From a bacterium (GTDB lineage Bacteria; Electryoneota; RPQS01), in contig JAHDVH010000001.1 of assembly GCA_023382385.1 (NCBI GenBank), forward strand, positions 900,850 to 964,849: a DNA stretch of 64,000 nucleotides, written 5' to 3'. The notes under the pieces were generated by a model, which was not told the origin of the DNA, did no database searches, and was given only the letters and a program-made list of their open reading frames with translations. Of this stretch, positions 1-64,000 are shown piece after piece. Within the stretch, counting starts at the first letter, position 1. Each line of letters starts with the position of its first letter. The translations under genes were made by a program, and so were the position numbers.

Positions 1-2024
1 TTGTCTCCGCGACGGATTATCACGTGCGGCCGGATGCTTTCGGGCCGTCCAATCGGGGCATCCACCTTCCGCAGGTCACCACCGATTTTGACGGTGAACC
101 GCGCGACAGTGTTCCCGACCTCGGAGCCGACGAATACAACTACCTTCCCGCGATTGTTGACATCGCGGTGAATGCGCTGGAACTTGAGACGCTTCCGTTG
201 CCGTCCGGCGCGACAACCACCGTGTATGCGATGGTTGAGAATGTCGGTCAGCTTTTCGCACCCTTAGTTTCCGCAGAGCTTCGTTATGAAGGCGTTGTCC
301 TCGGTATGCAGACGATCGATCTGCCTGCCGGCGAAGTGCGTGAATTGACGTGGGAATGGGATGTGCCCGAGAGCTCACTGATGTTCGGTTCGCTTGAGGT
401 CAGCGTTTCGACCGCGGGCGATGCCGTTCCGTTCAACAACACGCAGACACGCAGCGTGGTTATTGCCGGTGTTTCGCTGTCAGGACAAGTTTTGGTGGGT
501 GCAGGCGGCCAATTCCCGTCACTCAGTCAACTTGCGGCTCATCTGAAGTGGCGTGGGATATCAGCAGACGTGACCGTCGGGATATTGCCCGGCACGTACA
601 CTGAGAAGGCAACGTTTGATGCGATTCCCGGTGCCGGCGTGCAGGGCCGCGTGATGATCCTGCCGGCACTGCCGAACACTGTGACACTGACGGCCGCTAA
701 CTCCTCATGTGTGCTGGAGCTTCGCGGGACGGAGTATCTCGAGTTTCGCGATCTTAATATCCAGACTGGCGCAGGCACGTCCATGGGCGTGCGGCTGTTT
801 TCCGGTGCGAGTTACAACGTCTTTTCGAACTGCACGGTAAGCGGCCCGGGTGAAGAGAATCTGGGCGGCGTCGGGTTGCAAGTGCTGGGAACGGGCTGCC
901 TCGGGAATGTGGTCGAACAATGCGACATCTCCAATTTCTATACGGGTGTCTCGCTGACGGGAAGCAATTACGATCTTTCGCGGGACAATCAAGTGAAGTT
1001 ATGCCGCATCACCGACGCCTATTACGGAGTTTGGCTGGATCACCAGCGGGACGTGCAGGTGTATGGCAATGAGATTCTTCCCGGGTCATCAACGGGACCA
1101 GCGAACGCGTGCTACGGGATTTACATCTTGCAGCTTGGGACGGGAGGATCCGCGCGCATCGAGGGGAACAGGATTCACGGGTTCCGCGATTCATCCGGTC
1201 CGCGATCGAATCGCGCGTCTGGAGTCTACTCTGCGCCGGGCTTGAACGCATCCGTCGACATCGTGAACAATTTCATTTACGGTTTCGGCAATCTGGTCAC
1301 GCTGCGAGTGCGCGCAATCTATTTGTCAAGCGGTGAACACTTTGTGGCCAACAACTCGATTCATTTAGACGACACGCCGGCCAACAACGACATGTCGGGG
1401 ATTTTCATTTCGACGGGTGCGGAACACGAGCTTTACAATAATTGCATCGTCACCTACGAGAGCAACGTGCCCGCCTACGGACTTGAGTTGCAAAGCGGAG
1501 CCGCGGCGCTCTCAGACTTCAATTGTTTGTGGGGTAATTCAACGCAGTTCAAGGCGGCGATTTCCGCGGGAACGGTTTACCAGACGTTGGGCCAATGGCA
1601 GACCACGGGACAAGACGCAAACAGTATCGCTGCACGTCCAAGGTATGTTTCGGCCACCGACTTACATTTGATGAACGACGATACTGTCTGCTACGATTCG
1701 GGAATTTCGCTGCCGGAGGTCACTCTGGATATTGACGGTGAGTCACGGGCACCTCGGCCCTGTATTGGCGCGGACGAGATCTTTCCATCGAATTCAATCG
1801 GCCCGCCGGTCGGCTTGACGATTGTCTGTGTGGATGGAGCGGAATACACGCTGTCGTGGGAAGCAGTGCCGAGCGCAAGGCTGTATCATGTTTACGCCGC
1901 CGAAAGCCACGAGGAGTTGCAGACTTCACCGTATGAACTTGGGGTGACAGAGGATTCTTTCCTGACGGTGAGATTGGAAGAGTTTGGTCCTGCAAAGCTG
2001 TTCTTCCACGTTCGCGCGCAATAA
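1..2024 (+). CDS. secreted right-handed beta-helix repeat protein with CARDB-like and FN3-like segments (5' end outside window)
   Basis: Frame is open from nt 3 (VSATDYHV...), so the GTG at 24 is internal. CARDB-like segment (NALELETLPLPSGATTTVYAMVENVG), many short beta-helix turns (NCTVSG, NRIHGF, NNFIYG, NNCIV), FN3-like C-terminus. Stop at 2022-2024. Confidence 0.6.
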   Translation, partial: VSATDYHVRPDAFGPSNRGIHLPQVTTDFDGEPRDSVPDLGADEYNYLPAIVDIAVNALELETLPLPSGATTTVYAMVENVGQLFAPLVSAELRYEGVVLGMQTIDLPAGEVRELTWEWDVPESSLMFGSLEVSVSTAGDAVPFNNTQTRSVVIAGVSLSGQVLVGAGGQFPSLSQLAAHLKWRGISADVTVGILPGTYTEKATFDAIPGAGVQGRVMILPALPNTVTLTAANSSCVLELRGTEYLEFRDLNIQTGAGTSMGVRLFSGASYNVFSNCTVSGPGEENLGGVGLQVLGTGCLGNVVEQCDISNFYTGVSLTGSNYDLSRDNQVKLCRITDAYYGVWLDHQRDVQVYGNEILPGSSTGPANACYGIYILQLGTGGSARIEGNRIHGFRDSSGPRSNRASGVYSAPGLNASVDIVNNFIYGFGNLVTLRVRAIYLSSGEHFVANNSIHLDDTPANNDMSGIFISTGAEHELYNNCIVTYESNVPAYGLELQSGAAALSDFNCLWGNSTQFKAAISAGTVYQTLGQWQTTGQDANSIAARPRYVSATDLHLMNDDTVCYDSGISLPEVTLDIDGESRAPRPCIGADEIFPSNSIGPPVGLTIVCVDGAEYTLSWEAVPSARLYHVYAAESHEELQTSPYELGVTEDSFLTVRLEEFGPAKLFFHVRAQ

Positions 2025-2044
2025 AACGAGTTTCACTTGCGTGA

Positions 2045-2075
2045 AAAGGCCGCCCGAAAGAGCGGCCTTTATTTA
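2045..2075. terminator. bidirectional intrinsic terminator
   Basis: Hairpin aaaggccgc/ccgaaaga/gcggccttt followed by a T-rich tail, between convergent genes. Confidence 0.7.
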
Positions 2076-2093
2076 TGCCGAGCTTTTCGAAGC

Positions 2094-2930
2094 TTACTGA
2101 TAGACCAAGAGGGGGACGCTGCCGAACTCAAGAAGTTTTTCAGTTGCCGAGTGGCTCAAGAAGTCAGCGAGCCACCCCTCCCGGACGGACCCTATGACGA
2201 TCAGTGGATCGGGATAGTGCTGCGTTTCATTCTTGAGGACGCTGGCCATCTCGCCTTCGCGCCGCGCAATGTCGACCGGTAGTCCATATGCCTGGACATA
2301 GCGTGCTGCAAGTTCGAGCCGCTGTTTGGACAATTCACTTTCCATGTCGACAGTGACGAGCACTACTTTTGAGACAATCGGGGAGAGATTGTGCAGATGC
2401 AGCAGCGCGGACAGTGCCCTGCCGCTGTATTTGTCGCCTTGGTAGTTCACAAGAGCAGTCTGGCGCGGGGTCCAGTTTTCGGTGACGGCCAAGACAGGCG
2501 TAATCGGATGCTTGACAAGTCGGAGGACGGTATCGCCCGGTTCGCTTTGTGTTTCGAAGTGGAAGAAAGTGCGCACCCCGACGACAATCAAGTCGGCGGT
2601 TTTGGCATATTCGAGGAGCGCGCGGAACGGCACGCCGATTTCATGCGCGATTTCATAGGGGACACCGGCGGCCTGGCAGGCTTGCGCGAAATCAGAGAGG
2701 AACTCTTTTGTGCGGGCGGTAGCACTGGCGAGGTGTTCTTCAATGATTTTTCGTGAATAATAAATTGAGCCAAGTCCTGCGCCAGTTTCGGCACTTTCAA
2801 TACCGGGCAAGTCAATGACGGCGACACCGATGACTGTTCCTCCGCAGGCAGCGGCCCGGCTGAGCGCGGCGGAAATGGCCGCGTTGGAATAGGTCGAGCC
2901 ATCCAGCCCGACGACGATTCGCTTGCTCAT
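2094..2930 (-). CDS. tandem universal stress protein (UspA-family) domains
   Basis: KRIVVGLDGSTYS... N-terminus and a second USP-like half. Start moved to ATG 2930, which has GGAG 5 nt upstream. The ORF-track start at 2969 lacks an SD. Confidence 0.75.
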   Translation of the reverse strand: MSKRIVVGLDGSTYSNAAISAALSRAAACGGTVIGVAVIDLPGIESAETGAGLGSIYYSRKIIEEHLASATARTKEFLSDFAQACQAAGVPYEIAHEIGVPFRALLEYAKTADLIVVGVRTFFHFETQSEPGDTVLRLVKHPITPVLAVTENWTPRQTALVNYQGDKYSGRALSALLHLHNLSPIVSKVVLVTVDMESELSKQRLELAARYVQAYGLPVDIARREGEMASVLKNETQHYPDPLIVIGSVREGWLADFLSHSATEKLLEFGSVPLLVYQ

Positions 2931-3047
2931 GGGGACTCCAGACTTTCCTGAATTTTCTGAAGATACCATTCTGGAGCGACATCGTCAACTCCCTTGCCGC
3001 TCGCGCGGGATTTGCGTATTTTGTCAGGATGACAAACGGAGGACCTG

Positions 3048-4610
3048 ATGAGCTATTCCAAAACTGACCAGAACGGTCAGGCTTACTTCACGCGGCGGCT
3101 GGTGGACTGTCTGGCGGATTGTCCACGGGAGCAGGTGCCAACCCGCGACGAGGTGGATGAGCGGCGGTTTATGGAGCGGCTGCGCGCAGGTGTGCTCGGC
3201 AACGGGATTGAAATTGAGACTCCATACGGGCGTAAACCGCTGAGGTATTTTGACTTCATCGCATCGGGCAGATTTCATCGCGATGTGGAAGAGGAAATTG
3301 CGGAGCGGGTGTTGCCGTATATGGCAAATACGCACACGGAAAGCTCTTTTACAGGGCGGCACATGACGCGTCTGTTTGAAAACGCGTTTTGTCGAATTGC
3401 CCGCTATATGAACGCGAGCGAGGATGATGTTGTGATTCCGGTGGGTTCGGGGTCGACGGGAACGATCAACCGGTTGATTCACGTGTTGGGATTAAGACTT
3501 CCGGATCAGCTTGACGAGAAGTATCATTTGCGAAGCCACATTCCAGAGGACGACCGGCCGGTAGTATTTCGCTCGCTGATGGAGCATCATTCGAACGACA
3601 TCTGCTGGCGGGAAACGATCGCGGAAACGGTCTATGTAGACTTGAACGAGCACGGCTGTATCTGTCCGAATGATTTGGCGGAAAAGATGCAGAGCTATAA
3701 GCATCGCAAGGTCAAGTATGGAACGTTCAGCGCGGCATCCAATGTGACAGGGATTCTGAACGATTGTCATGCGTTGGCGCGGGTGCTGCACGAGCACGGG
3801 GCATACGCGTTTTTTGACTTTGCTGCAGCGGGGCCGTATGTGGAGATTGATATGCATCCGCAGGGCGATCCGCTGGGATATTACGACGCGGTGTTTTTGT
3901 CGGTGCATAAGTTTCTGGGAGGGCCGCGCACGCCGGGGATATTGGTGGCGAACAAACGGTTGTTTACGAATCGGGTTCCGGCAGAACCCGGCGGCGGGAC
4001 GGTGCTCTACACGTCGCCGTGGGATCACCGCTATTTGTCGTCAATCGCGCAACGCGAGACGGGCGGGACTCCGCCGATTGTGCAGAGTATTCAGGCGGGG
4101 TTGGCGTTCGATTTGAAAGCAGCGATGGGAACGGAACGGATTCAGCGCATCGAGCACGATTACATGACACGAGCGTTGAAGGAGTGGCTGCATAACGATC
4201 AGATTTTGATTCTTGGCTTGACGGATGCCAAGCGGCTCGGGGTGTTCAGTGTCATCTTCAAGGACTTGCATCACAACTTAGCTGCGGCGTTGTTTAACGA
4301 TCTATTCGGGATTCAGGTGCGTGGCGGGTGCATGTGCGCGGGTCCTTACGGGCATCTGCTGCTGCATATTGAGCAGAGTCACTCAAGCGAAATTCGCAAG
4401 CGGCTGGATCACGGTCACATTGGCGAGAAGCCGGGTTGGGTGCGGATCAGTTTATCGCCGACGGTCAGCGAGGAAGAGTTTCAGGTGCTGCTGGAAGCGG
4501 TCGAGCACATCAGCAGGCACGGGAAGCGCTACGAATCGCAATACAGGCTGGTGGATGACACGGGAGAGTGGGTGTGCGAGGGCTGCGGGGTGACCGCTAA
4601 CCAACAGTGA
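3048..4610 (+). CDS. aminotransferase class V-fold PLP-dependent enzyme (cysteine desulfurase-like family)
   Basis: 520-aa ORF with a PLP-lysine context SVHKFLGGPRTPG and HHSN motif. GGAGG lies 5 nt before the ATG. Confidence 0.7.
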   Translation: MSYSKTDQNGQAYFTRRLVDCLADCPREQVPTRDEVDERRFMERLRAGVLGNGIEIETPYGRKPLRYFDFIASGRFHRDVEEEIAERVLPYMANTHTESSFTGRHMTRLFENAFCRIARYMNASEDDVVIPVGSGSTGTINRLIHVLGLRLPDQLDEKYHLRSHIPEDDRPVVFRSLMEHHSNDICWRETIAETVYVDLNEHGCICPNDLAEKMQSYKHRKVKYGTFSAASNVTGILNDCHALARVLHEHGAYAFFDFAAAGPYVEIDMHPQGDPLGYYDAVFLSVHKFLGGPRTPGILVANKRLFTNRVPAEPGGGTVLYTSPWDHRYLSSIAQRETGGTPPIVQSIQAGLAFDLKAAMGTERIQRIEHDYMTRALKEWLHNDQILILGLTDAKRLGVFSVIFKDLHHNLAAALFNDLFGIQVRGGCMCAGPYGHLLLHIEQSHSSEIRKRLDHGHIGEKPGWVRISLSPTVSEEEFQVLLEAVEHISRHGKRYESQYRLVDDTGEWVCEGCGVTANQQ

Positions 4611-4660
4611 TTGCGTCCGCCTGCCAGCGTGGCAGATTGCGTTTCGCTGACTATTGAGGA

Positions 4661-5089
4661 TTACGGGGTGGCATTGCGTTCTTTGTATAATCGGGATCCC
4701 ACCAGACTCCCTATCAGGAGTTCGGCCAGCCCCCAGACGATGCCGATGACCGTCAATTTGACGGGCATGAAGCCGTAGAAGACGTTGGCGACATTAGGAA
4801 GGAGATTGCCGATTAGCCAGACAATCACGGCGGCAAGAACCGCTGTTTTTGCTTTCGCTTTCAGACGGGGGATAAAGGCCGCGTACAGCCAGACAAGCGT
4901 GAAGCCAAAGGTGAGCGACACGAACACGAAGTAAGCCATAGCGCCATGACTAAGCGGGGGCAGGTTGAAGCGGGCGAGTGCCAAGGTCATCTGGTCACCA
5001 ACGACTGGAAGCATGGTCGCTCCGCTTGCCATGATAAGCAGGCCGGCGACCAATCCACCGAGGGCGACGCGCCGTAAATTGATTGACAT
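4661..5089 (-). CDS. small integral membrane protein (4 predicted TM helices)
   Basis: Hydrophobic helices LGGLVAGLLIMASG, AYFVFVSLTFGFTLVWLYAAFI, AVLAAVIVWLIGNLL, VIGIVWGLAELLIGSLVG. Start placed at ATG 5089 (GGAG 7 nt upstream). The extension to 5218 looks non-coding. Confidence 0.5.
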   Translation of the reverse strand: MSINLRRVALGGLVAGLLIMASGATMLPVVGDQMTLALARFNLPPLSHGAMAYFVFVSLTFGFTLVWLYAAFIPRLKAKAKTAVLAAVIVWLIGNLLPNVANVFYGFMPVKLTVIGIVWGLAELLIGSLVGSRLYKERNATP

Positions 5090-5647
5090 TATTGGTCTCC
5101 GAAGCGAAGGAGGTGTTTTTGCCATGTGAGGCAACGGGTCGTCTGCAGACTTGGACTCACATACCCCGAGGATACTTTCGAGGTTCTGCGCGAGACGATA
5201 GGTTCTTGCTGATTCCAACCGCTTGTCGGTCTGGGCGGTCCGGTTGAACTTTCTGCCGGAAGTCTCGGTTGGAGATTTTGGTGGTTAGCTGTGCTTAATA
5301 TACGACGTTTTGCGGAGCATGTCAAGGGATTTTGTATTATTTATTGTTATTTAATGCAAAGTATTGTTTGATATTTGTTTGTTAAGGGAGCCTCGGAGCC
5401 TTTTGTTGAAGTTACGGGGAAGAGGCGCGGGGAGCAAAGGTTACAGGAGGAGGTCGAGCCATCAGCTCGACCTTTGTTCTTAATTGCAAAGAGGTTACTT
5501 CGGCAAGAAATGGAGTTCTGGATTTAGAACTAATTATTTGATTGGTAAACTGACAATTCTGTGACAACTTGGGGTGCAAGTTTTTGTATACTTAGGCCAG
5601 ATTGTGGATAAAATAGTCCTTAGTTGGTCTAATTTGGACATTAGAGT

Positions 5648-6724
5648 ATGGATATAGTAGAGTTAGCCAGGCAGCCTGTGAAGAGGCCGATTCCCGGGAC
5701 GACCAAGGGGAAGATGTATAAGGGCTTCTGGACAACGAGGCACGTGGTTCAGTTGTCGTTTGCCGCGCTGAATGTTGCGCTGGGGGTTCAGTTCTATCTG
5801 TTCGTACGTGCCCTGATGCTGGATACAGAGGGGCCGCTTCCCACGCGCCCTGCGGGTGTTGAAGGCTGGCTGCCGATTTCGGGATTGATGGGAGTGATTG
5901 ACTGGGTCGCGCGGGGAGAGTTGAACTTAATACATCCGGCGTCGGCGATTTTGACATTGTGCTTTTTGGCGATTGCCTTTCTTGCGCGGAAATCCTTCTG
6001 CTCGTGGCTGTGCCCGGTCGGAACGATCAGCGAAGGATTGGCGATGCTGGGACGAAAGTTGTTCGGCAGGACTTTTCTACTGCCGCGTTGGCTGGACTAT
6101 CCGCTGATGAGCATCAAGTATATTCTGCTCGGATTGTTTCTGTTTGCCTTTTACATGATGGGTGCCGCGGGCATTGCGGCATTCATGAACAGCCCGTACA
6201 ATCAGATTGCGGATGTGAAGATGCTGTTGTTCTTCGTGGAGATTGGAGTTGTCGGGATTACAGTGCTTGCCGTGCTGATTATCGGGAGTGTGTTTGTAGA
6301 GGGATTCTGGTGCAGGTATCTTTGTCCGTACGGCGCCATGCTGGGATTGGTTTCGTGGGCAAGTCCGCTGAAGATCCGACGGAACATAGAGACGTGTATT
6401 GATTGTGACCGCTGCACAAAGGCTTGCCCCTCGAGACTCCCTGTAGCAACGAAACTGCGAATAATCTCTCCTGAGTGCACAGGTTGTTTGAAGTGCGAGT
6501 CGGTGTGTCCAATTAAGGATTGCATCACGCTGGCTCCCACTCCGCGCACGAAGGTGAATGCGAAGCAGCTTGCTCTGACAATTGCGAGTATCTGGCTGGC
6601 CTTTGTGTTGACGGCGAAGATAGCTGGTGTATGGGAGACGAAGCTGCAGGACGAAGACTATCGTTATCACTATCATCAGCGGGACATGCCGCAATACGGA
6701 CATCCGGGTATGGACGGTAAATAG
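5648..6724 (+). CDS. NapH/MauN/NosR-type membrane-bound polyferredoxin (4Fe-4S binding protein)
   Basis: TM helices, two CxxxCP half motifs (CSWLCPVG, WCRYLCPYG) and two ferredoxin motifs (CIDCDRCTKACP, CTGCLKCESVCP). Confidence 0.75.
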   Translation: MDIVELARQPVKRPIPGTTKGKMYKGFWTTRHVVQLSFAALNVALGVQFYLFVRALMLDTEGPLPTRPAGVEGWLPISGLMGVIDWVARGELNLIHPASAILTLCFLAIAFLARKSFCSWLCPVGTISEGLAMLGRKLFGRTFLLPRWLDYPLMSIKYILLGLFLFAFYMMGAAGIAAFMNSPYNQIADVKMLLFFVEIGVVGITVLAVLIIGSVFVEGFWCRYLCPYGAMLGLVSWASPLKIRRNIETCIDCDRCTKACPSRLPVATKLRIISPECTGCLKCESVCPIKDCITLAPTPRTKVNAKQLALTIASIWLAFVLTAKIAGVWETKLQDEDYRYHYHQRDMPQYGHPGMDGK

Positions 6725-6752
6725 TCAGCGGAAGATTGCGGAAGGTCAGTGC

Positions 6753-6786
6753 AGAGCCGGAGAAATCTCCGGCTCTTTGATTATTG
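6753..6786 (+). terminator. intrinsic terminator
   Basis: agagccggag/aaat/ctccggctct hairpin followed by ttgattatt. Confidence 0.7.
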
Positions 6787-6890
6787 AAAGAATCGTGCTA
6801 TATTGGCGCGATCGAACAGATTGATATTCCATCAAGTTCAAAAGAACAAGGAACAGGTAGTTACATCACATCACGTCAGGGGAGAAGAAC

Positions 6891-8519
6891 ATGAACGGTG
6901 TCAGAATAGCAGCGAGCATTGTACTCGCAACAGTAGTCTTTTGCGCGAGACCGGCAAATTCAGTAGAGCTGAGAGAGAGTTTGAGAGGCTTCGGGAGAAA
7001 AGTCACAACTGAGTCGAAGGATGCGCAGACGTGGTTCGATCAGGGATTCACGTTGTATTTTTCGTATCATCAGGATGCAGCGATTCCGAGTTTTGCGAAG
7101 GCTTACGAACTGGACACGACGTGCACGATGGCATTGTGGGGAATGGCATTAACCGCCGGGCCGCACATTAACAATCCAGCGATGGACAGCACACAAGCGA
7201 AGCTGGCATACGAATCGGTGACCAAAGCGGCAGCGCGGACGGCGCACTTGACGGATGTGGAGAATGATTTGATCGAGGCGCTGACGCATCGGTATGCGTG
7301 GCCGCAGCCAGCGGATCAGATGCCACTAAATGCGGCTTATGCGAACGCGATGCGGGAGGTCTGGGAAAAGTATCCTGCGGACGTGGATGTGGGGGTGTTT
7401 TTTGCAGACGCAATGATGAATTTGCGCCCGTGGGATTTGTGGACTGCGGAGGGCGAGATGCAGCCGGGGACGGAAGAAATTATCACGACGCTGGAGCGTT
7501 GTCTGGCGATGGACCCGCGGCATCCGGGCGCATGTCACTTCTATATTCACACGATGGAAGCGTCGCCGGCTCCTGAGAAAGCCTTGCCTGCGGCGGATTC
7601 GCTTCGACACAGGATACCGGGCGCGGGTCACCTGGTCCATATGCCATCTCACATAGACATACGTCTGGGACGGTATGAAGATGCGATATTGGCGAATCAG
7701 CGGGCGATTGAAGCAGACAAGCCATATGTGGAGAACGTGGACTTTTTCACAGTTTATCGGGTGCACAACTGGCACTTCCTTACATATGGAGCGATGTTTG
7801 AGGGACGCAGGCAGCTTGCCATGGAGGCGGCGCGCAACGCAGTCGCACAGATGAACATGGATTTGGTGCGCGCTTTTCCGGACTTTCTGGACGCGTTTCT
7901 AGCTGTCCCATATCACGTGATGGTGCGATTCGGGTTGTGGGATGAGATCTTGAAGGAAGCCGCGCCGCCGGAAGACATGCTCGCGGCCATGGCTTTCTGG
8001 CACTATGCTCGGACAGTGGCGTATGCGGCAACTGGACGAGTAGCCGAAGGAGACGCAGAGTTTGCAAAGCTTAAGACGGCCTGCGAGAAGATTCCGGAAA
8101 GCAGACTGTTGGGCAACAACGCGGTGAATGTCATCGCGGAAATCGGTTTGGCGTTAGCTGAAGGAGAATTGGAATACCGGAAGGGGAGCTACGAGAAAGC
8201 CTTCGCTCTGCTGCGCACGGCGGTTGAGAAGGATGAGAAGCTGAAGTATGACGAACCGTGGGGATGGATGATGCCTGCGTCGCACGCGCTCGGAGCATTG
8301 CTGCTCGAGCAGGGGCATTTTGAGGAAGCGGAGCAGGTTTATTTAGCAGACTTGGAGCGGCATCCGGAGAATGGGTGGGCCCTGCTCGGCCTGAAGGAAT
8401 GTCAAAACAAGACTGGCAGAAGCGCGCAGGCGGCGGAGACCGAAAAGCGGTTTAGTAAGTCGTGGGAGCGCTCGGACATCAAGATAAAAGCATCGTGTTT
8501 CTGCAGCAAGGGAATGTAG
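6891..8519 (+). CDS. secreted TPR-like helical repeat protein
   Basis: Signal peptide MNGVRIAASIVLATVVFCARPANS. All-helical repeat composition. GGGGAG lies upstream of the ATG. Family not recognised beyond TPR-like. Confidence 0.5.
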   Translation: MNGVRIAASIVLATVVFCARPANSVELRESLRGFGRKVTTESKDAQTWFDQGFTLYFSYHQDAAIPSFAKAYELDTTCTMALWGMALTAGPHINNPAMDSTQAKLAYESVTKAAARTAHLTDVENDLIEALTHRYAWPQPADQMPLNAAYANAMREVWEKYPADVDVGVFFADAMMNLRPWDLWTAEGEMQPGTEEIITTLERCLAMDPRHPGACHFYIHTMEASPAPEKALPAADSLRHRIPGAGHLVHMPSHIDIRLGRYEDAILANQRAIEADKPYVENVDFFTVYRVHNWHFLTYGAMFEGRRQLAMEAARNAVAQMNMDLVRAFPDFLDAFLAVPYHVMVRFGLWDEILKEAAPPEDMLAAMAFWHYARTVAYAATGRVAEGDAEFAKLKTACEKIPESRLLGNNAVNVIAEIGLALAEGELEYRKGSYEKAFALLRTAVEKDEKLKYDEPWGWMMPASHALGALLLEQGHFEEAEQVYLADLERHPENGWALLGLKECQNKTGRSAQAAETEKRFSKSWERSDIKIKASCFCSKGM

Positions 8520-8550
8520 AGCAGCTCGACTGAGGTTGAAGAGAAGGGAA

Positions 8551-8584
8551 CAGAACGGGGCACGCGCAGGCGTGCCCCGTTCTG
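8551..8584. terminator. bidirectional intrinsic terminator
   Basis: 14-bp GC-rich stem cagaacggggcacgc/gcgtgccccgttctg between convergent genes. Confidence 0.7.
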
Positions 8585-8614
8585 CTATGAGCAGCGACTA
8601 CGCGCTGCCTTGAA

Positions 8615-9601
8615 TCACACGAAGAGGTGAATAAAGAGGCAGACGAGGGCGCCGACTATCGCTGCGGCGGGAATGGTGAGAATCCACGCGATGACAATAT
8701 TGCCAGCAAGTCCCCAGCGGACGGCTGACGCGCGGCGCGTGGCACCAACGCCCATGACTGCACCGCTGATTGTGTGCGTGGTGCTAACGGCGATACCGGA
8801 GAACGCGGTGATCAGAAGCGTGATGGCACCGGCAGTTTCGGCGCAGAAGCCTCCGGCAGGTTTCAACTTTGTAATCTTCTGGCCGAGGGTTTTGACAATG
8901 CGCCATCCGCCGAAGAGTGTTCCCAATGCAATCGCGGAGTGTGACAGCAGGATAACCCAGAAGGGAACTTCAAAAGTGTCCAGCACACCTGCGGTGACGA
9001 GCAGTCCGGTAATGACGCCCATCGTTTTCTGTGCATCGTTCGTGCCGTGTCCGAGACTGTAGGCCGCGGCGGAAACAAGTTGCAGTCTGCGGAAGGCTCG
9101 ATTGACATTTGAACCGCGACGTTTGTGGAACAGCCACATCACGATAGCCATGAAGGAGAAACCCAATACCATTCCCATCAGTGGCGCAACAGCGATGAAG
9201 ATGAGAGTGTTGGTCCAGCCGGAGTAGAGAATGGAATCGAATCCGGCGTGCGCGATGGCGGCTCCCGCATATCCGCCCATCAGGGCATGGGAAGAGCTTG
9301 ACGGGATGCCGAAATACCACGTAATGAGATTCCATGTGATGGCGCCGCACAACCCAGAGAGAATCACGAACTCGTTGACGGCGGACAGTTCAATCAGGCC
9401 TTTTCCGATGGTCTTGGCGATATGGACATCGAAGAGAAAGGCTGCAGCCATGTTGAAGAAAGCGGCCCACATCACGGCCTTGCGCGGCGTCAGAACACGC
9501 GTTGAAACGATCGTGGCGATGGAGTTTGCGGAGTCGTGAAAACCGTTGAGGAAATCGAAGATCAACGCCACGACAATGATGGAGATGACAAGAAGTGTCA
9601 T
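8615..9601 (-). CDS. pit: inorganic phosphate transporter, PiT (PHO4) family
   Basis: Signatures GFHDSANSIAT and GTNDAQKTMG with many TM helices. Start set to ATG 9601 (MTLLVISIIV...), 10 nt after the stop of the upstream DUF47 gene. Confidence 0.9.
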   Translation of the reverse strand: MTLLVISIIVVALIFDFLNGFHDSANSIATIVSTRVLTPRKAVMWAAFFNMAAAFLFDVHIAKTIGKGLIELSAVNEFVILSGLCGAITWNLITWYFGIPSSSSHALMGGYAGAAIAHAGFDSILYSGWTNTLIFIAVAPLMGMVLGFSFMAIVMWLFHKRRGSNVNRAFRRLQLVSAAAYSLGHGTNDAQKTMGVITGLLVTAGVLDTFEVPFWVILLSHSAIALGTLFGGWRIVKTLGQKITKLKPAGGFCAETAGAITLLITAFSGIAVSTTHTISGAVMGVGATRRASAVRWGLAGNIVIAWILTIPAAAIVGALVCLFIHLFV

Positions 9602-9611
9602 GGCCGCGGCT

Positions 9612-10256
9612 TCAGGCGTGCTTGATGAGCAGGGTTTCGAGGACGTTGGCAACATCTTCACAACGGTCTGTTGCAGTTTCCAACGTCACAAAGACTTCCT
9701 TTAGTTTGATGATCTCAATCGGGTTGCTGACCTGTTCAAACAGATTTGCAATGGCACGCTCAAAAATGTTGTCGGCCAGATTCTCAAACTCATTGATGCG
9801 CTCGATAACAGAACGAAGTTCATTCGGTTTGGCCATGCGCCGCAGAAGGTGCACGCCTCGTTCCACTTCCGTGACTGAGGAATGCAGACACTCGATCAGC
9901 TTGACCATATCGGGAGGACAGACGCCAATTTTGTAGAGTACTAATCGGCCTGCGCCGCCGTCAATGTTGTCAAGGATGTCATCGAGCGAGGACGCCAGCA
10001 AGTGGATGTCTTCGGGGTCGATCGGTGTGACAAAGGTGCCGTTGAGTTCGGAGAAGATACGGTGCGTCACCGAATCCCCCATGTGCTCAAGACTTTTGAT
10101 CCGCTCGACGATCGCAATCCGCTCTTCGGGTGCAGCTGCGGGCAGAGTCAGAAGAGCCTCGGAAGCAAGGAAGATATTGTGAGCGGATTCTTCGAAGAGG
10201 GCAAAGAACTGCTCGTCATGCGGGAGCATGGCTTGGAGGATTCGGTCAAGTCTCAT
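9612..10256 (-). CDS. DUF47/TIGR00153 PhoU-like phosphate transport regulator
   Basis: 214-aa helical protein directly upstream of and co-oriented with PiT, the conserved gene pairing of this family. Confidence 0.75.
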   Translation of the reverse strand: MRLDRILQAMLPHDEQFFALFEESAHNIFLASEALLTLPAAAPEERIAIVERIKSLEHMGDSVTHRIFSELNGTFVTPIDPEDIHLLASSLDDILDNIDGGAGRLVLYKIGVCPPDMVKLIECLHSSVTEVERGVHLLRRMAKPNELRSVIERINEFENLADNIFERAIANLFEQVSNPIEIIKLKEVFVTLETATDRCEDVANVLETLLIKHA

Positions 10257-10403
10257 ATGGGAGTAGTTTCTTGGTTCGGAGCGTGAACGGCGGTACGGGG
10301 CTGGGGTGGCCGGAACGAATCAAGGGCCGAAGGGTTTTACTTAATCTAAACAAATCTATTTAGCAGCGCAAATCGGGGTTGTAACCAGCGGGGAAAAGTG
10401 GAC

Positions 10404-10432
10404 TTGACAATGACGAGGGGAAAGGCTATACT
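10404..10432 (+). promoter_or_regulatory. sigma70-type promoter of tRNA-Glu
   Basis: TTGACA (10404-10409), 17-nt spacer, TATACT (10427-10432), about 10 nt before the tRNA 5' end. Confidence 0.7.
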
Positions 10433-10442
10433 TAGTGTTCTT

Positions 10443-10515
10443 GGCGCGTTCGTCTAGGGGTCTAGGACGCTGGCCTCTCACGCCGGTAACACGGGTTCGA
10501 ATCCCGTACGCGCTA
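10443..10515 (+). tRNA. tRNA-Glu (anticodon CTC)
   Basis: Cloverleaf by eye. Acceptor stem GGCGCGT/ACGCGCT, D-loop TCTAGGGGTCTAGGA, anticodon stem CTGGC/GCCGG with loop CTCTCAC, T-arm GGGTTCGAATCCC, discriminator A. No encoded CCA. Close to the canonical bacterial tRNA-Glu layout. Confidence 0.9.
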
Positions 10516-10516
10516 C
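10475..10516. repeat. attL: 42-bp direct repeat (3' part of tRNA-Glu)
   Basis: ctctcacgccggtaacacgggttcgaatcccgtacgcgctac is identical to 52936-52977. Confidence 0.9.
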
Positions 10517-10522
10517 AATTGT

Positions 10523-10556
10523 AAAACATGAGCTTAGGTTCATGTTTTTCGTTTTT
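10523..10556 (+). terminator. intrinsic terminator after the reconstituted tRNA (phage-supplied)
   Basis: aaaacatga/gcttaggt/tcatgtttt hairpin followed by tcgttttt. Confidence 0.7.
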
Positions 10557-10667
10557 GTGCATCGCCGCAAGTTCAATAATTTACTCTGATTTTGCTTTAT
10601 TTGTTCTACGGTAGAAAGAAAAGCATTCCGCACAGAGTGTCTCAAGATACGGCCTCTCCTTTAGAAT

Positions 10668-10699
10668 AACAAGCCCCGCCAATATGGACGGGGCTTGTT
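10668..10699 (-). terminator. terminator-like hairpin ending the late operon
   Basis: aacaagccccg/10-nt loop/cggggcttgtt, 20 nt downstream of the last minus-strand phage ORF. Modest U-tract (ttattct). Confidence 0.55.
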
Positions 10700-10718
10700 A
10701 TGGATGCCAACAATTTGG

Positions 10719-11018
10719 TTAGACTTTGGACCAGTTGATCCAACGGTCGGCTTCCTCAAATAGGTGAGGACAGCCTGCTGATTCCATGTCGGCTTTGGCA
10801 TCTGTTACCAGAGCCGCTATGGCCGCGTCGTCCAGCTTGGTGCTGGTCTTAAGGACGGCGGATGCCGCTTCCGTTCCGGCAGTGGCCAGCGCAAGCTGCG
10901 CGAGCTTCTTCTTCTCTTCTTGCTCGGCAGGAAGCGTTCCTTCCGCCATCTGCACAAGGTTCGGGATGTGCGGCAGAATGAACGGTTCAATCAGCGAGAG
11001 GGGAATCTTTACTCCCAT
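10719..11018 (-). CDS. hypothetical phage protein (last gene of late operon)
   Basis: 99-aa ORF tightly abutting the upstream gene (1-nt gap). No recognisable motif. Confidence 0.45.
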   Translation of the reverse strand: MGVKIPLSLIEPFILPHIPNLVQMAEGTLPAEQEEKKKLAQLALATAGTEAASAVLKTSTKLDDAAIAALVTDAKADMESAGCPHLFEEADRWINWSKV

Positions 11019-11019
11019 T

Positions 11020-12615
11020 TCACGTTCCTTTCAGTTTTGTTCTTACCTGTCTCAATATGGGAAAAGCGTTCGGTGCTTCCCTGTTCCACCAAAAGACGGC
11101 CCAGTCCACTTCGCAGGGGTCAGCGACCGCCGCAAAGACGCTGTCCACGCTAACCGAGCCATTGGCATAGATTCCAATGACGGGCCTTGAATCCAATTGC
11201 CGTGCCTGCTCAATGACGGAGGCCCATTCGGAGACTCTGTTCGTCTCCGCCCACACGAGCAGCTTCATTGGTGTCTGCGGGTCGAGATACTGCAGATAGT
11301 CACACGTGAAGCCGGTCGGCACTGGCTTCGAAGTGCGGTTGTAGCGCAATTCCTCGGTGTTGCCACGCGGATCCGTGGCAAAGAACCACGACGTGTCTCC
11401 GGTCAACTGAAACGAGGTGAAGGCGGCACGCTCGATATAGCCTGCCCACGCCTGTGGCCATCCTGCCGGATAGAGCTTGTCGAAGTTCGGTGTCCATCCG
11501 ATGGGCCCGTTCAGCTCGTCGGTGACGAACAGCAGAGGTGCTTGCTGGAATTGGCTGAAGGCCCAGCACGTCTCCCAGATTCCGTTCACGTCCGCAAGGT
11601 CAAGTGTCCGGCAATTGAAGAATCCACTTGCATCGTTCCCTACCCAATTGCCCGCACTGTCCAACTCTGATTCAACGGCGTCGTGCAGGATGATGCTGAT
11701 GCTGGATATGGAGGCGCCCGCCTGCCCCCGAAATAGGACACGCCCGACGCTGATCCCGGGCAAGGCTATGAACGGGAAGCGGGTGACAGCGTTCGGAGGG
11801 CAATACATCTTCGTAATGTGCGACTTCCCGTCAGAATGATTGACATAGAGCCAACCACCGTACAGATTCGCTTTGACGGCGACGCGGCCCATTGTGAACG
11901 GCGGCAAGCTGTTGAGCCGTGCCTTCAGGGTTCCAAGCTCAGCGTAGCCCTTGCCGTCCGTTGAGACGGTCTGGAGGCTTGAGGCTACTTGCCGAGCCTC
12001 TGTGCTTAAGGGAATATAGGAACGCGGCGCAGGCCCCCAATGCTTGGCGAGCGCTGGGCCGCCAGCAATGTAAGTCAGCCCATAACTCTCAATCTGTTCC
12101 CTGAGCACTTGCGTTCTCGTGCGCAGGTCCAGTGACTTCGGGTCGTCGCCGAAGTACGCCCAATTCGTGTGCAAGGCGAGGTGAATGCCGTCGCACAATC
12201 CTTCGCTTGCGAGGCTGTCAATCAGAGTCGATGCAAGTCGGTAACTGGCTCCTGTCTTGCCTTCGCCGTCGAAGCTCACCCACTTCTCCATAGGCAATGC
12301 GAACACCTTTCCTTGCGCGAATGCCGGTGCCGCCATGAGCAGGGCCAGCAGCATGAATACGGCGCCGTTGCGCTGAATACGCTTAGCGAGCTTATGACCG
12401 CCGCCGATGCTGATACCGAGAAGCGCCAGCGGCCCAAGAATCCAATCCCAGGGCACGCACCAGCCGCCGATCACGGGAATCTGCTGCGGGATAGGCAGGC
12501 AGTCCGGATACATATGAACCAGTTCGTTCAACTGGTAACCCAAGATTGCGCAGATGGTCGACCAGAGCTTCTTCCCGTCGAACCAATTCCAGATGCGGGT
12601 GAAAAGAGTCTTCAC
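11020..12615 (-). CDS. membrane-anchored/exported phage protein of unknown function (candidate lysis enzyme)
   Basis: 531 aa. N-terminus has two hydrophobic helices, then a signal-like segment KRIQRNGAVFMLLALLMAAPAFAQG. Large soluble domain without a motif I recognise. Overlaps the upstream small TM gene by 4 nt. Confidence 0.5.
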   Translation of the reverse strand: MKTLFTRIWNWFDGKKLWSTICAILGYQLNELVHMYPDCLPIPQQIPVIGGWCVPWDWILGPLALLGISIGGGHKLAKRIQRNGAVFMLLALLMAAPAFAQGKVFALPMEKWVSFDGEGKTGASYRLASTLIDSLASEGLCDGIHLALHTNWAYFGDDPKSLDLRTRTQVLREQIESYGLTYIAGGPALAKHWGPAPRSYIPLSTEARQVASSLQTVSTDGKGYAELGTLKARLNSLPPFTMGRVAVKANLYGGWLYVNHSDGKSHITKMYCPPNAVTRFPFIALPGISVGRVLFRGQAGASISSISIILHDAVESELDSAGNWVGNDASGFFNCRTLDLADVNGIWETCWAFSQFQQAPLLFVTDELNGPIGWTPNFDKLYPAGWPQAWAGYIERAAFTSFQLTGDTSWFFATDPRGNTEELRYNRTSKPVPTGFTCDYLQYLDPQTPMKLLVWAETNRVSEWASVIEQARQLDSRPVIGIYANGSVSVDSVFAAVADPCEVDWAVFWWNREAPNAFPILRQVRTKLKGT

Positions 12616-12818
12616 TTCAGCACTCCTATTGCTAAATTAACGAGCGTAGTAACCACAAACGCGGCAACGCTTCCCCACACTGCCGCTTTCGTCTTGAGAG
12701 CAATAATATCTTCGCGCATGGCTTCCTGATTATCAGCGAGTCTCTTGATTTCGATGAGGACGTGGTTCTTCCACTCGCCCCAACCGTTCGTAGAGTAGTC
12801 GTTCGGAGGCATCATCAT
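12612..12818 (-). CDS. small tail-anchored membrane protein (holin-like candidate)
   Basis: 68 aa with a single C-terminal TM helix AAVWGSVAAFVVTTLVNLAIGVL. Start overlaps the tail-fibre stop by 4 nt. Confidence 0.45.
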   Translation of the reverse strand: MMMPPNDYSTNGWGEWKNHVLIEIKRLADNQEAMREDIIALKTKAAVWGSVAAFVVTTLVNLAIGVLK

Positions 12819-15800
12819 GGTATCCCTACTTCAAAAAAGGTACTGGTAATTTCGCAAGAGTTCGGATCAAGTTCCTGTTCAATCAATCTAAACCGAGAGG
12901 TCGCATTCACCGCCGCCGGTAACAAATCGTGAGACAGTCGCGCGAGTTCGAGTGGTTCATAACCAATCAAGCCCAACCCCGTTTTGAACTGAACGATCAG
13001 CGGCCTGCGCGTTAGGTGCTTTATGATCGCTTTCAGAAGGAATTCGGCAGTAGCCGCGTCACGAATGTTCGTGGCCGTATACTCCCAGCGATTCACCTGC
13101 AGCGTGGCAAAATGCGCATCGCGGCAAAGCCCCCAGTAGGTCGAACCTTCGCTTGAGAGATTCGTGAAACCCGAGTCGAACGACTCCGCATCGGGACTAC
13201 TCACGAACAGCGACTCTTCCGGCTCGCCGGTCGCCATGTTGATCTTGAACTTCAACACGAATTCATTGTACCAGTACTTGAGGTCGCCGCGCTTGACGGA
13301 GACTGACGTCTTGTCGCCGTTCAACCGAAACTTTGACAGGACCGGCGGGCTCTCTCCCGATTCGCCTGCGTCGATGCGTGCGATAGTGGACTCGCCAAGA
13401 TAATTCACGAAATACGCCAGATGCGCGTCGCGGCACAAGTCGCGAATCATGTCGAGACTGTTACTCTTATCCAAGTACTGACGCGCAAACTTCCATGAGC
13501 TGCGCTTGCCCGCCATAACATCAAATCCTGCAGGCGGGTGCGCCACTGTCACGTCATTCTCCTGAACTTCGGACTCGGAGTACGGAACCTTCGCGCTCGC
13601 GCCCGTGACCCAGCGCATAGACGTATGGTTGTTCGAAGAGGCGCCATTGCCATTGCCACTCGAATCTGTGACCGTGAATGCGCCTGAAGGTGTCGAGCCG
13701 TCGGTTTCACGTCGGCCTTCTTCGTCAAATCGCCACCATGCCTTGGTGTTACCCTGGTAAAAGGATTTCGGATAACCACTGCCCGCGTTATAGAGCTGCT
13801 TTGCCTCGCCTTCGCTAATTACCCTGTCCCAAATCCGCAGCTCGTCCAGAATCATATTCGTCCGCGTAGACGAGCCAGCGCGTAAGCCGATTCTCAGAAC
13901 GCTGCCGCCGTCTGCCACGGCCTGAATGATACTAGAGCCGTTGTCGACAACGCCATTGATGTGGATATAGCGCGTTGCTCCGGACCCGCCCGCCGCAGTC
14001 GCAACAATGTGATACCACACTCCCGTCGAAAGCGTAGCAACGGACTCGAGGTAATTTGATGTCGATCCGTCACCGCGCCAGAACCTAACCTTCCCGCCCG
14101 TAGAAACGGACAATGCATAGGGCGCGATATTCCCGCTTCCGTTGATTTTCGCGACGATGAAGTTCTCACCGGCGGCAACGAAGGAGATGAACTTCACCCA
14201 GCATTCGATGGACACAATCCCGTCCAGCGCAAGACTTGAGTCATGCAGAACTTGGAAGAACGGCGATGTGACCGAATCGTCCTGAGTTTGGATAGCTGCG
14301 CCATGCAGTCTCGGCTTCAACCCTAACTCGTCACAAAGTAAAGACTCAATGACGTAAGCGGGGTTCTCGTTCAAGTCACCCTCGTTGAACGAGTTTGAGT
14401 GCTTCGGCGAATCTATCCATTCGCCGAATATCCGGCCCTTGCCGGTCTGCATAAGAACATCAACATTCTCATCGTCAAGCTCGTCAACATGAACGTACAC
14501 GGACTTGATTCTGAATTCGCACCCGGCATCATGTCCGCTGACATCAACGAATCTGAATTCAATCTGGTACCCGGCATACGACCCCTCGCCTGAATCCAAG
14601 GCAGGAGACGCTTTCGTGGCAATGTCAACCGTAACAAAGGAGCCATACGCCGGAACGTCCGTCCATGAAATGTGCACGGTGCCGTTCTTGGAAATCTGAT
14701 ATTGAACCTTGTCGTTCACTCGGTTGACGGCATCAATGCGGAACTTCCAGTCAACGTTCTCTGCGGTTGTACCAGTCTTCCCGACTGTCGCAACTATTTC
14801 GTACGAGACCACCTCGCCATTCGCGTCTAGCACAGTGAAGTTTGTGTCATTTGTATCAACGGCATACTCAGGATTCGTCGCACCGGATGTTCCCACCACA
14901 TCGACGACTGGTATCAAGTGAGTCGTTCTGAACAACGTGTTACTCGCCTTGAACACTTCGTCTGCGGTAACACCATCAATCACCGCTCCAAACGCAGGTT
15001 GTACGTGTCGTATATTCGTCAAGCAGAAGATTTCTCGTTCGTCAACCCAACGCGTCAACTTCCCGTCCGGAGTGGGATAGCTACGCTGTAATACGTCATG
15101 CCCGCATAGAATAGAGCGAGGACGGTTTGCGCCCGTTCCTACATCGCCATATTTGAGCGGCTGATTCAGGATACCGAGGAAGTAATCATGGTACACAATC
15201 GAACTAGCACCAGGGCTGAGATTACTGGCGACACCTGTCTTATTGATGCCCGCCCCTGAATTCAACAGCCAATTGCCGTAGAGAATTGGCACAACTTTGT
15301 TTCTGTTGGATTCGGGAAGCTCAGGGAATTCATCAGGAGTCAGCATGCGCTTCGGGAGAATCCGATGCTGCTTAATCCAACTATCCGAGCAGTAGAACGT
15401 CACATGGCTCTCGTCCCACGTCACGTCTTCGATTACCGATTTCGGAGCAACCGGCAAAGCATTCATCCAAGACGGACCTGTTTGATCGGTAAAGATGAGC
15501 CGTATTTCTGCGCGCCTGCCGATGAAGTTCTCGGTTGCGAGCGTGTCGGAAATCAAGCTCTGATTTGGAATCTTGAACGTCCATCTCTGCGCCTGTGAAA
15601 CGTTGCCGCCTTCACGAATGTCAACCGCGCGCCGAATCTTGCCGAATCCGTTCTTCGCAATCTTCCCCTCGAAGTCAGGACCTGTCCAGCCTGAAACATT
15701 CGCCGGATTACACGGAAACGTCGCCCAGCGATACAGCGTTGTCGCACTCTCAACTTCAATCAGAAACTGAGGCGTCGAATTCGCGGCAATTCCGGCGGCG

Positions 15801-15823
15801 ATGTTCGCGGACAGAGCTTTCAT
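12815..15823 (-). CDS. tail fibre / host-specificity protein with an internal LamG (concanavalin-A-like lectin) domain
   Basis: ~1000 aa directly after tape measure and distal tail genes. LamG-type segment ...IECWVKFISFV...VWYHIVATAAGG...LDELRIWDRVISEGEAKQLY. Start set to ATG 15823 (MKALSANI...), which forms an ATGA overlap with the upstream stop. Confidence 0.7.
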   Translation of the reverse strand: MKALSANIAAGIAANSTPQFLIEVESATTLYRWATFPCNPANVSGWTGPDFEGKIAKNGFGKIRRAVDIREGGNVSQAQRWTFKIPNQSLISDTLATENFIGRRAEIRLIFTDQTGPSWMNALPVAPKSVIEDVTWDESHVTFYCSDSWIKQHRILPKRMLTPDEFPELPESNRNKVVPILYGNWLLNSGAGINKTGVASNLSPGASSIVYHDYFLGILNQPLKYGDVGTGANRPRSILCGHDVLQRSYPTPDGKLTRWVDEREIFCLTNIRHVQPAFGAVIDGVTADEVFKASNTLFRTTHLIPVVDVVGTSGATNPEYAVDTNDTNFTVLDANGEVVSYEIVATVGKTGTTAENVDWKFRIDAVNRVNDKVQYQISKNGTVHISWTDVPAYGSFVTVDIATKASPALDSGEGSYAGYQIEFRFVDVSGHDAGCEFRIKSVYVHVDELDDENVDVLMQTGKGRIFGEWIDSPKHSNSFNEGDLNENPAYVIESLLCDELGLKPRLHGAAIQTQDDSVTSPFFQVLHDSSLALDGIVSIECWVKFISFVAAGENFIVAKINGSGNIAPYALSVSTGGKVRFWRGDGSTSNYLESVATLSTGVWYHIVATAAGGSGATRYIHINGVVDNGSSIIQAVADGGSVLRIGLRAGSSTRTNMILDELRIWDRVISEGEAKQLYNAGSGYPKSFYQGNTKAWWRFDEEGRRETDGSTPSGAFTVTDSSGNGNGASSNNHTSMRWVTGASAKVPYSESEVQENDVTVAHPPAGFDVMAGKRSSWKFARQYLDKSNSLDMIRDLCRDAHLAYFVNYLGESTIARIDAGESGESPPVLSKFRLNGDKTSVSVKRGDLKYWYNEFVLKFKINMATGEPEESLFVSSPDAESFDSGFTNLSSEGSTYWGLCRDAHFATLQVNRWEYTATNIRDAATAEFLLKAIIKHLTRRPLIVQFKTGLGLIGYEPLELARLSHDLLPAAVNATSRFRLIEQELDPNSCEITSTFFEVGIP

Positions 15824-16233
15824 GACGGAGTACTCGTGCCCAGCGAGCGGTAGCGAACAGTGAACTTCTGCGAATAGATAGAGGGCGCGGCATACAGGCG
15901 ATGCGGCGGCAAGTTGCCAAACAATTGGCATGTCACCGCGACGCCATTCCCCGCCCCTAAATCTACGCCGGAATCGGGCGTCAACGTGAATTGATGCTTC
16001 GAGCCTTTCACGGTGTGAAGGAAGAAGTTTCTGAGTTCCGCGAGTTTCGACTGACTCATGCCGCGAATCTCAAACGTTGCAAGCCACACAACGACGTCGC
16101 GGTCATAAACTTCAATCGTGCCATCTTCATATTCCCCGACGCTCTGAAGGCGTTCGGGCTGAACGTCCAGCGGCTTGCGTGCGCCTGTTCGTCCGGTCAG
16201 GGTGACGGTGGTAGAAGAGTATTGCAGTGTCAT
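15820..16233 (-). CDS. distal tail protein-like (position-based)
   Basis: 137-aa ORF between tape measure and tail fibre, with 4-nt overlaps on both sides. Confidence 0.45.
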   Translation of the reverse strand: MTLQYSSTTVTLTGRTGARKPLDVQPERLQSVGEYEDGTIEVYDRDVVVWLATFEIRGMSQSKLAELRNFFLHTVKGSKHQFTLTPDSGVDLGAGNGVAVTCQLFGNLPPHRLYAAPSIYSQKFTVRYRSLGTSTPS

Positions 16234-18428
16234 GATGCGTAGCTCACGCTGAATCTGCGATCATCAAGCGCGCGTTCGATGGCGGCAGGGAGCATTTCCT
16301 CGACCAGATCGCGAATCTCAATGCGCTTCTGCAGCGGAATTCCCTGACCGTCAAGATTAATGGCGATCGACACGTTATTCCCGCCGCGCAATGACCGTCC
16401 GTTATTCATCGCTTCCAGAACAGGGAGATTGCGTTGCGCAGCCTGACGATTCACGACGAATTCACCGGACTCCAAGAGCGCCGGCACGCGGTCTCCGAAC
16501 CCGTGCCCGGGCACGACGCCGCCTTCCTGAAACTGCATGGCTCCCATTGCCCGAGCGATAATGGCCCCAATCCCCGCAATCGCGACGCCGATCGTTCCCA
16601 CAGCGAATGCCGGCGCAAGCGGCCCTGCCCACGCGTAGAAGGCTACGAGTTTAGCGTAGGCTTCAGCCATGAATGAACCCGTGCGCTTTGCCGAATTCGC
16701 CTGCTCAGTCGCGGTATACGAGGTGCTCGCCGCCATACCGATCGCCGCAGTCTTCGTCGTAATGGCCTGCTTCGTAATCTCATCCCAGATGTACTTGGTA
16801 GTGACTTGCGCGATCTTACTGGCAACGCTGGCCTTGAACTGGTTCCAAATCGCATCCCGCTTTTGCGCACCTGTCATTTCCGTGTTGAGCATTGCGTTCA
16901 CGGCATAAGCCTGCGTATTGCGCAGAAAATCCGTGTCTTCCAGAAACTGCTGCTTCGCATCTTGGCGCCGCTTACCGAGTTGCAGGTAGTACCATTCGTC
17001 GAGCTTAATCCGGTTATCAACGCCCTCCTCATGTGCCTCGGTCATAATCTGATCGAGTTCCGTGAGGTTCGCGCCAAACTCGCCGAACGGGTCTTCGCCG
17101 GTGTCTTCAGGCGGAATCCACTTCAATTGCACGGGCACGGGATCGGGGGGCGACTCGATCACAGGCGTGAGCGGCGTGGAGTTAAGTCGGGCAATCGATT
17201 TGGTGACCTTATCGACTTTCTCCTCAAATTCCGACACGCCCGGAATCAAATTATCCGTAGCCGCCTTTTCTAATTCTTCCGCTGTAACATGACCGAATTC
17301 CTTGACAACGCCGGTAGCATCTGAAGCGGCTACGGAAAACTGTTCGAACGCGTCCTCAACCTTCTCGACTTTCTGCGGCGTATCTTTGACTTCTGATTCA
17401 AAACCGGCGATTGCCGCCGTCAGAGCGATAACCGCTGTTGCCCCTCCAATCGCCCAGCCCCAACCGGGTATAGTCAGCATCAGCGATCGCGTAAAGACCA
17501 ACGCGGCGTTCATCGAGTGCAGACCTCGCGTGATCGAGGGCAAGAGCAAGCCGATTGCGCTCGCTGTAGCAAGAAATCCGGTCAGTCCTGCCGCACCCAA
17601 TCCGACAATTTGGACCAGCATCTGATGCTTCCCCGCCCATTCCCCAATGTCCTTCGCGAGTGGTCGAATCGACTGAGACAGCGCAGTAATCGTAGGGGCG
17701 AACGCCGCACCAAGTGCCTCAGACACGTCACCCACATCATTCTTCAAGCCCTGCAGAGATCCGCTCAATGTCTTTGCGTCCTCTTCGGCCAAACCCTTGA
17801 ACTTCTGGCCGAGGATGCTCAGCATGTATTCGGCGCGTTCAGATTCGGTAGCGTTCTCGCCGAGCACCTCTTTAAGATTGCGGAACTCGGGAATAACGCG
17901 GCCCAACATGCCGGCTTCACCCTGCAATACAAGAGACATTGCGCGAGCCGCGCTGGCCGTGTCCATCTTCATGCCCGCCGCCAAGTCCATCGTCGCGGTC
18001 AGATTATCGAATGCGACATCGGCATCGCCGACCAACAGCGTTAAGTCCGCAAACACTCCGAGCGTCTGCTCATCGCCGAACCGAGTAACCGCCTGCAGCT
18101 CCGCCGCGGCGCCCGCGACTTTCCCCTTGTATTCGTCCCACGACCTGCCCGAAATCTGAGTAGCCGCCCGAGCGCGATTCTCAGCGTCCTCCTGCTCCAT
18201 GAACGACTTCGTGACCAACCCGATGCTTCCCGCCACACCGGCGAACGCAATCGCAGACGCGTTCCGAATCTTCGCCAGATTCTCTTCCCAAGACTTGGAA
18301 GCGTTCCTCGCGGCATCGTCAGCGGCGGACTCCGCTCCCGCAAGCTGCTCTTTCAACTGAGAAAAGGCAGAGTCAACGTCTGCCTTCGCCTTCAGAAGTA
18401 TGGCAAGTTCTCTTTCGCGATCAGCCAT
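16230..18428 (-). CDS. tail tape measure protein
   Basis: 732 aa, helical and Ala/Gly-rich with hydrophobic central segments. TP901-type core-like stretch AELQAVTRFGDEQTLGVFADLTLLVG...AAGMKMDTASAARAMS. Follows the G/GT chaperone pair. Confidence 0.85.
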   Translation of the reverse strand: MADRERELAILLKAKADVDSAFSQLKEQLAGAESAADDAARNASKSWEENLAKIRNASAIAFAGVAGSIGLVTKSFMEQEDAENRARAATQISGRSWDEYKGKVAGAAAELQAVTRFGDEQTLGVFADLTLLVGDADVAFDNLTATMDLAAGMKMDTASAARAMSLVLQGEAGMLGRVIPEFRNLKEVLGENATESERAEYMLSILGQKFKGLAEEDAKTLSGSLQGLKNDVGDVSEALGAAFAPTITALSQSIRPLAKDIGEWAGKHQMLVQIVGLGAAGLTGFLATASAIGLLLPSITRGLHSMNAALVFTRSLMLTIPGWGWAIGGATAVIALTAAIAGFESEVKDTPQKVEKVEDAFEQFSVAASDATGVVKEFGHVTAEELEKAATDNLIPGVSEFEEKVDKVTKSIARLNSTPLTPVIESPPDPVPVQLKWIPPEDTGEDPFGEFGANLTELDQIMTEAHEEGVDNRIKLDEWYYLQLGKRRQDAKQQFLEDTDFLRNTQAYAVNAMLNTEMTGAQKRDAIWNQFKASVASKIAQVTTKYIWDEITKQAITTKTAAIGMAASTSYTATEQANSAKRTGSFMAEAYAKLVAFYAWAGPLAPAFAVGTIGVAIAGIGAIIARAMGAMQFQEGGVVPGHGFGDRVPALLESGEFVVNRQAAQRNLPVLEAMNNGRSLRGGNNVSIAINLDGQGIPLQKRIEIRDLVEEMLPAAIERALDDRRFSVSYAS

Positions 18429-18804
18429 GGTCTTTGGATTTCTTCATCAGATGGGTGAGATTCAAGTCATGAATCAGCAATACGCGGTCAAGCAGTTCCT
18501 GAAACTCGTCGTCACTCAAGCGAAAATTCCGAGCCGTAAGCACAAAGTCCAGCTTGTCAATTCTCGGCAATCCATTCGAGTCAAATCCGGACAGCGACAC
18601 CGTGTCAAAGTAGACGGACAAAGCGCGGCGTTCTGCCGGAGCTAACTTGAACGGCGGCGCGTCAGTGTAGAAGCAGTGCCCTTTTTCGTGCGAGAAACAG
18701 GGCGGTGTCCGTCCGTCTTCCGTGTAGCCTTCGTAACAGGCGCGGCAGTAGCCCCAGCCGAGTTCGAGGCTGAGTTCGACGTAACGCCTGAACGCCCCAA
18801 AGGG
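18421..18804 (-). CDS. tail assembly chaperone -1 frame extension (GT-like, no own start codon)
   Basis: 128-codon open frame with no ATG/GTG/TTG in its first 61 codons. It opens exactly at the heptamer C CCT TTG (18804-18798) and is closed just upstream by TGA (18807-18805). It ends 8 nt inside the tape-measure start. Confidence 0.65.
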   Translation of the reverse strand, partial: PFGAFRRYVELSLELGWGYCRACYEGYTEDGRTPPCFSHEKGHCFYTDAPPFKLAPAERRALSVYFDTVSLSGFDSNGLPRIDKLDFVLTARNFRLSDDEFQELLDRVLLIHDLNLTHLMKKSKDHG

Positions 18805-19286
18805 TCAGACGCTTCCTTCGCCTTCTGCGCCGCGAGGTCTATTAGGACGAGTTGGAAGAGTTCATCGCCGTAAGGCGTTCCTGCGAACGCCGAGACGCTT
18901 TCCTCGTCGATCGCAGCTTCCCCGTCCACTTCATTGAAACCGATACCGCTCCAGCTTCTGATAGCCCAAAGCAGCGTTCTCACTTTAACAGCGTTCCAGT
19001 CCGTCTTATTCGCCACCAGCGCGGCGATCAGCAAGCCGTAGATCTTGTTCGCGAGTCCCGCTTCATCGTTCGCCCTGAGCGTTCCGTCCTCTTTCAGGAC
19101 TTCTGAGACGACTTGCCGAACCGCCTCCTTGTCCACAGGCAACGGACCGCGATCTTCAATTCGGCATTCCCGAATTAGATCTTGATACCGTCGAGTCCCG
19201 ATTCTGCAGTACGAAATCTCTGCGCCTTCGACAGGAACGTAAGAGAGAAGCTTGGATTCGTTAATTAGTGAAACTGCGTGTGTCAT
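18642..19286 (-). CDS. tail assembly chaperone (G-like, zero frame)
   Basis: Sits immediately upstream of the tape measure. First ATG at 19286 (the track start 19334 is a TTG). The C-terminal 54 residues after the slippery site are low complexity (SNSASNSAGATAAPVTKATRK...). Confidence 0.6.
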   Translation of the reverse strand: MTHAVSLINESKLLSYVPVEGAEISYCRIGTRRYQDLIRECRIEDRGPLPVDKEAVRQVVSEVLKEDGTLRANDEAGLANKIYGLLIAALVANKTDWNAVKVRTLLWAIRSWSGIGFNEVDGEAAIDEESVSAFAGTPYGDELFQLVLIDLAAQKAKEASDPLGRSGVTSNSASNSAGATAAPVTKATRKTDGHRPVSRTKKGTASTLTRRRSS

Positions 19287-19308
19287 TGATGCGTCTTCCG
19301 TGGTTTGA

Positions 19309-19485
19309 TTACTTGCCTGACTTTGCCCATTCAATAAATGCGGCCTTGATCAGCGATACTTTTTCGGTGTCTGAAGTTGCGCCGTGAATCACGGCTTCAA
19401 TGCTCGCGAGTCTTTGCGACAGCAAAGCCCGCTCTTCAGCGAGCTTGCTGTTCGACTCCGTAAGTTCCTTCTGTGTGACTGACAT
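19309..19485 (-). CDS. small coiled-coil phage protein (58 aa, below ORF-track cutoff)
   Basis: ATG 19485 lies 2 nt after the major tail stop. Translation: MSVTQKELTESNSKLAEERALLSQRLASIEAVIHGATSDTEKVSLIKAAFIEWAKSGK. Confidence 0.4.
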   Translation of the reverse strand: MSVTQKELTESNSKLAEERALLSQRLASIEAVIHGATSDTEKVSLIKAAFIEWAKSGK

Positions 19486-19487
19486 GA

Positions 19488-20999
19488 TTACAAATTCTCG
19501 TGGTTTTGTGCCATGAACATGTTGAACGGGAATTGGTTCCGTGTCTGGATGATGATCGGCCCGTTTTCAATGCCGTCTCCAACCGTCGGAGTGGGCATGC
19601 CGGCAGGGTTGCCCGTTACGTTGTCGCAATTCAAACACACGAAACTGTGCTTCTCCGGAACGACGCCGACGCCCGGGATCGACGTGTCCGGCGTTTCCAA
19701 GCGCAGTCTACGAAGCCAGATTTTCAGTTCGTTGTTGCGAACCGTTCCTGTCGTAATCGGTGATCCGGTGAACGTCAGCGAGGCCATGAGATTCGATTCG
19801 TTCAGGAACTGCGTTACGCGCGTGTTTTCCTTATGGCGGGACAGCGTGAAAGAACCGTACACTTTGCGCTTTTCGCTGCGGGTAGGTTCGTCGCGATATA
19901 GACCGCTGCTCGTGGTCTGTGACGCGTCGTCAAGCGGATTTTCAATCGTGATCTCGATCTCGGAGATACCGACATTGTGCGAAGCGGACAATGCGGTGCC
20001 CGTGCTGAACGCCGCCAATCTGAACACCGCGTCCGGAAACTGAACGCGCTCATAAACCATGAAAGATGAGCCGCTTGCCGGCACGGCCTGCGTTCCGTTC
20101 ACATAGCGCCAGGTATCGCGTGTCTGGCTGTTCGAATTGGTCAAGTCATGAAACGCCGGAACGCATTCCGCAGACACAAGCAGCCCGTTCTTTGCGTCCA
20201 GCTTGAAAGTCAGCTTCCTGATGAATACGAACTGCCATTCTTCGTACTTCCATCCGTTCCAAGTAACCAGCGTGCCATGGCGCGTGAGAAATGCATTCGT
20301 CCCGATCGCCGTTCCCCATACACCCGCCATGATGTTCTGGAAGTTCTCGCCGTGCATGTGCTTCGAACACTCGTAGGTATGCAGAAACTCACGGGCGACG
20401 GCGAAGGCTTTTCCAGCATTCGGGTCAGAGCCGCCGCTCGCGTTCCACGCCGGAGCGACCGTGATCTGCGTCGTGCTGGTGCGCCCGACAATCTTGCGCA
20501 CCTGATCGAAGACGTTGGGAGTCGAAGCCAATTCCTGAATCCGCACCCAGTCACCGATAATCGCGTCGCTGGTGAACACAGCGGCTGACGCGATCAGCGT
20601 GGTGGCGGTGGTACCAGCTGCAGTGGTGCCGGTCAGTGTTGTGCCAAGTCCGCTGATTCCGAAATCCGGAGACTCCAAAGCTGAACCTCGCACCTTCTCA
20701 AAACCCAACGCCGCCGCAATCAACTGGTCAAGGCCCAGAAACCCGGCCTTGATGTCCAATGCACCGCCGGGCATGACGGCGATCTTGTCATGCTGAGAAG
20801 GTCCGGAGGTTCCGTCCAAGACGTCCGCGTCGTCTTCGAACTCATGGTTGTTCTTCAGAGAGTGCTTGAGAAGCGCAATCTTGTCGTAAGAATTCAGCTT
20901 GGGCTGAGAATCGGGCCATGAAATAGCGTAAGGTTCGCTCTTACGGCTATTGAGCCTGAACGCCGCAAGCGTGGCCGTTCCTTGTGCCGGTGCAAGCAT
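19488..20999 (-). CDS. putative major tail protein
   Basis: 503-aa beta-rich ORF upstream of the chaperone/tape-measure block. Position-based call. Confidence 0.45.
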   Translation of the reverse strand: MLAPAQGTATLAAFRLNSRKSEPYAISWPDSQPKLNSYDKIALLKHSLKNNHEFEDDADVLDGTSGPSQHDKIAVMPGGALDIKAGFLGLDQLIAAALGFEKVRGSALESPDFGISGLGTTLTGTTAAGTTATTLIASAAVFTSDAIIGDWVRIQELASTPNVFDQVRKIVGRTSTTQITVAPAWNASGGSDPNAGKAFAVAREFLHTYECSKHMHGENFQNIMAGVWGTAIGTNAFLTRHGTLVTWNGWKYEEWQFVFIRKLTFKLDAKNGLLVSAECVPAFHDLTNSNSQTRDTWRYVNGTQAVPASGSSFMVYERVQFPDAVFRLAAFSTGTALSASHNVGISEIEITIENPLDDASQTTSSGLYRDEPTRSEKRKVYGSFTLSRHKENTRVTQFLNESNLMASLTFTGSPITTGTVRNNELKIWLRRLRLETPDTSIPGVGVVPEKHSFVCLNCDNVTGNPAGMPTPTVGDGIENGPIIIQTRNQFPFNMFMAQNHENL

Positions 21000-21023
21000 G
21001 ATCTATCTCCTTGTCTAAAAAGG

Positions 21024-21491
21024 TTAATCCGAAACGGACGTGAAGTACTCCCGTACGTCCACGGTCAATTCACAGTAGTGACATAGAGCGTCGCCGAAGA
21101 ACGCGACCGTGATCCGCTCGCACTGAACGGGAAACTGAAGCTCGCAGTTCAGGTCAAGGTCTCCGTCATCGTCCAAAGCAGCGGACACGCCGTCAATCAG
21201 TCGATTGAACTGTAAGTCAGTGTTGATGTCGTTCAGCAGACTGAGAAACCCGCGAATCCGGAAGCGATGCAGGCGCTCATGCGCGTGGCCCGTCTCGACC
21301 TGCTCATCGGAAAACGATTCGCGCGTCACTGTCCAAGAGTGAATGCGCTTCTGCGACTGGCAGAAGTGCAATGCGCTAAATTCATCCGGACTCTCGGTGA
21401 ACATGCGGCCTTCATGGACGTGTCCAATTCCGGACACGGTTCTCATGCGACGGGCAATTGCGGAAACGATATTCTGATAATCTGACGGCAT
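21024..21491 (-). CDS. putative tail completion / terminator protein
   Basis: 155 aa, positioned between the head-tail adaptor genes and the major tail gene. Confidence 0.35.
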   Translation of the reverse strand: MPSDYQNIVSAIARRMRTVSGIGHVHEGRMFTESPDEFSALHFCQSQKRIHSWTVTRESFSDEQVETGHAHERLHRFRIRGFLSLLNDINTDLQFNRLIDGVSAALDDDGDLDLNCELQFPVQCERITVAFFGDALCHYCELTVDVREYFTSVSD

Positions 21492-22018
21492 CAGGATTTC
21501 GTGAGCTTTTCTAACACGGCATCGTGCATGCTATTGTAGATGCTTTCAATCTTCGGTCTGGACTTCTCGAATCCGTCACGCATGAACCATTTGCCCTTCG
21601 TGCCGTGCGCCTTAATCTTCCATTGCATCGCCTTGCCCATCGCGATCGCTTCGCGCGGACCGAGTCCGAACTTGCGCCGTGCCCAAATGACAAGCGGCCA
21701 AAGCGGAGGCATATGTGGCTTTCCGCCTTCCTCGACCGGAACCGCATAACTCGCGGCGTTCATGAGCTTCCCTTCAACGGCATCCTGAACCTCGGTCACT
21801 TCCTGCGAAAATGCGTTCGCGAGGTTTCCGGTAACTTGCGGCCCGATACGTTCATTCAATAACCCAAGCACGACCGGATGAATCTCAAAGAGCGCGCCTT
21901 TCGTAGCCACAGTCAGAGCTTCCATAACAATTGCGGCGGCGCGCTCAGGGTTCGCGATTGCCGCCGACTTCAATTCATTCCGGTCGAACTCAAACCGAAA
22001 TACAGGTCCGTCAGCCAT
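21491..22018 (-). CDS. putative head-tail adaptor (HK97 gp10-like by position)
   Basis: 175 aa. Position in the connector block and a weak resemblance (GTKGKWFMRDGFE). Confidence 0.35.
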   Translation of the reverse strand: MADGPVFRFEFDRNELKSAAIANPERAAAIVMEALTVATKGALFEIHPVVLGLLNERIGPQVTGNLANAFSQEVTEVQDAVEGKLMNAASYAVPVEEGGKPHMPPLWPLVIWARRKFGLGPREAIAMGKAMQWKIKAHGTKGKWFMRDGFEKSRPKIESIYNSMHDAVLEKLTKS

Positions 22019-22019
22019 G

Positions 22020-22370
22020 TCACGTAATCAGTTCGGCGTTGACCCAATTGACGGTAATTGAAGTGCCGGATGTCAGGGAGAACTTTATCCGGACATACAA
22101 CGGCACATGTTCGACAGCAACAACCTTGTTAGAGTCAAACACGATGTCATTCACCGTATGAATTGCGGCCCAATTCGCGCCATCAGAGGAGCCTTCAATT
22201 GTGGCTTTGACTTTCGGACTGCCAGCACCCGAATCATGCCCGAAGGTCAAGATCAGCGTGTCATGCAGTTGCGCGGAAATGGACTGTGACACGCGTTCCG
22301 TTGTGCCCGCCGCGGCGTAAAGGCCCGTAATCGTGTCCAGCGAAATCTGAGTGCGAGAACGGTACATCAC
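22020..22370 (-). CDS. hypothetical beta-rich phage structural protein
   Basis: 116 aa within the tightly packed head-tail block. Confidence 0.4.
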   Translation of the reverse strand: MMYRSRTQISLDTITGLYAAAGTTERVSQSISAQLHDTLILTFGHDSGAGSPKVKATIEGSSDGANWAAIHTVNDIVFDSNKVVAVEHVPLYVRIKFSLTSGTSITVNWVNAELIT

Positions 22371-22801
22371 AAGTCCTCACGAATGTCAAGCTGGGCGAAC
22401 ACCTGTAGATTGATGCCCGCAGCAACCACGAGCTTCGCACGTACCCAGCGCGCCATGCGGCGAGTCGTAGGGCTAATGGAAACGCTGTAAAGCGTCTCAC
22501 TCCCTGCGGTCAACCCGACCGCCGAGGCAAACATGCTGGTATATCCGTACGACCTTCCATCGTTTGCGGGTGCAGGATCGTTCTTCGTATCATCATCGGT
22601 TCCAAATGTGTAGACGTCGATCGAGCAACTCGCGCCGCCTGCGGCACCCACCACGCTCAAGAACATTCCAGATCCGTCATGACGGCTAATGTCAACCGGC
22701 TCTGACCAAACTGTCACGCCACCTGCGCCTCCGGAAACCGTCACCCGCGCTCCGGTCGTCGGATTACCGAACAGTGTGATTGACTTCTGAAAACGCGACA
22801 T
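22367..22801 (-). CDS. hypothetical beta-rich phage structural protein
   Basis: 144 aa, with a 4-nt overlap with the downstream gene. Confidence 0.4.
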   Translation of the reverse strand: MSRFQKSITLFGNPTTGARVTVSGGAGGVTVWSEPVDISRHDGSGMFLSVVGAAGGASCSIDVYTFGTDDDTKNDPAPANDGRSYGYTSMFASAVGLTAGSETLYSVSISPTTRRMARWVRAKLVVAAGINLQVFAQLDIREDL

Positions 22802-22817
22802 GATACCGTTCCTTCGT

Positions 22818-23489
22818 TTAATGAGTCAGGTAAGTGTTCTGCTCCGCTGTGCCCGGGTTAATCGGTCCCCAGCCCAGTGCAGGCCCTTCGAGCAAACCGC
22901 TTCGCTCTTCATACAATTCGGCGAGCCTGAGATACTGAGACCCGCGTGACTCCCGATTGGAAGCGGCGGTAAGCTGCTCGATGTCTTTCGACGCGTTCAC
23001 CTTCGCCGCCATGACTCGCAGAAGCTCGGATGCGGCCCAATAGACAACCGCGTCTTCATCGCCTGTGGAGCGCAGCGAGCTTTCCGTGTTCGTCAAAACG
23101 TGCTCGACGGTGTAATAGAGATGTGCCTTGAATCCCAGAGCCGGAACCAAACTGACAAAGTGAATCACATAAGAGTCATCCGGCTGGAGCATCACTTGAA
23201 TCTCACTCGCAGAAATCTCCGGCGGGAGACTTTTGGAAGTGACATCGACAGGATAGAGCACTTTCTTCACCGTCGAGAATCCGCCCTGCCAATCATTCGG
23301 CGCGGGAAATCTGAACGCGACCGAATCGCCCGAAACTTCAAAGATTCGCAGTCGCGGGCGGAATTGCGACAATCGCGTAACGCCTCGCAGCACAGCAGTT
23401 TCATGTTGTGCCGGAACAGTGTGGCGATCGCCGTCCATCAAGAGCAGACGGACGGCGTCACACAACTGTTGAAGCGCACGCGCGGCCAC
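22818..23489 (-). CDS. hypothetical phage head-tail connector region protein
   Basis: 223 aa in the structural operon. Confidence 0.4.
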   Translation of the reverse strand: MAARALQQLCDAVRLLLMDGDRHTVPAQHETAVLRGVTRLSQFRPRLRIFEVSGDSVAFRFPAPNDWQGGFSTVKKVLYPVDVTSKSLPPEISASEIQVMLQPDDSYVIHFVSLVPALGFKAHLYYTVEHVLTNTESSLRSTGDEDAVVYWAASELLRVMAAKVNASKDIEQLTAASNRESRGSQYLRLAELYEERSGLLEGPALGWGPINPGTAEQNTYLTH

Positions 23490-23491
23490 GA

Positions 23492-23923
23492 TTATCTCGG
23501 GTAAATCTCAAGATACAGAACGCCCGGACCGAAGGCGGGGCTGGTGCCGACGTCTTCAATCTCGAATGCGAGCACATCGCCTTCGGACATGACCACGCCG
23601 TCGGCGTAAGTCGAGTTCAAGGGAATGTTCTTCGCATCAAACGCCACGAGATTCACAGCAGGCGTGGCGGTGAGGTCGAGGTTGGCGACTTCCGCAGCGC
23701 CGGTGGAACCGTCCGCGCCTTTGTAAATCACGTTCAAGTTCTTGCGATTCGAATCATGGCCCGTAAAGGCCGCGTTCGGCACGAATTCGACTTTCTTGAC
23801 GATACAAGCGACCGGTGCGCGAAACACCGGGAAGGCAATCGTCGCAGCATCGGCGGCCAGCGCAGGCGTCGAATAGGAGTGCGGAATCGGCCCGGGAATG
23901 TCGCCGTAACGAGTATTGCTCAT
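23492..23923 (-). CDS. hypothetical phage head protein (decoration-like by position)
   Basis: 143-aa beta-rich ORF directly downstream of the capsid gene and its hairpin. Confidence 0.4.
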   Translation of the reverse strand: MSNTRYGDIPGPIPHSYSTPALAADAATIAFPVFRAPVACIVKKVEFVPNAAFTGHDSNRKNLNVIYKGADGSTGAAEVANLDLTATPAVNLVAFDAKNIPLNSTYADGVVMSEGDVLAFEIEDVGTSPAFGPGVLYLEIYPR

Positions 23924-23967
23924 GGGAATATCTCCTAATTGAAAGCGTGGATGGAAAGGTCATCCGA

Positions 23968-24008
23968 GGGCGGGCAGGCACCACGGAAGGGAAGCACCTG
24001 ACCCGCCC
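23968..24008 (-). terminator. hairpin / partial terminator after the capsid gene
   Basis: gggcgggcagg...cctgacccgccc stem 13 nt after the capsid stop. No strong U-tract, so it may only attenuate transcription. Confidence 0.45.
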
Positions 24009-24020
24009 AGACGGATGATG

Positions 24021-26414
24021 TTAGCTCGTGTATCCGGCAATCGGGCGATAGTCGACGCACTTCACGCCAACGTCCCAGCGCACGCGGTAAGAAACCTTGT
24101 CCGCCGTAAAGTTCGAGCCGCTCCCTGCGACTTCCTGCATCAGTTCCGGTTCAGACTCGCCCTTCAGCGTCGCCACGGCGATGCCTTCAACTTTGCGCGG
24201 GTCGGCAATCGCCCACCAGTGTGAGGAGTTGCTGATGCGCGGACACAGAATGTAATCCATGCCGTACTGAGCATGGACGTTCGGCGCACCGCCATTCGGT
24301 AACAGGTCACCGGCATTGTAACCACCCGCCGTGAGAGCAATCTGCACCGTGGACTGCGCCTTGCACAACGCGAGCGCCATGTCTTCCTTGTCCGGATGGA
24401 CGACCAGCCACTTCGGCCAGTTCACTTCCATCAGATACTCGGGATTCGTGGCATCGCTTCCGTACGCCTTCTGATTGTACATCTTGTTGCGTACGTCCTT
24501 CATGGTCGTCGGCGAGAGGGCGCCAGACGTCAAGTTGCCATGGCTCGCCGAATGCAGCAGCGCAACGGAGTCGTAAATCACGCTGTTGCCAATCAGCATA
24601 TCAAAGACCGCACGATACGGTCGCAGTTTCAGAGCACGCGCCGCCCGAATCGGCAGTAAGCGAATTGCTTTCATGTCGTCGTTAACGATCATCTTGCGAG
24701 TAATCGAGAAGATGCCGCCGCGCGTTTCGAGGTTCAATGCAACCGACTCGTCCGTCAGTCCGGGCATCGGCAGGAACGTTCCGCCATCCGGATCCACGAT
24801 CGGCAATTCGCCCCAGTAACCGAGTCGAGTGAAGTTGTGATCGCGGAAGTCGTTGACTTGCTCCTTGACCGTGATCTTCTCATAATCGCGGTAATCCGGA
24901 AGCAGATACTCACGCATCAGCGCGCGGTGCATGGCGTCGCCAAACACCTGATCGAAGCTCGCGGTCGTAAACGACTCTTTGAAGTTCCGGCGAACGATCG
25001 AGTTGTATTGATTCCCCGCGAGCAGTCCGAGGAACAAGTCAGCGTTATCTACACGGTCGCGGTCAATGCGCCAGCCCTTGTAGGCCGCTTCCTTGATCGA
25101 AGAGAATCTGCGCACGGTGCGCTTCTTGTCGTCCTTCAGGTCTTCACCGGCAAAGAAGCCGTCCAGCGCAAGCATGGCATCGGAGATACCGACGTCATTC
25201 AGCCCGCGAATCGTACCGCCGGCAAAGCCGTAGCCCAGGGCTTCGAGCGCCTTCTGCTCGGCGCTGATCGCTTCCTTGACCTTCATGAGTTCAAGGCCGC
25301 GTCCTTTGACCGATTCCTTGAGCTTTTCCTTCACAGGCGCAGGCAGGTTCGAGCCGTCGATTTCGGCAACCGCCTTCTCATCGGCAAGTTCGCGCTTCAT
25401 AGCGTCAACCTGCTCCTTCAGCGCATTAACGTCTTCCGGCTTGACGGCTGAACCGCCGTTCAAGTCCGGATTGTTCTGCGGCTGCTGGTCGTTGTTCTTC
25501 TGCGGTTCGACGTTTGGCTTCGGATCCGTGTTCTTCTGCGCGGCCTGAGCGGTTTCGTACTCAAGAAGCTTCTTGAGCGCCGCGGTTGCAGCTTCAACAT
25601 TTCCTGATTCGAGCGCGGTCAACGCTTCCTTTGCGAACGTCTTCCACTGCGCGTCAGTCGTCTCTTCGCTTTGCTCTTGCAGCACTTCGGCGGCGACCGT
25701 CGTCGCAGCGTCGCCTTCGGCTTCGAGAAAGCGCGTGATTCGAGCTTCGACCTTCTCAGCGTTCTTGGACGCCGCAGCGCGCGCCTCAAGCACTCTGAAC
25801 AGTAGTCGCTTGGTGTGTGCTTTCATGTTTGTCTTTCCCTTATTTTGAATTGCGGCAGCAATGCGAAGTATCTTTCCGCCAGCAGCTGCGCTGTCTACGA
25901 TGTCGCAAGAATGAACAGACTCGATATAGCCGTTCGCAACGTCAATCCCGTCCACACGGGCGAGTTCATACGCCCCGTCGCCGTCAATCGATAACTCGGC
26001 AAAGTCCTTGAATCCGCTGTCCCACGCGTTCTTGATGCGGTTTGCAAGGTCAGTATCGACCAGATGTAAATCGCAAATGACGCCTTCATTCCCTTCGGCG
26101 TCCTTTCCCCAACGCGGGTTCTTGTAGACGCCGACTTTGTTCTTGACAAAGCCAGTCGCGCGCTTCGCGTCGTCCGAAAAATCGGCAACGTGCCCCTTCG
26201 ACCCGTCAGGATTCTCGAACACGTATGCCGGAAGATTCTCGAACTGCGGCATAAGCGTCTGAAGCATTTCCTTGCCGTAATAAAACGGCACACCTTCCGG
26301 AGACCGGTTCTTCGACAGGCCGACCTTGATCGCCATGACTTCGAGGACCCTGCCGGTCTTGTCTGCGGCGAGGATTCGGCTTTCGCGTGAACGAGTGAGT
26401 TTGAGCCTGCTCAT
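24021..26414 (-). CDS. prohead protease/scaffold-like domain fused to the major capsid protein
   Basis: 797 aa. N-terminal globular domain (...PAYVFENPDGSKGHV...FAELSIDGDG...), a ~200-aa Ala/Glu/Lys-rich coiled-coil, and a C-terminal ~400-aa capsid-like domain. Start set to ATG 26414 (MSRLKLTR). The extension to 26597 crosses a terminator and the upstream gene. Confidence 0.7.
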   Translation of the reverse strand: MSRLKLTRSRESRILAADKTGRVLEVMAIKVGLSKNRSPEGVPFYYGKEMLQTLMPQFENLPAYVFENPDGSKGHVADFSDDAKRATGFVKNKVGVYKNPRWGKDAEGNEGVICDLHLVDTDLANRIKNAWDSGFKDFAELSIDGDGAYELARVDGIDVANGYIESVHSCDIVDSAAAGGKILRIAAAIQNKGKTNMKAHTKRLLFRVLEARAAASKNAEKVEARITRFLEAEGDAATTVAAEVLQEQSEETTDAQWKTFAKEALTALESGNVEAATAALKKLLEYETAQAAQKNTDPKPNVEPQKNNDQQPQNNPDLNGGSAVKPEDVNALKEQVDAMKRELADEKAVAEIDGSNLPAPVKEKLKESVKGRGLELMKVKEAISAEQKALEALGYGFAGGTIRGLNDVGISDAMLALDGFFAGEDLKDDKKRTVRRFSSIKEAAYKGWRIDRDRVDNADLFLGLLAGNQYNSIVRRNFKESFTTASFDQVFGDAMHRALMREYLLPDYRDYEKITVKEQVNDFRDHNFTRLGYWGELPIVDPDGGTFLPMPGLTDESVALNLETRGGIFSITRKMIVNDDMKAIRLLPIRAARALKLRPYRAVFDMLIGNSVIYDSVALLHSASHGNLTSGALSPTTMKDVRNKMYNQKAYGSDATNPEYLMEVNWPKWLVVHPDKEDMALALCKAQSTVQIALTAGGYNAGDLLPNGGAPNVHAQYGMDYILCPRISNSSHWWAIADPRKVEGIAVATLKGESEPELMQEVAGSGSNFTADKVSYRVRWDVGVKCVDYRPIAGYTS

Positions 26415-26462
26415 GCGATTAAGTTCAGAAATTGCCTGAGCGATTACAACGGCGCAAAACAG

Positions 26463-26502
26463 AAAACCCTGCAACCTTTCCGGAAATGTTGCAGGGTTTT
26501 TT
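26463..26502 (-). terminator. intrinsic terminator between the head morphogenesis and capsid genes
   Basis: aaaaccctgcaac/12-nt loop/gttgcagggtttt. On the minus strand it is followed by ttctgtttt. Confidence 0.65.
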
Positions 26503-26536
26503 ACATTCAGGCTTGACCTATGCCGCTTTGCCACGA

Positions 26537-27400
26537 TTACAGGTTCATAATCGTGTCCCGCACAAGGTCTTCCATGGAATCGACGACCGTTACCCATTGA
26601 CAGCCGCAGTTGATTGTCTCTTCCGGCGGTCCAGCAGGATCGCGGGGATACATTAAACCATTGGAAAACGGTTCATTAAACGGTACAATCTCGCCGTCCA
26701 TCTCCTGATGCCACCACCTTCTACCGGGTCTATCGCCTCCGCTCACCCACTTCTTCTTCACGACCTTTCCGGCATCAGGCACCATGCTCACGAACTGCTG
26801 CATCTGGGCATCGAGCGTGATGCTGTAAATCCTCTGTACTTCGGTTCTTACGATTCGTTCAGCCTGATAGGAAACACCTTCCGCACCGGCCTTGCCGATC
26901 AGCGAATCAATGGCTTGCATCGCTTCAAAGGGCGACTTTCCGCCTAGCGCGGCGCGTGACAACTCGCCGTTGACTTTGGGCATCAGATCACTCGGAATTG
27001 AGCGCACAAGGTCAGCCGTGTAGTTCATGGCGACGGCAATCAAGTCCGTGCTTGGACCGAAGAACACGCCGGAGATTCCTAGCGCCGCGGCCGTCTCCGC
27101 TCCGGCCGCGATCCCCACTTCGTACGCTCCGCGCTGCGCCTCGTTTATCAGCGCGATGCTGTCGTTCAAGGCGGCGTTCGCCTGGGCCTGAATCAGCGCT
27201 GAGAGCCGAGGCACGTCACCGGCGGGAAGCTTCGTCACGTCTTTCGGATAACTGGTAATCAGGTCTTTCACCTGCAATCTGCTCTGCTCAATTCGTTTCA
27301 TCACTTTGACGCGTACATCATTCGACAACGCGTTTGCCGACTGCTGCAGCGCTCTGATTCTCGACTCAAACGCCTTAACGTCTTTCGCAGTGACGGGCAT
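26537..27400 (-). CDS. head morphogenesis protein, Mu-F / SPP1 gp7 family
   Basis: C-terminal motif RRWWHQEMDGEIVPFNEPF...PPEETINCGCQW matches the R..H..mdG...nC.C pattern. ERIVRTEVQRIY is also present. Lies in the portal-proximal block. Confidence 0.75.
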   Translation of the reverse strand: MPVTAKDVKAFESRIRALQQSANALSNDVRVKVMKRIEQSRLQVKDLITSYPKDVTKLPAGDVPRLSALIQAQANAALNDSIALINEAQRGAYEVGIAAGAETAAALGISGVFFGPSTDLIAVAMNYTADLVRSIPSDLMPKVNGELSRAALGGKSPFEAMQAIDSLIGKAGAEGVSYQAERIVRTEVQRIYSITLDAQMQQFVSMVPDAGKVVKKKWVSGGDRPGRRWWHQEMDGEIVPFNEPFSNGLMYPRDPAGPPEETINCGCQWVTVVDSMEDLVRDTIMNL

Positions 27401-27402
27401 AG

Positions 27403-27813
27403 CTACGTTCCTTTCCGGTCGCCTTTGGCGAGTCTGGCAATAGTCGTCTTGGCTAATTTGAGCGCGGTGTCAGATACGGTTCCATCCGGCCACACCCAAC
27501 CGAATGTCTGAGCTTCGCGAACATGTTGTTCAACATACGTCATCGGGATTCGCGCGGCGGCCGATACTTCTTCGTAATCAACTTCGACGCCATACCAAAT
27601 TTGTTCCATTTCCGTCAAATCATCCGGCGCCTCCAAGTCATCTGATGGAACACCGACTTTCAGCAGCGGCCACGAGATCACGAGACGCATCAGCGGCAGT
27701 GCGCCAACGAGCGTCGCTACATGGTCGCTTTCGCGCGGCGTGCCTTTGAGCATACCCTGCTCTTTCTTCATACGTGAAAGGAGCTTTGCCCTGTCCTCGG
27801 GTTTGAGTTTCAT
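27403..27813 (-). CDS. hypothetical protein
   Basis: 136 aa, with a 4-nt overlap with the upstream methyltransferase gene. Confidence 0.4.
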   Translation of the reverse strand: MKLKPEDRAKLLSRMKKEQGMLKGTPRESDHVATLVGALPLMRLVISWPLLKVGVPSDDLEAPDDLTEMEQIWYGVEVDYEEVSAAARIPMTYVEQHVREAQTFGWVWPDGTVSDTALKLAKTTIARLAKGDRKGT

Positions 27814-29222
27814 AATCCAATCTTCTGGAACAAGACCACGACCTCACCTTCGTCTTCCGGTGTCTCGGTCCAGTTGTTAATCATACCAGAAGCGCGCGTC
27901 TCAACATACTCCAACCCACAGCTTTTCGCGTGGTCTTTGGCTCTCTTTTCAAGCGGATGCGTCTGATTGCCCACTTGCAGAGCGAACACGGCGTTGGGTT
28001 TCAGCGCCTTAGCTGTTCTGTGAATGAGTTCATGGTAGAAACCGTTATCCCAAGCATCGAACTTCTTGAACTTGCGAAAGCTGGAGTTTTCGCCTTCGTA
28101 CTTCTCTACGTTGAAGTAGGGCGGCGAAGTGAGTGCGAAGTCAAAGGACTCAGCTTCAAGTTGGCTGTCTTCAAAGCATTGACAGAAGAACTTTGCCTCT
28201 TTGCCCGGTGTGTACCGCGAATAGTTCTCGAAGAGCGCCTTCGTGCCCGCGTGTGTGGACTCAGCCGGATCAAATCCTGTGTAGGAAGAAGCTCTACTCA
28301 ACAGAAATCCCACGAGCCGCCCGCCCCACCCGTGACATGGATCGAGCACTGCACCGCCTACAGGACAGAATTCATTGATAAGGTCAAGCGCGAGTTCAGC
28401 CGGAAAGTCCGGCGCGGTTCGGCTGCCCCCGATGGGCAGACTTTGTGCGAGAATCATGTCAATGGACGGTTTGTCCTTGAGACAAAATCGGAACGAATCG
28501 CCGTACTTTAAGTCTTCCGTGAAGGATTTGAGCGCATCAATCATGCTGTGCGCATGACCCGCGACGTGAATCTGTCTCGGATGGAAGGCATGCGAAGTCC
28601 AGCGAGGATAGCGCTCACCGAGATAAAGTGCTCTCAGAAAATAGATACGCGCAATGGCCCTGGTGCAATTGTGCGACACGACGCCGTGCGGCGAAAGCAA
28701 CTCGATGAACTTCAGCGTGTCGCGAGCCCACTCTTGCCACGCCTGATTCAAGTTGAGAGTCTGCTCTTCCGAAAGTTCGCGCTCGATGGTGACGGCTTCC
28801 ATGTCATCCAGCAGATCTGAAATCTCGTCGTCATCGAATCCCGTAAGTGATAGGTCGGCGTTGTGTTCCTGAAGGCTTTGTATCAGTTCGCGGAGCGCGT
28901 CTTCGTCCCAATCGCCGCTGATTCGATTGAGCGAGAGGTTTAGTTGGCTCTCCTGCAATTCGTCAAGGTCTACGACAATCACGTCGGTCTCTGCCGTGCC
29001 AGCGGCGAGCAATACCTTCACACGCTGGTGACCGCCCACGATCTGACCAGAGCGCTCATTCCAGATAATCGGCTCCACGAGACCGAACGTCTCGACAGAC
29101 CTGCGCAGCTTGTCCAATTCCGCTGCTTTCATCATGCGCGGGTTCCAGTCGGCAGGCTTCAATCTTGACAGCGGCATCCGCTTCACGGGAAAGCCGTTCA
29201 CTATCCTCGCTCCCCGAGTCAT
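27810..29222 (-). CDS. ParB-like nuclease domain fused to a SAM-dependent DNA methyltransferase (SPPY motif)
   Basis: N-terminus LSRLKPADWNPR...IVGGHQR (ParB/Srx fold). C-terminal half has VLDPCHGWGGR (motif I-like) then LTSPPYFNVEKY (motif IV). Confidence 0.75.
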   Translation of the reverse strand: MTRGARIVNGFPVKRMPLSRLKPADWNPRMMKAAELDKLRRSVETFGLVEPIIWNERSGQIVGGHQRVKVLLAAGTAETDVIVVDLDELQESQLNLSLNRISGDWDEDALRELIQSLQEHNADLSLTGFDDDEISDLLDDMEAVTIERELSEEQTLNLNQAWQEWARDTLKFIELLSPHGVVSHNCTRAIARIYFLRALYLGERYPRWTSHAFHPRQIHVAGHAHSMIDALKSFTEDLKYGDSFRFCLKDKPSIDMILAQSLPIGGSRTAPDFPAELALDLINEFCPVGGAVLDPCHGWGGRLVGFLLSRASSYTGFDPAESTHAGTKALFENYSRYTPGKEAKFFCQCFEDSQLEAESFDFALTSPPYFNVEKYEGENSSFRKFKKFDAWDNGFYHELIHRTAKALKPNAVFALQVGNQTHPLEKRAKDHAKSCGLEYVETRASGMINNWTETPEDEGEVVVLFQKIGL

Positions 29223-30676
29223 TTCCCCTCCCTGATTCGTCTTAACTCACGTGCCTTCCAGTCTTCCTTCACGTCGTTCCCGTCCGGAGCGATCACTTCT
29301 TCGATCGGGAGCTTGGCTTCAGCGGCGATTGTGCGGACGAGCTGCGATGCCTGCGTGTCGTCGATCCAGTTGTTCACGCGCCAAATCGCAACGACTTCGG
29401 ACATGCCCTTTGCAATTTCGACGATAAGCTTCTTGTCGTCCACGGCAATTGGCGGCGCCTTCACGGTGACGCCAAAGTCCGTTACGCCATCCAGTTCGCT
29501 GGTGAAAATGCGCTTCTGATCTACTGCAAATCCGGCGATGTCCTCCCAGAATTGCACGAACTGCTTCTGCCCCGACTCCATCATCTGGAAGAACGGGGAC
29601 ATCGTTTCGCGGGCGCTCGCCCACGTCGCTTCTTCCGCCTGTCCAAACACGACCGCTGGATTCCCGCTTCCAATCTGAATCAAGCTCTTGATCACCTTGC
29701 TGAACGTTTCAATGTCAGTTGCTTTGATGTCCGGCGAAATGAAGTCGAACTTGACCTTCTCGTTCGCGTAGGCCCAGGACGTTTCTTCGTTAGGGTTGAA
29801 GCGCCTGGGCGGCGGAATGTAATTAGCGGATTCGGGGTTGCGATACTCGTTCAATTGCTTTGGCGTCGCGCCTTCGACTGTGATCACGCCGACAATCGCG
29901 CTCTGGTCTTCGACGCGCTGCTTGTTGATCCACAGGATGTCTTCCAAACCCGCGCACCAATCGATGATTGGCAACAGCTCGGTGGTGCCGCGCTGAGAGC
30001 CGATCACGGTATTGAACTGCAGCAGCATCGCGCGGCCCGTTCTCTTGCCGAGAGTGTTGAGCGCCTTATTCCCGATCACGGCGCGTTGCTCGCCGTAGAA
30101 CTCGGGTATTCTCACCGCCGCATCGCCGCGTTCGTCCACGGTGACCAGCGGCAGATTGAAACGTCCGTCGACCGTCCGGATTTCGATGGACGTGGGTGTG
30201 TCTCCGTCGAACGGATCGAATTGTACTTTCTCGATGTTGAGCGGGTCCGCGAAGCCGAGCCGGACGTTTCCGGAGATCGTGTTAACGTTCGGAATCGCGA
30301 ACAATTCGCCGAATAGGTAAGCTTCCCGGGCTCGCTTCTTCATTTTCAGTCCGACTTTGTTCTGCGCAAGGAAAGCGTCCAAAGTCGCTTGAACCCGTTC
30401 GTCTTTTGCTTCGAAGGTGAGACCAGAGCCAATGACGTAGTTCACCCAAATCTCGGTAATGCGTTTCACGATCGGATTGTACAGCCATGCCTTGTAGACG
30501 CGGTCGTTCGTTTCGTAAATCTGCATCGCGGTGATGTCGCGCTGAAGCGTATATCCGCTTTGCCCGAGCCTGATCCAGCGGCTGGAACTCGAGCTTTCCT
30601 TCACGTGAATCGCGGCTGGTCTGTCCGCTCGTCTGATTTCAATTCCAAAGAGTCTCATGTTACCACTTTCTGCCAT
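29219..30676 (-). CDS. portal protein
   Basis: 485 aa immediately downstream of large terminase. An alternative start is ATG 30658. Confidence 0.7.
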   Translation of the reverse strand: MAESGNMRLFGIEIRRADRPAAIHVKESSSSSRWIRLGQSGYTLQRDITAMQIYETNDRVYKAWLYNPIVKRITEIWVNYVIGSGLTFEAKDERVQATLDAFLAQNKVGLKMKKRAREAYLFGELFAIPNVNTISGNVRLGFADPLNIEKVQFDPFDGDTPTSIEIRTVDGRFNLPLVTVDERGDAAVRIPEFYGEQRAVIGNKALNTLGKRTGRAMLLQFNTVIGSQRGTTELLPIIDWCAGLEDILWINKQRVEDQSAIVGVITVEGATPKQLNEYRNPESANYIPPPRRFNPNEETSWAYANEKVKFDFISPDIKATDIETFSKVIKSLIQIGSGNPAVVFGQAEEATWASARETMSPFFQMMESGQKQFVQFWEDIAGFAVDQKRIFTSELDGVTDFGVTVKAPPIAVDDKKLIVEIAKGMSEVVAIWRVNNWIDDTQASQLVRTIAAEAKLPIEEVIAPDGNDVKEDWKARELRRIREGK

Positions 30677-32207
30677 GCCGGCTGCGGTTAATTGACTGAC
30701 TGCGTAAGGGCGTTCGCTCCTGCCCCGGAGGATCGTTCAAAGCGTACGCCGCAGCGGAGTCTTCTGTTGCAAGGGAGTAAACTGTGGCGTCCGCTCGATC
30801 CGGTGAACGGCCAAGCCGTTTCACGACTTGTTCCTTGTTTTCCATCTTGATTCGCGGCGGTACTCCGGTGGTTTCTGAGCATATCGGAAGCGCAAGTTCT
30901 TCGGCAAGCAGTTCATCGCGCGGCAGGACGTGCCGCTCGGCTTCCGGCTTGTCTGGATTCAAGCATTCGCGCATTGTCCAGTAGAGTTCGGTGCGCCGAT
31001 TCGTGAAGCCGAAGTCGCCGGTCTGATTCTGCCGATGCGAAGACTCAGCGCCTTTCACTTTCGTGACGTCGATACCAGCGTCAGTCAGATTATCTCCGAC
31101 GCCCATTCCAATTCCGGTAACGTCTACAGCGATTCTGTAACCGCGCTGATGCCGAATCGCGGCCATACCGACAATTTCCTGAGTCGTGAGACCGTGATGC
31201 GTTTCGAGTGGCAGATGCAAGGTTCCGATACGCGGCGCGAGAATCGTGTCGTCTTCGCCGGTGCCGGCCACGTCGATGCCCAACGACTTGTAGCCTGGCC
31301 AGCGTTCTGCCAAGACTTCAGCAGCCTGCTCTTCCGAGAGTCTGCGGTCTTGTTCGCGCACTTCTTCGATCAGCTCATCCCAACGCTGCATCGCCTTCTC
31401 AATCCATGACAGCGGAATCATCGCGTTATCGGAGGACAGCGGGAATTCCGCCATGACTCGTGAGCGGTAGAGCTGTGAATTCTCGCCCCACTTGGTGCGT
31501 TTTTCTGAAACCCACTCATGGCTGACCATGCCCGGGACAACCTGTTTTTTCAGAACCACATTCGGCGTGTCAAAGGCCGTGATCACGATTTTGCTCCAAT
31601 CGAACGCCTTGAAGAGTCCGGCGTAATGACTGAGCGGATCAATGGCGTTGCCAATAGCGGCGATCCGGTCATCACTACCGACAGCCAGGCGTTCCGCCAG
31701 TTCGAAGATCGCGGCTCGGATTCCCGAAGCTTCGTCCAGCGCCACGAACACGTTTTCTCCATGATAGCCCTGGATTGCGGACTCGTTGCGCTGTGAGGCA
31801 GGCAGACCGACCGCGAACCACTTCGGACCGAGCTGAAGACGATTCTGCAGCGGTTTCCCGCCAAGCAGGATTTTCGCGTTCTGGTGAAGCGAATTGATTT
31901 CCGCCCAGAGCAGGTCGCGAACTTGTCTCATGGTCGGCGCGGTGGTGATCACGCGCGAATTGTGTCTCGTGTAGAGAAACCACAGCGCGATGCAAGCGAG
32001 GTAGAACGTCTTCGCCGACCCGTAGCAGCCGCGCGCGGCAGTCTTGCGATTTCGCGCAACGGACCAGATGAACTCCAGCGCTTTGGGAAACAGATTGCGA
32101 ACGCCCAGGATGTCCCAGATGAACGCTTCGGGATCGTCCCGGTACTGTGCTTCGCATTCCTTCAGCGGCTGATTGCGAAAGACGAGAATGTCAGCGCGTT
32201 TACTCAA
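30660..32207 (-). CDS. terL: terminase large subunit
   Basis: Walker A-like GCYGSAKT, Walker B VFVALDEAS, nuclease-domain LGIDVAGTGEDDT. 515 aa upstream of portal. Confidence 0.8.
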   Translation of the reverse strand: MSKRADILVFRNQPLKECEAQYRDDPEAFIWDILGVRNLFPKALEFIWSVARNRKTAARGCYGSAKTFYLACIALWFLYTRHNSRVITTAPTMRQVRDLLWAEINSLHQNAKILLGGKPLQNRLQLGPKWFAVGLPASQRNESAIQGYHGENVFVALDEASGIRAAIFELAERLAVGSDDRIAAIGNAIDPLSHYAGLFKAFDWSKIVITAFDTPNVVLKKQVVPGMVSHEWVSEKRTKWGENSQLYRSRVMAEFPLSSDNAMIPLSWIEKAMQRWDELIEEVREQDRRLSEEQAAEVLAERWPGYKSLGIDVAGTGEDDTILAPRIGTLHLPLETHHGLTTQEIVGMAAIRHQRGYRIAVDVTGIGMGVGDNLTDAGIDVTKVKGAESSHRQNQTGDFGFTNRRTELYWTMRECLNPDKPEAERHVLPRDELLAEELALPICSETTGVPPRIKMENKEQVVKRLGRSPDRADATVYSLATEDSAAAYALNDPPGQERTPLRSQSINRSRHGRKW

Positions 32208-32463
32208 AGAGCGTGAACTTCACTTCGATTAAATTCTCAGACACTGCTTCTGCGGTTACATTCCCGCGCACAGTACCGACGTAGTTACGGCCGGCGAAGG
32301 TCACGGCAAACAGCTCACGCGATTCCCAAGCATCCTGCAGCGCCTTAAATCCGGCTTCGGTACAGGTCGCGATCACGCAGTAGCTCGCCGCGTCGTCGTC
32401 GAACGGGAACCCGTCCTCGGTGCGCAGTTCGAGCGAGGTGACGCGCAGGTCGTCATCGCTCAT
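32200..32463 (-). CDS. hypothetical protein
   Basis: Start moved to ATG 32463 (MSDDDLRV...), giving only an 11-nt overlap with the upstream stop. Confidence 0.4.
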   Translation of the reverse strand: MSDDDLRVTSLELRTEDGFPFDDDAASYCVIATCTEAGFKALQDAWESRELFAVTFAGRNYVGTVRGNVTAEAVSENLIEVKFTLFE

Positions 32464-33088
32464 GGTTCGTGACTTCCGTGAAGTCTGCCGATTCAACGCT
32501 TCTCGACTTTGCACGATCGCTCTGCTGTGCAATAGCTTCCGCGAACGTCATGCGGAACGCGTCACCGCCGCCGGCAACGCCTTCTGGCCCGATCACGTTA
32601 TGCAGTTCCAGCAGCACGCGTGCGCAATCGCGGCGAGTGCGGTGATCCGGTGCAGCTGCGTAGTCCCAGATCCCGCCCGGGTATTCGATGCGCTTGATCG
32701 TCTCGGCCTTCAGTCCCTGCTTCAGCGCTTCGGTGGCAATCGCGATGCCCGCGCCCTGGATTTCCAGAATCAGCGTGAGCAGACCTTTCGCCTTCAGTCG
32801 AGACAGAATCGTCTTCCCGCTAACGTGTGCCGAGACGGGCGGCGCGTTAGGATTCAAGCAGAGATACGCCTGCGCTGCGGTTCGCGGACCGCGATGCTTC
32901 GGGCTGACGCCGCAATAGGCGAGCAGGAACTTCACCTCCGTGTCGCTAAGTTCCGGAAGCTGCTGATTGCCCGCTATGGCCAGAAGTTTTGAGTCGTTCG
33001 GCGTACCGTTCACGGATGTTGTGTCTTGTTTCAAGTTCAGTGAGTAGGCTGCGGCATTCGTCGTTCCAATGCGGCTCGCAATCGCCAT
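32453..33088 (-). CDS. putative terminase small subunit
   Basis: 211 aa upstream of terL. Terminase_2-like HTH stretch LSDTEVKFLLAYCGVSPKHRGPRTAAQAYL. The N-terminus overlaps the preceding ORF, so the start is uncertain. Confidence 0.45.
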   Translation of the reverse strand: MAIASRIGTTNAAAYSLNLKQDTTSVNGTPNDSKLLAIAGNQQLPELSDTEVKFLLAYCGVSPKHRGPRTAAQAYLCLNPNAPPVSAHVSGKTILSRLKAKGLLTLILEIQGAGIAIATEALKQGLKAETIKRIEYPGGIWDYAAAPDHRTRRDCARVLLELHNVIGPEGVAGGGDAFRMTFAEAIAQQSDRAKSRSVESADFTEVTNHER

Positions 33089-33221
33089 TCTGCCAATTCC
33101 AAATCGTTCTCTCCGAGCAACGAAGCGTCAACGCAAGACGTGATCTGCTCCAGCTCAGCACGAGTAATACGCGATCAATTCGCGCTTTCCATGACTCATT
33201 TAATCCTTCCGTTTCAATCAC
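32946..33221 (-). CDS. XRE/Cro-like HTH protein
   Basis: WSRSRLALTLRCSERTIWNWQNG helix-turn-helix. The 3' ~140 nt overlap the terS ORF in another frame, so the true end or start of one of them is uncertain. Confidence 0.4.
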   Translation of the reverse strand: MIETEGLNESWKARIDRVLLVLSWSRSRLALTLRCSERTIWNWQNGDCEPHWNDECRSLLTELETRHNIRERYAERLKTSGHSGQSAASGT

Positions 33222-33247
33222 TTAGTTTTAACGTCTGAGTTTCAGAG

Positions 33248-33649
33248 TTACCAGCGGCGCTGCTTCTGGTTTCTAACAGACTGTTCTTGAGGTTTTTGCA
33301 TCAGAATCGCAGGAGCGTTATCAGGCAGTTCGGGTTCACCGCGTTCAGCGGCTTCGAAGAGTCTAAGTCGTTCATCAGCGGCAACGAAGTTCTTGGGTTC
33401 GATCCAGTATCGTCGCAGTCGAAGAATGCCGTTCCATTCGGCAATGCCTTGGTTCAGGAATTTCCTGAGGGCTTTTCCGACCAGTGTTTGAAAGTGCCTC
33501 AGTGGTTCGCCTGTGAGACTTGGCTCGAGGATCCGTGCAACCTCTCCGGGTGCGAACTCCCGGAGAGGATTATCACGGAGCAGCTTAAGCACGCGGTGAT
33601 ACGTTTTATCCGCGTGAGAGCGGCGGTCAGGAGAAGCGCGCCAGGGCAT
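33248..33649 (-). CDS. hypothetical protein (winged-helix-like)
   Basis: 133-aa ORF in the operon. Confidence 0.4.
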   Translation of the reverse strand: MPWRASPDRRSHADKTYHRVLKLLRDNPLREFAPGEVARILEPSLTGEPLRHFQTLVGKALRKFLNQGIAEWNGILRLRRYWIEPKNFVAADERLRLFEAAERGEPELPDNAPAILMQKPQEQSVRNQKQRRW

Positions 33650-33944
33650 TGCTGATCAGGGTTTTCTTTTCGCCAAGGCTTCTGGTGTCTTCGAGCAGGG
33701 CCTTCAGGATGCCGCAGAAGTCACGTTTGAGCAGGGTATCGGCGAGTTCGACGGCTTGGTCATCTGTCAGCGAGTGTTCAGGTTCAGGCGGCTCCTGTGA
33801 GGCCAGAATCAGCAGGTCTTCGGCTGCCTGGGCGATGTCGTCGGGGTTGGTGAAGTCAAGCGGCGGCTCATGGACTTCGGCCATGTACTTTTGCAAGGCT
33901 TCCGAGGCCTCATGGTTGAGTAGCTGCGGTATTTCTGCTTTCAT
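33627..33944 (-). CDS. hypothetical acidic protein
   Basis: 105 aa, with a 4-nt overlap with the upstream gene. Confidence 0.4.
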   Translation of the reverse strand: MKAEIPQLLNHEASEALQKYMAEVHEPPLDFTNPDDIAQAAEDLLILASQEPPEPEHSLTDDQAVELADTLLKRDFCGILKALLEDTRSLGEKKTLISNALARFS

Positions 33945-34852
33945 GTGTGTTCCTTTCGTGCTTTGGTTTCGGATTGAATTTGCTTGCGGATCCAGCCTAC
34001 CGGGTTAGCGAGTCCTGGTTGACCGTCCGCGACGTTCAGTCGGCCATCGGTTTTCGTAGCCTGCAGTTGGTCGAGAATCCAGTCGAGTTCAGCGGGTGAG
34101 CCGTGCAGGGACAGGTCGAAGCGAATGCCTGCTCGGTCGTTTTCGGACAGCTTGCCGAGGAGTTGTTCAGCCCGATCGGTGAAGTCGAGCATGGCTTCGA
34201 GCTTCGGGTCGGGTGGGTATCTGCCGTTTGGTTTGGGAATCTCGGACAGGGTTCTTTGAACCGGCGATGTCGGTGCCTCGCGCGCACGCGCGCGCTTCGG
34301 AGCAACGCTTACAACGCCAGTTGTAAGCGTTTTACTTTCTGAAGCAGAATTACCATTACAATTACCATTCTGAAGTTGGGTTCCGCTGGATTCTTCCATA
34401 ACCGGAAGCACAACGGGGGTTTTGTGCTGTTTGCTTCCGTTGAACTTGCCGGAATCGTCTTTCATTGGTTCGTAGGCTTCAGCGGTCTTCTGTCCACCCT
34501 TGGCTCCGGCAACCCGCCTATTGTGGATAAACTCGGCCAGAGGTTGATGGATAAACCAGTCCTTTACTTCACATTCTGGAGTCAAGAATCCGGCTTTTTG
34601 AAGTGCCAGAATCATTGCGACCCCCGGTCCCTGATAGTAACAGTAGTCGGCAATAATCTCGGCGTTTTCTGGGTCGATCACAGGTTCGAACGCGTGATTT
34701 GCAGCGACGTACTGAATGAACCTCACGAGGTGCAGATACGCCAATCCTTCGGATAGTCCGAGCGTTCGTTTGAACAATGTGAACTTCGGATTGTCGTGAA
34801 TGTCTATCGCGATGTTGAATCGGTCAACCCCGTTCCGCCTGGGCCGTGCCAT
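33941..34852 (-). CDS. DUF4373-like phage replication initiation / replisome organiser protein
   Basis: N-terminus RFNIAIDIHDNPKFTLFKRTLGLSEGLAYLHLVRFIQYV resembles the Lin1244/DUF4373 N-terminal domain. Confidence 0.4.
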   Translation of the reverse strand: MARPRRNGVDRFNIAIDIHDNPKFTLFKRTLGLSEGLAYLHLVRFIQYVAANHAFEPVIDPENAEIIADYCYYQGPGVAMILALQKAGFLTPECEVKDWFIHQPLAEFIHNRRVAGAKGGQKTAEAYEPMKDDSGKFNGSKQHKTPVVLPVMEESSGTQLQNGNCNGNSASESKTLTTGVVSVAPKRARAREAPTSPVQRTLSEIPKPNGRYPPDPKLEAMLDFTDRAEQLLGKLSENDRAGIRFDLSLHGSPAELDWILDQLQATKTDGRLNVADGQPGLANPVGWIRKQIQSETKARKEHT

Positions 34853-34855
34853 TGG

Positions 34856-35137
34856 TTATATCTCCTGTGCAGCCATGATCCGCACGTAGTCGGTGATAAA
34901 AATGTCTTCCCTGACTATCGTATTGCGTGCCTGTTCAATGAATCCGGCGATGAGCGTCAAATCGTCCTTCCGGTGGCAAGAGATACAGATGAGCGGCGAG
35001 AACGTCCGTCCGGAGACGCGCACGTAAACGACGTAACACGGCATGGCGAATGTCAGTTGGTGGCCGCAGCATTTGCAAGGTTCCGTGGACCGCGCATGTT
35101 CCTTGCGAAAACGGCTCGATAACGTGATGTTTGTCAT
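34856..35137 (-). CDS. Cys-rich small protein coupled to the Tlde1-like gene
   Basis: Start ATG 35137 forms an ATGA overlap with the upstream stop. 93 aa with CKCCGH...C...CISCH cysteine cluster. Confidence 0.45.
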   Translation of the reverse strand: MTNITLSSRFRKEHARSTEPCKCCGHQLTFAMPCYVVYVRVSGRTFSPLICISCHRKDDLTLIAGFIEQARNTIVREDIFITDYVRIMAAQEI

Positions 35138-35595
35138 TGGTAATACACGTAGAGAGGTAACCTGTTTTGACCATGTGAGAGCTGTGTCAATGCCCAATAC
35201 ACGAATTGAGCGAAGTGTAAGCGATCTGCGATCACAATACATCCGGCTGATCCGGGCACATTTGCGTCTCGGTGAATCCCGAAGCCAGACCGTGACCGAT
35301 GACCGTCTGGATGCCGTAGTTCAACAGGATAGATACGGAAGAAGTCTCCTTCTATTCCCTTTGCTTCCTTCGGTTCAGGAAGCATCGATACCGTGTATCT
35401 CTCATAAGGTGGAATCGGCCCTTTACCTGCGTCCCAGAGGTTTGCCTGCGACTGATAGCCCATAAGTCCGCTCGTTGCAGGTAGAATGATACCGGAACCG
35501 TCAGACCCATAGCACTCCACGCGGCCCTGAGCCAAGCGGTCACAGCCCAACGCCTCAAGGTGCATGTAGAATTCAATTCTCGGAATGCTACTCAT
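35134..35595 (-). CDS. Tlde1/DUF2778-like L,D-transpeptidase-fold protein
   Basis: GKGPIPPYERYTV and FRIYPV...SGFGIHRDANVPGSAGCIVI match the DUF2778 pattern (GPIPpG.Y ... fr.hP ... IH ... gSaGCI). No signal peptide. Confidence 0.6.
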   Translation of the reverse strand: MSSIPRIEFYMHLEALGCDRLAQGRVECYGSDGSGIILPATSGLMGYQSQANLWDAGKGPIPPYERYTVSMLPEPKEAKGIEGDFFRIYPVELRHPDGHRSRSGFGIHRDANVPGSAGCIVIADRLHFAQFVYWALTQLSHGQNRLPLYVYYQ

Positions 35596-36046
35596 GGCCT
35601 TGAACTTCAGTCGTTACGTCTTCGTCCGGGTGCAAAAGCGGAAGAGCCTCCTGACGTGGATCCACCTCGTCCGCAGCGCTGCTCATTTCATCCAGCAGAA
35701 GCAACCGTGCAGAGTTCAGATAGGCCGCAACTTGTCGGCCCTTCGGCACTCGCTTGATGTGCTTTTCAATCCGGTCAGTCAGCTCGCACAAATCAGCATA
35801 GACCTCGTACGTCGTAAACGCGGATTGTGCCGCGGCGCCGTTGTTCCGCTCTTCAACGCCCTGGTTGTGCGCTTCAATCTTCTCGCTGTCCGTGCGCCGG
35901 TCCATCGTTGGGCCGTACTTCTTATGCACGGTGCAGAGCAAGTGTCCGTTAATCTCTTCAACAGCCGGCTTGCAGCATCTCTGCGGCGACTGTCCGTTCC
36001 TGCTTTTGGTCTCATACTGACAAAGACCGATTGGTGCAGAATTCAT
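35588..36046 (-). CDS. hypothetical protein
   Basis: 152-aa ORF with an 8-nt overlap with the downstream gene. Confidence 0.4.
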   Translation of the reverse strand: MNSAPIGLCQYETKSRNGQSPQRCCKPAVEEINGHLLCTVHKKYGPTMDRRTDSEKIEAHNQGVEERNNGAAAQSAFTTYEVYADLCELTDRIEKHIKRVPKGRQVAAYLNSARLLLLDEMSSAADEVDPRQEALPLLHPDEDVTTEVQGHE

Positions 36047-36064
36047 GTTCGTTCCTTCCGTGGG

Positions 36065-36481
36065 TTAGTTGTGCAATGCGTATTCGAGTAATAAAAGCGC
36101 ATCAGCAAGATTGTCGTTCGTGACCTCACCTGCGCGCTCTTTCATTTCTGACTTATCGGCCCTACCGTTGCCGGTTGCCCACTTCTTCAGGGTTGCGGCA
36201 GGAATCATCTTAACGGGAATGCCGCGACCAGTCGCATAGAGTTCGACCACCGCACCGAATCCATGAAGCAGCCGCTTACCCTTGCCCATGCCGATCAAGA
36301 CTTCATGAACAATCAGGTCGCACTTTCCCTGTGCAACCAGAAACCGCAGCAACTTCTCAAGACTTGCGCCGGGCCTTTGATTCGGCCCACGAGTGCAGTC
36401 GATTAGTCCGTAGCGCGGGAAAGGCCCGAAATTCCGAGCGAACGCGCCGTTCATGCCAATATCCAAGGCCAGTATCTTCAC
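36065..36481 (-). CDS. RuvC-like Holliday junction resolvase
   Basis: MKILALDIGMNG N-terminal catalytic Asp context and C-terminal ADALLLLEYAL, with RuvC-typical size. Confidence 0.5.
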   Translation of the reverse strand: MKILALDIGMNGAFARNFGPFPRYGLIDCTRGPNQRPGASLEKLLRFLVAQGKCDLIVHEVLIGMGKGKRLLHGFGAVVELYATGRGIPVKMIPAATLKKWATGNGRADKSEMKERAGEVTNDNLADALLLLEYALHN

Positions 36482-36702
36482 CGCTTCCTTCGCACTGCTT
36501 GAGTTGGCGCCGGAGGTGCGGGCGGTGTAAGCTCATACTCATACGGGGACGAAGGCATGACATACTCTGTGACACGCCCACTCTTTACATACTCCTGAAG
36601 CTGCGGCCACACCTCGCCTTGACCCATGCCGGTCTCCCTGAGCAGGCTGATGAAGTCAATCCTTCCGTGCTTCTTGATCGTGGACAGAATCAGGAAGCTC
36701 AT
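36478..36702 (-). CDS. small winged-helix protein
   Basis: 74 aa. ILSTIKKHGRIDFISLLRETGMGQGEVWPQLQEYVKSGRV. Confidence 0.4.
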   Translation of the reverse strand: MSFLILSTIKKHGRIDFISLLRETGMGQGEVWPQLQEYVKSGRVTEYVMPSSPYEYELTPPAPPAPTQAVRRKR

Positions 36703-37091
36703 GCGAACATCGTTGCTTGGCCGTTGGCAGCATAGACAGGAGCTTTCAGTTTCTCTTCAAGGTCTGATAGGTGGTTCAGCATATCCTTCGCGCGTTCAGC
36801 TTCGGCTTCAGCGTGGGCCTGCATCTTTTTGGCTGCGTGCTCTAAGAGCTTCAGGTCGGCTTCACGGGCCTTCGGAATCCAATAACCGCGGCGCCCAGGG
36901 CCCGACACAATCAGTCGGCCTTGCGCTTTCAGTTCAGTATTGAGAAGATTGATCTCATCCTGAATGTCCCGAACATGCAACCGCTTTCCTGTCTGCTCGA
37001 ACAGCAATTCAACAATGTCTTCGCGCGAAAGCGGTGAGTCGCTGTCACGAGATTCCAGATACCGCAGAATATGTTCGCCAAGCAACGTCAC
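36699..37091 (-). CDS. hypothetical winged-helix / coiled-coil protein
   Basis: 130 aa, GTG start 2 nt after the upstream stop. Confidence 0.4.
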   Translation of the reverse strand: MTLLGEHILRYLESRDSDSPLSREDIVELLFEQTGKRLHVRDIQDEINLLNTELKAQGRLIVSGPGRRGYWIPKAREADLKLLEHAAKKMQAHAEAEAERAKDMLNHLSDLEEKLKAPVYAANGQATMFA

Positions 37092-37093
37092 GA

Positions 37094-37246
37094 TCAGAGT
37101 CGTTCAACAGAATCCAGATAGTGACGAAGCGCACGCTGATTGCGAACCTTGCGCAGATACCAACGATTGTAGCGAGGCCTGCGCAAAAGCGCGACGTGAA
37201 GGCCGTACAACAACAGCGCGAACCAGATGAGGAGGAATGGATTCAT
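37094..37246 (-). CDS. small membrane protein (50 aa, below track cutoff)
   Basis: MNPFLLIWFALLLYGLHVALLRRPRYNRWYLRKVRNQRALRHYLDSVERL. ATG lies 1 nt after the upstream stop. Confidence 0.35.
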   Translation of the reverse strand: MNPFLLIWFALLLYGLHVALLRRPRYNRWYLRKVRNQRALRHYLDSVERL

Positions 37247-37247
37247 G

Positions 37248-37586
37248 TTATAACCCCAACTTCTGGAGGTTAGCTTTCCCGAAATTCAGCCAATGTCCCG
37301 TTGTTGACTGAACGTGCGTTTGTCCACATTGGCGGCAAACGCGACCACGCGGGGCCTTTTCCCACACGGTCTTTCGTCCTATAGTTAGAAAGCCCCATCT
37401 ATCCCAAATCTTTACATGCCGTTTTTTGCTGTCGCGTGTGAACGGGCCAACAAAGTCGTGGCGGCCAGTTGCACAAAGCGCGTTGGAATGGCCTGTCAGG
37501 GCTTTGCGCTTGGGTTCAGGAAATACTCCTTGCGACTTCATGAAGCGCAAGTATCTGCGCTTGAACTTTTCCCGCTTCTCACTCAT
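37248..37586 (-). CDS. hypothetical basic protein
   Basis: Start set to ATG 37586 (MSEKREKF...) with GGAAGG 7 nt upstream. Confidence 0.4.
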   Translation of the reverse strand: MSEKREKFKRRYLRFMKSQGVFPEPKRKALTGHSNALCATGRHDFVGPFTRDSKKRHVKIWDRWGFLTIGRKTVWEKAPRGRVCRQCGQTHVQSTTGHWLNFGKANLQKLGL

Positions 37587-37999
37587 GTTATAACCTTCCG
37601 TATGGTACTCTAACAATGCAAATCATATAGCAGAATTCGGCGAGGGTAGAGTGCACCGCAACTTGTAAGGATTCCTTGACAGTTGCGGCTACTCCGCCCG
37701 TGAGGGTGCCGTCTCAAGAGCTATATTTGTAGCCGGGGCCGGTCGTGAGTGCGACCTCCGGTTGTCGTCTATGTGACGGAACGTGACCGGCCCCGGCCTT
37801 AGAACTTCCTCCGCCCTTTGCTCGTGCTCCAGCACAAAGCGCCGGGCGGTAGAAATTCTCCCTTGCGCACGGGGCAGGAAGGAGTATGCCACAAACCAAC
37901 CCACCCCGCCGCTGAGGGAAACGTCGGCTTCCTTGCTGTCCCGACTGGCGCACGTGTCTTCTTTTATAGCGCATTCACGTTCGCGCTTCACCTGAGCAG
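37587..37999 (-). other. 413-nt GC-rich structured non-coding gap (candidate ncRNA, ori or regulatory element)
   Basis: Largest non-coding gap in an otherwise overlap-packed operon. Perfect 13-bp inverted repeat gccggggccggtc (37732-37744)/gaccggccccggc (37785-37797). Near-repeat CCGCCCGTGAGGG (37694-37706) and CCGCCGCTGAGGG (37906-37918). Confidence 0.4.
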
Positions 38000-39064
38000 T
38001 TATTCGTTATCGCGCTTGATGCGCAGCTCTTCCCGCGCTGAGATCAGAACCATCTCAAGAATCTCGTCGGGTGCCCGGAACAGGTCGTTGGTGTTCGTGG
38101 ACTCACCCGCCGACCATGACTCAACGGCCTTACTGCGTTGGATAGACGTGTTGAGGCCGAGTTCCTTGAAGATCTGGTTAAGCTCCTGAACGGCGCGCTC
38201 ACGGTCGAAAGTCGTCGGTGTCGGCTGGCTCGGAGCAGGAGGATTTTGCGGCGTGACACCCAGCGCGGCTTTCAGTCCGTTTACGCCGGTCGTTGGCTTG
38301 TCAGCGTCTTCGGATTCGAACCAGTCTTCAGGAGCGCTCATGCCGTCGCGCATACTCAGGTAAATCTTCTGCAGACTGACCACCTGCGCCGCTTGAATCG
38401 CGTCGAGCCTCCGTTGAATCCGCTTCTCGATCTGGTCCTTGGTCACGCCGTACTCCGCGAAGGTCTCCACCAGTTTCTGAATATTCTCCTTTGACGTGTC
38501 AGCTTTGGCGTGAAGCGTCACGCTGCACTGCGCCACCGCCTCGTCCACGATGTCGCCCGGGATGATTGCAAGTATGCGCGCGCGGAGCCGCCTTGCCCCG
38601 ACGTTGGCAACCATTTCGTATATATCGCGCGGGTCTTCGAGCTTGTAGGAACCCTTCTTCGTGTGCCGAATGTGCGGCACCTGAAACGTGACTTCGCTTC
38701 GAGAGTTCGTCTCAACGTCCCAAGCGTATGCCTGCACCGTACTCTCTCCGTTGCGTTGATCCAGTTCGCGGATTCCGAACTGAATGTTGCCCCAATTCTG
38801 CGCCAACACTTCCGCAAGCCGGATACTGGGCCCGGTAATGTCCGAGCCGCCGCGCGCATAGGTGTAGAGCGCGGTCTCGGCAAGTTTCTTGCGCTGGCAA
38901 GCGTTCAAGATGCGATCCAGCGCGGCGACCGGATCGCGGGGGTTCATGCGCGCGATAATCATGGCGGCCTGCACCTCTGCAACAGCGCGCTGCTGATCGG
39001 TCTTGGCGACCGCGTTCGAGGCTTGCTCAGTTGCCGTCAAGCTGTAGCCATTTGTCTCACTCAT
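38000..39064 (-). CDS. single-strand annealing protein (RecT/Redbeta-superfamily recombinase)
   Basis: Directly downstream of the YqaJ exonuclease. Bet-like core tail RRLRARILAIIPGDIVDEA. Start set to ATG 39064 (MSETNGY) with GAGGAG upstream. Confidence 0.6.
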   Translation of the reverse strand: MSETNGYSLTATEQASNAVAKTDQQRAVAEVQAAMIIARMNPRDPVAALDRILNACQRKKLAETALYTYARGGSDITGPSIRLAEVLAQNWGNIQFGIRELDQRNGESTVQAYAWDVETNSRSEVTFQVPHIRHTKKGSYKLEDPRDIYEMVANVGARRLRARILAIIPGDIVDEAVAQCSVTLHAKADTSKENIQKLVETFAEYGVTKDQIEKRIQRRLDAIQAAQVVSLQKIYLSMRDGMSAPEDWFESEDADKPTTGVNGLKAALGVTPQNPPAPSQPTPTTFDRERAVQELNQIFKELGLNTSIQRSKAVESWSAGESTNTNDLFRAPDEILEMVLISAREELRIKRDNE

Positions 39065-39077
39065 CTTCAGATTCTCC

Positions 39078-40028
39078 TCACGCTGCAGCCACTGCGGGCC
39101 GCTTCTTTTCTTTGAACAGGAAGCGCCGGCTGCCGGGCTTCGTGACCTTGTACTTCTCAATCAATTGCCGAGGCAGTTCCGGGTCAGCCAGCAACGCCTT
39201 GGTATCCACCGACTCGCTGTCCTTCACGCTCTTCCAAGTCACCGCAAACTCCTCGGATTCGATACCGTCGTTGTCCGCGATCACTCCCTGCAAGTACGTC
39301 ATGCAGTCTGTTTCCTGCGCTTCGAGCGTCTTCAGTTCCGCGCGTACCTTCGCGAGTTCCCGCATGCGTAACGCCGCCACCGAATCGGCCACGACCATTT
39401 CGCCGGTCGAGCGCGGATAGCGCGCCTTCAGAAACCTCTGGTATTCCTCTGCCGTGCGCGCTTCTGGCGGAACCTGCGGAATGACGTGCTCTTTCCAGAA
39501 GGTCACCACCGCGTCCTTGATGGCCGCTTCGAGTTCGCGGTCGCGCGGGATTTCGTACTCACGATAATCCTGCCCTCCAATTAGCGCCGCGATGTATCCG
39601 TCGGTGACGCCTTCCAGCATCAGGTACAACGCGACCTGCGCGATATATGGGAGCGGCGCGTTGTCCGTGCCGGGTTCGCCCCAGAATCCTGCCATGTGCA
39701 GGCCTGCGGTCTTGATCTCAAGGATTGCGCTCTTGGGCTGAACGATGAAATCGGGTGTGCCAAAAACTCTCACACCATCAATTTCAGTGCGCAAGTGTCC
39801 GGTGGGTAGGAGAGCGAGACTTCGATTGCGGCAAAACTCTTCTGCAATCGGACGCTCCAGTACTCTTCCCCAACGCATCTTCTCATTGTCCGGTTCTGGC
39901 TCTTTCAATCCGAGCTTGTCCATGTACACGTCGAGCGGCGAGCGAAACGGGTTCACACCCAGAATCGCGCCGATGTCCGAGCCGCCGATACCGGTGCGGC
40001 GATAGTTCGGGTCGAGGTGGTTCATCAT
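39078..40028 (-). CDS. YqaJ-like / lambda-exonuclease-family viral recombinase
   Basis: GIGGSDIGAILGVNPFRSPLDVY, GRVLERPIAEEF and TPDFIV...AILEIKT give the PD-(D/E)XK motif order. Confidence 0.85.
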   Translation of the reverse strand: MMNHLDPNYRRTGIGGSDIGAILGVNPFRSPLDVYMDKLGLKEPEPDNEKMRWGRVLERPIAEEFCRNRSLALLPTGHLRTEIDGVRVFGTPDFIVQPKSAILEIKTAGLHMAGFWGEPGTDNAPLPYIAQVALYLMLEGVTDGYIAALIGGQDYREYEIPRDRELEAAIKDAVVTFWKEHVIPQVPPEARTAEEYQRFLKARYPRSTGEMVVADSVAALRMRELAKVRAELKTLEAQETDCMTYLQGVIADNDGIESEEFAVTWKSVKDSESVDTKALLADPELPRQLIEKYKVTKPGSRRFLFKEKKRPAVAAA

Positions 40029-40258
40029 GCCACCTCCTTGACGATGGATTCAGAGCGCTCGGCGAGTTCGCGCTTGTCCAATTCCCGTTCGAGATACTTC
40101 AGCGAGTCCGCGAGACTCTTGGCGTTGTTGCGGACCGCGTTCGCCCAGAAGGTCACGTCGCCTTCATGAACGCTGACTTGTCCGCACAGGTTATAGAGGT
40201 CTGAAATCGCCTCCCAATACTGCCGGAGGCTCTGAGTGTTGAGTTGTCCATTGGTCAT
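40025..40258 (-). CDS. hypothetical protein
   Basis: 77 aa, with a 4-nt overlap with the exonuclease start. Confidence 0.4.
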   Translation of the reverse strand: MTNGQLNTQSLRQYWEAISDLYNLCGQVSVHEGDVTFWANAVRNNAKSLADSLKYLERELDKRELAERSESIVKEVA

Positions 40259-40298
40259 GGCTATTTATCCTTGTGAAGTGTGTTCAGTGAGGAATCGT

Positions 40299-40342
40299 GC
40301 GGAGCGGCGGGATACCCTTTCGGTGCTCGACCGCCGCTCCGC
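40299..40342 (-). terminator. 12-bp perfect GC hairpin (terminator-like or processing site)
   Basis: gcggagcggcgg/20-nt loop/ccgccgctccgc, 10 nt after the DUF932 stop. No U-tract. Confidence 0.4.
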
Positions 40343-40351
40343 TGACTCTGA

Positions 40352-41503
40352 TTAGTTGTTCAGATAGCGACCGGCTGCCGTTTCGAGGTCAAGCCGCTTC
40401 TCGCCTTCTGCCTGTTGCGCGAGCCAACTGAGCGCCTGTGCGAAGCGGAGCTTGCTGTTCGGGTCCGGCGTGGAAGGAAGCACTTCGATGCGCTGCTCAG
40501 TTTGCACCAGCTTGACGAGGTTGTCGGCGTCTTCCTTCGAGAGGATGTTCTGCTTCCGAAGTCTGTCAGCCTCGCCCTGCGTGTTGATGCGCTCCATCGC
40601 CGCCGCTCGCCACGAGGCTTCAATGCGGTCGCGGTTCTCCGGTGCGAGGATCGCCCGCATCGCGTCCTTCATTTCGCTCAATGCCGTCATGCTCTGAAGG
40701 CTAACCGTTCTGCCGCTCCACTGGATCAAGCCGTCATCGTCGTTCATGCGACCGCCGAGATGAATCTCGCGGAAGACGCTTTCGCCGACGGCGAGGTTCG
40801 TGCACCACATCCGAATCTGGAAGACCGAGAGATTCAAAGCTCCGGCGCCATAGTCTGACGAGCTGATGTGAACGCCGAGTGCGACGACTTCGTTGGGCAT
40901 CGGCTCAAGCACTTGCGGAATGACCGCGCGAAGCACGTAACGGCGGTCCGTGCAGAAGCCGTCGAGTGGTAGTGCGCCCGTCTCCTGAATCGCCTTCAGG
41001 AACATCTCGATCACCCTGCCCTGATCCATCGGCTTGTAGCGGTCGGAAAGCACTGCGCGAACCGTGCCGTCCACTTCGCGGATCAAGCGGCGTGAATCCC
41101 CGAGCCGGTAGCGAAGGTCATTCATGATCGAAGCCGCGATTTGCGGGTCGTCGTCAATCACGCCCTTCAGGAACCGTTCGGGAACGCCGAGGATGCTCGC
41201 GATTTGACCAAGGCTGTAGTCATTGAAGTTCAGCCAGTCGAAGTCGTTGCCGTCCGCCCGGTCAACCTTCATCTGCATGGCTTTGTTGAATCCTTCGAAG
41301 TCAAACTTCGAAGCGGGTACGAGGTAGTCCTTGCGGCGGTCTGCCTCGTCCATGAGGTGCGTTATGACCTGTGCCTGCTTGGCGCGCCCGTTCTCAATCA
41401 TCGCTTCGAGCTTCTGATGCGCGATGGGAAGCGCGTTGGCGACCGCGTCTTCATAGTTGCGGCGGTCGTGGTGGATCATCGTTCCGATTTGTGCTGCTTG
41501 CAT
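40352..41503 (-). CDS. DUF932-family phage/plasmid protein
   Basis: VRAVLSDRYKPMD and ISSSDYGAGALNLSVFQIRMWCTNLAV match the DUF932 pattern (S.rY ... SnDGsgal ... C.N). Confidence 0.6.
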   Translation of the reverse strand: MQAAQIGTMIHHDRRNYEDAVANALPIAHQKLEAMIENGRAKQAQVITHLMDEADRRKDYLVPASKFDFEGFNKAMQMKVDRADGNDFDWLNFNDYSLGQIASILGVPERFLKGVIDDDPQIAASIMNDLRYRLGDSRRLIREVDGTVRAVLSDRYKPMDQGRVIEMFLKAIQETGALPLDGFCTDRRYVLRAVIPQVLEPMPNEVVALGVHISSSDYGAGALNLSVFQIRMWCTNLAVGESVFREIHLGGRMNDDDGLIQWSGRTVSLQSMTALSEMKDAMRAILAPENRDRIEASWRAAAMERINTQGEADRLRKQNILSKEDADNLVKLVQTEQRIEVLPSTPDPNSKLRFAQALSWLAQQAEGEKRLDLETAAGRYLNN

Positions 41504-41533
41504 GTGGCATTCTCCTTTGGGTTGTGTGTCCGA

Positions 41534-41584
41534 ACAAAAACAGAAAAAGCGCGAACTACAGGGACTGCCCTGCAGCTGCGCGCT
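41534..41584 (-). terminator. intrinsic terminator after the first early gene
   Basis: On the minus strand: nested stem agcgcgcagctgcaggg/cagt/ccctgtagttcgcgct followed by ttttctgtttttg. Confidence 0.65.
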
Positions 41585-42092
41585 TCGCCTTTACTCGATT
41601 GATAATCTGCTCTACCGTCTCATGCTCTTCAACGCCGTTGCCGTTCGACTGGGACCGGAGACGCTCGAGATACTCCAGAACTGACTTCCTCTCGAACCGC
41701 ACCTCACGCCCCGTGCGTCCACGTCCAGGGACGTAGTACCATTTGAAGAGGTTACGGTTCTTTGAAGCCCACGCGGGCGAACGTCCGAGTAGGACGGCCA
41801 ACTCTGGAATTGCGAGGTCAGCCTGCAATGCAAAGTCACGGACTCGCTCCGATTTGACTTCTGCTAAAGCGGTTCCCTCGTATCGCTGCTTGTCTCTCCA
41901 CGCTCTGATTTGGGTTGCGCGGAACATGGGAACCGGCGCGAGCCGTGCCCCCTGAACCCAATACAAACCAAATTCTTCTGCGTGATCTTCGACCCAATCA
42001 CGGGAGCGACCGAAGAGACGCATCACGTCCCGCAATGTTAAGTCATGTTCCGACTCAACTTGACTCAATATGGTTTTTGGGGTATCTTTCAA
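41556..42092 (-). CDS. tandem excisionase/MerR-type HTH protein (Cro/Xis-like first early gene)
   Basis: Two similar modules, LTLRDVMRLFGRSRDWVEDHAEEFGLYWV and LAIPELAVLLGRSPAWASKNRNLFKWYYV. TTG start with GGGAGG 7 nt upstream. Confidence 0.55.
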   Translation of the reverse strand: MKDTPKTILSQVESEHDLTLRDVMRLFGRSRDWVEDHAEEFGLYWVQGARLAPVPMFRATQIRAWRDKQRYEGTALAEVKSERVRDFALQADLAIPELAVLLGRSPAWASKNRNLFKWYYVPGRGRTGREVRFERKSVLEYLERLRSQSNGNGVEEHETVEQIINRVKAKRAAAGQSL

Positions 42093-42190
42093 ATGAAAGC
42101 CTCCCTTTCAAGGGTGGTTATTCAGGTGCCCCCGCCGCTGTGGTCTGGCAGGATTGTCAGCGGCGCGGGGTTGTTTAATTCAATGGCCTA

Positions 42191-42219
42191 AAAATACGCT
42201 ATTTGTTTCTATTTGTCAA
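42191..42219 (-). promoter_or_regulatory. leftward early promoter with two operator-like repeats in its spacer
   Basis: Minus strand: TTGACA (42219-42214), 17 nt, TATTTT (42196-42191). The spacer holds ACAAATAG twice (plus-strand ctatttgt at 42199-42206 and 42209-42216, 10-bp period). Confidence 0.5.
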
Positions 42220-42261
42220 GTAAAAAGAGAACTAACATCAACTTTCTTATAAACGTCTGAA

Positions 42262-42615
42262 ATGGATAAGGTTAGCGAACTACGGAAGGCGCTGACCCAA
42301 AGAGGAGCCAAGGCGCGGATTGTCCGGGAGGTTGGGATTTCCCCCCAAGCACTCGGCAAGATTCAGCGTGGGGTTGCTGTTCCCACAACTGCCACCCGCC
42401 GCTTGATTGCCCAAGGCTTGGGGCTGCCGCAGGACTACTTCCTCGAGCCGGACGCTGAGTCTGAACGCACCACCCGCCGCCGAATCGTAGTTGAGCTTGA
42501 AATCCCTGACGACTTCCGATTGGATGATGGTCGCCTTGACAAGATTCAGCGTGCGATGGTGGATGCTGGTACTCATATCGTTTCCGTAATTAAGGACTTA
42601 GATAAAACCGACTGA
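42262..42615 (+). CDS. CI-like XRE-family HTH repressor
   Basis: RIVREVGISPQALGKIQRGVAVPTTATRRLIAQGLGL helix-turn-helix. Divergent from the early operon. No SD. TATAAA (42248-42253) sits 8 nt before the ATG. Confidence 0.7.
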   Translation: MDKVSELRKALTQRGAKARIVREVGISPQALGKIQRGVAVPTTATRRLIAQGLGLPQDYFLEPDAESERTTRRRIVVELEIPDDFRLDDGRLDKIQRAMVDAGTHIVSVIKDLDKTD

Positions 42616-42762
42616 ACGCACGTTCAAAATAGAAACGCAAAGCTCCCGATGCAAGTGCGTTGCACGTGACACATCTCAATAAGTTGAGGTAAGAACCGGG
42701 AGGATTACAAGGGTTGGTGGGTCTGGATAAGTTGAGGAGGCCTTGCCAGCTAAGTCGATGTT

Positions 42763-42792
42763 TTGACTAATATGCGTTGATTTCATTAGATT
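42763..42792 (+). promoter_or_regulatory. putative sigma70 promoter of the moron cassette
   Basis: TTGACT (42763-42768), 18 nt, TAGATT (42787-42792), then AAGGAGG 4 nt before ATG 42822. Confidence 0.45.
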
Positions 42793-42821
42793 TGGGGTGC
42801 CGAAAAAATTAAGGAGGCATT

Positions 42822-43247
42822 ATGCTTCGACTGCTGTTCGCACTAATCATGTCCGCAGGTTTATCGCATGCGCAAGAGATCACGATCCAATCTCATGGTG
42901 GCGCGCACTCGTGGAACGTGTACCAAGGTCAGGAGAAGATCAGCGAAGCAAAGCTCTTTTCCTTGGCCGGTCAACCCGAGATTGCAGAACATGCATCGCA
43001 TCACAGCAATAACCGCGTACGGAAGTTGGTCAATGGACCAGTGTTTATTGCATGCGGCGCCCTTCTCGCGATTAGGCCAGGCCAAGAAAGCGGCAACTTC
43101 TCCACTCCGTTTGTCGTAGCGGGAGGTGGTGTCGCGGGAGTTGGCGTTTTCTATTTTATTAAGAGATTCTTCACTCCCAAGTGCTACGCAACACACGAAA
43201 GCGCAATGCAGGCTGCCCAACGATATAACGCCGAACTCAACCGATGA
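42822..43247 (+). CDS. exported/membrane protein (moron cassette gene 1)
   Basis: Signal peptide MLRLLFALIMSAGLSHAQE plus two hydrophobic segments. Strong SD. Confidence 0.55.
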   Translation: MLRLLFALIMSAGLSHAQEITIQSHGGAHSWNVYQGQEKISEAKLFSLAGQPEIAEHASHHSNNRVRKLVNGPVFIACGALLAIRPGQESGNFSTPFVVAGGGVAGVGVFYFIKRFFTPKCYATHESAMQAAQRYNAELNR

Positions 43248-43444
43248 AACTCGTGATCAACAAGAACGACTTCATACGTCGGATCGCCAAAGACTTGGTG
43301 AAGTTGAAAGGATTGTCACCGCAGGAAGCGAGCGAGAAAACAGGCGTTCCGGTTGCGGAAATCCTGCGCGAGTACGAGGAGCCGTCACCGAAGTACACGA
43401 CGGTAGCACCAGACGGGAAAGTGACCGAACACGGAAGGGAATAG
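43244..43444 (+). CDS. small hypothetical protein (moron cassette gene 2)
   Basis: 66 aa, ATGA overlap with gene 1. Confidence 0.4.
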   Translation: MKLVINKNDFIRRIAKDLVKLKGLSPQEASEKTGVPVAEILREYEEPSPKYTTVAPDGKVTEHGRE

Positions 43445-43446
43445 CC

Positions 43447-43917
43447 TTGGCGAAGTACTTAGTCAAGCAAGTCAAGAGTACCACCGCCAGCTTGTTTGCA
43501 ACTTTGGGCTACATCAGGAATCAAGCAAGAGAAGGATTATGTGCTGATCATGTTCTGATCGCCTGCGATTCAAAGGCGCTCGTGAACATGGAACTGCGGA
43601 ACGTCTTCACAGAAGCACAGGTCGACGCGCTGAAGCACGATGGGCCGCTTCTGATCGGCGGATTACACATAAGACTAATGGTACTGCAGGACCAAGTTGA
43701 GCATCATGACGGCGTAGTAATCGCTGTGATTCCGTCAGCAAAGATGTTGGAAAAGATTGACGCGATACAAGGGATTACCGATACCTACGTACTCGAAGGT
43801 TTCGCAGACGAACAGAAGCACTGGCTACAAAAGTGGACACCCGACGAAATTCGCTTCATTCCGCGCGAAGGCACCATTGACGTAGAGATTACGCCTGCGC
43901 CGAAGCGAAGCACCTAA
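43447..43917 (+). CDS. hypothetical alpha/beta protein (moron cassette gene 3)
   Basis: In-frame TTG at 43447 directly after the gene 2 stop. The track start 43126 would overlap genes 1 and 2. An alternative start is the ATG for MELRNV. Confidence 0.4.
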   Translation: MAKYLVKQVKSTTASLFATLGYIRNQAREGLCADHVLIACDSKALVNMELRNVFTEAQVDALKHDGPLLIGGLHIRLMVLQDQVEHHDGVVIAVIPSAKMLEKIDAIQGITDTYVLEGFADEQKHWLQKWTPDEIRFIPREGTIDVEITPAPKRST

Positions 43918-44017
43918 TATGCCCCTATCCGAATCCGATTCTCGCGCATTCGTTTCACTATGACGCTTTCTGACCGTCGTATGTAGCCGGTCACACCAAC
44001 CGAGAAAGGTTGAAAAC

Positions 44018-45661
44018 ATGAATGCGAAGACCACGCGAATCTCACCCGCCATTCAGGCAACTCTGAAGCGGGTGGGGTTCGCGGTTTTGGTGTTGGGGGA
44101 AGTTGTCCACGCCCAGCCTTATGAGCCAATCGTTTTGTACGAAGCATTCGGCGAACCGGGTGAGCAACTTGGCGCTTCCGTGTTACGTCACGTAGGAGAC
44201 CAAGATGGGGATGGGTATGATGATATCTTAGTCAGTGTAGCGGACAGTACTCATTCAAGTGGAACCATCCGTTACAACCATCTTCGTTTGATTTACGGCA
44301 ATGACTTTCCGCCGTACAGAACACTGGATTTTGCCCACACGCTGACGGATACGACGACGGAGTGGACATACTGGGCAGGCGCTTCGGGTTACGGACCGCC
44401 TTTGGAGATCGTTGATCTCTCTGGTGACGGATGTCCCGATATACTCATTGAATTGCATTTCAGAGAATCTATTCTTTATCAGAGGTATCTTTTTTTGGGT
44501 GGCCCGGGCGTTTTTGACACGCTCTGGGACTGGCGGTCGGACAACGCGGAACCCCGCAAAGTACTGGAAACTCTGCCGCATTTTAACGACAATGGCATAG
44601 GCTGTTACTTGCGGGGGGGGGTAGCAGCAGAGCAACGCCTGTTGGAGTTCTATCAGGGGCAGTGGCCTGACCCGCCGTCTTCATCGACCTGGACGCACAG
44701 CGTTGCTTGGAATTGGAATTTCTTTTATCCAAACGGAGTCGGTGACATTACGGGGGATGGTTATACGGACTTCCTGTACTCTCTCCGCTGGGGGGATGGG
44801 ACCTACCATGTTCACGGCTGGTTCGGCGGTCCTGACGCGGATTCTATTCCGGACGTCACCTTCATTGAAGATACGATGGCGGTTCTGAGCACGGCGTGGT
44901 CTATCATCGGAGACATGAACGGGGATAGCGTGGATGACCTTGCTGCGCATACCATTGATCATCATGGCGTACAGCTCCGCGTCTGGTACGGCGGACAGCC
45001 GCAGGATTTCAATACGTGGGACGCGACACTCAACGGAGGAGGTGGTCTCGTTCCCTACGCTCATGCCTGTTTAGGGGATATCAACGGGGATGGATATGAA
45101 GACATGGCGTTTACGGATGCCCCAGTTCACAGAGTGTGCGTCTATCTCGGTGCGGATCACGTCGACTCAGACATCGCGTATCAAGTCAACTTTCCCAACG
45201 AAGACGGGAATGTTCTTGGTGATTACTCCCGATCCGGTGATATTAATGGGGACGGTTTGGATGATTGGATGTACTCGTCGTTCTATGGTGATACGCTCCA
45301 GCGCGGCTACATTAGGATAATCTCCGGCGATCCGCGCTTTGGCCTGCCCGTGGGCGACGAACCGCCCCCGGTCGTGCGGGAGTTCGTGGTAGGAGATCCC
45401 TATCCGAATCCTTTCAACTCGAGTGTGACGATCCCGATAGAAGTCATCGGCAGCCCGGCGGCTGAGGCGAAGGTTGCGATCTTCGATCTGCTGGGGCGGC
45501 AGGTGTTTGCATTTCAAGACCGGAAACTTACACTCGGGCATCACGACCTCGTCTGGCACGGCGAAACCACAACCGGCGCTTCTGTCGCAACGGGGGTGTA
45601 CTTTGTTGCGGTTCAGACCACTAATTTGTCCGTTGTAAAGAAACTAGTGTATCTCAGATAG
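44018..45661 (+). CDS. FG-GAP/VCBS-repeat beta-propeller protein with T9SS C-terminal sorting domain
   Basis: Signal peptide. Six or more repeats of type GDxxGDGxxD (DQDGDGYDDILV, DLSGDGCPDILI, GDITGDGYTDFLY, GDMNGDSVDDLAA, GDINGDGYEDMAF, GDINGDGLDDWMY). C-terminus PYPNPFNSSVTIPIEV...GVYFVAVQT...KKLVYLR matches the T9SS type A CTD pattern. Confidence 0.85.
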   Translation: MNAKTTRISPAIQATLKRVGFAVLVLGEVVHAQPYEPIVLYEAFGEPGEQLGASVLRHVGDQDGDGYDDILVSVADSTHSSGTIRYNHLRLIYGNDFPPYRTLDFAHTLTDTTTEWTYWAGASGYGPPLEIVDLSGDGCPDILIELHFRESILYQRYLFLGGPGVFDTLWDWRSDNAEPRKVLETLPHFNDNGIGCYLRGGVAAEQRLLEFYQGQWPDPPSSSTWTHSVAWNWNFFYPNGVGDITGDGYTDFLYSLRWGDGTYHVHGWFGGPDADSIPDVTFIEDTMAVLSTAWSIIGDMNGDSVDDLAAHTIDHHGVQLRVWYGGQPQDFNTWDATLNGGGGLVPYAHACLGDINGDGYEDMAFTDAPVHRVCVYLGADHVDSDIAYQVNFPNEDGNVLGDYSRSGDINGDGLDDWMYSSFYGDTLQRGYIRIISGDPRFGLPVGDEPPPVVREFVVGDPYPNPFNSSVTIPIEVIGSPAAEAKVAIFDLLGRQVFAFQDRKLTLGHHDLVWHGETTTGASVATGVYFVAVQTTNLSVVKKLVYLR

Positions 45662-45670
45662 AGGTGTCAA

Positions 45671-48600
45671 ATGAAGAAGAGTTATTGTCTGGCCTATGCT
45701 GCAATCATCACGGCAGGAGCGCTACTTCTGACTCCAAGCGCATTAGCCAAGTCGAATACTGATTTTCCGAAAGGCATTATTGGATCACCGTGGTCCGCAA
45801 TGAGACAGCACTATACAGAGAATTGGAATAATTATCCCAATGAGTCCGCTTGGTATGAGGCTAGATATAACGCTGTTTTCTCAAATGGGACAGGACTCCA
45901 GAATGCCATCAGTCACATGGATTCGCTCAATGTGAACTGGTTCTACGGTGACTTCGTCTCAAGCGATTTTATCGCAAATCTTGGACGATCGGACTACTTT
46001 TTCACACTCGCCGAAGACATCCCTATTGAAGAGTCCAAGTACCTTGGCGCCGAGCGAATGCTAATGGATATCGGCTGGGAACGACCAGGTGTGAGGCAGT
46101 CGGACAACGAGCAACTTGCGTTGCGTACGCTTTGGGCACCTGGCGATACTTTTGATGTTGGCGGCACAAGCCGCGTACTAACTGTTGGGTCGCGGGTTCA
46201 ATTGGATCCACCGCTTCCGGATGGTACGAGCAACGTGATCAAGGCTACAGAGGGAACGCACAACCCCGGCTGGATACTCTGGCCAGGAGACGCAGAAAAG
46301 TACGACTATCCGGAAGACTACTCGCGAGTAGCGCAGCAGGGGACGTCCAAGACACATTGCAGATCCACTGGAACAAATCACGATTGGTTTTTCGGCGATC
46401 CCGACGAGTCCTTCACGAGCTACTTTTTTGATTTGCTCTGTCAAGTGCCTTCTTGGGTGGACACATCAAGCTGCGACACACTCGCAGAACTCTTCATCTT
46501 CATGTACTCCTACACTGGTGGCACGACCATGCCACTGGATAATAATGACACAAATCCCGATAGCCTCAGGACGCGACTCCAGACCGTAGAACTGAATTGG
46601 GTAGACTTCTGCTCGATACCGATCCGACTCTGCGATTTTGACAATCCAGGAGAATTTGAGACTGTTCATAAGCTTGACAGTCTCAAATACTGGTGGCCGA
46701 ACGGGAGTCATATGGCGATAGGGCTTTACTGGTACGGAATCGAAGATTTTTCAGTAGCCTCTCTGGATATTCGAGAAGAGTACTACGACGAACTTTTTGA
46801 ATTGAACGGAGCGCCTAAACAAAAGTTCAATGAGGTTGTTACTACCCTATCGGGTATTCCTCAGCAAATGCCCGGCGCAGGGTTTCAGCAAGACGAGCCT
46901 TCTTGGAACCAGTGGTTCACGCTTGGAATGTTCAATCGCCACCTACCGAACGGGATTACCATCAACGATGATGCGGTCACGGACTCAACCGCAATCTGGA
47001 CCGTAGATTCGACATATCAGCGATTAACCTCGAACGATCAAGAGTACATGACCGGAGGCTGGGCTCGTCAAACACCGCATACCGGGACCTACGTTAAGAC
47101 GAGAGGCTATGACCATTGGTACGACGATGATCCTAATGCGAGAGACGGCTTTGGATTCGGTGCTCGTCCGCCGGATGCAACGACATCGGAACTGTCAGGA
47201 TTATCCAATAGCTACGCAGTTGTGGCAAACATTGATACATGTGTATTGAGCCTCCAGGCTTACTGGGATTTACTGATTGACAACACCGCTTTCTTAGATT
47301 GGGCTATCGCGGACGGTCAAATGCCTTCGTTCTGGCGGCGGCGCGCAGACGCAGCCGGATCGCTGCTTCTACATGCGGAAAGCGCAAGAAATTCTGGAGC
47401 GGATTGGGCCGGTTATATAGCGCACAATAAGTGTTGGGAAAACGATTCCTTGAAAATGTATTGGTATACTGGTGGTCACCACGATAGTCTGACGATTGCG
47501 AACAGATACCATACTGTTCCTGAAATGTGGTGCCAAACGGGACTAAACTTGGCTTATGGTGCAAAGGGTATTGTCTGGGCGGAACACAATGCATTTGTTT
47601 TCGAAGATCGGCCGCTCGCTTGGGAGGCAACATCCGTGCACACAAAAGAACCATGGTTCACCGGTCTGTCAAAATTGTACGCATCGCTGGACACGGTTGG
47701 ACCCACTCTAAGAGCGTGTCGATGGGACAATTCATTCTGCACGCGGAGCTTTGAGGACAATTTTGATTATCCGTATGCAGGCCCAGGTGGCATTGCCATT
47801 GACACGGTTTATACAAAGTACTGGAACGACACGCCGTCGTTGGACTGGGTGAGTGAGGCTGCGAACCATACCTATGTCCAGGTCAGTACATTCGAAGCTC
47901 CTAACAGCGTGGACGACGAGCTGTATCTATTCTTGGTCAATCGGAGGTGCGAAGAACACGAGCGCCGTCAAATCTATTTCACCCTTGACATGCCGCAAGC
48001 ATCGTCGGAATACCGTTGCGAGCTTGCTCGCGGAGATTCAAGCTGGATCGTGATGACAGATGAAGAGGGCAAGGCCAGTTTCATGGTGCAGCTCCCGCCG
48101 GGTGAGTATGAACTCTTCCACGTATCTCCCAACGAAGATTTGATCATTTCCGATACAACATATACGATTTATGCGCCTTATCTGCTTAACAGAAACATTC
48201 GCATTCGCAACGGCGGGGAGCTAACGATCCTGCCGGATACATCTCTGAGCGCAGGTGATACGGCACAAGTTACCTGCTGGCCGGGAAAGGGAGTCTATTT
48301 GGACGAAGGGATAGGAAACAAGTTTAATGTTCTTGGCACTGACTCAAATGCCATTAAGTTTCGCGCATTAAATGGATTGCATGACGTGGACAATTGGTGG
48401 ATTGGGATCAGAGCGGCGGACACTACGGCATTAGACACGGTCACGCTACAGAGCACGCTAATAGAACACGCACGATTTGGAATTGTTTGTCGAGCGGAAG
48501 ACTCGAGAGTCAACTTGATGCGCTCCGCAGTTAGACATTGCCTAATAGGTCTTGTTCTTGACGATTACGCAACAAGTGATATTCGATACAGTACGTTTTG

Positions 48601-51600
48601 CTTTAACAGTGCGGCAATTCAATGCGAGAGAGGAGCCTCAATAGATGTCGTTAAAACGTCTATTCTGAATTGTGGGTCGGGTGTTAAACTACTCAACAAC
48701 TGTACTGCCTCACTTAAAGAAGTTAGAGTCGAAAAAAGCCATAACGGTGATGCACGTATCGGAACGCACGGCATATTCGGCTATAACTCTACCATAATGA
48801 TGAAGTGTTGCACGATAGACAGTAATTCGTGTGATGGGTTGGAAATGGTTGGTGGCACTCTAATCATTGCGGATTTCGACACAAGTGGTGCGCGTTTTGG
48901 GGCAAATTGGTTCTTTGAAAACAACCTGTCCGAACTGCGAGTTGACGGGCCGGCAGTCGTTTGGGCTGACAGCGGCTACAATGTGTTTTTCGAGGATTCA
49001 ACCTCTGATCCACTATGGGTGCGATTTTCCAACATCTCGATGCCGGCGTACTGGCGCGCGAACTACTGGAATGGCTTGACTGCTGACACCACAATTTGGC
49101 TCCACATTGGGTCATTGATTGAAGATAGTTTAGGTGTACCATTACTTCCGGAATGTGAACCTGCATTTCCATCAGAGCCTGACTACTGCTACCTGCCTCT
49201 TCGGGAACCAACATTGACAGATTGCATTATAGAAGCCCTTAAGCAAGAGTTTGTACCTGATCTGTCGGCGGCTTCTGTATTGTATGAAGACGCACTTGAA
49301 TCGTCTTCGACGAATTGCAAGAAAACGCCGACTGTTAGTCGCTTGTTACCGGTAAATCATTTCGGGGGAGTCGATGTTTCAACGACTCTAAGCTACCTGT
49401 TTTCGATTGCGGACACTGCTTCCAATGATGAGCTATTGCATGCGGCAACGATCGGAATGGCATTTTTGCTCGCCGAGACTGACGATAACATAGATAGTGC
49501 GCTGACGCTATACCAACAAGTTGTAGAAAGCGCTGGCGAGGACATTTACCAGAGGATTGACGGTCAAATTGGTTTGCTGATGACAAGCATACAGAAGGCC
49601 GCACAAGACACTTGCGATGGTATGACTGATGATGAGTACTTGGAATATCTCGACTCTTTAAACAGAGTTTTTGGTCAGCGTTTCGTCTGGACGCAGTACG
49701 AAATCACGGACAGCGTGGTGATGTATGCTCCGATGCGTGTGGACAGTGTGATCAACGTGCGTGGTGACGGCGTTTTGACGATCTTACCGCATCCTGGGTA
49801 CAAGAATCCCGTCGTTGAGTTTGTTGAGCAAGGGGCGATTAAGGTTTGGGGAACGGATTCGACCAAAGAGAAGGGTAAGCTGTATGTTTATGGAGACGCA
49901 GAGAATCGAGTGAAACTGCATTGGGTGGACTCAACCGGCACCAGGAATATCAAGTCTGAAAGAGGCCTTGTCAAAATGAGGCATGCGAACTTCTATGGCA
50001 ACGGCATGGCCAACCAAACCTCTGACGTTGCAGGAAGTGTCCAGGGAAGGAGACGGGCTACCCTGCAATTGGACTCATGTAACTTTTCATGGTTTGAAGA
50101 CGGTGTTTTGGCCTGGGCAACCGACAGCACAAGTTACATGCGGGCATGCACGTTAACACACGTAGGTGGAAGCCAATTTTATTCAGGGTTTGGTGCCGCC
50201 CTTACGCTTCTCAAATCCGACAGCTTCAAAGTTGAAGATTGCGTTTTCAGCGAGAGCAACGGGGTAAGCATTTATCAGGCGCTTGCCTACGGTGTTAAAA
50301 TTAAGAACTCAATTATTAGTAACGGGGCAACATACGGTATATGGGGAGCGTCCTCAGGAGGCGGTGACGCACGTATAGAGTGCTGCACGCTGGTGAGCAA
50401 TGGCGATACACTCGCAGAGCTGTATACCCTGGGCGTTATCTACGATCTTGTAGGTGGTCATAACAGTTTTGCCGATAGCTCGGGCCCATTGATTAAGTCA
50501 GCGGATCCCTCGTATGTTGATCTTGAGAACGGCGAGAACTACTTTGATGTGTGGGATGACGGCCGCTACTTGCAATCCGGCGATACGAACAACACCTGGG
50601 ATATCACGTGGAATACCTGGAGTCCCGCGATGCCGAATGACAGCAACTTCTACGACTATTTGTGGCCGGCGGCGCCCGCCAATTGGACAGTAGATTCTTC
50701 GCTAACCGATTTCTTAACGTGCGGAGAGTCTGCTACATCGTCGATAGGTGGTGGGAGTTGGCTCGTGTTGGATGACAACTCAGAATCCGGAACTATGTCG
50801 ACTGGTGGTGACGAGCCGTCAAAAGTCAGCTCATTGAATCAGAAAGAAGCTGCACAAACAACCAAGGGTGGCGTTGCAAGCAAGGCAAGGGAATATACGC
50901 CGAATCATGGCACAAGGAATTCTGCTAACGCTTATGCTACGCGCAAGCAAGCCAAGTTAGAGAAACTCGCACACCATAATCGTGAGTTGTTGGCTTGGCG
51001 AGACATGCGGTCAACAAGCAAGAGTAACGACAAGGCTCGAGCAGCCATGCAATTTCTAACTGATCATCAGGGCTCTGAGTTCACACCGGCTGCACTGGGC
51101 ATTATTGCTGGTGCCGCAAGCGACGGATCTGCGGTTCTGGCCAGTAAGTATTTGCGCGGTTTTGCAGAAGAAACTAAAAAGCATTCACTAAGAACCCTCG
51201 CACAACGACTCTCATATCAGGCTTTGGCCAATGAGGGCAAACCTGCTGAAGCGTTGTCCGGGCTTGAGGACATGATGACGGATGCCAAGACACCGTATGA
51301 CTCGGTGTTGGCAGTACTGGCCGCGATGCAAATCTACTTTGACTACCATCATACAGGAAGATTGCAGGCCAGACACCCCCAAGTTGTAGTGACAGATCCT
51401 TATGACTTGGTTCGTAAGACATTGCTGCTTACCGAACGGCTTGACGATCCAGTGCTTGGCGTATCTGATAATCAACCTGCACTCCCGACCAAGTATGCTT
51501 TGTATCAAAACTACCCAAATCCCTTCAATCCGACGACGGAGATCCGTTTTGACTTACCTGAGGCTATCCGCGTCGAACTGAAGGTCTTCAACATCCTCGG

Positions 51601-51766
51601 TCAGGAGGTTGCGACTCTCGTGGACGAAGTCCGCAATGCCGGTGCTTACCGCGTGCTGTGGGACGGCAAGAACTTGGGTGGTCAGGTTACGGCTTCTGGC
51701 GTCTACGTCTATCAGCTCAAGACGCCGACCTTCACAGATGCGAAGAAGATGGTGCTGATTAGGTAA
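45671..51766 (+). CDS. giant (2031 aa) secreted protein with two right-handed beta-helix modules and a T9SS C-terminal sorting domain
   Basis: Signal peptide MKKSYCLAYAAIITAGALLLTPSALAKS. Beta-helix turn repeats around aa 830-1100 and 1350-1600. C-terminus YQNYPNPFNPTTEIRFDL...SGVYVYQLKT...KKMVLIR matches the T9SS CTD pattern. Confidence 0.85.
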   Translation: MKKSYCLAYAAIITAGALLLTPSALAKSNTDFPKGIIGSPWSAMRQHYTENWNNYPNESAWYEARYNAVFSNGTGLQNAISHMDSLNVNWFYGDFVSSDFIANLGRSDYFFTLAEDIPIEESKYLGAERMLMDIGWERPGVRQSDNEQLALRTLWAPGDTFDVGGTSRVLTVGSRVQLDPPLPDGTSNVIKATEGTHNPGWILWPGDAEKYDYPEDYSRVAQQGTSKTHCRSTGTNHDWFFGDPDESFTSYFFDLLCQVPSWVDTSSCDTLAELFIFMYSYTGGTTMPLDNNDTNPDSLRTRLQTVELNWVDFCSIPIRLCDFDNPGEFETVHKLDSLKYWWPNGSHMAIGLYWYGIEDFSVASLDIREEYYDELFELNGAPKQKFNEVVTTLSGIPQQMPGAGFQQDEPSWNQWFTLGMFNRHLPNGITINDDAVTDSTAIWTVDSTYQRLTSNDQEYMTGGWARQTPHTGTYVKTRGYDHWYDDDPNARDGFGFGARPPDATTSELSGLSNSYAVVANIDTCVLSLQAYWDLLIDNTAFLDWAIADGQMPSFWRRRADAAGSLLLHAESARNSGADWAGYIAHNKCWENDSLKMYWYTGGHHDSLTIANRYHTVPEMWCQTGLNLAYGAKGIVWAEHNAFVFEDRPLAWEATSVHTKEPWFTGLSKLYASLDTVGPTLRACRWDNSFCTRSFEDNFDYPYAGPGGIAIDTVYTKYWNDTPSLDWVSEAANHTYVQVSTFEAPNSVDDELYLFLVNRRCEEHERRQIYFTLDMPQASSEYRCELARGDSSWIVMTDEEGKASFMVQLPPGEYELFHVSPNEDLIISDTTYTIYAPYLLNRNIRIRNGGELTILPDTSLSAGDTAQVTCWPGKGVYLDEGIGNKFNVLGTDSNAIKFRALNGLHDVDNWWIGIRAADTTALDTVTLQSTLIEHARFGIVCRAEDSRVNLMRSAVRHCLIGLVLDDYATSDIRYSTFCFNSAAIQCERGASIDVVKTSILNCGSGVKLLNNCTASLKEVRVEKSHNGDARIGTHGIFGYNSTIMMKCCTIDSNSCDGLEMVGGTLIIADFDTSGARFGANWFFENNLSELRVDGPAVVWADSGYNVFFEDSTSDPLWVRFSNISMPAYWRANYWNGLTADTTIWLHIGSLIEDSLGVPLLPECEPAFPSEPDYCYLPLREPTLTDCIIEALKQEFVPDLSAASVLYEDALESSSTNCKKTPTVSRLLPVNHFGGVDVSTTLSYLFSIADTASNDELLHAATIGMAFLLAETDDNIDSALTLYQQVVESAGEDIYQRIDGQIGLLMTSIQKAAQDTCDGMTDDEYLEYLDSLNRVFGQRFVWTQYEITDSVVMYAPMRVDSVINVRGDGVLTILPHPGYKNPVVEFVEQGAIKVWGTDSTKEKGKLYVYGDAENRVKLHWVDSTGTRNIKSERGLVKMRHANFYGNGMANQTSDVAGSVQGRRRATLQLDSCNFSWFEDGVLAWATDSTSYMRACTLTHVGGSQFYSGFGAALTLLKSDSFKVEDCVFSESNGVSIYQALAYGVKIKNSIISNGATYGIWGASSGGGDARIECCTLVSNGDTLAELYTLGVIYDLVGGHNSFADSSGPLIKSADPSYVDLENGENYFDVWDDGRYLQSGDTNNTWDITWNTWSPAMPNDSNFYDYLWPAAPANWTVDSSLTDFLTCGESATSSIGGGSWLVLDDNSESGTMSTGGDEPSKVSSLNQKEAAQTTKGGVASKAREYTPNHGTRNSANAYATRKQAKLEKLAHHNRELLAWRDMRSTSKSNDKARAAMQFLTDHQGSEFTPAALGIIAGAASDGSAVLASKYLRGFAEETKKHSLRTLAQRLSYQALANEGKPAEALSGLEDMMTDAKTPYDSVLAVLAAMQIYFDYHHTGRLQARHPQVVVTDPYDLVRKTLLLTERLDDPVLGVSDNQPALPTKYALYQNYPNPFNPTTEIRFDLPEAIRVELKVFNILGQEVATLVDEVRNAGAYRVLWDGKNLGGQVTASGVYVYQLKTPTFTDAKKMVLIR

Positions 51767-51790
51767 TATGAATACCGTTGCATTTTAAGC

Positions 51791-52924
51791 ATGTCCTCCC
51801 TCTATAAGCGCAAACTAAAGAATCGCACAGTCTGGTACGTAAATCTGAAGCTTGCCAACGGCAAGCGCAAGAGCATTAACACCGGCTGTGAAACGAAGAC
51901 GGCGGCCAAAGTTGTAGCCGCCGAGTTTGAACGCAAGATATTGCTGGGTCTTGATCCGACGAAGCCAACGCCGCCAAAGCAGAATGTGATCGCGCTATTC
52001 GAGCGGTTCATGGAAGAGTCAAAACGCGACTGGTCTCCAGACACGATAGACCAGTACGAAGATACGCTTGAAACCCTGAGGACCGTCGTTGGTGAAATCC
52101 CGCTTACGGAACTCTCAAGACGTCACCGCAACGCGATTGTGGATTATCTGACAGAGCGCGGTGCCGTTCACAAGAGTAGAACAGGAAATGTGAAGCGCGT
52201 CCGCGAAATCTCCGGCCACACAATAAACCGGAACATCCGCAACGTCACGCGCTTTCTGAACTGGTGTATTGAAGAAGAAGTTGTTCGCGGTTGGCAACCG
52301 CCGAGGTTCAAGCAAATAGCGGTGGTAGAGGAACCGAAGGAGAGTTTCACACCGGACGAGATTAGCCGGATATTGGACGCCGCGGCGGACTTCACGCTGA
52401 ACGGCTACCCGATTCAGGCCTACTTTGCGTTTCAGGCGTTCAGCGGGTTTCGGCGCAACGAAGGCCGCCACCTGCAATGGGAAGACATTGACTTCGAACG
52501 ACAGACGATACTGGTACCAGCAGGCAAGGTCACGAAGCGGATTGGCCGCCGCGAAGTCGTACCACTCACCGCACCGCTTGAACTAATCCTGCAATCGCTG
52601 CCCAGACGCGCCACAGGCCCCGTCTTCCCCGGTGTTAGCGAGAAGATTACCCACGTCTTCAAAAAGGTCTGCGAGGCCGCTGGCGTGGACTACAAGCCGC
52701 TGCACAGGCTACGGGCGACGTTCACAACTCAGCTATCCGATCTGCGCCTTCCGCCGATGGCCGTACAGAAAATCGTCCGCCACAAGAATCTGAACACAAC
52801 CTACGGGCACTACTATCTTCCGGAAGCAAACGCCCTGCGCGAAGCCGCGAATGAAGCCCTGAAAGACTCGCCATTTGCTACGGCAATTCTACGAATATTT
52901 GATAAAGATGCGGTTGACAAGTAG
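51791..52924 (+). CDS. int: tyrosine recombinase / phage integrase
   Basis: Catalytic residues in order: GFRRNEGRHLQWEDIDF (R), HRLRATFTT (HxxR), VRHKNLNTTYGHYY (H...Y). Sits 12 nt upstream of attR. Confidence 0.9.
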   Translation: MSSLYKRKLKNRTVWYVNLKLANGKRKSINTGCETKTAAKVVAAEFERKILLGLDPTKPTPPKQNVIALFERFMEESKRDWSPDTIDQYEDTLETLRTVVGEIPLTELSRRHRNAIVDYLTERGAVHKSRTGNVKRVREISGHTINRNIRNVTRFLNWCIEEEVVRGWQPPRFKQIAVVEEPKESFTPDEISRILDAAADFTLNGYPIQAYFAFQAFSGFRRNEGRHLQWEDIDFERQTILVPAGKVTKRIGRREVVPLTAPLELILQSLPRRATGPVFPGVSEKITHVFKKVCEAAGVDYKPLHRLRATFTTQLSDLRLPPMAVQKIVRHKNLNTTYGHYYLPEANALREAANEALKDSPFATAILRIFDKDAVDK

Positions 52925-52935
52925 TTAGCTCGGAA

Positions 52936-52977
52936 CTCTCACGCCGGTAACACGGGTTCGAATCCCGTACGCGCTAC
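52936..52977. repeat. attR: 42-bp direct repeat (displaced original 3' part of tRNA-Glu)
   Basis: Identical to 10475-10516. Not preceded by a tRNA 5' half. Confidence 0.9.
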
Positions 52978-52985
52978 TAAAAATC

Positions 52986-53020
52986 AACGGGTTAGCCAAT
53001 GCGGCTAACCCGTTCTTTTG
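52986..53020. terminator. intrinsic terminator (original tRNA terminator, also serves the convergent host gene)
   Basis: aacgggttagcc/aatgc/ggctaacccgtt followed by cttttg. Confidence 0.7.
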
Positions 53021-53035
53021 TCTGAATTCCAAAGG

Positions 53036-54403
53036 TCAGTCGACGGCATTGCGCCATTGACCTTTGAGTGGAACCAAGAAGGGTCGCTTGCCTGATGGTT
53101 CTGCAGGAATCTCCGAAACTCGCTTCCACGATATGCGAAAACCTCCGTTAGTCTGCTCTGCGAGTTTCTGCTCAACTTCAAGCATCTGCCGACTGATGTC
53201 GTCGTATTTTGAAACGTAGTGGATTTCCAGCAAGTCCGGCTCGATCTGGTATGCTTTGAAAGCTGAGATATACTCATGATAGTACTCAAGGACAATTACC
53301 AGAAAGCCTGAGTTAAGTGATTTGCCGTTTGGTGCATAGAGTATCTCAAGCAGACGGCCATCCACGCTGGTCAAGCGGGGCATGCGGTTTCCACATGGAC
53401 AAGGTTGCAGCGGGTCAGCAGATGTGCCGAAGTCTCCAATCTTGTAACGGATGAAAGGCATCGCATGATTTCGAAAAGCTGTCACCACAATTTCCCCGGA
53501 CTCTCCCGGCAACGCGGGTCTTCCGTTTACCAGTACTTCAACAAAGAACCGCGACAGGTCAAGATGATAGCCTGTGTACTCCAAGCACTCATGCCCGATG
53601 TGCATGGCTTCACTACCGCCGTAGTCGCGATAGACCTTACAGTCAAAAACGTCTTCGATGACTTTTGCTCGGGAAGGACTCAGTCCCTCGCCATAGGCCC
53701 TCACAACTTTAACAGGAAAACGCCAGCCGTTACGTTTCATTTCATCGGCGATGACCAGCAGCGCAGTCGGAAAGCCTCGAATGTTGTTGACTCGAGCCGC
53801 GCGCATCTGTGCGAGAATGCTCGGAGTATCGCCTGCGGAAAGCTTAAGCGCCGAGAATGAGATAGGCCTGATACCTGACAACCATCTCGCAAAGCTCTGA
53901 ACCTTGCCCAGGTTGGCAGTTTCCGCCTTGAAAATAGCTTCTTTCCAGTCAGGCTTCCATCCGATACTTATCAGAGTCAGTTCCTTGCTGGCAAACTCCG
54001 CCCGCAGGGAATCTTCGGTAACCGCAAACTGAAAGGGTTCTCCGCTGGATCCGGATGTGCAACTCCAGTGAAGCTTGCGGCGGTCGAGGGTCGAATTAAG
54101 CCAGCCGTCGAGTCCGCTTTGAAAATCCTTCTTGGTGAGGATGGGAAGATTCTGCCATGTGCTATAGTCTTCTGGAAGAGGTATCGAAAGGCCGAGTTCA
54201 TCGAGTTTCTTTCTGTAGGCAGGCGAAACCGTTGCCATGTGATTGGCAAAGGCCACTGCTTGAGAAAAGCTATGGCGATGGACAACCGCAGGATTGGACA
54301 GGCGGAGCTTTCGCTGCGCGGCGACTTCTCGGAGATAGTCTCGCCGCAGGATTTCGCGCTCTAACGTCCGAATGAAGAGGAAAGGCCAGCGAAGAATCGC
54401 CAT
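53036..54403 (-). CDS. phenylacetate-CoA ligase / CapK / F390-synthetase family adenylate-forming enzyme
   Basis: AMP-binding motif SCTSGSSGEPFQF and a size of ~450 aa, typical of COG1541. Confidence 0.7.
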   Translation of the reverse strand: MAILRWPFLFIRTLEREILRRDYLREVAAQRKLRLSNPAVVHRHSFSQAVAFANHMATVSPAYRKKLDELGLSIPLPEDYSTWQNLPILTKKDFQSGLDGWLNSTLDRRKLHWSCTSGSSGEPFQFAVTEDSLRAEFASKELTLISIGWKPDWKEAIFKAETANLGKVQSFARWLSGIRPISFSALKLSAGDTPSILAQMRAARVNNIRGFPTALLVIADEMKRNGWRFPVKVVRAYGEGLSPSRAKVIEDVFDCKVYRDYGGSEAMHIGHECLEYTGYHLDLSRFFVEVLVNGRPALPGESGEIVVTAFRNHAMPFIRYKIGDFGTSADPLQPCPCGNRMPRLTSVDGRLLEILYAPNGKSLNSGFLVIVLEYYHEYISAFKAYQIEPDLLEIHYVSKYDDISRQMLEVEQKLAEQTNGGFRISWKRVSEIPAEPSGKRPFLVPLKGQWRNAVD

Positions 54404-54611
54404 AACTTAAAGGTCTGCCAGGAATAGTGGATATATTTGTGACGAAGCAAATATAACGCCGTTCGGACTTTATAGCAAGCGACCCGCGATTTGCGCCGCA
54501 CCTGAGTTGAATGGGGACGCGCGAATTACTATCTTGCGGCGACTGTTCACACTCCGTCCCTCGACACTTCCGGAGGGACACCTGAAAGTTCACCCCCTTT
54601 GAGGAACCTGC

Positions 54612-56468
54612 ATGGCCGCTGACACCCCCTCCCCGCAACCTAACAAGCCGCTGATCCACGACGAAGCCTTCAGCGAGTTGACGTTTCGTGCCCTTGCATC
54701 GGGCATTATCGTCGGATCATTGATTGGCGCCTCTAATGTCTGCATCGGGCTGAAAATCGGCTGGACATTTGGCGCATCGATAACTGCAGCAGTCATTTCA
54801 TTTGCTTTGTTCAAGGCATTGGGCAACGTGCTCAGTAGGCCCTATAACGCCAAAGAGAATCTGATTACAGCCACATCCGGCAGCGCAGCCGGGACCATGG
54901 CCTCCGCAGGCGGTTTTGTGGCCTGCATTCCCGCCCTCGAACTCTACCTGCGCGAAACTTCAGGTCCGGGCAACGACTTGTCGTATTTTCAGCTGGTTTT
55001 GTGGGCAATTTCAATTGCGTTTCTCGGGGTGTTTTTCGCGGTACCGCTACGCAAGCAGATGATCGTGCGAGAGAAGTTACGCTTCCCCAGCGGGACAGCC
55101 GCTGCCGAGACGATCAAGGCAATGTATTCTTCTGGAGCCGAAGCGGTCAAGAAGGCAAAACTGCTATTCTACGCCGCTGCGGTAGCAGGCCTGATTAAGC
55201 TGCTGTTCAGCATTAAGCCGCTGGGAATCGGCCATTTTAGCGACTTTTCTTTGGACGATGTCGGCCTTGCCGGAATAGGAATTCTCGGCATATCGCTGGC
55301 ATCTCTGCGCATGGGAATCAGTCTCTCGCCAATGATGATCGGAGCTGGGATTCTGGTTGGTTCCAAAGTCGGCTGGTCGCTCTTCGCAGGGGCCATACTG
55401 GCATGGGGAATCGGCGCACCGATTCTGGTAGATCAGGGGATTGTGGTGGTCAAGGACCAGAGTGGTGTCTACCTTGCGGCATTTCGCTGGCTGCTTTGGC
55501 CCGGTGTGGCGTGCATGGTGGCTGCAGGATTTGCGAGTCTTGCTCTGCAATACAAGACAATAGGCAACACATTTGGCACGCTGAAGAGGCTGATGCAGGG
55601 CCGCAAGGTTGAAGCGGAAGCGGGCGACGAAGACGACGCGCCCGACCCGTTCCCGATCAAGTGGTGGGCCGTGGGCATGGTCCTCGCGACAACGCTTACG
55701 ACGGTGTTTGCGAAGCTGTATTTCGGGATTCCGGCATGGATGGGCATCCTTGCAGTTATCCTCTCATTCTTGATTGCCAGTATATCGGTACGCGCAACCG
55801 GCGAAACGGACATAAATCCGGTTGGCGCGATGGGCAAGATCACGCAGGTGGTGTATGGTGCACTCGATCCGGGCAAGATTCCGACCAACCTGATGGCCGC
55901 AGGCATCACCGCAGCAGGAGCGAGTCAGTCGGGCGATTTAATGCACGATTTGAAGGCAGGATACATCCTGAAGGTGTCCATTCGCAGGCAAGTTATCGCG
56001 CAGATCATCGGCGTAGTTGTCGGCGTGTTTGCCGCGGCGGCGGTCTATCGGCTGTTGACGGCCGCCTATCAGATCCCGGGCGACGACTTTACAGGTCCGG
56101 CCGTCATGGCTTGGCACGCAATGGCACAGTTACTGGCCAACGGCATAAAGTCATTGCCCGAATATGCGATGACTGCAGCGCTGGTGGGCGCGATAATCGG
56201 CTTCCTGATGCCCTTTGTGGCAAAGATCAAAGGTGTGGGCAAATGGCTGCCGTCGCCTATCGCGCTGGGTATCGCCTTCATGGTCACCCCCTATTCGTCA
56301 CTTGCGATGTGGCTCGGCGCGGTCATCACGTCGTATTACACGAAACGCAATCCGGACGCCGTTGACCGTTACGGGGCCTCGCTCGCATCGGGATTGATTG
56401 CAGGCGAAGGCTTGATGATGGTGGTGGTTGCGATTATGCTGATTCTCGGAGTGAGTTGGATCGGATAA
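54612..56468 (+). CDS. OPT-family oligopeptide transporter
   Basis: 618 aa, ~15 TM helices. N-terminal LTFRALASGIIVGSLIGASNVCIGLKIGWTFGASI is typical of the OPT superfamily. Confidence 0.75.
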   Translation: MAADTPSPQPNKPLIHDEAFSELTFRALASGIIVGSLIGASNVCIGLKIGWTFGASITAAVISFALFKALGNVLSRPYNAKENLITATSGSAAGTMASAGGFVACIPALELYLRETSGPGNDLSYFQLVLWAISIAFLGVFFAVPLRKQMIVREKLRFPSGTAAAETIKAMYSSGAEAVKKAKLLFYAAAVAGLIKLLFSIKPLGIGHFSDFSLDDVGLAGIGILGISLASLRMGISLSPMMIGAGILVGSKVGWSLFAGAILAWGIGAPILVDQGIVVVKDQSGVYLAAFRWLLWPGVACMVAAGFASLALQYKTIGNTFGTLKRLMQGRKVEAEAGDEDDAPDPFPIKWWAVGMVLATTLTTVFAKLYFGIPAWMGILAVILSFLIASISVRATGETDINPVGAMGKITQVVYGALDPGKIPTNLMAAGITAAGASQSGDLMHDLKAGYILKVSIRRQVIAQIIGVVVGVFAAAAVYRLLTAAYQIPGDDFTGPAVMAWHAMAQLLANGIKSLPEYAMTAALVGAIIGFLMPFVAKIKGVGKWLPSPIALGIAFMVTPYSSLAMWLGAVITSYYTKRNPDAVDRYGASLASGLIAGEGLMMVVVAIMLILGVSWIG

Positions 56469-56551
56469 CGACTAATTCGACCACGCAGTAATCCTTAGTG
56501 GCGGCGAAGTCCCTTAGCGACACACCGAACCTATTTAAGCGATAAGACAAC

Positions 56552-56588
56552 AGGCCCTTGGGAGTAATCTTGAGGGCCTTGCTTTTTG
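56552..56588 (+). terminator. intrinsic terminator
   Basis: aggcccttg/loop/cttgagggcct hairpin followed by tgcttttt. Confidence 0.6.
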
Positions 56589-56936
56589 CCTGCAATGCGA
56601 TAGAGGACAATTAAGTCTATGGTTTGTTGGCTCTTGACCCGTAAGGCCTCTCGGCCCCAGAGGCAGGGGAAGTTTGTGAAATTCCTCTCAATCGGCGCGA
56701 TTCGGCGGAGCAAATTGCTATCCTAATGTTTAGCAAGAGGGTAGTAAGCAACCGCTCACTTTGCAGTATTGGACTACAATGTAGATTCTTCGTAAATTTT
56801 GTATAGCTGAAGGAAGCGGCGCAGATATCTGCATGAGCGCTGATCAGCTTGCACGTATCATCCTATACTTACAGTGCGGAAATGTGACAAGTGCAGTCCG
56901 ATTTCGCACATCTACTGATTCAGGAGGAATCAAAGA

Positions 56937-58223
56937 ATGGCTGACAAGTCATTTAACGCTTTCGCCATGGCGCAAGCACAATTTGATAACACGGCGAAGC
57001 AGATTGGACTCGACCAAGCGGCGTGTGACCTGCTGCGTTTTCCACTACGCGAGTACTCGCTGGCGATTCCGGTGCGTATGGACAACGGCTCTGTCCACGT
57101 TTTTCGCGGTTTTCGGGTGCAACACAACGATGCGCGCGGTCCCGGCAAGGGCGGCATCCGCTTTCATCCGATGGAAACGCTTGATACGGTACGCGCATTG
57201 GCCATGTGGATGACCTGGAAGTGCAGCGTTGTGGACATTCCACTGGGCGGCAGCAAAGGCGGTGTGATCTGTGATCCGCACAATCTGAGTCATCGCGAGC
57301 AGGAGCAGATTTGCCGCGGCTGGGTGCGTCAGCTTGCCCGCGACATCGGACCGGTACGCGACGTTCCGGCACCGGACGTCATGACAAATTCGCAGCACAT
57401 GCTTTGGATGCTCGACGAATATGAGACAATTCACGGGGCAAAGTATCCGGGATTGATTACAGGCAAGCCCGTGGGGATGGGTGGTTCGCTGGGACGCACG
57501 GAAGCGACGGGTTACGGTGTCGTATACACGTTGCGGGAAGCCCTTAAGGAAAAAGGAATTAAGCCGGGCGACACGATTGCCAGTGTTCAAGGCTTCGGAA
57601 ATGTTGCGCAGTACGCCATCCGGCTTTACAATCAGTTAGGCGGAACGGTCATCGCGATTGCCTATTGGGACCAAAAGGATCAAACCGCGAGGACGTTGCG
57701 CAAGAAGGACGGTATTGACATCAACGCTCTGCTGAAGGTTACGGATCGCTTCGGAGGAGTCGACAAAGACAAGGCAAAGGACCTGGGCTACGAAGTTCTT
57801 CCGGGTGAAGCGTGGATAGAGCAGGAAGTGGACATCCTGATGCCGAATGCCATGGAGAATCAGGTGACGGCCGCCAATGTCGGCAAAATTTCCAAGCGTG
57901 TGAAGTTTATTGCCGAAGGAGCAAACGGACCCACCACGCCGGAAGCTGATGCAGAGATTTCGAAACGCGGAATTTTCATGCTTCCCGACTTGTTGGCCAA
58001 TGCCGGTGGTGTGACGTGCAGCTATTTCGAGCAGGTTCAGTGCAACATGAACTACTATTGGGAAAAGGACGAGGTCCTGAGCAAGCTTGATCTGAAGATG
58101 ACTTCAGCTTATCATGCCGTAAGCGAGCTGGCAAGCAAGAAGAAGCTCTATATGCGCGATGCCGCCTACACGATAGCCGTGGATCGCGTTGCTGCAGCGT
58201 GCCGAGATCGCGGCTGGGTGTAG
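56937..58223 (+). CDS. gdh: glutamate dehydrogenase (Glu/Leu/Phe/Val dehydrogenase family)
   Basis: GPGKGGIRFHP and the active-site IPLGGSKGGV lysine motif. NAD(P) Rossmann GFGNVAQ. AGGAGG upstream of the ATG. Confidence 0.9.
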   Translation: MADKSFNAFAMAQAQFDNTAKQIGLDQAACDLLRFPLREYSLAIPVRMDNGSVHVFRGFRVQHNDARGPGKGGIRFHPMETLDTVRALAMWMTWKCSVVDIPLGGSKGGVICDPHNLSHREQEQICRGWVRQLARDIGPVRDVPAPDVMTNSQHMLWMLDEYETIHGAKYPGLITGKPVGMGGSLGRTEATGYGVVYTLREALKEKGIKPGDTIASVQGFGNVAQYAIRLYNQLGGTVIAIAYWDQKDQTARTLRKKDGIDINALLKVTDRFGGVDKDKAKDLGYEVLPGEAWIEQEVDILMPNAMENQVTAANVGKISKRVKFIAEGANGPTTPEADAEISKRGIFMLPDLLANAGGVTCSYFEQVQCNMNYYWEKDEVLSKLDLKMTSAYHAVSELASKKKLYMRDAAYTIAVDRVAAACRDRGWV

Positions 58224-58261
58224 ATCTAACCTCACAAGTCCGCGCATAGGTTGGAAACAAG

Positions 58262-58296
58262 TGGAACCGGTCCGCGTGATCGGTTCCATTTTGTTC
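58262..58296 (+). terminator. intrinsic terminator
   Basis: tggaaccg/11-nt loop/cggttcca followed by ttttgttc. Confidence 0.7.
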
Positions 58297-58553
58297 TAAG
58301 AGGGAGGACAGTGCCTCTCTGCCCTGCAAAAAGTGCTGGGAAGGGCAGGATACCTGCGGAGACAGCACAGATGGGAAGGGTAATCACAATTGATTTGCGA
58401 GCTCAAGAGTTGTATCTTTTGTTGTTTGGCGGTAGAATCGGGTACCCAGTCCTCGAGGGGGATCGTGTGGCCTGGAGCAGTAGTGCGATTCCCGACAAAG
58501 TTCTGACAGTCGGGCAGTCGAAATCGATCTGATGAACAATAGCATGCGGAGCA

Positions 58554-61286
58554 ATGAAACAACTTGACGGCGAGTGGCGTTTAGCCATAGAATTACTTGA
58601 GCGCACGAATCAGGTTTTGTACTATCGTATTGCGCGCAAGCTGCTTATCCTCCTTTGCCGCGCTGGAAACGCGGAGGCATTGGAGCTATTGCATCTTCTC
58701 GGTACAGACCAAGCCTCTTCAGACGTTGACGGTTACGACAACGAGAATCAGCCCAGAGTACGCGAGAAGACCATCGACATCGCGACAATCAGCAACTCGA
58801 TCTTCCTGCTTGCGGCTAACAACCTGCCGAACGCCGAGATACTGCGTCACATGCAAGACTCGATGCAGCAGGATCGCGCGGGATTCCTGCTCAAGGCGGT
58901 TTCGGATCCCGCAGCAGACCTCGCAGAAGTGATCAGCGCCGTGAGGCGCTACGTTCAGTTGTCGCCGAAGACCATAGACCTGCCGGACTTTACCAAAAAG
59001 AGCATTCGCGTTGCGCTAATCCGGCGAATCTTTTCAGACGACCTGAACTACATTCGAATCGCGAAGGAGTATGTCAATCTTTACGATTTTCACAATCTCT
59101 TGAGCCGGCTGGTGCATCCAGCCGGCAGCCGCGGAAGATTAGGCGGCAAGAGTGCCGGACTGTTTCTTGCAGAGAGTATTCTTACAAAATACTGCGACAC
59201 GCACTCGAATCTTGCGGCCATTCGCGTGCCAAAGACATGGTACATCGCATCGGATGCACAAACCGGTTTTGTGCATTACAATAATCTCGAAGAAGTTGTC
59301 GAGCAGAAGTACAAAGATGTCTCGCAGGTTCGGCAGGAATATCCGCATATCATTCAGCTCTTCAAGAACTCGCAATTCCCGCTCGAGATGATTCAAGGAC
59401 TGTCGATGGCACTTGACGATTTCGGCGACAAGCCGCTCGTGGTTCGCAGTTCGAGCTTGCTCGAGGACCGTTTTGGAGCGGCATTCTCAGGGAAATACAA
59501 GAGTCTGTTTTTGGCCAATCAGGGAAGCAAACCTGAGCGGCTGAATGCCCTCATGGATGCTATCGCAGAAGTCTATTCGTCGACATTCGGTCCCGATCCA
59601 ATCGAGTATCGGATTGAGCGCGGGCTGGTAGACTTCCACGAGGAAATGAGTGTGATGATTCAGGAGGTTGTAGGGACGCGGGTCGGCAAGTACTACCTTC
59701 CCTCCTGGGCAGGTGTCGCCTTCAGCAACAATGAGTTTCGCTGGTCGCCACGCATACGACGGGAAGACGGACTGATTCGGATCGTGCCCGGATTGGGGAC
59801 TCGAGCAGTGGATCGATTGAGTGATGACTATCCTGTTTTGGCGGCTCCCGGTCAACCCAGTCTACGGGTAAATGTATCTGTGGACGAAATCGTTCGCTAT
59901 TCACCATCCAAGATTGACGTCATCAATCTCGAGAAGAACAGTTTTGAAACGATGGACCTCAGGCAGTTTCTTGAAGAGTGCGGCAACGAGCTTCCTGGCG
60001 TCGAGAATATGGTCTCGATCATTGATGATGACCGAATCCGCAAGCCATCACTGATCGGGATTGACTTTATGACTGACGCTTCGGTCGCGACATTCCGGTC
60101 GTTGTTTGAGAATACTCCGTTTCTTGATCAATTGCACACGATTCTCAAGACACTTGAGAACACGATGCAGACTCCGGTGGATATTGAGTTCGCTTCAGAC
60201 GGTGAGCACTTGTACCTGCTGCAATGTCGTCCGCAGAGCGCAACATTGGAAAGCGTGCCCGAAGTCATCCCTCACGACTTGCCTAACAGCGCAGTCTTGT
60301 TTACAGCAAACAAGTACGTATCGAATGGCGTCGTGCCCGATTTGACTCATATCGTCTATGTGGATCCGACAGGGTATGCGTCGCTGGAAAGCCTGACTGC
60401 GTTACGTGACGTGGGCAGAGCTATCGGCGAACTGAACAAAATGTTGCCGAAGCGCCAGTTCATCCTGATGGGTCCGGGCCGCTGGGGCAGCCGAGGGGAC
60501 ATCAAGCTTGGTGTGAGCGTGACCTATTCGGACATCAACAATACAGCGGTTCTGACGGAAATAGCCCGCCGAACGGGGAAGTATACACCGGATCTATCTT
60601 TCGGCACGCACTTTTTTCAGGACTTGGTTGAGGCAGGGATTCGATACCTGCCACTTTATCCCGACGAGGAAGGAATCACGTTCAACGAGGAACTGCTATT
60701 GAGCTCGAAAAACGAACTTCCAGACTTGCTGCCGAAATACAGACAGCTTGAGCACGTTGTGCGAGTGATTGACGTGCGTGCCGCGACGGGAGGGAAGGTG
60801 TTGAAGGTGCTGATGAACGCTGAACTCAATGAAGCTGTTGGACTGTTCTCACATCCCTCCGGATCGCAGGCTCGCAGGCATCCTGCAGGTGCGCCTCAAG
60901 TAAGCTACGAGAAGTTTAACCACTGGGGTTGGAGGCGGGACATGGCCGAGAGGATAGCGCAGAACATTAGTCCTTCCGCGTTCGGCGTGAAGGCGATGTA
61001 TCTTGCGGGAAGTTCGAAGGAAAGCACGGCAGGACCGACCAGTAAGATTGAGTTAATTATTCGATTTGCGGGCAGCGATGAGCAGAAGAAATCGCTTGAA
61101 CAATGGCTTAACGGCTGGAGTCTGTGTTTAGAAGAAGTGAACTTCCAAAAGACCGGCTACCGCGGCGGCGGGATGCTTGACGTGCACTTGATTTCGGATG
61201 AGGACTTGGAACGGCAATCTGAACTTGCCGTAGAGCTTGAAGCAATCACCGATTCTGCGCAAGAACTGCCACTCGGCAAGCGATAA
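58554..61286 (+). CDS. PEP/pyruvate-binding (PPDK_N ATP-grasp) domain protein with nucleotidyltransferase-like C-terminus
   Basis: GGKSAGLFLAE and VVRSSSLLEDRFGAAFSGKYKSLFL match PEP synthase/PPDK N-terminal motifs. I see no phosphohistidine swivel motif. C-terminal segment AMYLAGSSKESTAGPTSKIELIIRF is NTase-like. Confidence 0.65.
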   Translation: MKQLDGEWRLAIELLERTNQVLYYRIARKLLILLCRAGNAEALELLHLLGTDQASSDVDGYDNENQPRVREKTIDIATISNSIFLLAANNLPNAEILRHMQDSMQQDRAGFLLKAVSDPAADLAEVISAVRRYVQLSPKTIDLPDFTKKSIRVALIRRIFSDDLNYIRIAKEYVNLYDFHNLLSRLVHPAGSRGRLGGKSAGLFLAESILTKYCDTHSNLAAIRVPKTWYIASDAQTGFVHYNNLEEVVEQKYKDVSQVRQEYPHIIQLFKNSQFPLEMIQGLSMALDDFGDKPLVVRSSSLLEDRFGAAFSGKYKSLFLANQGSKPERLNALMDAIAEVYSSTFGPDPIEYRIERGLVDFHEEMSVMIQEVVGTRVGKYYLPSWAGVAFSNNEFRWSPRIRREDGLIRIVPGLGTRAVDRLSDDYPVLAAPGQPSLRVNVSVDEIVRYSPSKIDVINLEKNSFETMDLRQFLEECGNELPGVENMVSIIDDDRIRKPSLIGIDFMTDASVATFRSLFENTPFLDQLHTILKTLENTMQTPVDIEFASDGEHLYLLQCRPQSATLESVPEVIPHDLPNSAVLFTANKYVSNGVVPDLTHIVYVDPTGYASLESLTALRDVGRAIGELNKMLPKRQFILMGPGRWGSRGDIKLGVSVTYSDINNTAVLTEIARRTGKYTPDLSFGTHFFQDLVEAGIRYLPLYPDEEGITFNEELLLSSKNELPDLLPKYRQLEHVVRVIDVRAATGGKVLKVLMNAELNEAVGLFSHPSGSQARRHPAGAPQVSYEKFNHWGWRRDMAERIAQNISPSAFGVKAMYLAGSSKESTAGPTSKIELIIRFAGSDEQKKSLEQWLNGWSLCLEEVNFQKTGYRGGGMLDVHLISDEDLERQSELAVELEAITDSAQELPLGKR

Positions 61287-61436
61287 GAGTGACCATGCGC
61301 AGCTCACGTACACAAAATTGAGAGACAGAGCCGATTGCCTTTGCCGAGACCGGATGATTGCCGCATCCGAGCGTCAGGGCAATCGACCAGGAATACAATT
61401 GCAGCTTAGACCAACACAGGAAAGCAGGATAATACC

Positions 61437-62945
61437 ATGGCAGAGAAGAAGAAACCGCTGACGACAAGTCAGGGTGCACCAGTACCCGACGACTTGAATA
61501 CAAAGACCGCAGGAGAGCGCGGACCGGCTCTCGTGCAGGACATTCATCTATTTGATAAGCTCGCACACTTTGACCGCGAACGGATTCCCGAACGGGTAGT
61601 GCACGCAAAAGGCGCGGGTGCGTGGGGATTCTTTGAAGTGACGCACGACATGTCAAGATACACACGCGCCAAGTTCTTGTCCAAGGTTGGAAACCGCACA
61701 GACGTATTCGCGCGATTCTCTACTGTCGGCGGCGAGAAGGGTTCAGCAGACACCGAACGGGATCCGCGAGGATTTGCAGTCAAGTTCTTTACAGAAGAAG
61801 GAAACTACGATTTCGTCGGGAACAACACTCCGGTCTTCTTCCTGCGAGATCCGTTGAAGTTTCCGGATTTCATTCACACACAGAAGCGAAATCCGGCAAC
61901 AAACCTCAAGGATCCGGACATGTTCTGGGACTTTCTCTCGCTGACTCCGGAATCCATTCATCAAGTGACGATTCTGTTTTCGGACCGTGGCACGCCTTAC
62001 GGATACCGTCACATGCACGGTTTCAGCGGACACACGTTCATGTGGTATAACGAAAAGAATGAGTATGTGTGGGTGAAGATTCACTTCAAGAGCGAATTAG
62101 GATCTAAGACGCTCACCCGTGAAGAAGCAGGCAGGCTCGCAGGAGAGGATCCGGACTTCGCGACACGCGACCTGCACGCAGCAATCGAAAAGGGCGAGTT
62201 TCCCGCTTGGAAGGTCTACGTGCAGATCATGACTCCCGAACAGGTTGAGAAGTATCGCTTCAATTCGTTTGACATCACAAAAGTCTGGCCGCACGCGGAC
62301 GCCCCGCTGCAGCCGTTGGGCCGGATGGTTCTGAATCGAAATCCAAAGAATTACTTTGCTGAAACGGAGCAAGCCGCTTTTTCGCCGGGCACCGTGGTGC
62401 CGGGGATTGCGCCATCGCCTGATAAAATGCTGCAGGGGAGGCTCTTCAGCTATCACGACACACACCGCCATCGCCTCGGCACAAACTACCACCTGATTCC
62501 GGTCAATGCGCCGCGTGTCACTGGGGAGCACAATTACCAACGCGACGGCGCGATGCGCACTGACGACAACGGCGAAGGTGCGCCGAACTACTGGCCGAAT
62601 AGCTTCGGCGGCCCGACACCTGAACCGTCGTATGCCGAGCCTCCAGTTCCTCTGACCGGAGTGATTGACCGGTTTGGCTACGAGCTGACGGAAGATGATT
62701 TTGTGCAACCCGCGGCTCTGTTTAGAAAGGTTATGACAGACACGGATCGCACACACCTGATCTCCAACATCGTAGCACACTTGAAGAACGCTCAGGTGAG
62801 GATTCAGAAACGTCAGACGGCTCTTTTCTACAAGGTCGACAAAGAGTATGGAGAGCGAGTCGCCCAGGGATTGGGTCTGCAAGCGAACGAGATCGCGAAG
62901 CTCGCGGCCATGACTCAGAGCGAGCGTGTCAAGGCGACTTCATAA
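61437..62945 (+). CDS. katA: monofunctional haem catalase (small-subunit type)
   Basis: [18 protein letters not shown] active-site histidine signature. [14 protein letters not shown] proximal tyrosine region. 502 aa. Confidence 0.95.
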
Positions 62946-62965
62946 TTGATTTTCTGATCGAACGT

Positions 62966-63004
62966 AAAGCGGGTTAGCCATTCAGCTAACCCGCTTTCAT
63001 TTCA
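62966..63004. terminator. bidirectional intrinsic terminator
   Basis: aaagcgggttagc/cattca/gctaacccgcttt hairpin between convergent genes. Confidence 0.65.
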
Positions 63005-63019
63005 GCAAGTGGAATCACC

Positions 63020-64000
63020 CTAAAAGTCTTCGCCGGTTTCATCGCCTCGGCCGTTTTGTTTCTTCTTGAAATTGTTAAAGGAATAACCGACGCTCAGGGT
63101 AAAGACGGGTGCATCCATTGACGAGTAGTTGTAGCTGTAAAGACCGGGGGATTCGCTGGTGGACTCACGCTTGCCTGTGGCAAATATATCTCGGACCTGC
63201 AATGCAACGTTCAAACGGCGATCGAGAAAGTCCTGACGAATCGCTCCGTTAAGAGTGGCCGACGCTTCAGTTGTTCCTTGCGACGTCACAGAAGGTCCGC
63301 GATACTGCCCGTCCAACTGAAGTCGAGTGGACCGCAGAATTGTCGTGATGCTACTCAGTTTTCCGTCGTAAGAGAAGTCATGCTCATCAAAAGAAATCCC
63401 GTTCGCTTCACCTTTGACGCGTTGATCGTAGAAACTGCCGGACAGAGTCAAATTCCAGCCTCTTTGAACCTGAATATCCGTGCGAAGCTCCGTTCCCAAT
63501 GAGAATTGCCGGCCAACGTTTTCAGGCCTTTCGAGCCTCACATTCTCCGAATAAACACTTTGCAGCCGCTCAACGTTGTTGTGCTTGACCCGATAGAAGC
63601 CTTCAACCGAAACAAACTGCTTAAGCACGCTTGTCTGATATCCAAGTTCGTAGGAGTCAATAAACTCAGGCTTCAAACCGGGGTTTCCGCTGCGCACGCT
63701 GTAGGCATCTTCCCAGCTCAAGAATGGTTCCAAATCCCACGGACGGGAATGCTGGACGCGTCTCGTGTAGCTGAGAATGGCTTGCTTACCTCCGCCGAAA
63801 TTGTATGCCGAGTGAGCGGTTGGGTAAAGGTCGAATCGCGAAATTGAAAACTCCTCACTTGTCTGCACGCGCTCGATGGTGCGATCAAGATATTCGCCGC
63901 GAAGTCCAAATTGATATTCAATCGGACCACCTTCATCCGCATACATGGTGTAGAACGCAGGAAGATTCCGACGAAACCTCGTGGAGTTTCTTTGTTGCGG
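63020..64000 (-). CDS. outer-membrane beta-barrel protein (TonB-dependent receptor-like / OMP_b-brl_3 C-terminal barrel; 5' end outside window)
   Basis: Frame stays open to nt 64000. Alternating amphipathic beta-strands. C-terminal ...FTLSVGYSFNNFKKK... is typical of FCB-group barrel proteins. Confidence 0.6.
   Translation of the reverse strand, partial: PQQRNSTRFRRNLPAFYTMYADEGGPIEYQFGLRGEYLDRTIERVQTSEEFSISRFDLYPTAHSAYNFGGGKQAILSYTRRVQHSRPWDLEPFLSWEDAYSVRSGNPGLKPEFIDSYELGYQTSVLKQFVSVEGFYRVKHNNVERLQSVYSENVRLERPENVGRQFSLGTELRTDIQVQRGWNLTLSGSFYDQRVKGEANGISFDEHDFSYDGKLSSITTILRSTRLQLDGQYRGPSVTSQGTTEASATLNGAIRQDFLDRRLNVALQVRDIFATGKRESTSESPGLYSYNYSSMDAPVFTLSVGYSFNNFKKKQNGRGDETGEDF

Follow-up and report, generated by a model that had tools for sequence, protein, structure and literature searches.

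Morons and accessory-gene hotspots of temperate phages are familiar from lom and bor of lambda, gtrABC of P22 and the hotspots of P2 and P4. Type-A cargo of type IX secretion systems (T9SS) in Bacteroidota, exemplified by the gingipains RgpB and Kgp and by ChiA, combines a Sec signal with a C-terminal beta-sandwich sorting domain (CTD) of about 80-90 aa; the system itself is, to our knowledge, restricted to the FCB superphylum. Phage tailspikes are virion parts; their genes sit with the lytic-strand structural module, and the proteins have neither a signal peptide nor a T9SS tail. Phage-borne T9SS cargo has been reported once before, as a "unique occurrence", by Bellas et al. 2020 (Nat Commun 11:4403, PMC7468147), who found genes with T9SS type-A sorting domains in Cryophage, a phage assembled from a cryoconite metagenome. 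The products were an endoglucanase, a GH39 protein and a PA14 protein; the cargo genes varied between phage variants, and hijacking of the host T9SS was proposed, with extra enzymatic capability, competition or superinfection exclusion as suggested roles.

The locus described here resembles Cryophage in that type-A sorting domains occur on phage genes that vary among relatives. It differs in that the phage is an att-defined temperate prophage, in a host with closest relatives under the Calditrichaeota label, and in that the cargo, an FG-GAP propeller and a 2031-aa beta-helix protein, belongs to no recognisable catalytic family and occupies a slot adjoining the integrase, for which comparators with the slot empty and with the slot filled by Druantia are at hand.

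A temperate prophage with an optional cassette

Within the 64-kb window (the whole stretch of DNA analysed), a prophage of 42,503 bp extends from att to att (10475..52977). Its limits are an exact 42-nt direct repeat, for which shuffled sequences predict 0 copies: attL (10475-10516) is the last 42 nt, at the 3' end, of a tRNA-Glu(CTC) gene located by ARAGORN (10443..10516, + strand), and attR (52936..52977, + strand) is a partial copy of that 3' end. A search with the 42-mer and with its 15-nt core, allowing up to 3 mismatches, returned no third copy. The identical 42 nt occur in the att remnants of two further loci (L144 and L154) and in the attP of a related phage, L150; since the latter was found in attP form, it confirms both the att core and the ends of the phage. 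The tRNA-Glu site is home to several different, unrelated elements that use the same att. Besides its att repeats and integrase, the element has the TerL, portal, capsid and tape measure genes of an integrated temperate prophage.

From 11020 to 42092 the - strand is occupied by the lytic and structural genes, with PHROG matches to tape measure, a protease-capsid fusion, portal and TerL. A block on the + strand comprises a repressor-like gene, the two cargo genes and the integrase, in that order. Its first gene (42262..42615) encodes a 117-aa HTH protein with a weak RstR-family match, which is 49% identical to the positional HTH_3 protein of a sister prophage (IMGVR_UViG_2713896713_000001, colinear from the tail genes to the repressor at 31-87% amino acid identity) and 64% identical to its L150 counterpart. 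It is followed by a 141-aa ORF (ORF141; 42822..43247, + strand), whose translation shows a signal peptide and, C-terminally, a hydrophobic segment, and which marks a small variable slot, held in L150 by two unrelated small signal-peptide ORFs. Next comes a 66-aa gene conserved in the lysogeny module (43244..43444, + strand). At the far end, 24 nt downstream of the second cargo gene, begins a 377-aa tyrosine integrase (51791..52924, + strand; Phage_integrase, 68.8 bits) with 90% identity to the L150 integrase, which adjoins attP. The only strong terminator that a terminator scan placed downstream of the cargo genes and integrase is a GC-rich, bidirectional hairpin (52986..53014) just outside attR.

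Relative to L150, the prophage contains an 8.3-kb insertion on the + strand (43445..51790), made up of a 156-aa ORF (ORF156), the FG-GAP gene and the giant gene. The 66-aa gene forms its left edge; the 65% identical ORF of L150 runs straight into the integrase, and the cassette is absent. In the sister prophage the slot is filled by Druantia type I (DruA, DruD and DruE, with strong PADLOC matches). Because the slot thus exists in three states (cassette, Druantia, empty), the locus is an optional accessory cassette, lodged in a siphovirus-type temperate prophage at a variable site that the lysogeny genes and the integrase flank. The two cargo ORFs (547 and 2031 aa) span 7749 bp, or 18.2% of the element, in agreement with an earlier note on this DNA, which had put them at nearly a fifth of the prophage, inside the att repeats between the immunity region and the integrase, and in lysogenic orientation. 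The cassette has the hallmarks of the moron hotspots: it is optional, keeps to a fixed position close to immunity and integrase genes, has the lysogenic orientation and is exchanged for Druantia in a sister phage. It differs from them in that its products are very large predicted substrates of a secretion system, and in that its 8.3 kb enlarge a phage genome of about 36.5 kb by some 20%.

Compositionally, the cassette (GC3 0.53-0.59) lies below host genes (0.61-0.68) and phage core genes (0.62-0.76); three other sequencing runs contain its DNA at 99.98-100% identity. ORF156 (43447..43917, + strand, TTG start, called as a gene in L001) is the first gene of the insertion and had no Pfam match, and PADLOC returned no match for ORF156, ORF141, the FG-GAP protein or the giant. 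The last 84 nt of ORF156, the intergenic segment and the first 80 nt of the FG-GAP gene, which encode the signal peptide, form a conserved 5' junction (43831..44097, + strand), 92.5% identical over 267 bp to DNA in L023, L024 and L025, where it precedes an FG-GAP gene with a protein identity of only 39%. Promoter-like sites were not enriched over shuffles.

Architecture and export signals of the cassette proteins

The first cargo gene (44018-45661, + strand) encodes a 547-aa protein with a signal peptide, a seven-bladed Ca-binding propeller and a type-A T9SS sorting domain. Its Pfam matches are FG-GAP (47.6 bits, cutoff 22.1) and FG-GAP_3 (36.4 bits), and seven GDxNGDGxxD motifs are present in the consensus of the family, as in a seven-bladed propeller. 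In an AF2 model (pLDDT 87.3, with an N-terminal helix at aa 10-30) the best Foldseek matches were integrin alpha headpieces (E 4e-14), and the propeller is accordingly modelled as one of the integrin-alpha-like, Ca-binding type. The tail matches PF18962 (Por_Secre_tail; 33.3 bits, cutoff 27) and TIGR04183 (35 bits, cutoff 23) over aa 462-544, within a sorting domain drawn at aa 453-547 (45374-45658). Proteins of about 540 aa with the same FG-GAP and CTD arrangement occur in Calditrichaeota, Ignavibacteria and Zixibacteria MAGs, where NCBI names them T9SS type A sorting domain proteins; the closest homolog, 79% identical over aa 16-387, is encoded by a chromosomal, IS3-disrupted gene of a Calditrichaeota-labelled MAG. 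The order of propeller and sorting domain is also that of the T9SS surface component PorZ (PDB 5m11), which appears at Foldseek rank 24 (E 3e-7). The FG-GAP protein is nevertheless not a PorZ, given a TM-score of just 0.14, the two propellers of PorZ and its place in the T9SS machinery, and an NCBIfam PorZ model that matches the tail only, at 17.5 bits against a cutoff of 260.

The second gene (45671-51766, + strand) follows after 9 nt and encodes the 2031-aa giant. A signal peptide (aa 1-26) precedes a head (aa 27-830; 45749..48160), a first beta-helix (about aa 830-1130) and a helical region; the C-terminal half holds a second beta-helix (about 1437-1660), a linker, another helical region (about 1760-1935) and the sorting domain (1938-2031). 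Pfam Beta_helix (PF13229) matches the second module at aa 1457-1580 (48.7 bits, cutoff 25.9) and NosD weakly matches the first. The beta-helix recalls those of phage tailspikes and depolymerases; that identity does not fit the giant, whose gene belongs to the lysogeny block, opposite in strand to the structural module, and whose sequence bears a signal peptide and a sorting domain. The head belongs to no known family, with no match in Pfam or PDB, an AF2 pLDDT of 40 and only 7 remote matches among 1.84 billion representatives. The polysaccharide lyase or hydrolase activity suggested in the earlier note found no support, in that no catalytic family in Pfam, NCBIfam or PDB sequences matched the giant; as the head has no recognisable family, an enzymatic role is conjecture.

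The C-terminal stalk (aa 1276-2031; 49496..51763, + strand), composed of the second beta-helix, the helical domain and the sorting domain, is far better conserved. An alignment of the giant with a 1522-aa protein of L144 covers 1425 aa at 45% identity, with 54-74% in the stalk versus 25-40% upstream, and a profile built from giants of Mu-like phages matches the giant at aa 1463-1659 (i-E 8e-7) and 1855-2030 (6e-39). These alignments indicate that the giants are modular, with a conserved stalk and a variable head.

Both N-termini are Sec-like by inspection and a hydropathy heuristic, with a basic n-region, a hydrophobic core and an A-x-A-type site; the predicted signal peptides are MKKSYCLAYAAIITAGALLLTPSALA, followed by K, in the 547-aa protein and, in the 2031-aa protein, one ending in KRVGFAVLVLGEVVHA, followed by Q. 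In each protein the sorting domain lies at the extreme C-terminus, its match ending 3 residues before the stop codon, and the tail closes with the K-x-x-L-x-R/K pattern common to annotated T9SS cargo at 45-51% identity. The Sec signals and sorting domains predicted earlier, like the FG-GAP and beta-helix folds, were thus recovered above profile cutoffs or by heuristic, with one reservation. TIGR04183 recognises the giant as well (29.5 bits at aa 1948-2028, cutoff 23), but PF18962 does so only for the FG-GAP protein, the giant scoring 19 bits, under the gathering score of 27; its tail also matches FlgD_ig, a generic Ig-like fold. These features support the assignment of a type-A T9SS sorting domain and a Sec-like signal peptide to both proteins.

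In signal peptide and TIGR04183/PF18962 tail the pair resembles Bacteroidota type-A cargo, and relatives in Mu-like phages even carry Peptidase_C25. The differences are that the cassette genes are phage-encoded, that the host lies outside Bacteroidota, that the giant has no identified catalytic domain and that export is predicted. A scan of host ORFs in the window gave no T9SS machinery gene (PorK/L/M/N, SprA/Sov, PorV or PorU), as the earlier note had also observed. The nearest relatives of the host carry the Calditrichaeota label, and many CTD ORFs occur in loci from genomes related to it.

Recurrence of the gene pair and its interpretation

The order propeller then giant recurs elsewhere. 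In L144, from a Calditrichaeota-labelled MAG, it adjoins an identical att remnant, and an unrelated Mu-like lineage in IMG/VR shows it in 9 of 26 contigs; there the giants place Peptidase_S8 or Peptidase_C25 heads on a related C-terminal stalk, in some cases Peptidase_C25 together with a propeptide. Within that lineage TerL is 84-97% identical and the giants only 25-60%. A one-motif scan of IMG/VR gave at least 77 loci, 73 of them with CTD ORFs; among the matches listed, many of these are 1200-1800 aa long with signal peptides, and some lie, in temperate Mu-like phages, between the genes for portal and terminase. These loci, with Cryophage, supersede the remark of the earlier note, which knew of no described temperate phage with T9SS-sorted giant cargo. 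We argue from these comparisons that propeller and giant would constitute a real, selected gene pair recurring across elements.

The best explanation of the locus is probably lysogenic conversion of the host cell surface by T9SS-exported cassette proteins. In the lysogen, we infer, the cassette would be transcribed along with the other + strand lysogeny genes, since its genes are separated by 9 and 24 nt and attR is not preceded by a strong terminator. Both products would cross the inner membrane via Sec; a host T9SS would recognise their C-terminal type-A sorting domains and move them across the outer membrane, to be anchored on the cell surface or released. There the integrin-like Ca-binding propeller may serve as a binding module, and the giant, as a long beta-helix and helical stalk, may present its exchangeable N-terminal head. 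The most likely role would be to bind or degrade extracellular polymers or surface structures, which would profit the lysogen or keep out competitors or other phages.

It is very improbable that cargo genes and integrase represent a separate integrative island inserted in tandem beside the phage at tRNA-Glu. Several unrelated elements do use the same att, and the composition of the cassette is unlike that of the phage core, but the absence of a third att within 3 mismatches, an integrase that is the only one of the element, and the attP-form relative L150, whose integrase, part of a cargo-free phage, directly follows the 66-aa gene and is in turn followed by attP and the tail genes, argue for an accessory block rather than an adjacent island. 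The same compositional contrast would suit a passive passenger, a host FG-GAP/giant cluster near tRNA-Glu picked up without benefit by illegitimate recombination or imprecise excision, as would the chromosomal location and IS3 disruption of the closest FG-GAP homolog, the non-phage contexts of other family members, the 92.5% identity of the 5' flank to L023 and the several different elements at the site. This origin seems unlikely in view of 7.7 kb of reading frames that are intact and identical across four datasets, and of the repetition of the gene order in unrelated Mu-like phages, between portal and TerL genes. Moreover, the "chromosomal" cluster of L144 itself adjoins an att remnant, and L023 keeps a truncated piece of the phage ORF156, which suggests transfer from phage to chromosome.

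A quite different reading, which we consider rather improbable, takes the C-terminal domains for generic Ig-like ones (FlgD_ig-type) and the proteins for periplasmic or lysis-released products, such as depolymerases acting during infection. The FlgD_ig matches (26.6 and 29.1 bits), the sub-threshold PF18962 score of the giant and the frequency of depolymerases among phage beta-helix proteins are in keeping with it; it sits poorly with TIGR04183 scores above cutoff in both proteins, their signal peptides, the extreme C-terminal position and cargo-like ending of the domains, and a place in the lysogeny block on the strand opposite to the structural genes. Surface conversion could also take the specific form of an anti-phage or competition module that masks or destroys receptors or attacks neighbours, its heads engaged in an arms race. 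We regard this as possible, and hold it tentatively: integrase-side slots also carry non-defence morons, PADLOC gave no match and no toxin or immunity gene was recognised, but the slot of the sister prophage holds Druantia, the heads vary strongly against conserved phage cores, as the TerL and giant identities of the Mu-like lineage attest, and the same role was suggested for Cryophage cargo (PMC7468147). More speculatively, the pair may be a T9SS-exported, envelope-level defence or competition module in a Druantia hotspot, with heads swapped on the stalk under arms-race selection; if so, it would represent a new class of secreted defence by lysogenic conversion, one that recurs across unrelated temperate phages whose hosts belong to the FCB superphylum.

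Surface conversion of the lysogen, the reading that we favour, makes this locus what appears to be a real case, though one with precedent, of a phage supplying its host with new predicted surface proteins, and the window provides a cleanly delimited temperate example. Propeller-plus-giant cassettes with exchangeable heads recur in unrelated phages, the heads elsewhere being gingipain-like and subtilisin-like proteases. If such proteins are exported in lysogens, temperate phages would reprogramme which proteins environmental polymer-degrading bacteria secrete and carry on their surface, with consequences for phage resistance, inter-strain competition and organic-matter turnover.

The prophage and its variable slot

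The 42,503-bp prophage is bounded by an exact repeat of the last 42 nt of tRNA-Glu(CTC) (10443-10516), found again at 52936-52977 (attR), where shuffled sequences lead one to expect none. Between the att repeats, the - strand encodes a tape-measure protein, a protease-capsid fusion, portal, TerL, a YqaJ-type exonuclease and further phage genes. The + strand block leads from a repressor-like HTH gene (42262-42615), through genes for a signal-peptide protein of 141 aa and a product of 66 aa, ORF156 and the cargo pair, to a tyrosine integrase (51791-52924). Both cargo ORFs, an FG-GAP gene at 44018-45661 (+, 547 aa) and a giant gene at 45671-51766 (+, 2031 aa), exist exactly as the earlier note described them. 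They make up 18.2% of the element and lie only 9 nt apart, with 24 nt separating the giant gene from the integrase; the sole strong terminator is a hairpin at 52986-53014, outside attR. Three other sequencing runs also contain the cargo region, at 99.98-100% identity.

Three related phages, that of the window included, display three states of a single slot: Druantia, empty, and the cargo cassette. A sister prophage (L021, IMGVR_UViG_2713896713_000001) is colinear with the window prophage from the tail genes to the repressor, at amino acid identities of 31-87%; 3' of its repressor (L021 1-8645) it encodes DruA (550 aa), a 972-aa protein, DruD (356 aa) and a DruE that runs off the end of the locus, together a Druantia type I defence system. 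The empty state is seen in a 36,479-bp Logan contig (L150, from SRR29748400; region 1-14725), whose repressor, 66-aa ORF and integrase are respectively 64%, 65% and 90% identical to those of the window. There the 66-aa ORF leads directly into the integrase, after which come the exact 42-nt att, the flanking sequence of attL as found in the window, and the tail genes. This contig is the attP form of a cargo-less phage. The att core and the ends of the phage are confirmed by it, and comparison with it places the insertion of the window at 43445-51790, made up of ORF156 and the genes for the FG-GAP protein and the giant.

These comparisons bear on an alternative named in the earlier note, that the cargo belongs to a separate island lying beside the phage, which a hidden third att copy would reveal. 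The proposed check was run, and the hidden copy is rejected: no third att occurs at up to 3 mismatches, with either the 42-mer or its 15-nt core as query. In GC3 the insertion (0.53-0.59) lies below both the host genes (0.61-0.68) and the genes of the phage core (0.62-0.76). The delimitation of the insertion against the cargo-less phage, in which att core and phage ends are confirmed, leaves a separate adjacent island unsupported, and we retain the reading of the cassette as an optional insertion within the prophage.

Several other features of the region were recorded. The 141-aa ORF directly after the repressor (42822-43247) pairs a signal peptide with a hydrophobic segment at the C-terminus; at the same place the cargo-less phage has two unrelated small signal-peptide ORFs of 87 and 183 aa, and this position is a second, small variable slot. 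In the tail region, a 1038-aa protein (12815-15931; 980 aa in the cargo-less phage) bears a Laminin_G_3 (concanavalin-like) domain and is likely the receptor-binding protein. A 470-aa protein (27810-29222; PHROG 498/620) resembles a ParB-like nuclease at its N-terminus and a DNA methyltransferase at its C-terminus, and has a 73% identical counterpart in the sister prophage. On the host side, the product of an ORF cut by the window start (3-2024) is a beta-helix protein of NosD type; its end is Fn3-like, and it lacks a sorting domain.

The propeller and the giant

The N-termini of both cargo proteins show, by sequence features, a basic n-region, a hydrophobic core and an A-x-A-type site. The claim that both end in type IX secretion system (T9SS) sorting domains is confirmed. 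The 547-aa protein scores above cutoff with both Por_Secre_tail (33.3 bits, cutoff 27) and TIGR04183 (35 bits, cutoff 23) at aa 462-544; the giant passes TIGR04183 at aa 1948-2028 (29.5 bits, cutoff 23) but falls, at 19 bits, under the PF18962 threshold of 27.

The 547-aa protein matches FG-GAP (47.6 bits, cutoff 22.1) and FG-GAP_3 (36.4 bits), and belongs to a large family of ~540-aa FG-GAP proteins with C-terminal sorting domains (CTDs) found in MAGs labelled Calditrichaeota, Ignavibacteria and Zixibacteria. Its closest homolog, 79% identical, is encoded chromosomally by a gene that an IS3 element interrupts, and the next, ~39% identical, occur in non-phage contexts. In an AF2 model from a 70-sequence alignment (pLDDT 87.3), a signal helix precedes a seven-bladed propeller, and a beta-sandwich forms the C-terminus. 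The model's best Foldseek matches in the PDB are integrin alpha headpieces (E 4e-14), PorZ being a distant match (TM-score 0.14). Model and integrin matches together argue for a predicted Ca-binding interaction module rather than an evident enzyme. One chromosomal FG-GAP and CTD homolog (L023 12216-16320, GCA_013328935.1) adjoins genes for a TonB-dependent-receptor-like protein (921 aa) and a Beta_helix_4 protein (438 aa), neighbours that hint at a tie between the propeller family and polymer uptake loci.

The giant contains a Beta_helix module (48.7 bits, cutoff 25.9) and a second, weaker NosD-like one; a recent duplication of one into the other was rejected, their BLASTP E value being only 0.08. 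A word-indexed protein search with the giant returned tail matches alone, and a metagenome contig scan with its alignment, which gave poor patterns, one match, again to the tail only. The giant is nevertheless no orphan. Through the context of its FG-GAP neighbour, a 1522-aa homolog was recovered in a Calditrichaeota-labelled MAG (L144, GCA_020637445.1), 45% identical over 1425 aa; since the word-indexed search had missed a homolog of this length and identity, its negative result does not amount to orphan status. A 320-aa ORF of the same MAG, cut by IS3, matches giant aa 7-288. Identity to the 1522-aa homolog is 25-40% over aa 676-1275 and 54-74% over aa 1276-2031, a contrast that implies a conserved C-terminal stalk and a variable head. 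As read from sequence, the conserved stalk consists of the second beta-helix, a helical domain and the sorting domain. Searched exhaustively, 1.84 billion representatives gave 7 remote matches to aa 27-830, and no Pfam domain covers the region that they share with the giant head. Sequence and profile searches of the PDB with the giant were empty, and AF2 of the head, from a 6-sequence alignment, gave no usable model (pLDDT 40).

Recurrence and probable exchange of the cassette

The pairing of propeller and giant recurs in the Calditrichaeota-labelled MAG, in the order FG-GAP-CTD (550 aa), 461-aa ORF, giant homolog, FG-GAP-CTD (574 aa), FG-GAP (532 aa), giant N-terminal fragment and IS3. Some 740 bp past the IS3, 56 nt (L144 16160-16215) match the window attR at 100% identity; they represent a partial tRNA 3' end without a full tRNA. 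The non-phage left flank of this att is also present in L154 (att 58-99), where host flank and window are 91% identical, and at the 42-nt att the two loci have the right end of a different element in common. Yet another element, containing DUF499, occupies the tRNA-Glu att in L151-L153, keeping only its last ~16 nt (L151 ~7180-7200). The tRNA-Glu att is a hotspot.

At the 5' junction of the cassette, 267 bp of the window (43831-44097) are 92.5% identical in DNA to L023 9814-10080 (also L024 and L025). This stretch spans the end of ORF156, of which those loci keep just the last 28 codons, the intergenic region and the signal-peptide codons, upstream of an FG-GAP gene only 39% identical in protein. 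Signal-peptide codons are likewise conserved in DNA (79-100%) among family members in L144, L145 and L147. The conserved 5' flank points to exchange of cassettes by recombination there.

Among named relatives, the cargo is nearest to Calditrichaeota, and the host OPT gene, in a scan of genome contigs (identity 85% or less, most relatives being unnamed), to KSB1, Eisenbacteria and LCP-89; none of the relatives from that scan shows tRNA-Glu synteny. Evidence for a T9SS in the host is indirect: members of the propeller family bear T9SS sorting-domain names at NCBI, and genomes related to the host contain many CTD ORFs. Our literature search found no report of a T9SS in Calditrichaeota or Caldithrix. 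A search with the 95-aa tail for other cargo on the host contig yielded only short fragments from other samples, and a scan of genome contigs with a 383-aa phage protein yielded nothing.

Phage CTD loci are common in viral metagenome data. Scanning IMG/VR with the tail alignment, through the single motif [NP]YPNPFN, gave at least 77 loci; at least 98 CTD ORFs occur in 73 of the 77 listed, 23 of them with two or more. Most full-length ORFs listed have signal-peptide-like N-termini, and at least 22 with tails exceed 1150 aa. In one locus (L072) with repressor, integrase and tape measure, two CTD ORFs lie between the integrase and the tail genes. IMG/VR scans with the giant, the FG-GAP protein and the integrase found nothing close, and tblastn of the tail, a short single query of low sensitivity, had no match in 50,697 GenBank phage records.

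At least 26 of the listed loci form one Mu-like lineage (including L075, L078-L080, L083, L084, L089, L093-L097, L099, L100 and L103-L111) with MuA- and MuB-like genes, portal, minor head protein and TerL. Its core genes are near-identical (TerL 84-97%), and its structural genes are unrelated to those of the window prophage. A highly variable cargo island of signal-peptide and CTD genes lies on the opposite strand between the portal side and TerL. In 9 of the 26 listed loci the window's propeller family stands upstream of a giant (E 1e-55 to 1e-69), directly adjoining it in most, with a second copy between them in two. The giants of this lineage carry Peptidase_S8, or Peptidase_C25 (gingipain-like) with a propeptide, and then Beta_helix and the tail; a profile built from them aligns in colinear order with aa 1463-1659 (i-E 8e-7) and 1855-2030 (6e-39) of the window giant.

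Precedent and proposed role

The locus is of a known kind, that of phage-encoded T9SS cargo and lysogenic-conversion morons, and the principle is already published. Bellas et al. (2020; PMC7468147) described in 'Cryophage' three variable genes with T9SS type-A sorting domains, and proposed that the phage hijacks the host system for competition or superinfection exclusion (PMC7468147); no closer precedent was found in the literature. The observation in the earlier note is confirmed and its interpretation supported in part, its remark that it knew of no such temperate phage being overtaken by that report and by the abundance of such loci in viral metagenomes. New here are a delimited temperate example, a three-state slot, and a recurrent propeller-giant cassette with swappable heads.

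The most likely function is lysogenic conversion of the cell surface. Cargo genes would be transcribed with the lysogeny genes, both proteins exported by Sec over the inner membrane, and their type-A tails recognised by the host T9SS, so that a propeller for binding and an elongated stalk bearing an exchangeable head would be anchored on the surface or released. Druantia in the slot of the sister phage, together with the variability of the head, would fit a role in exclusion or competition, and the protease heads predicted in other phages would fit one in polymer degradation.
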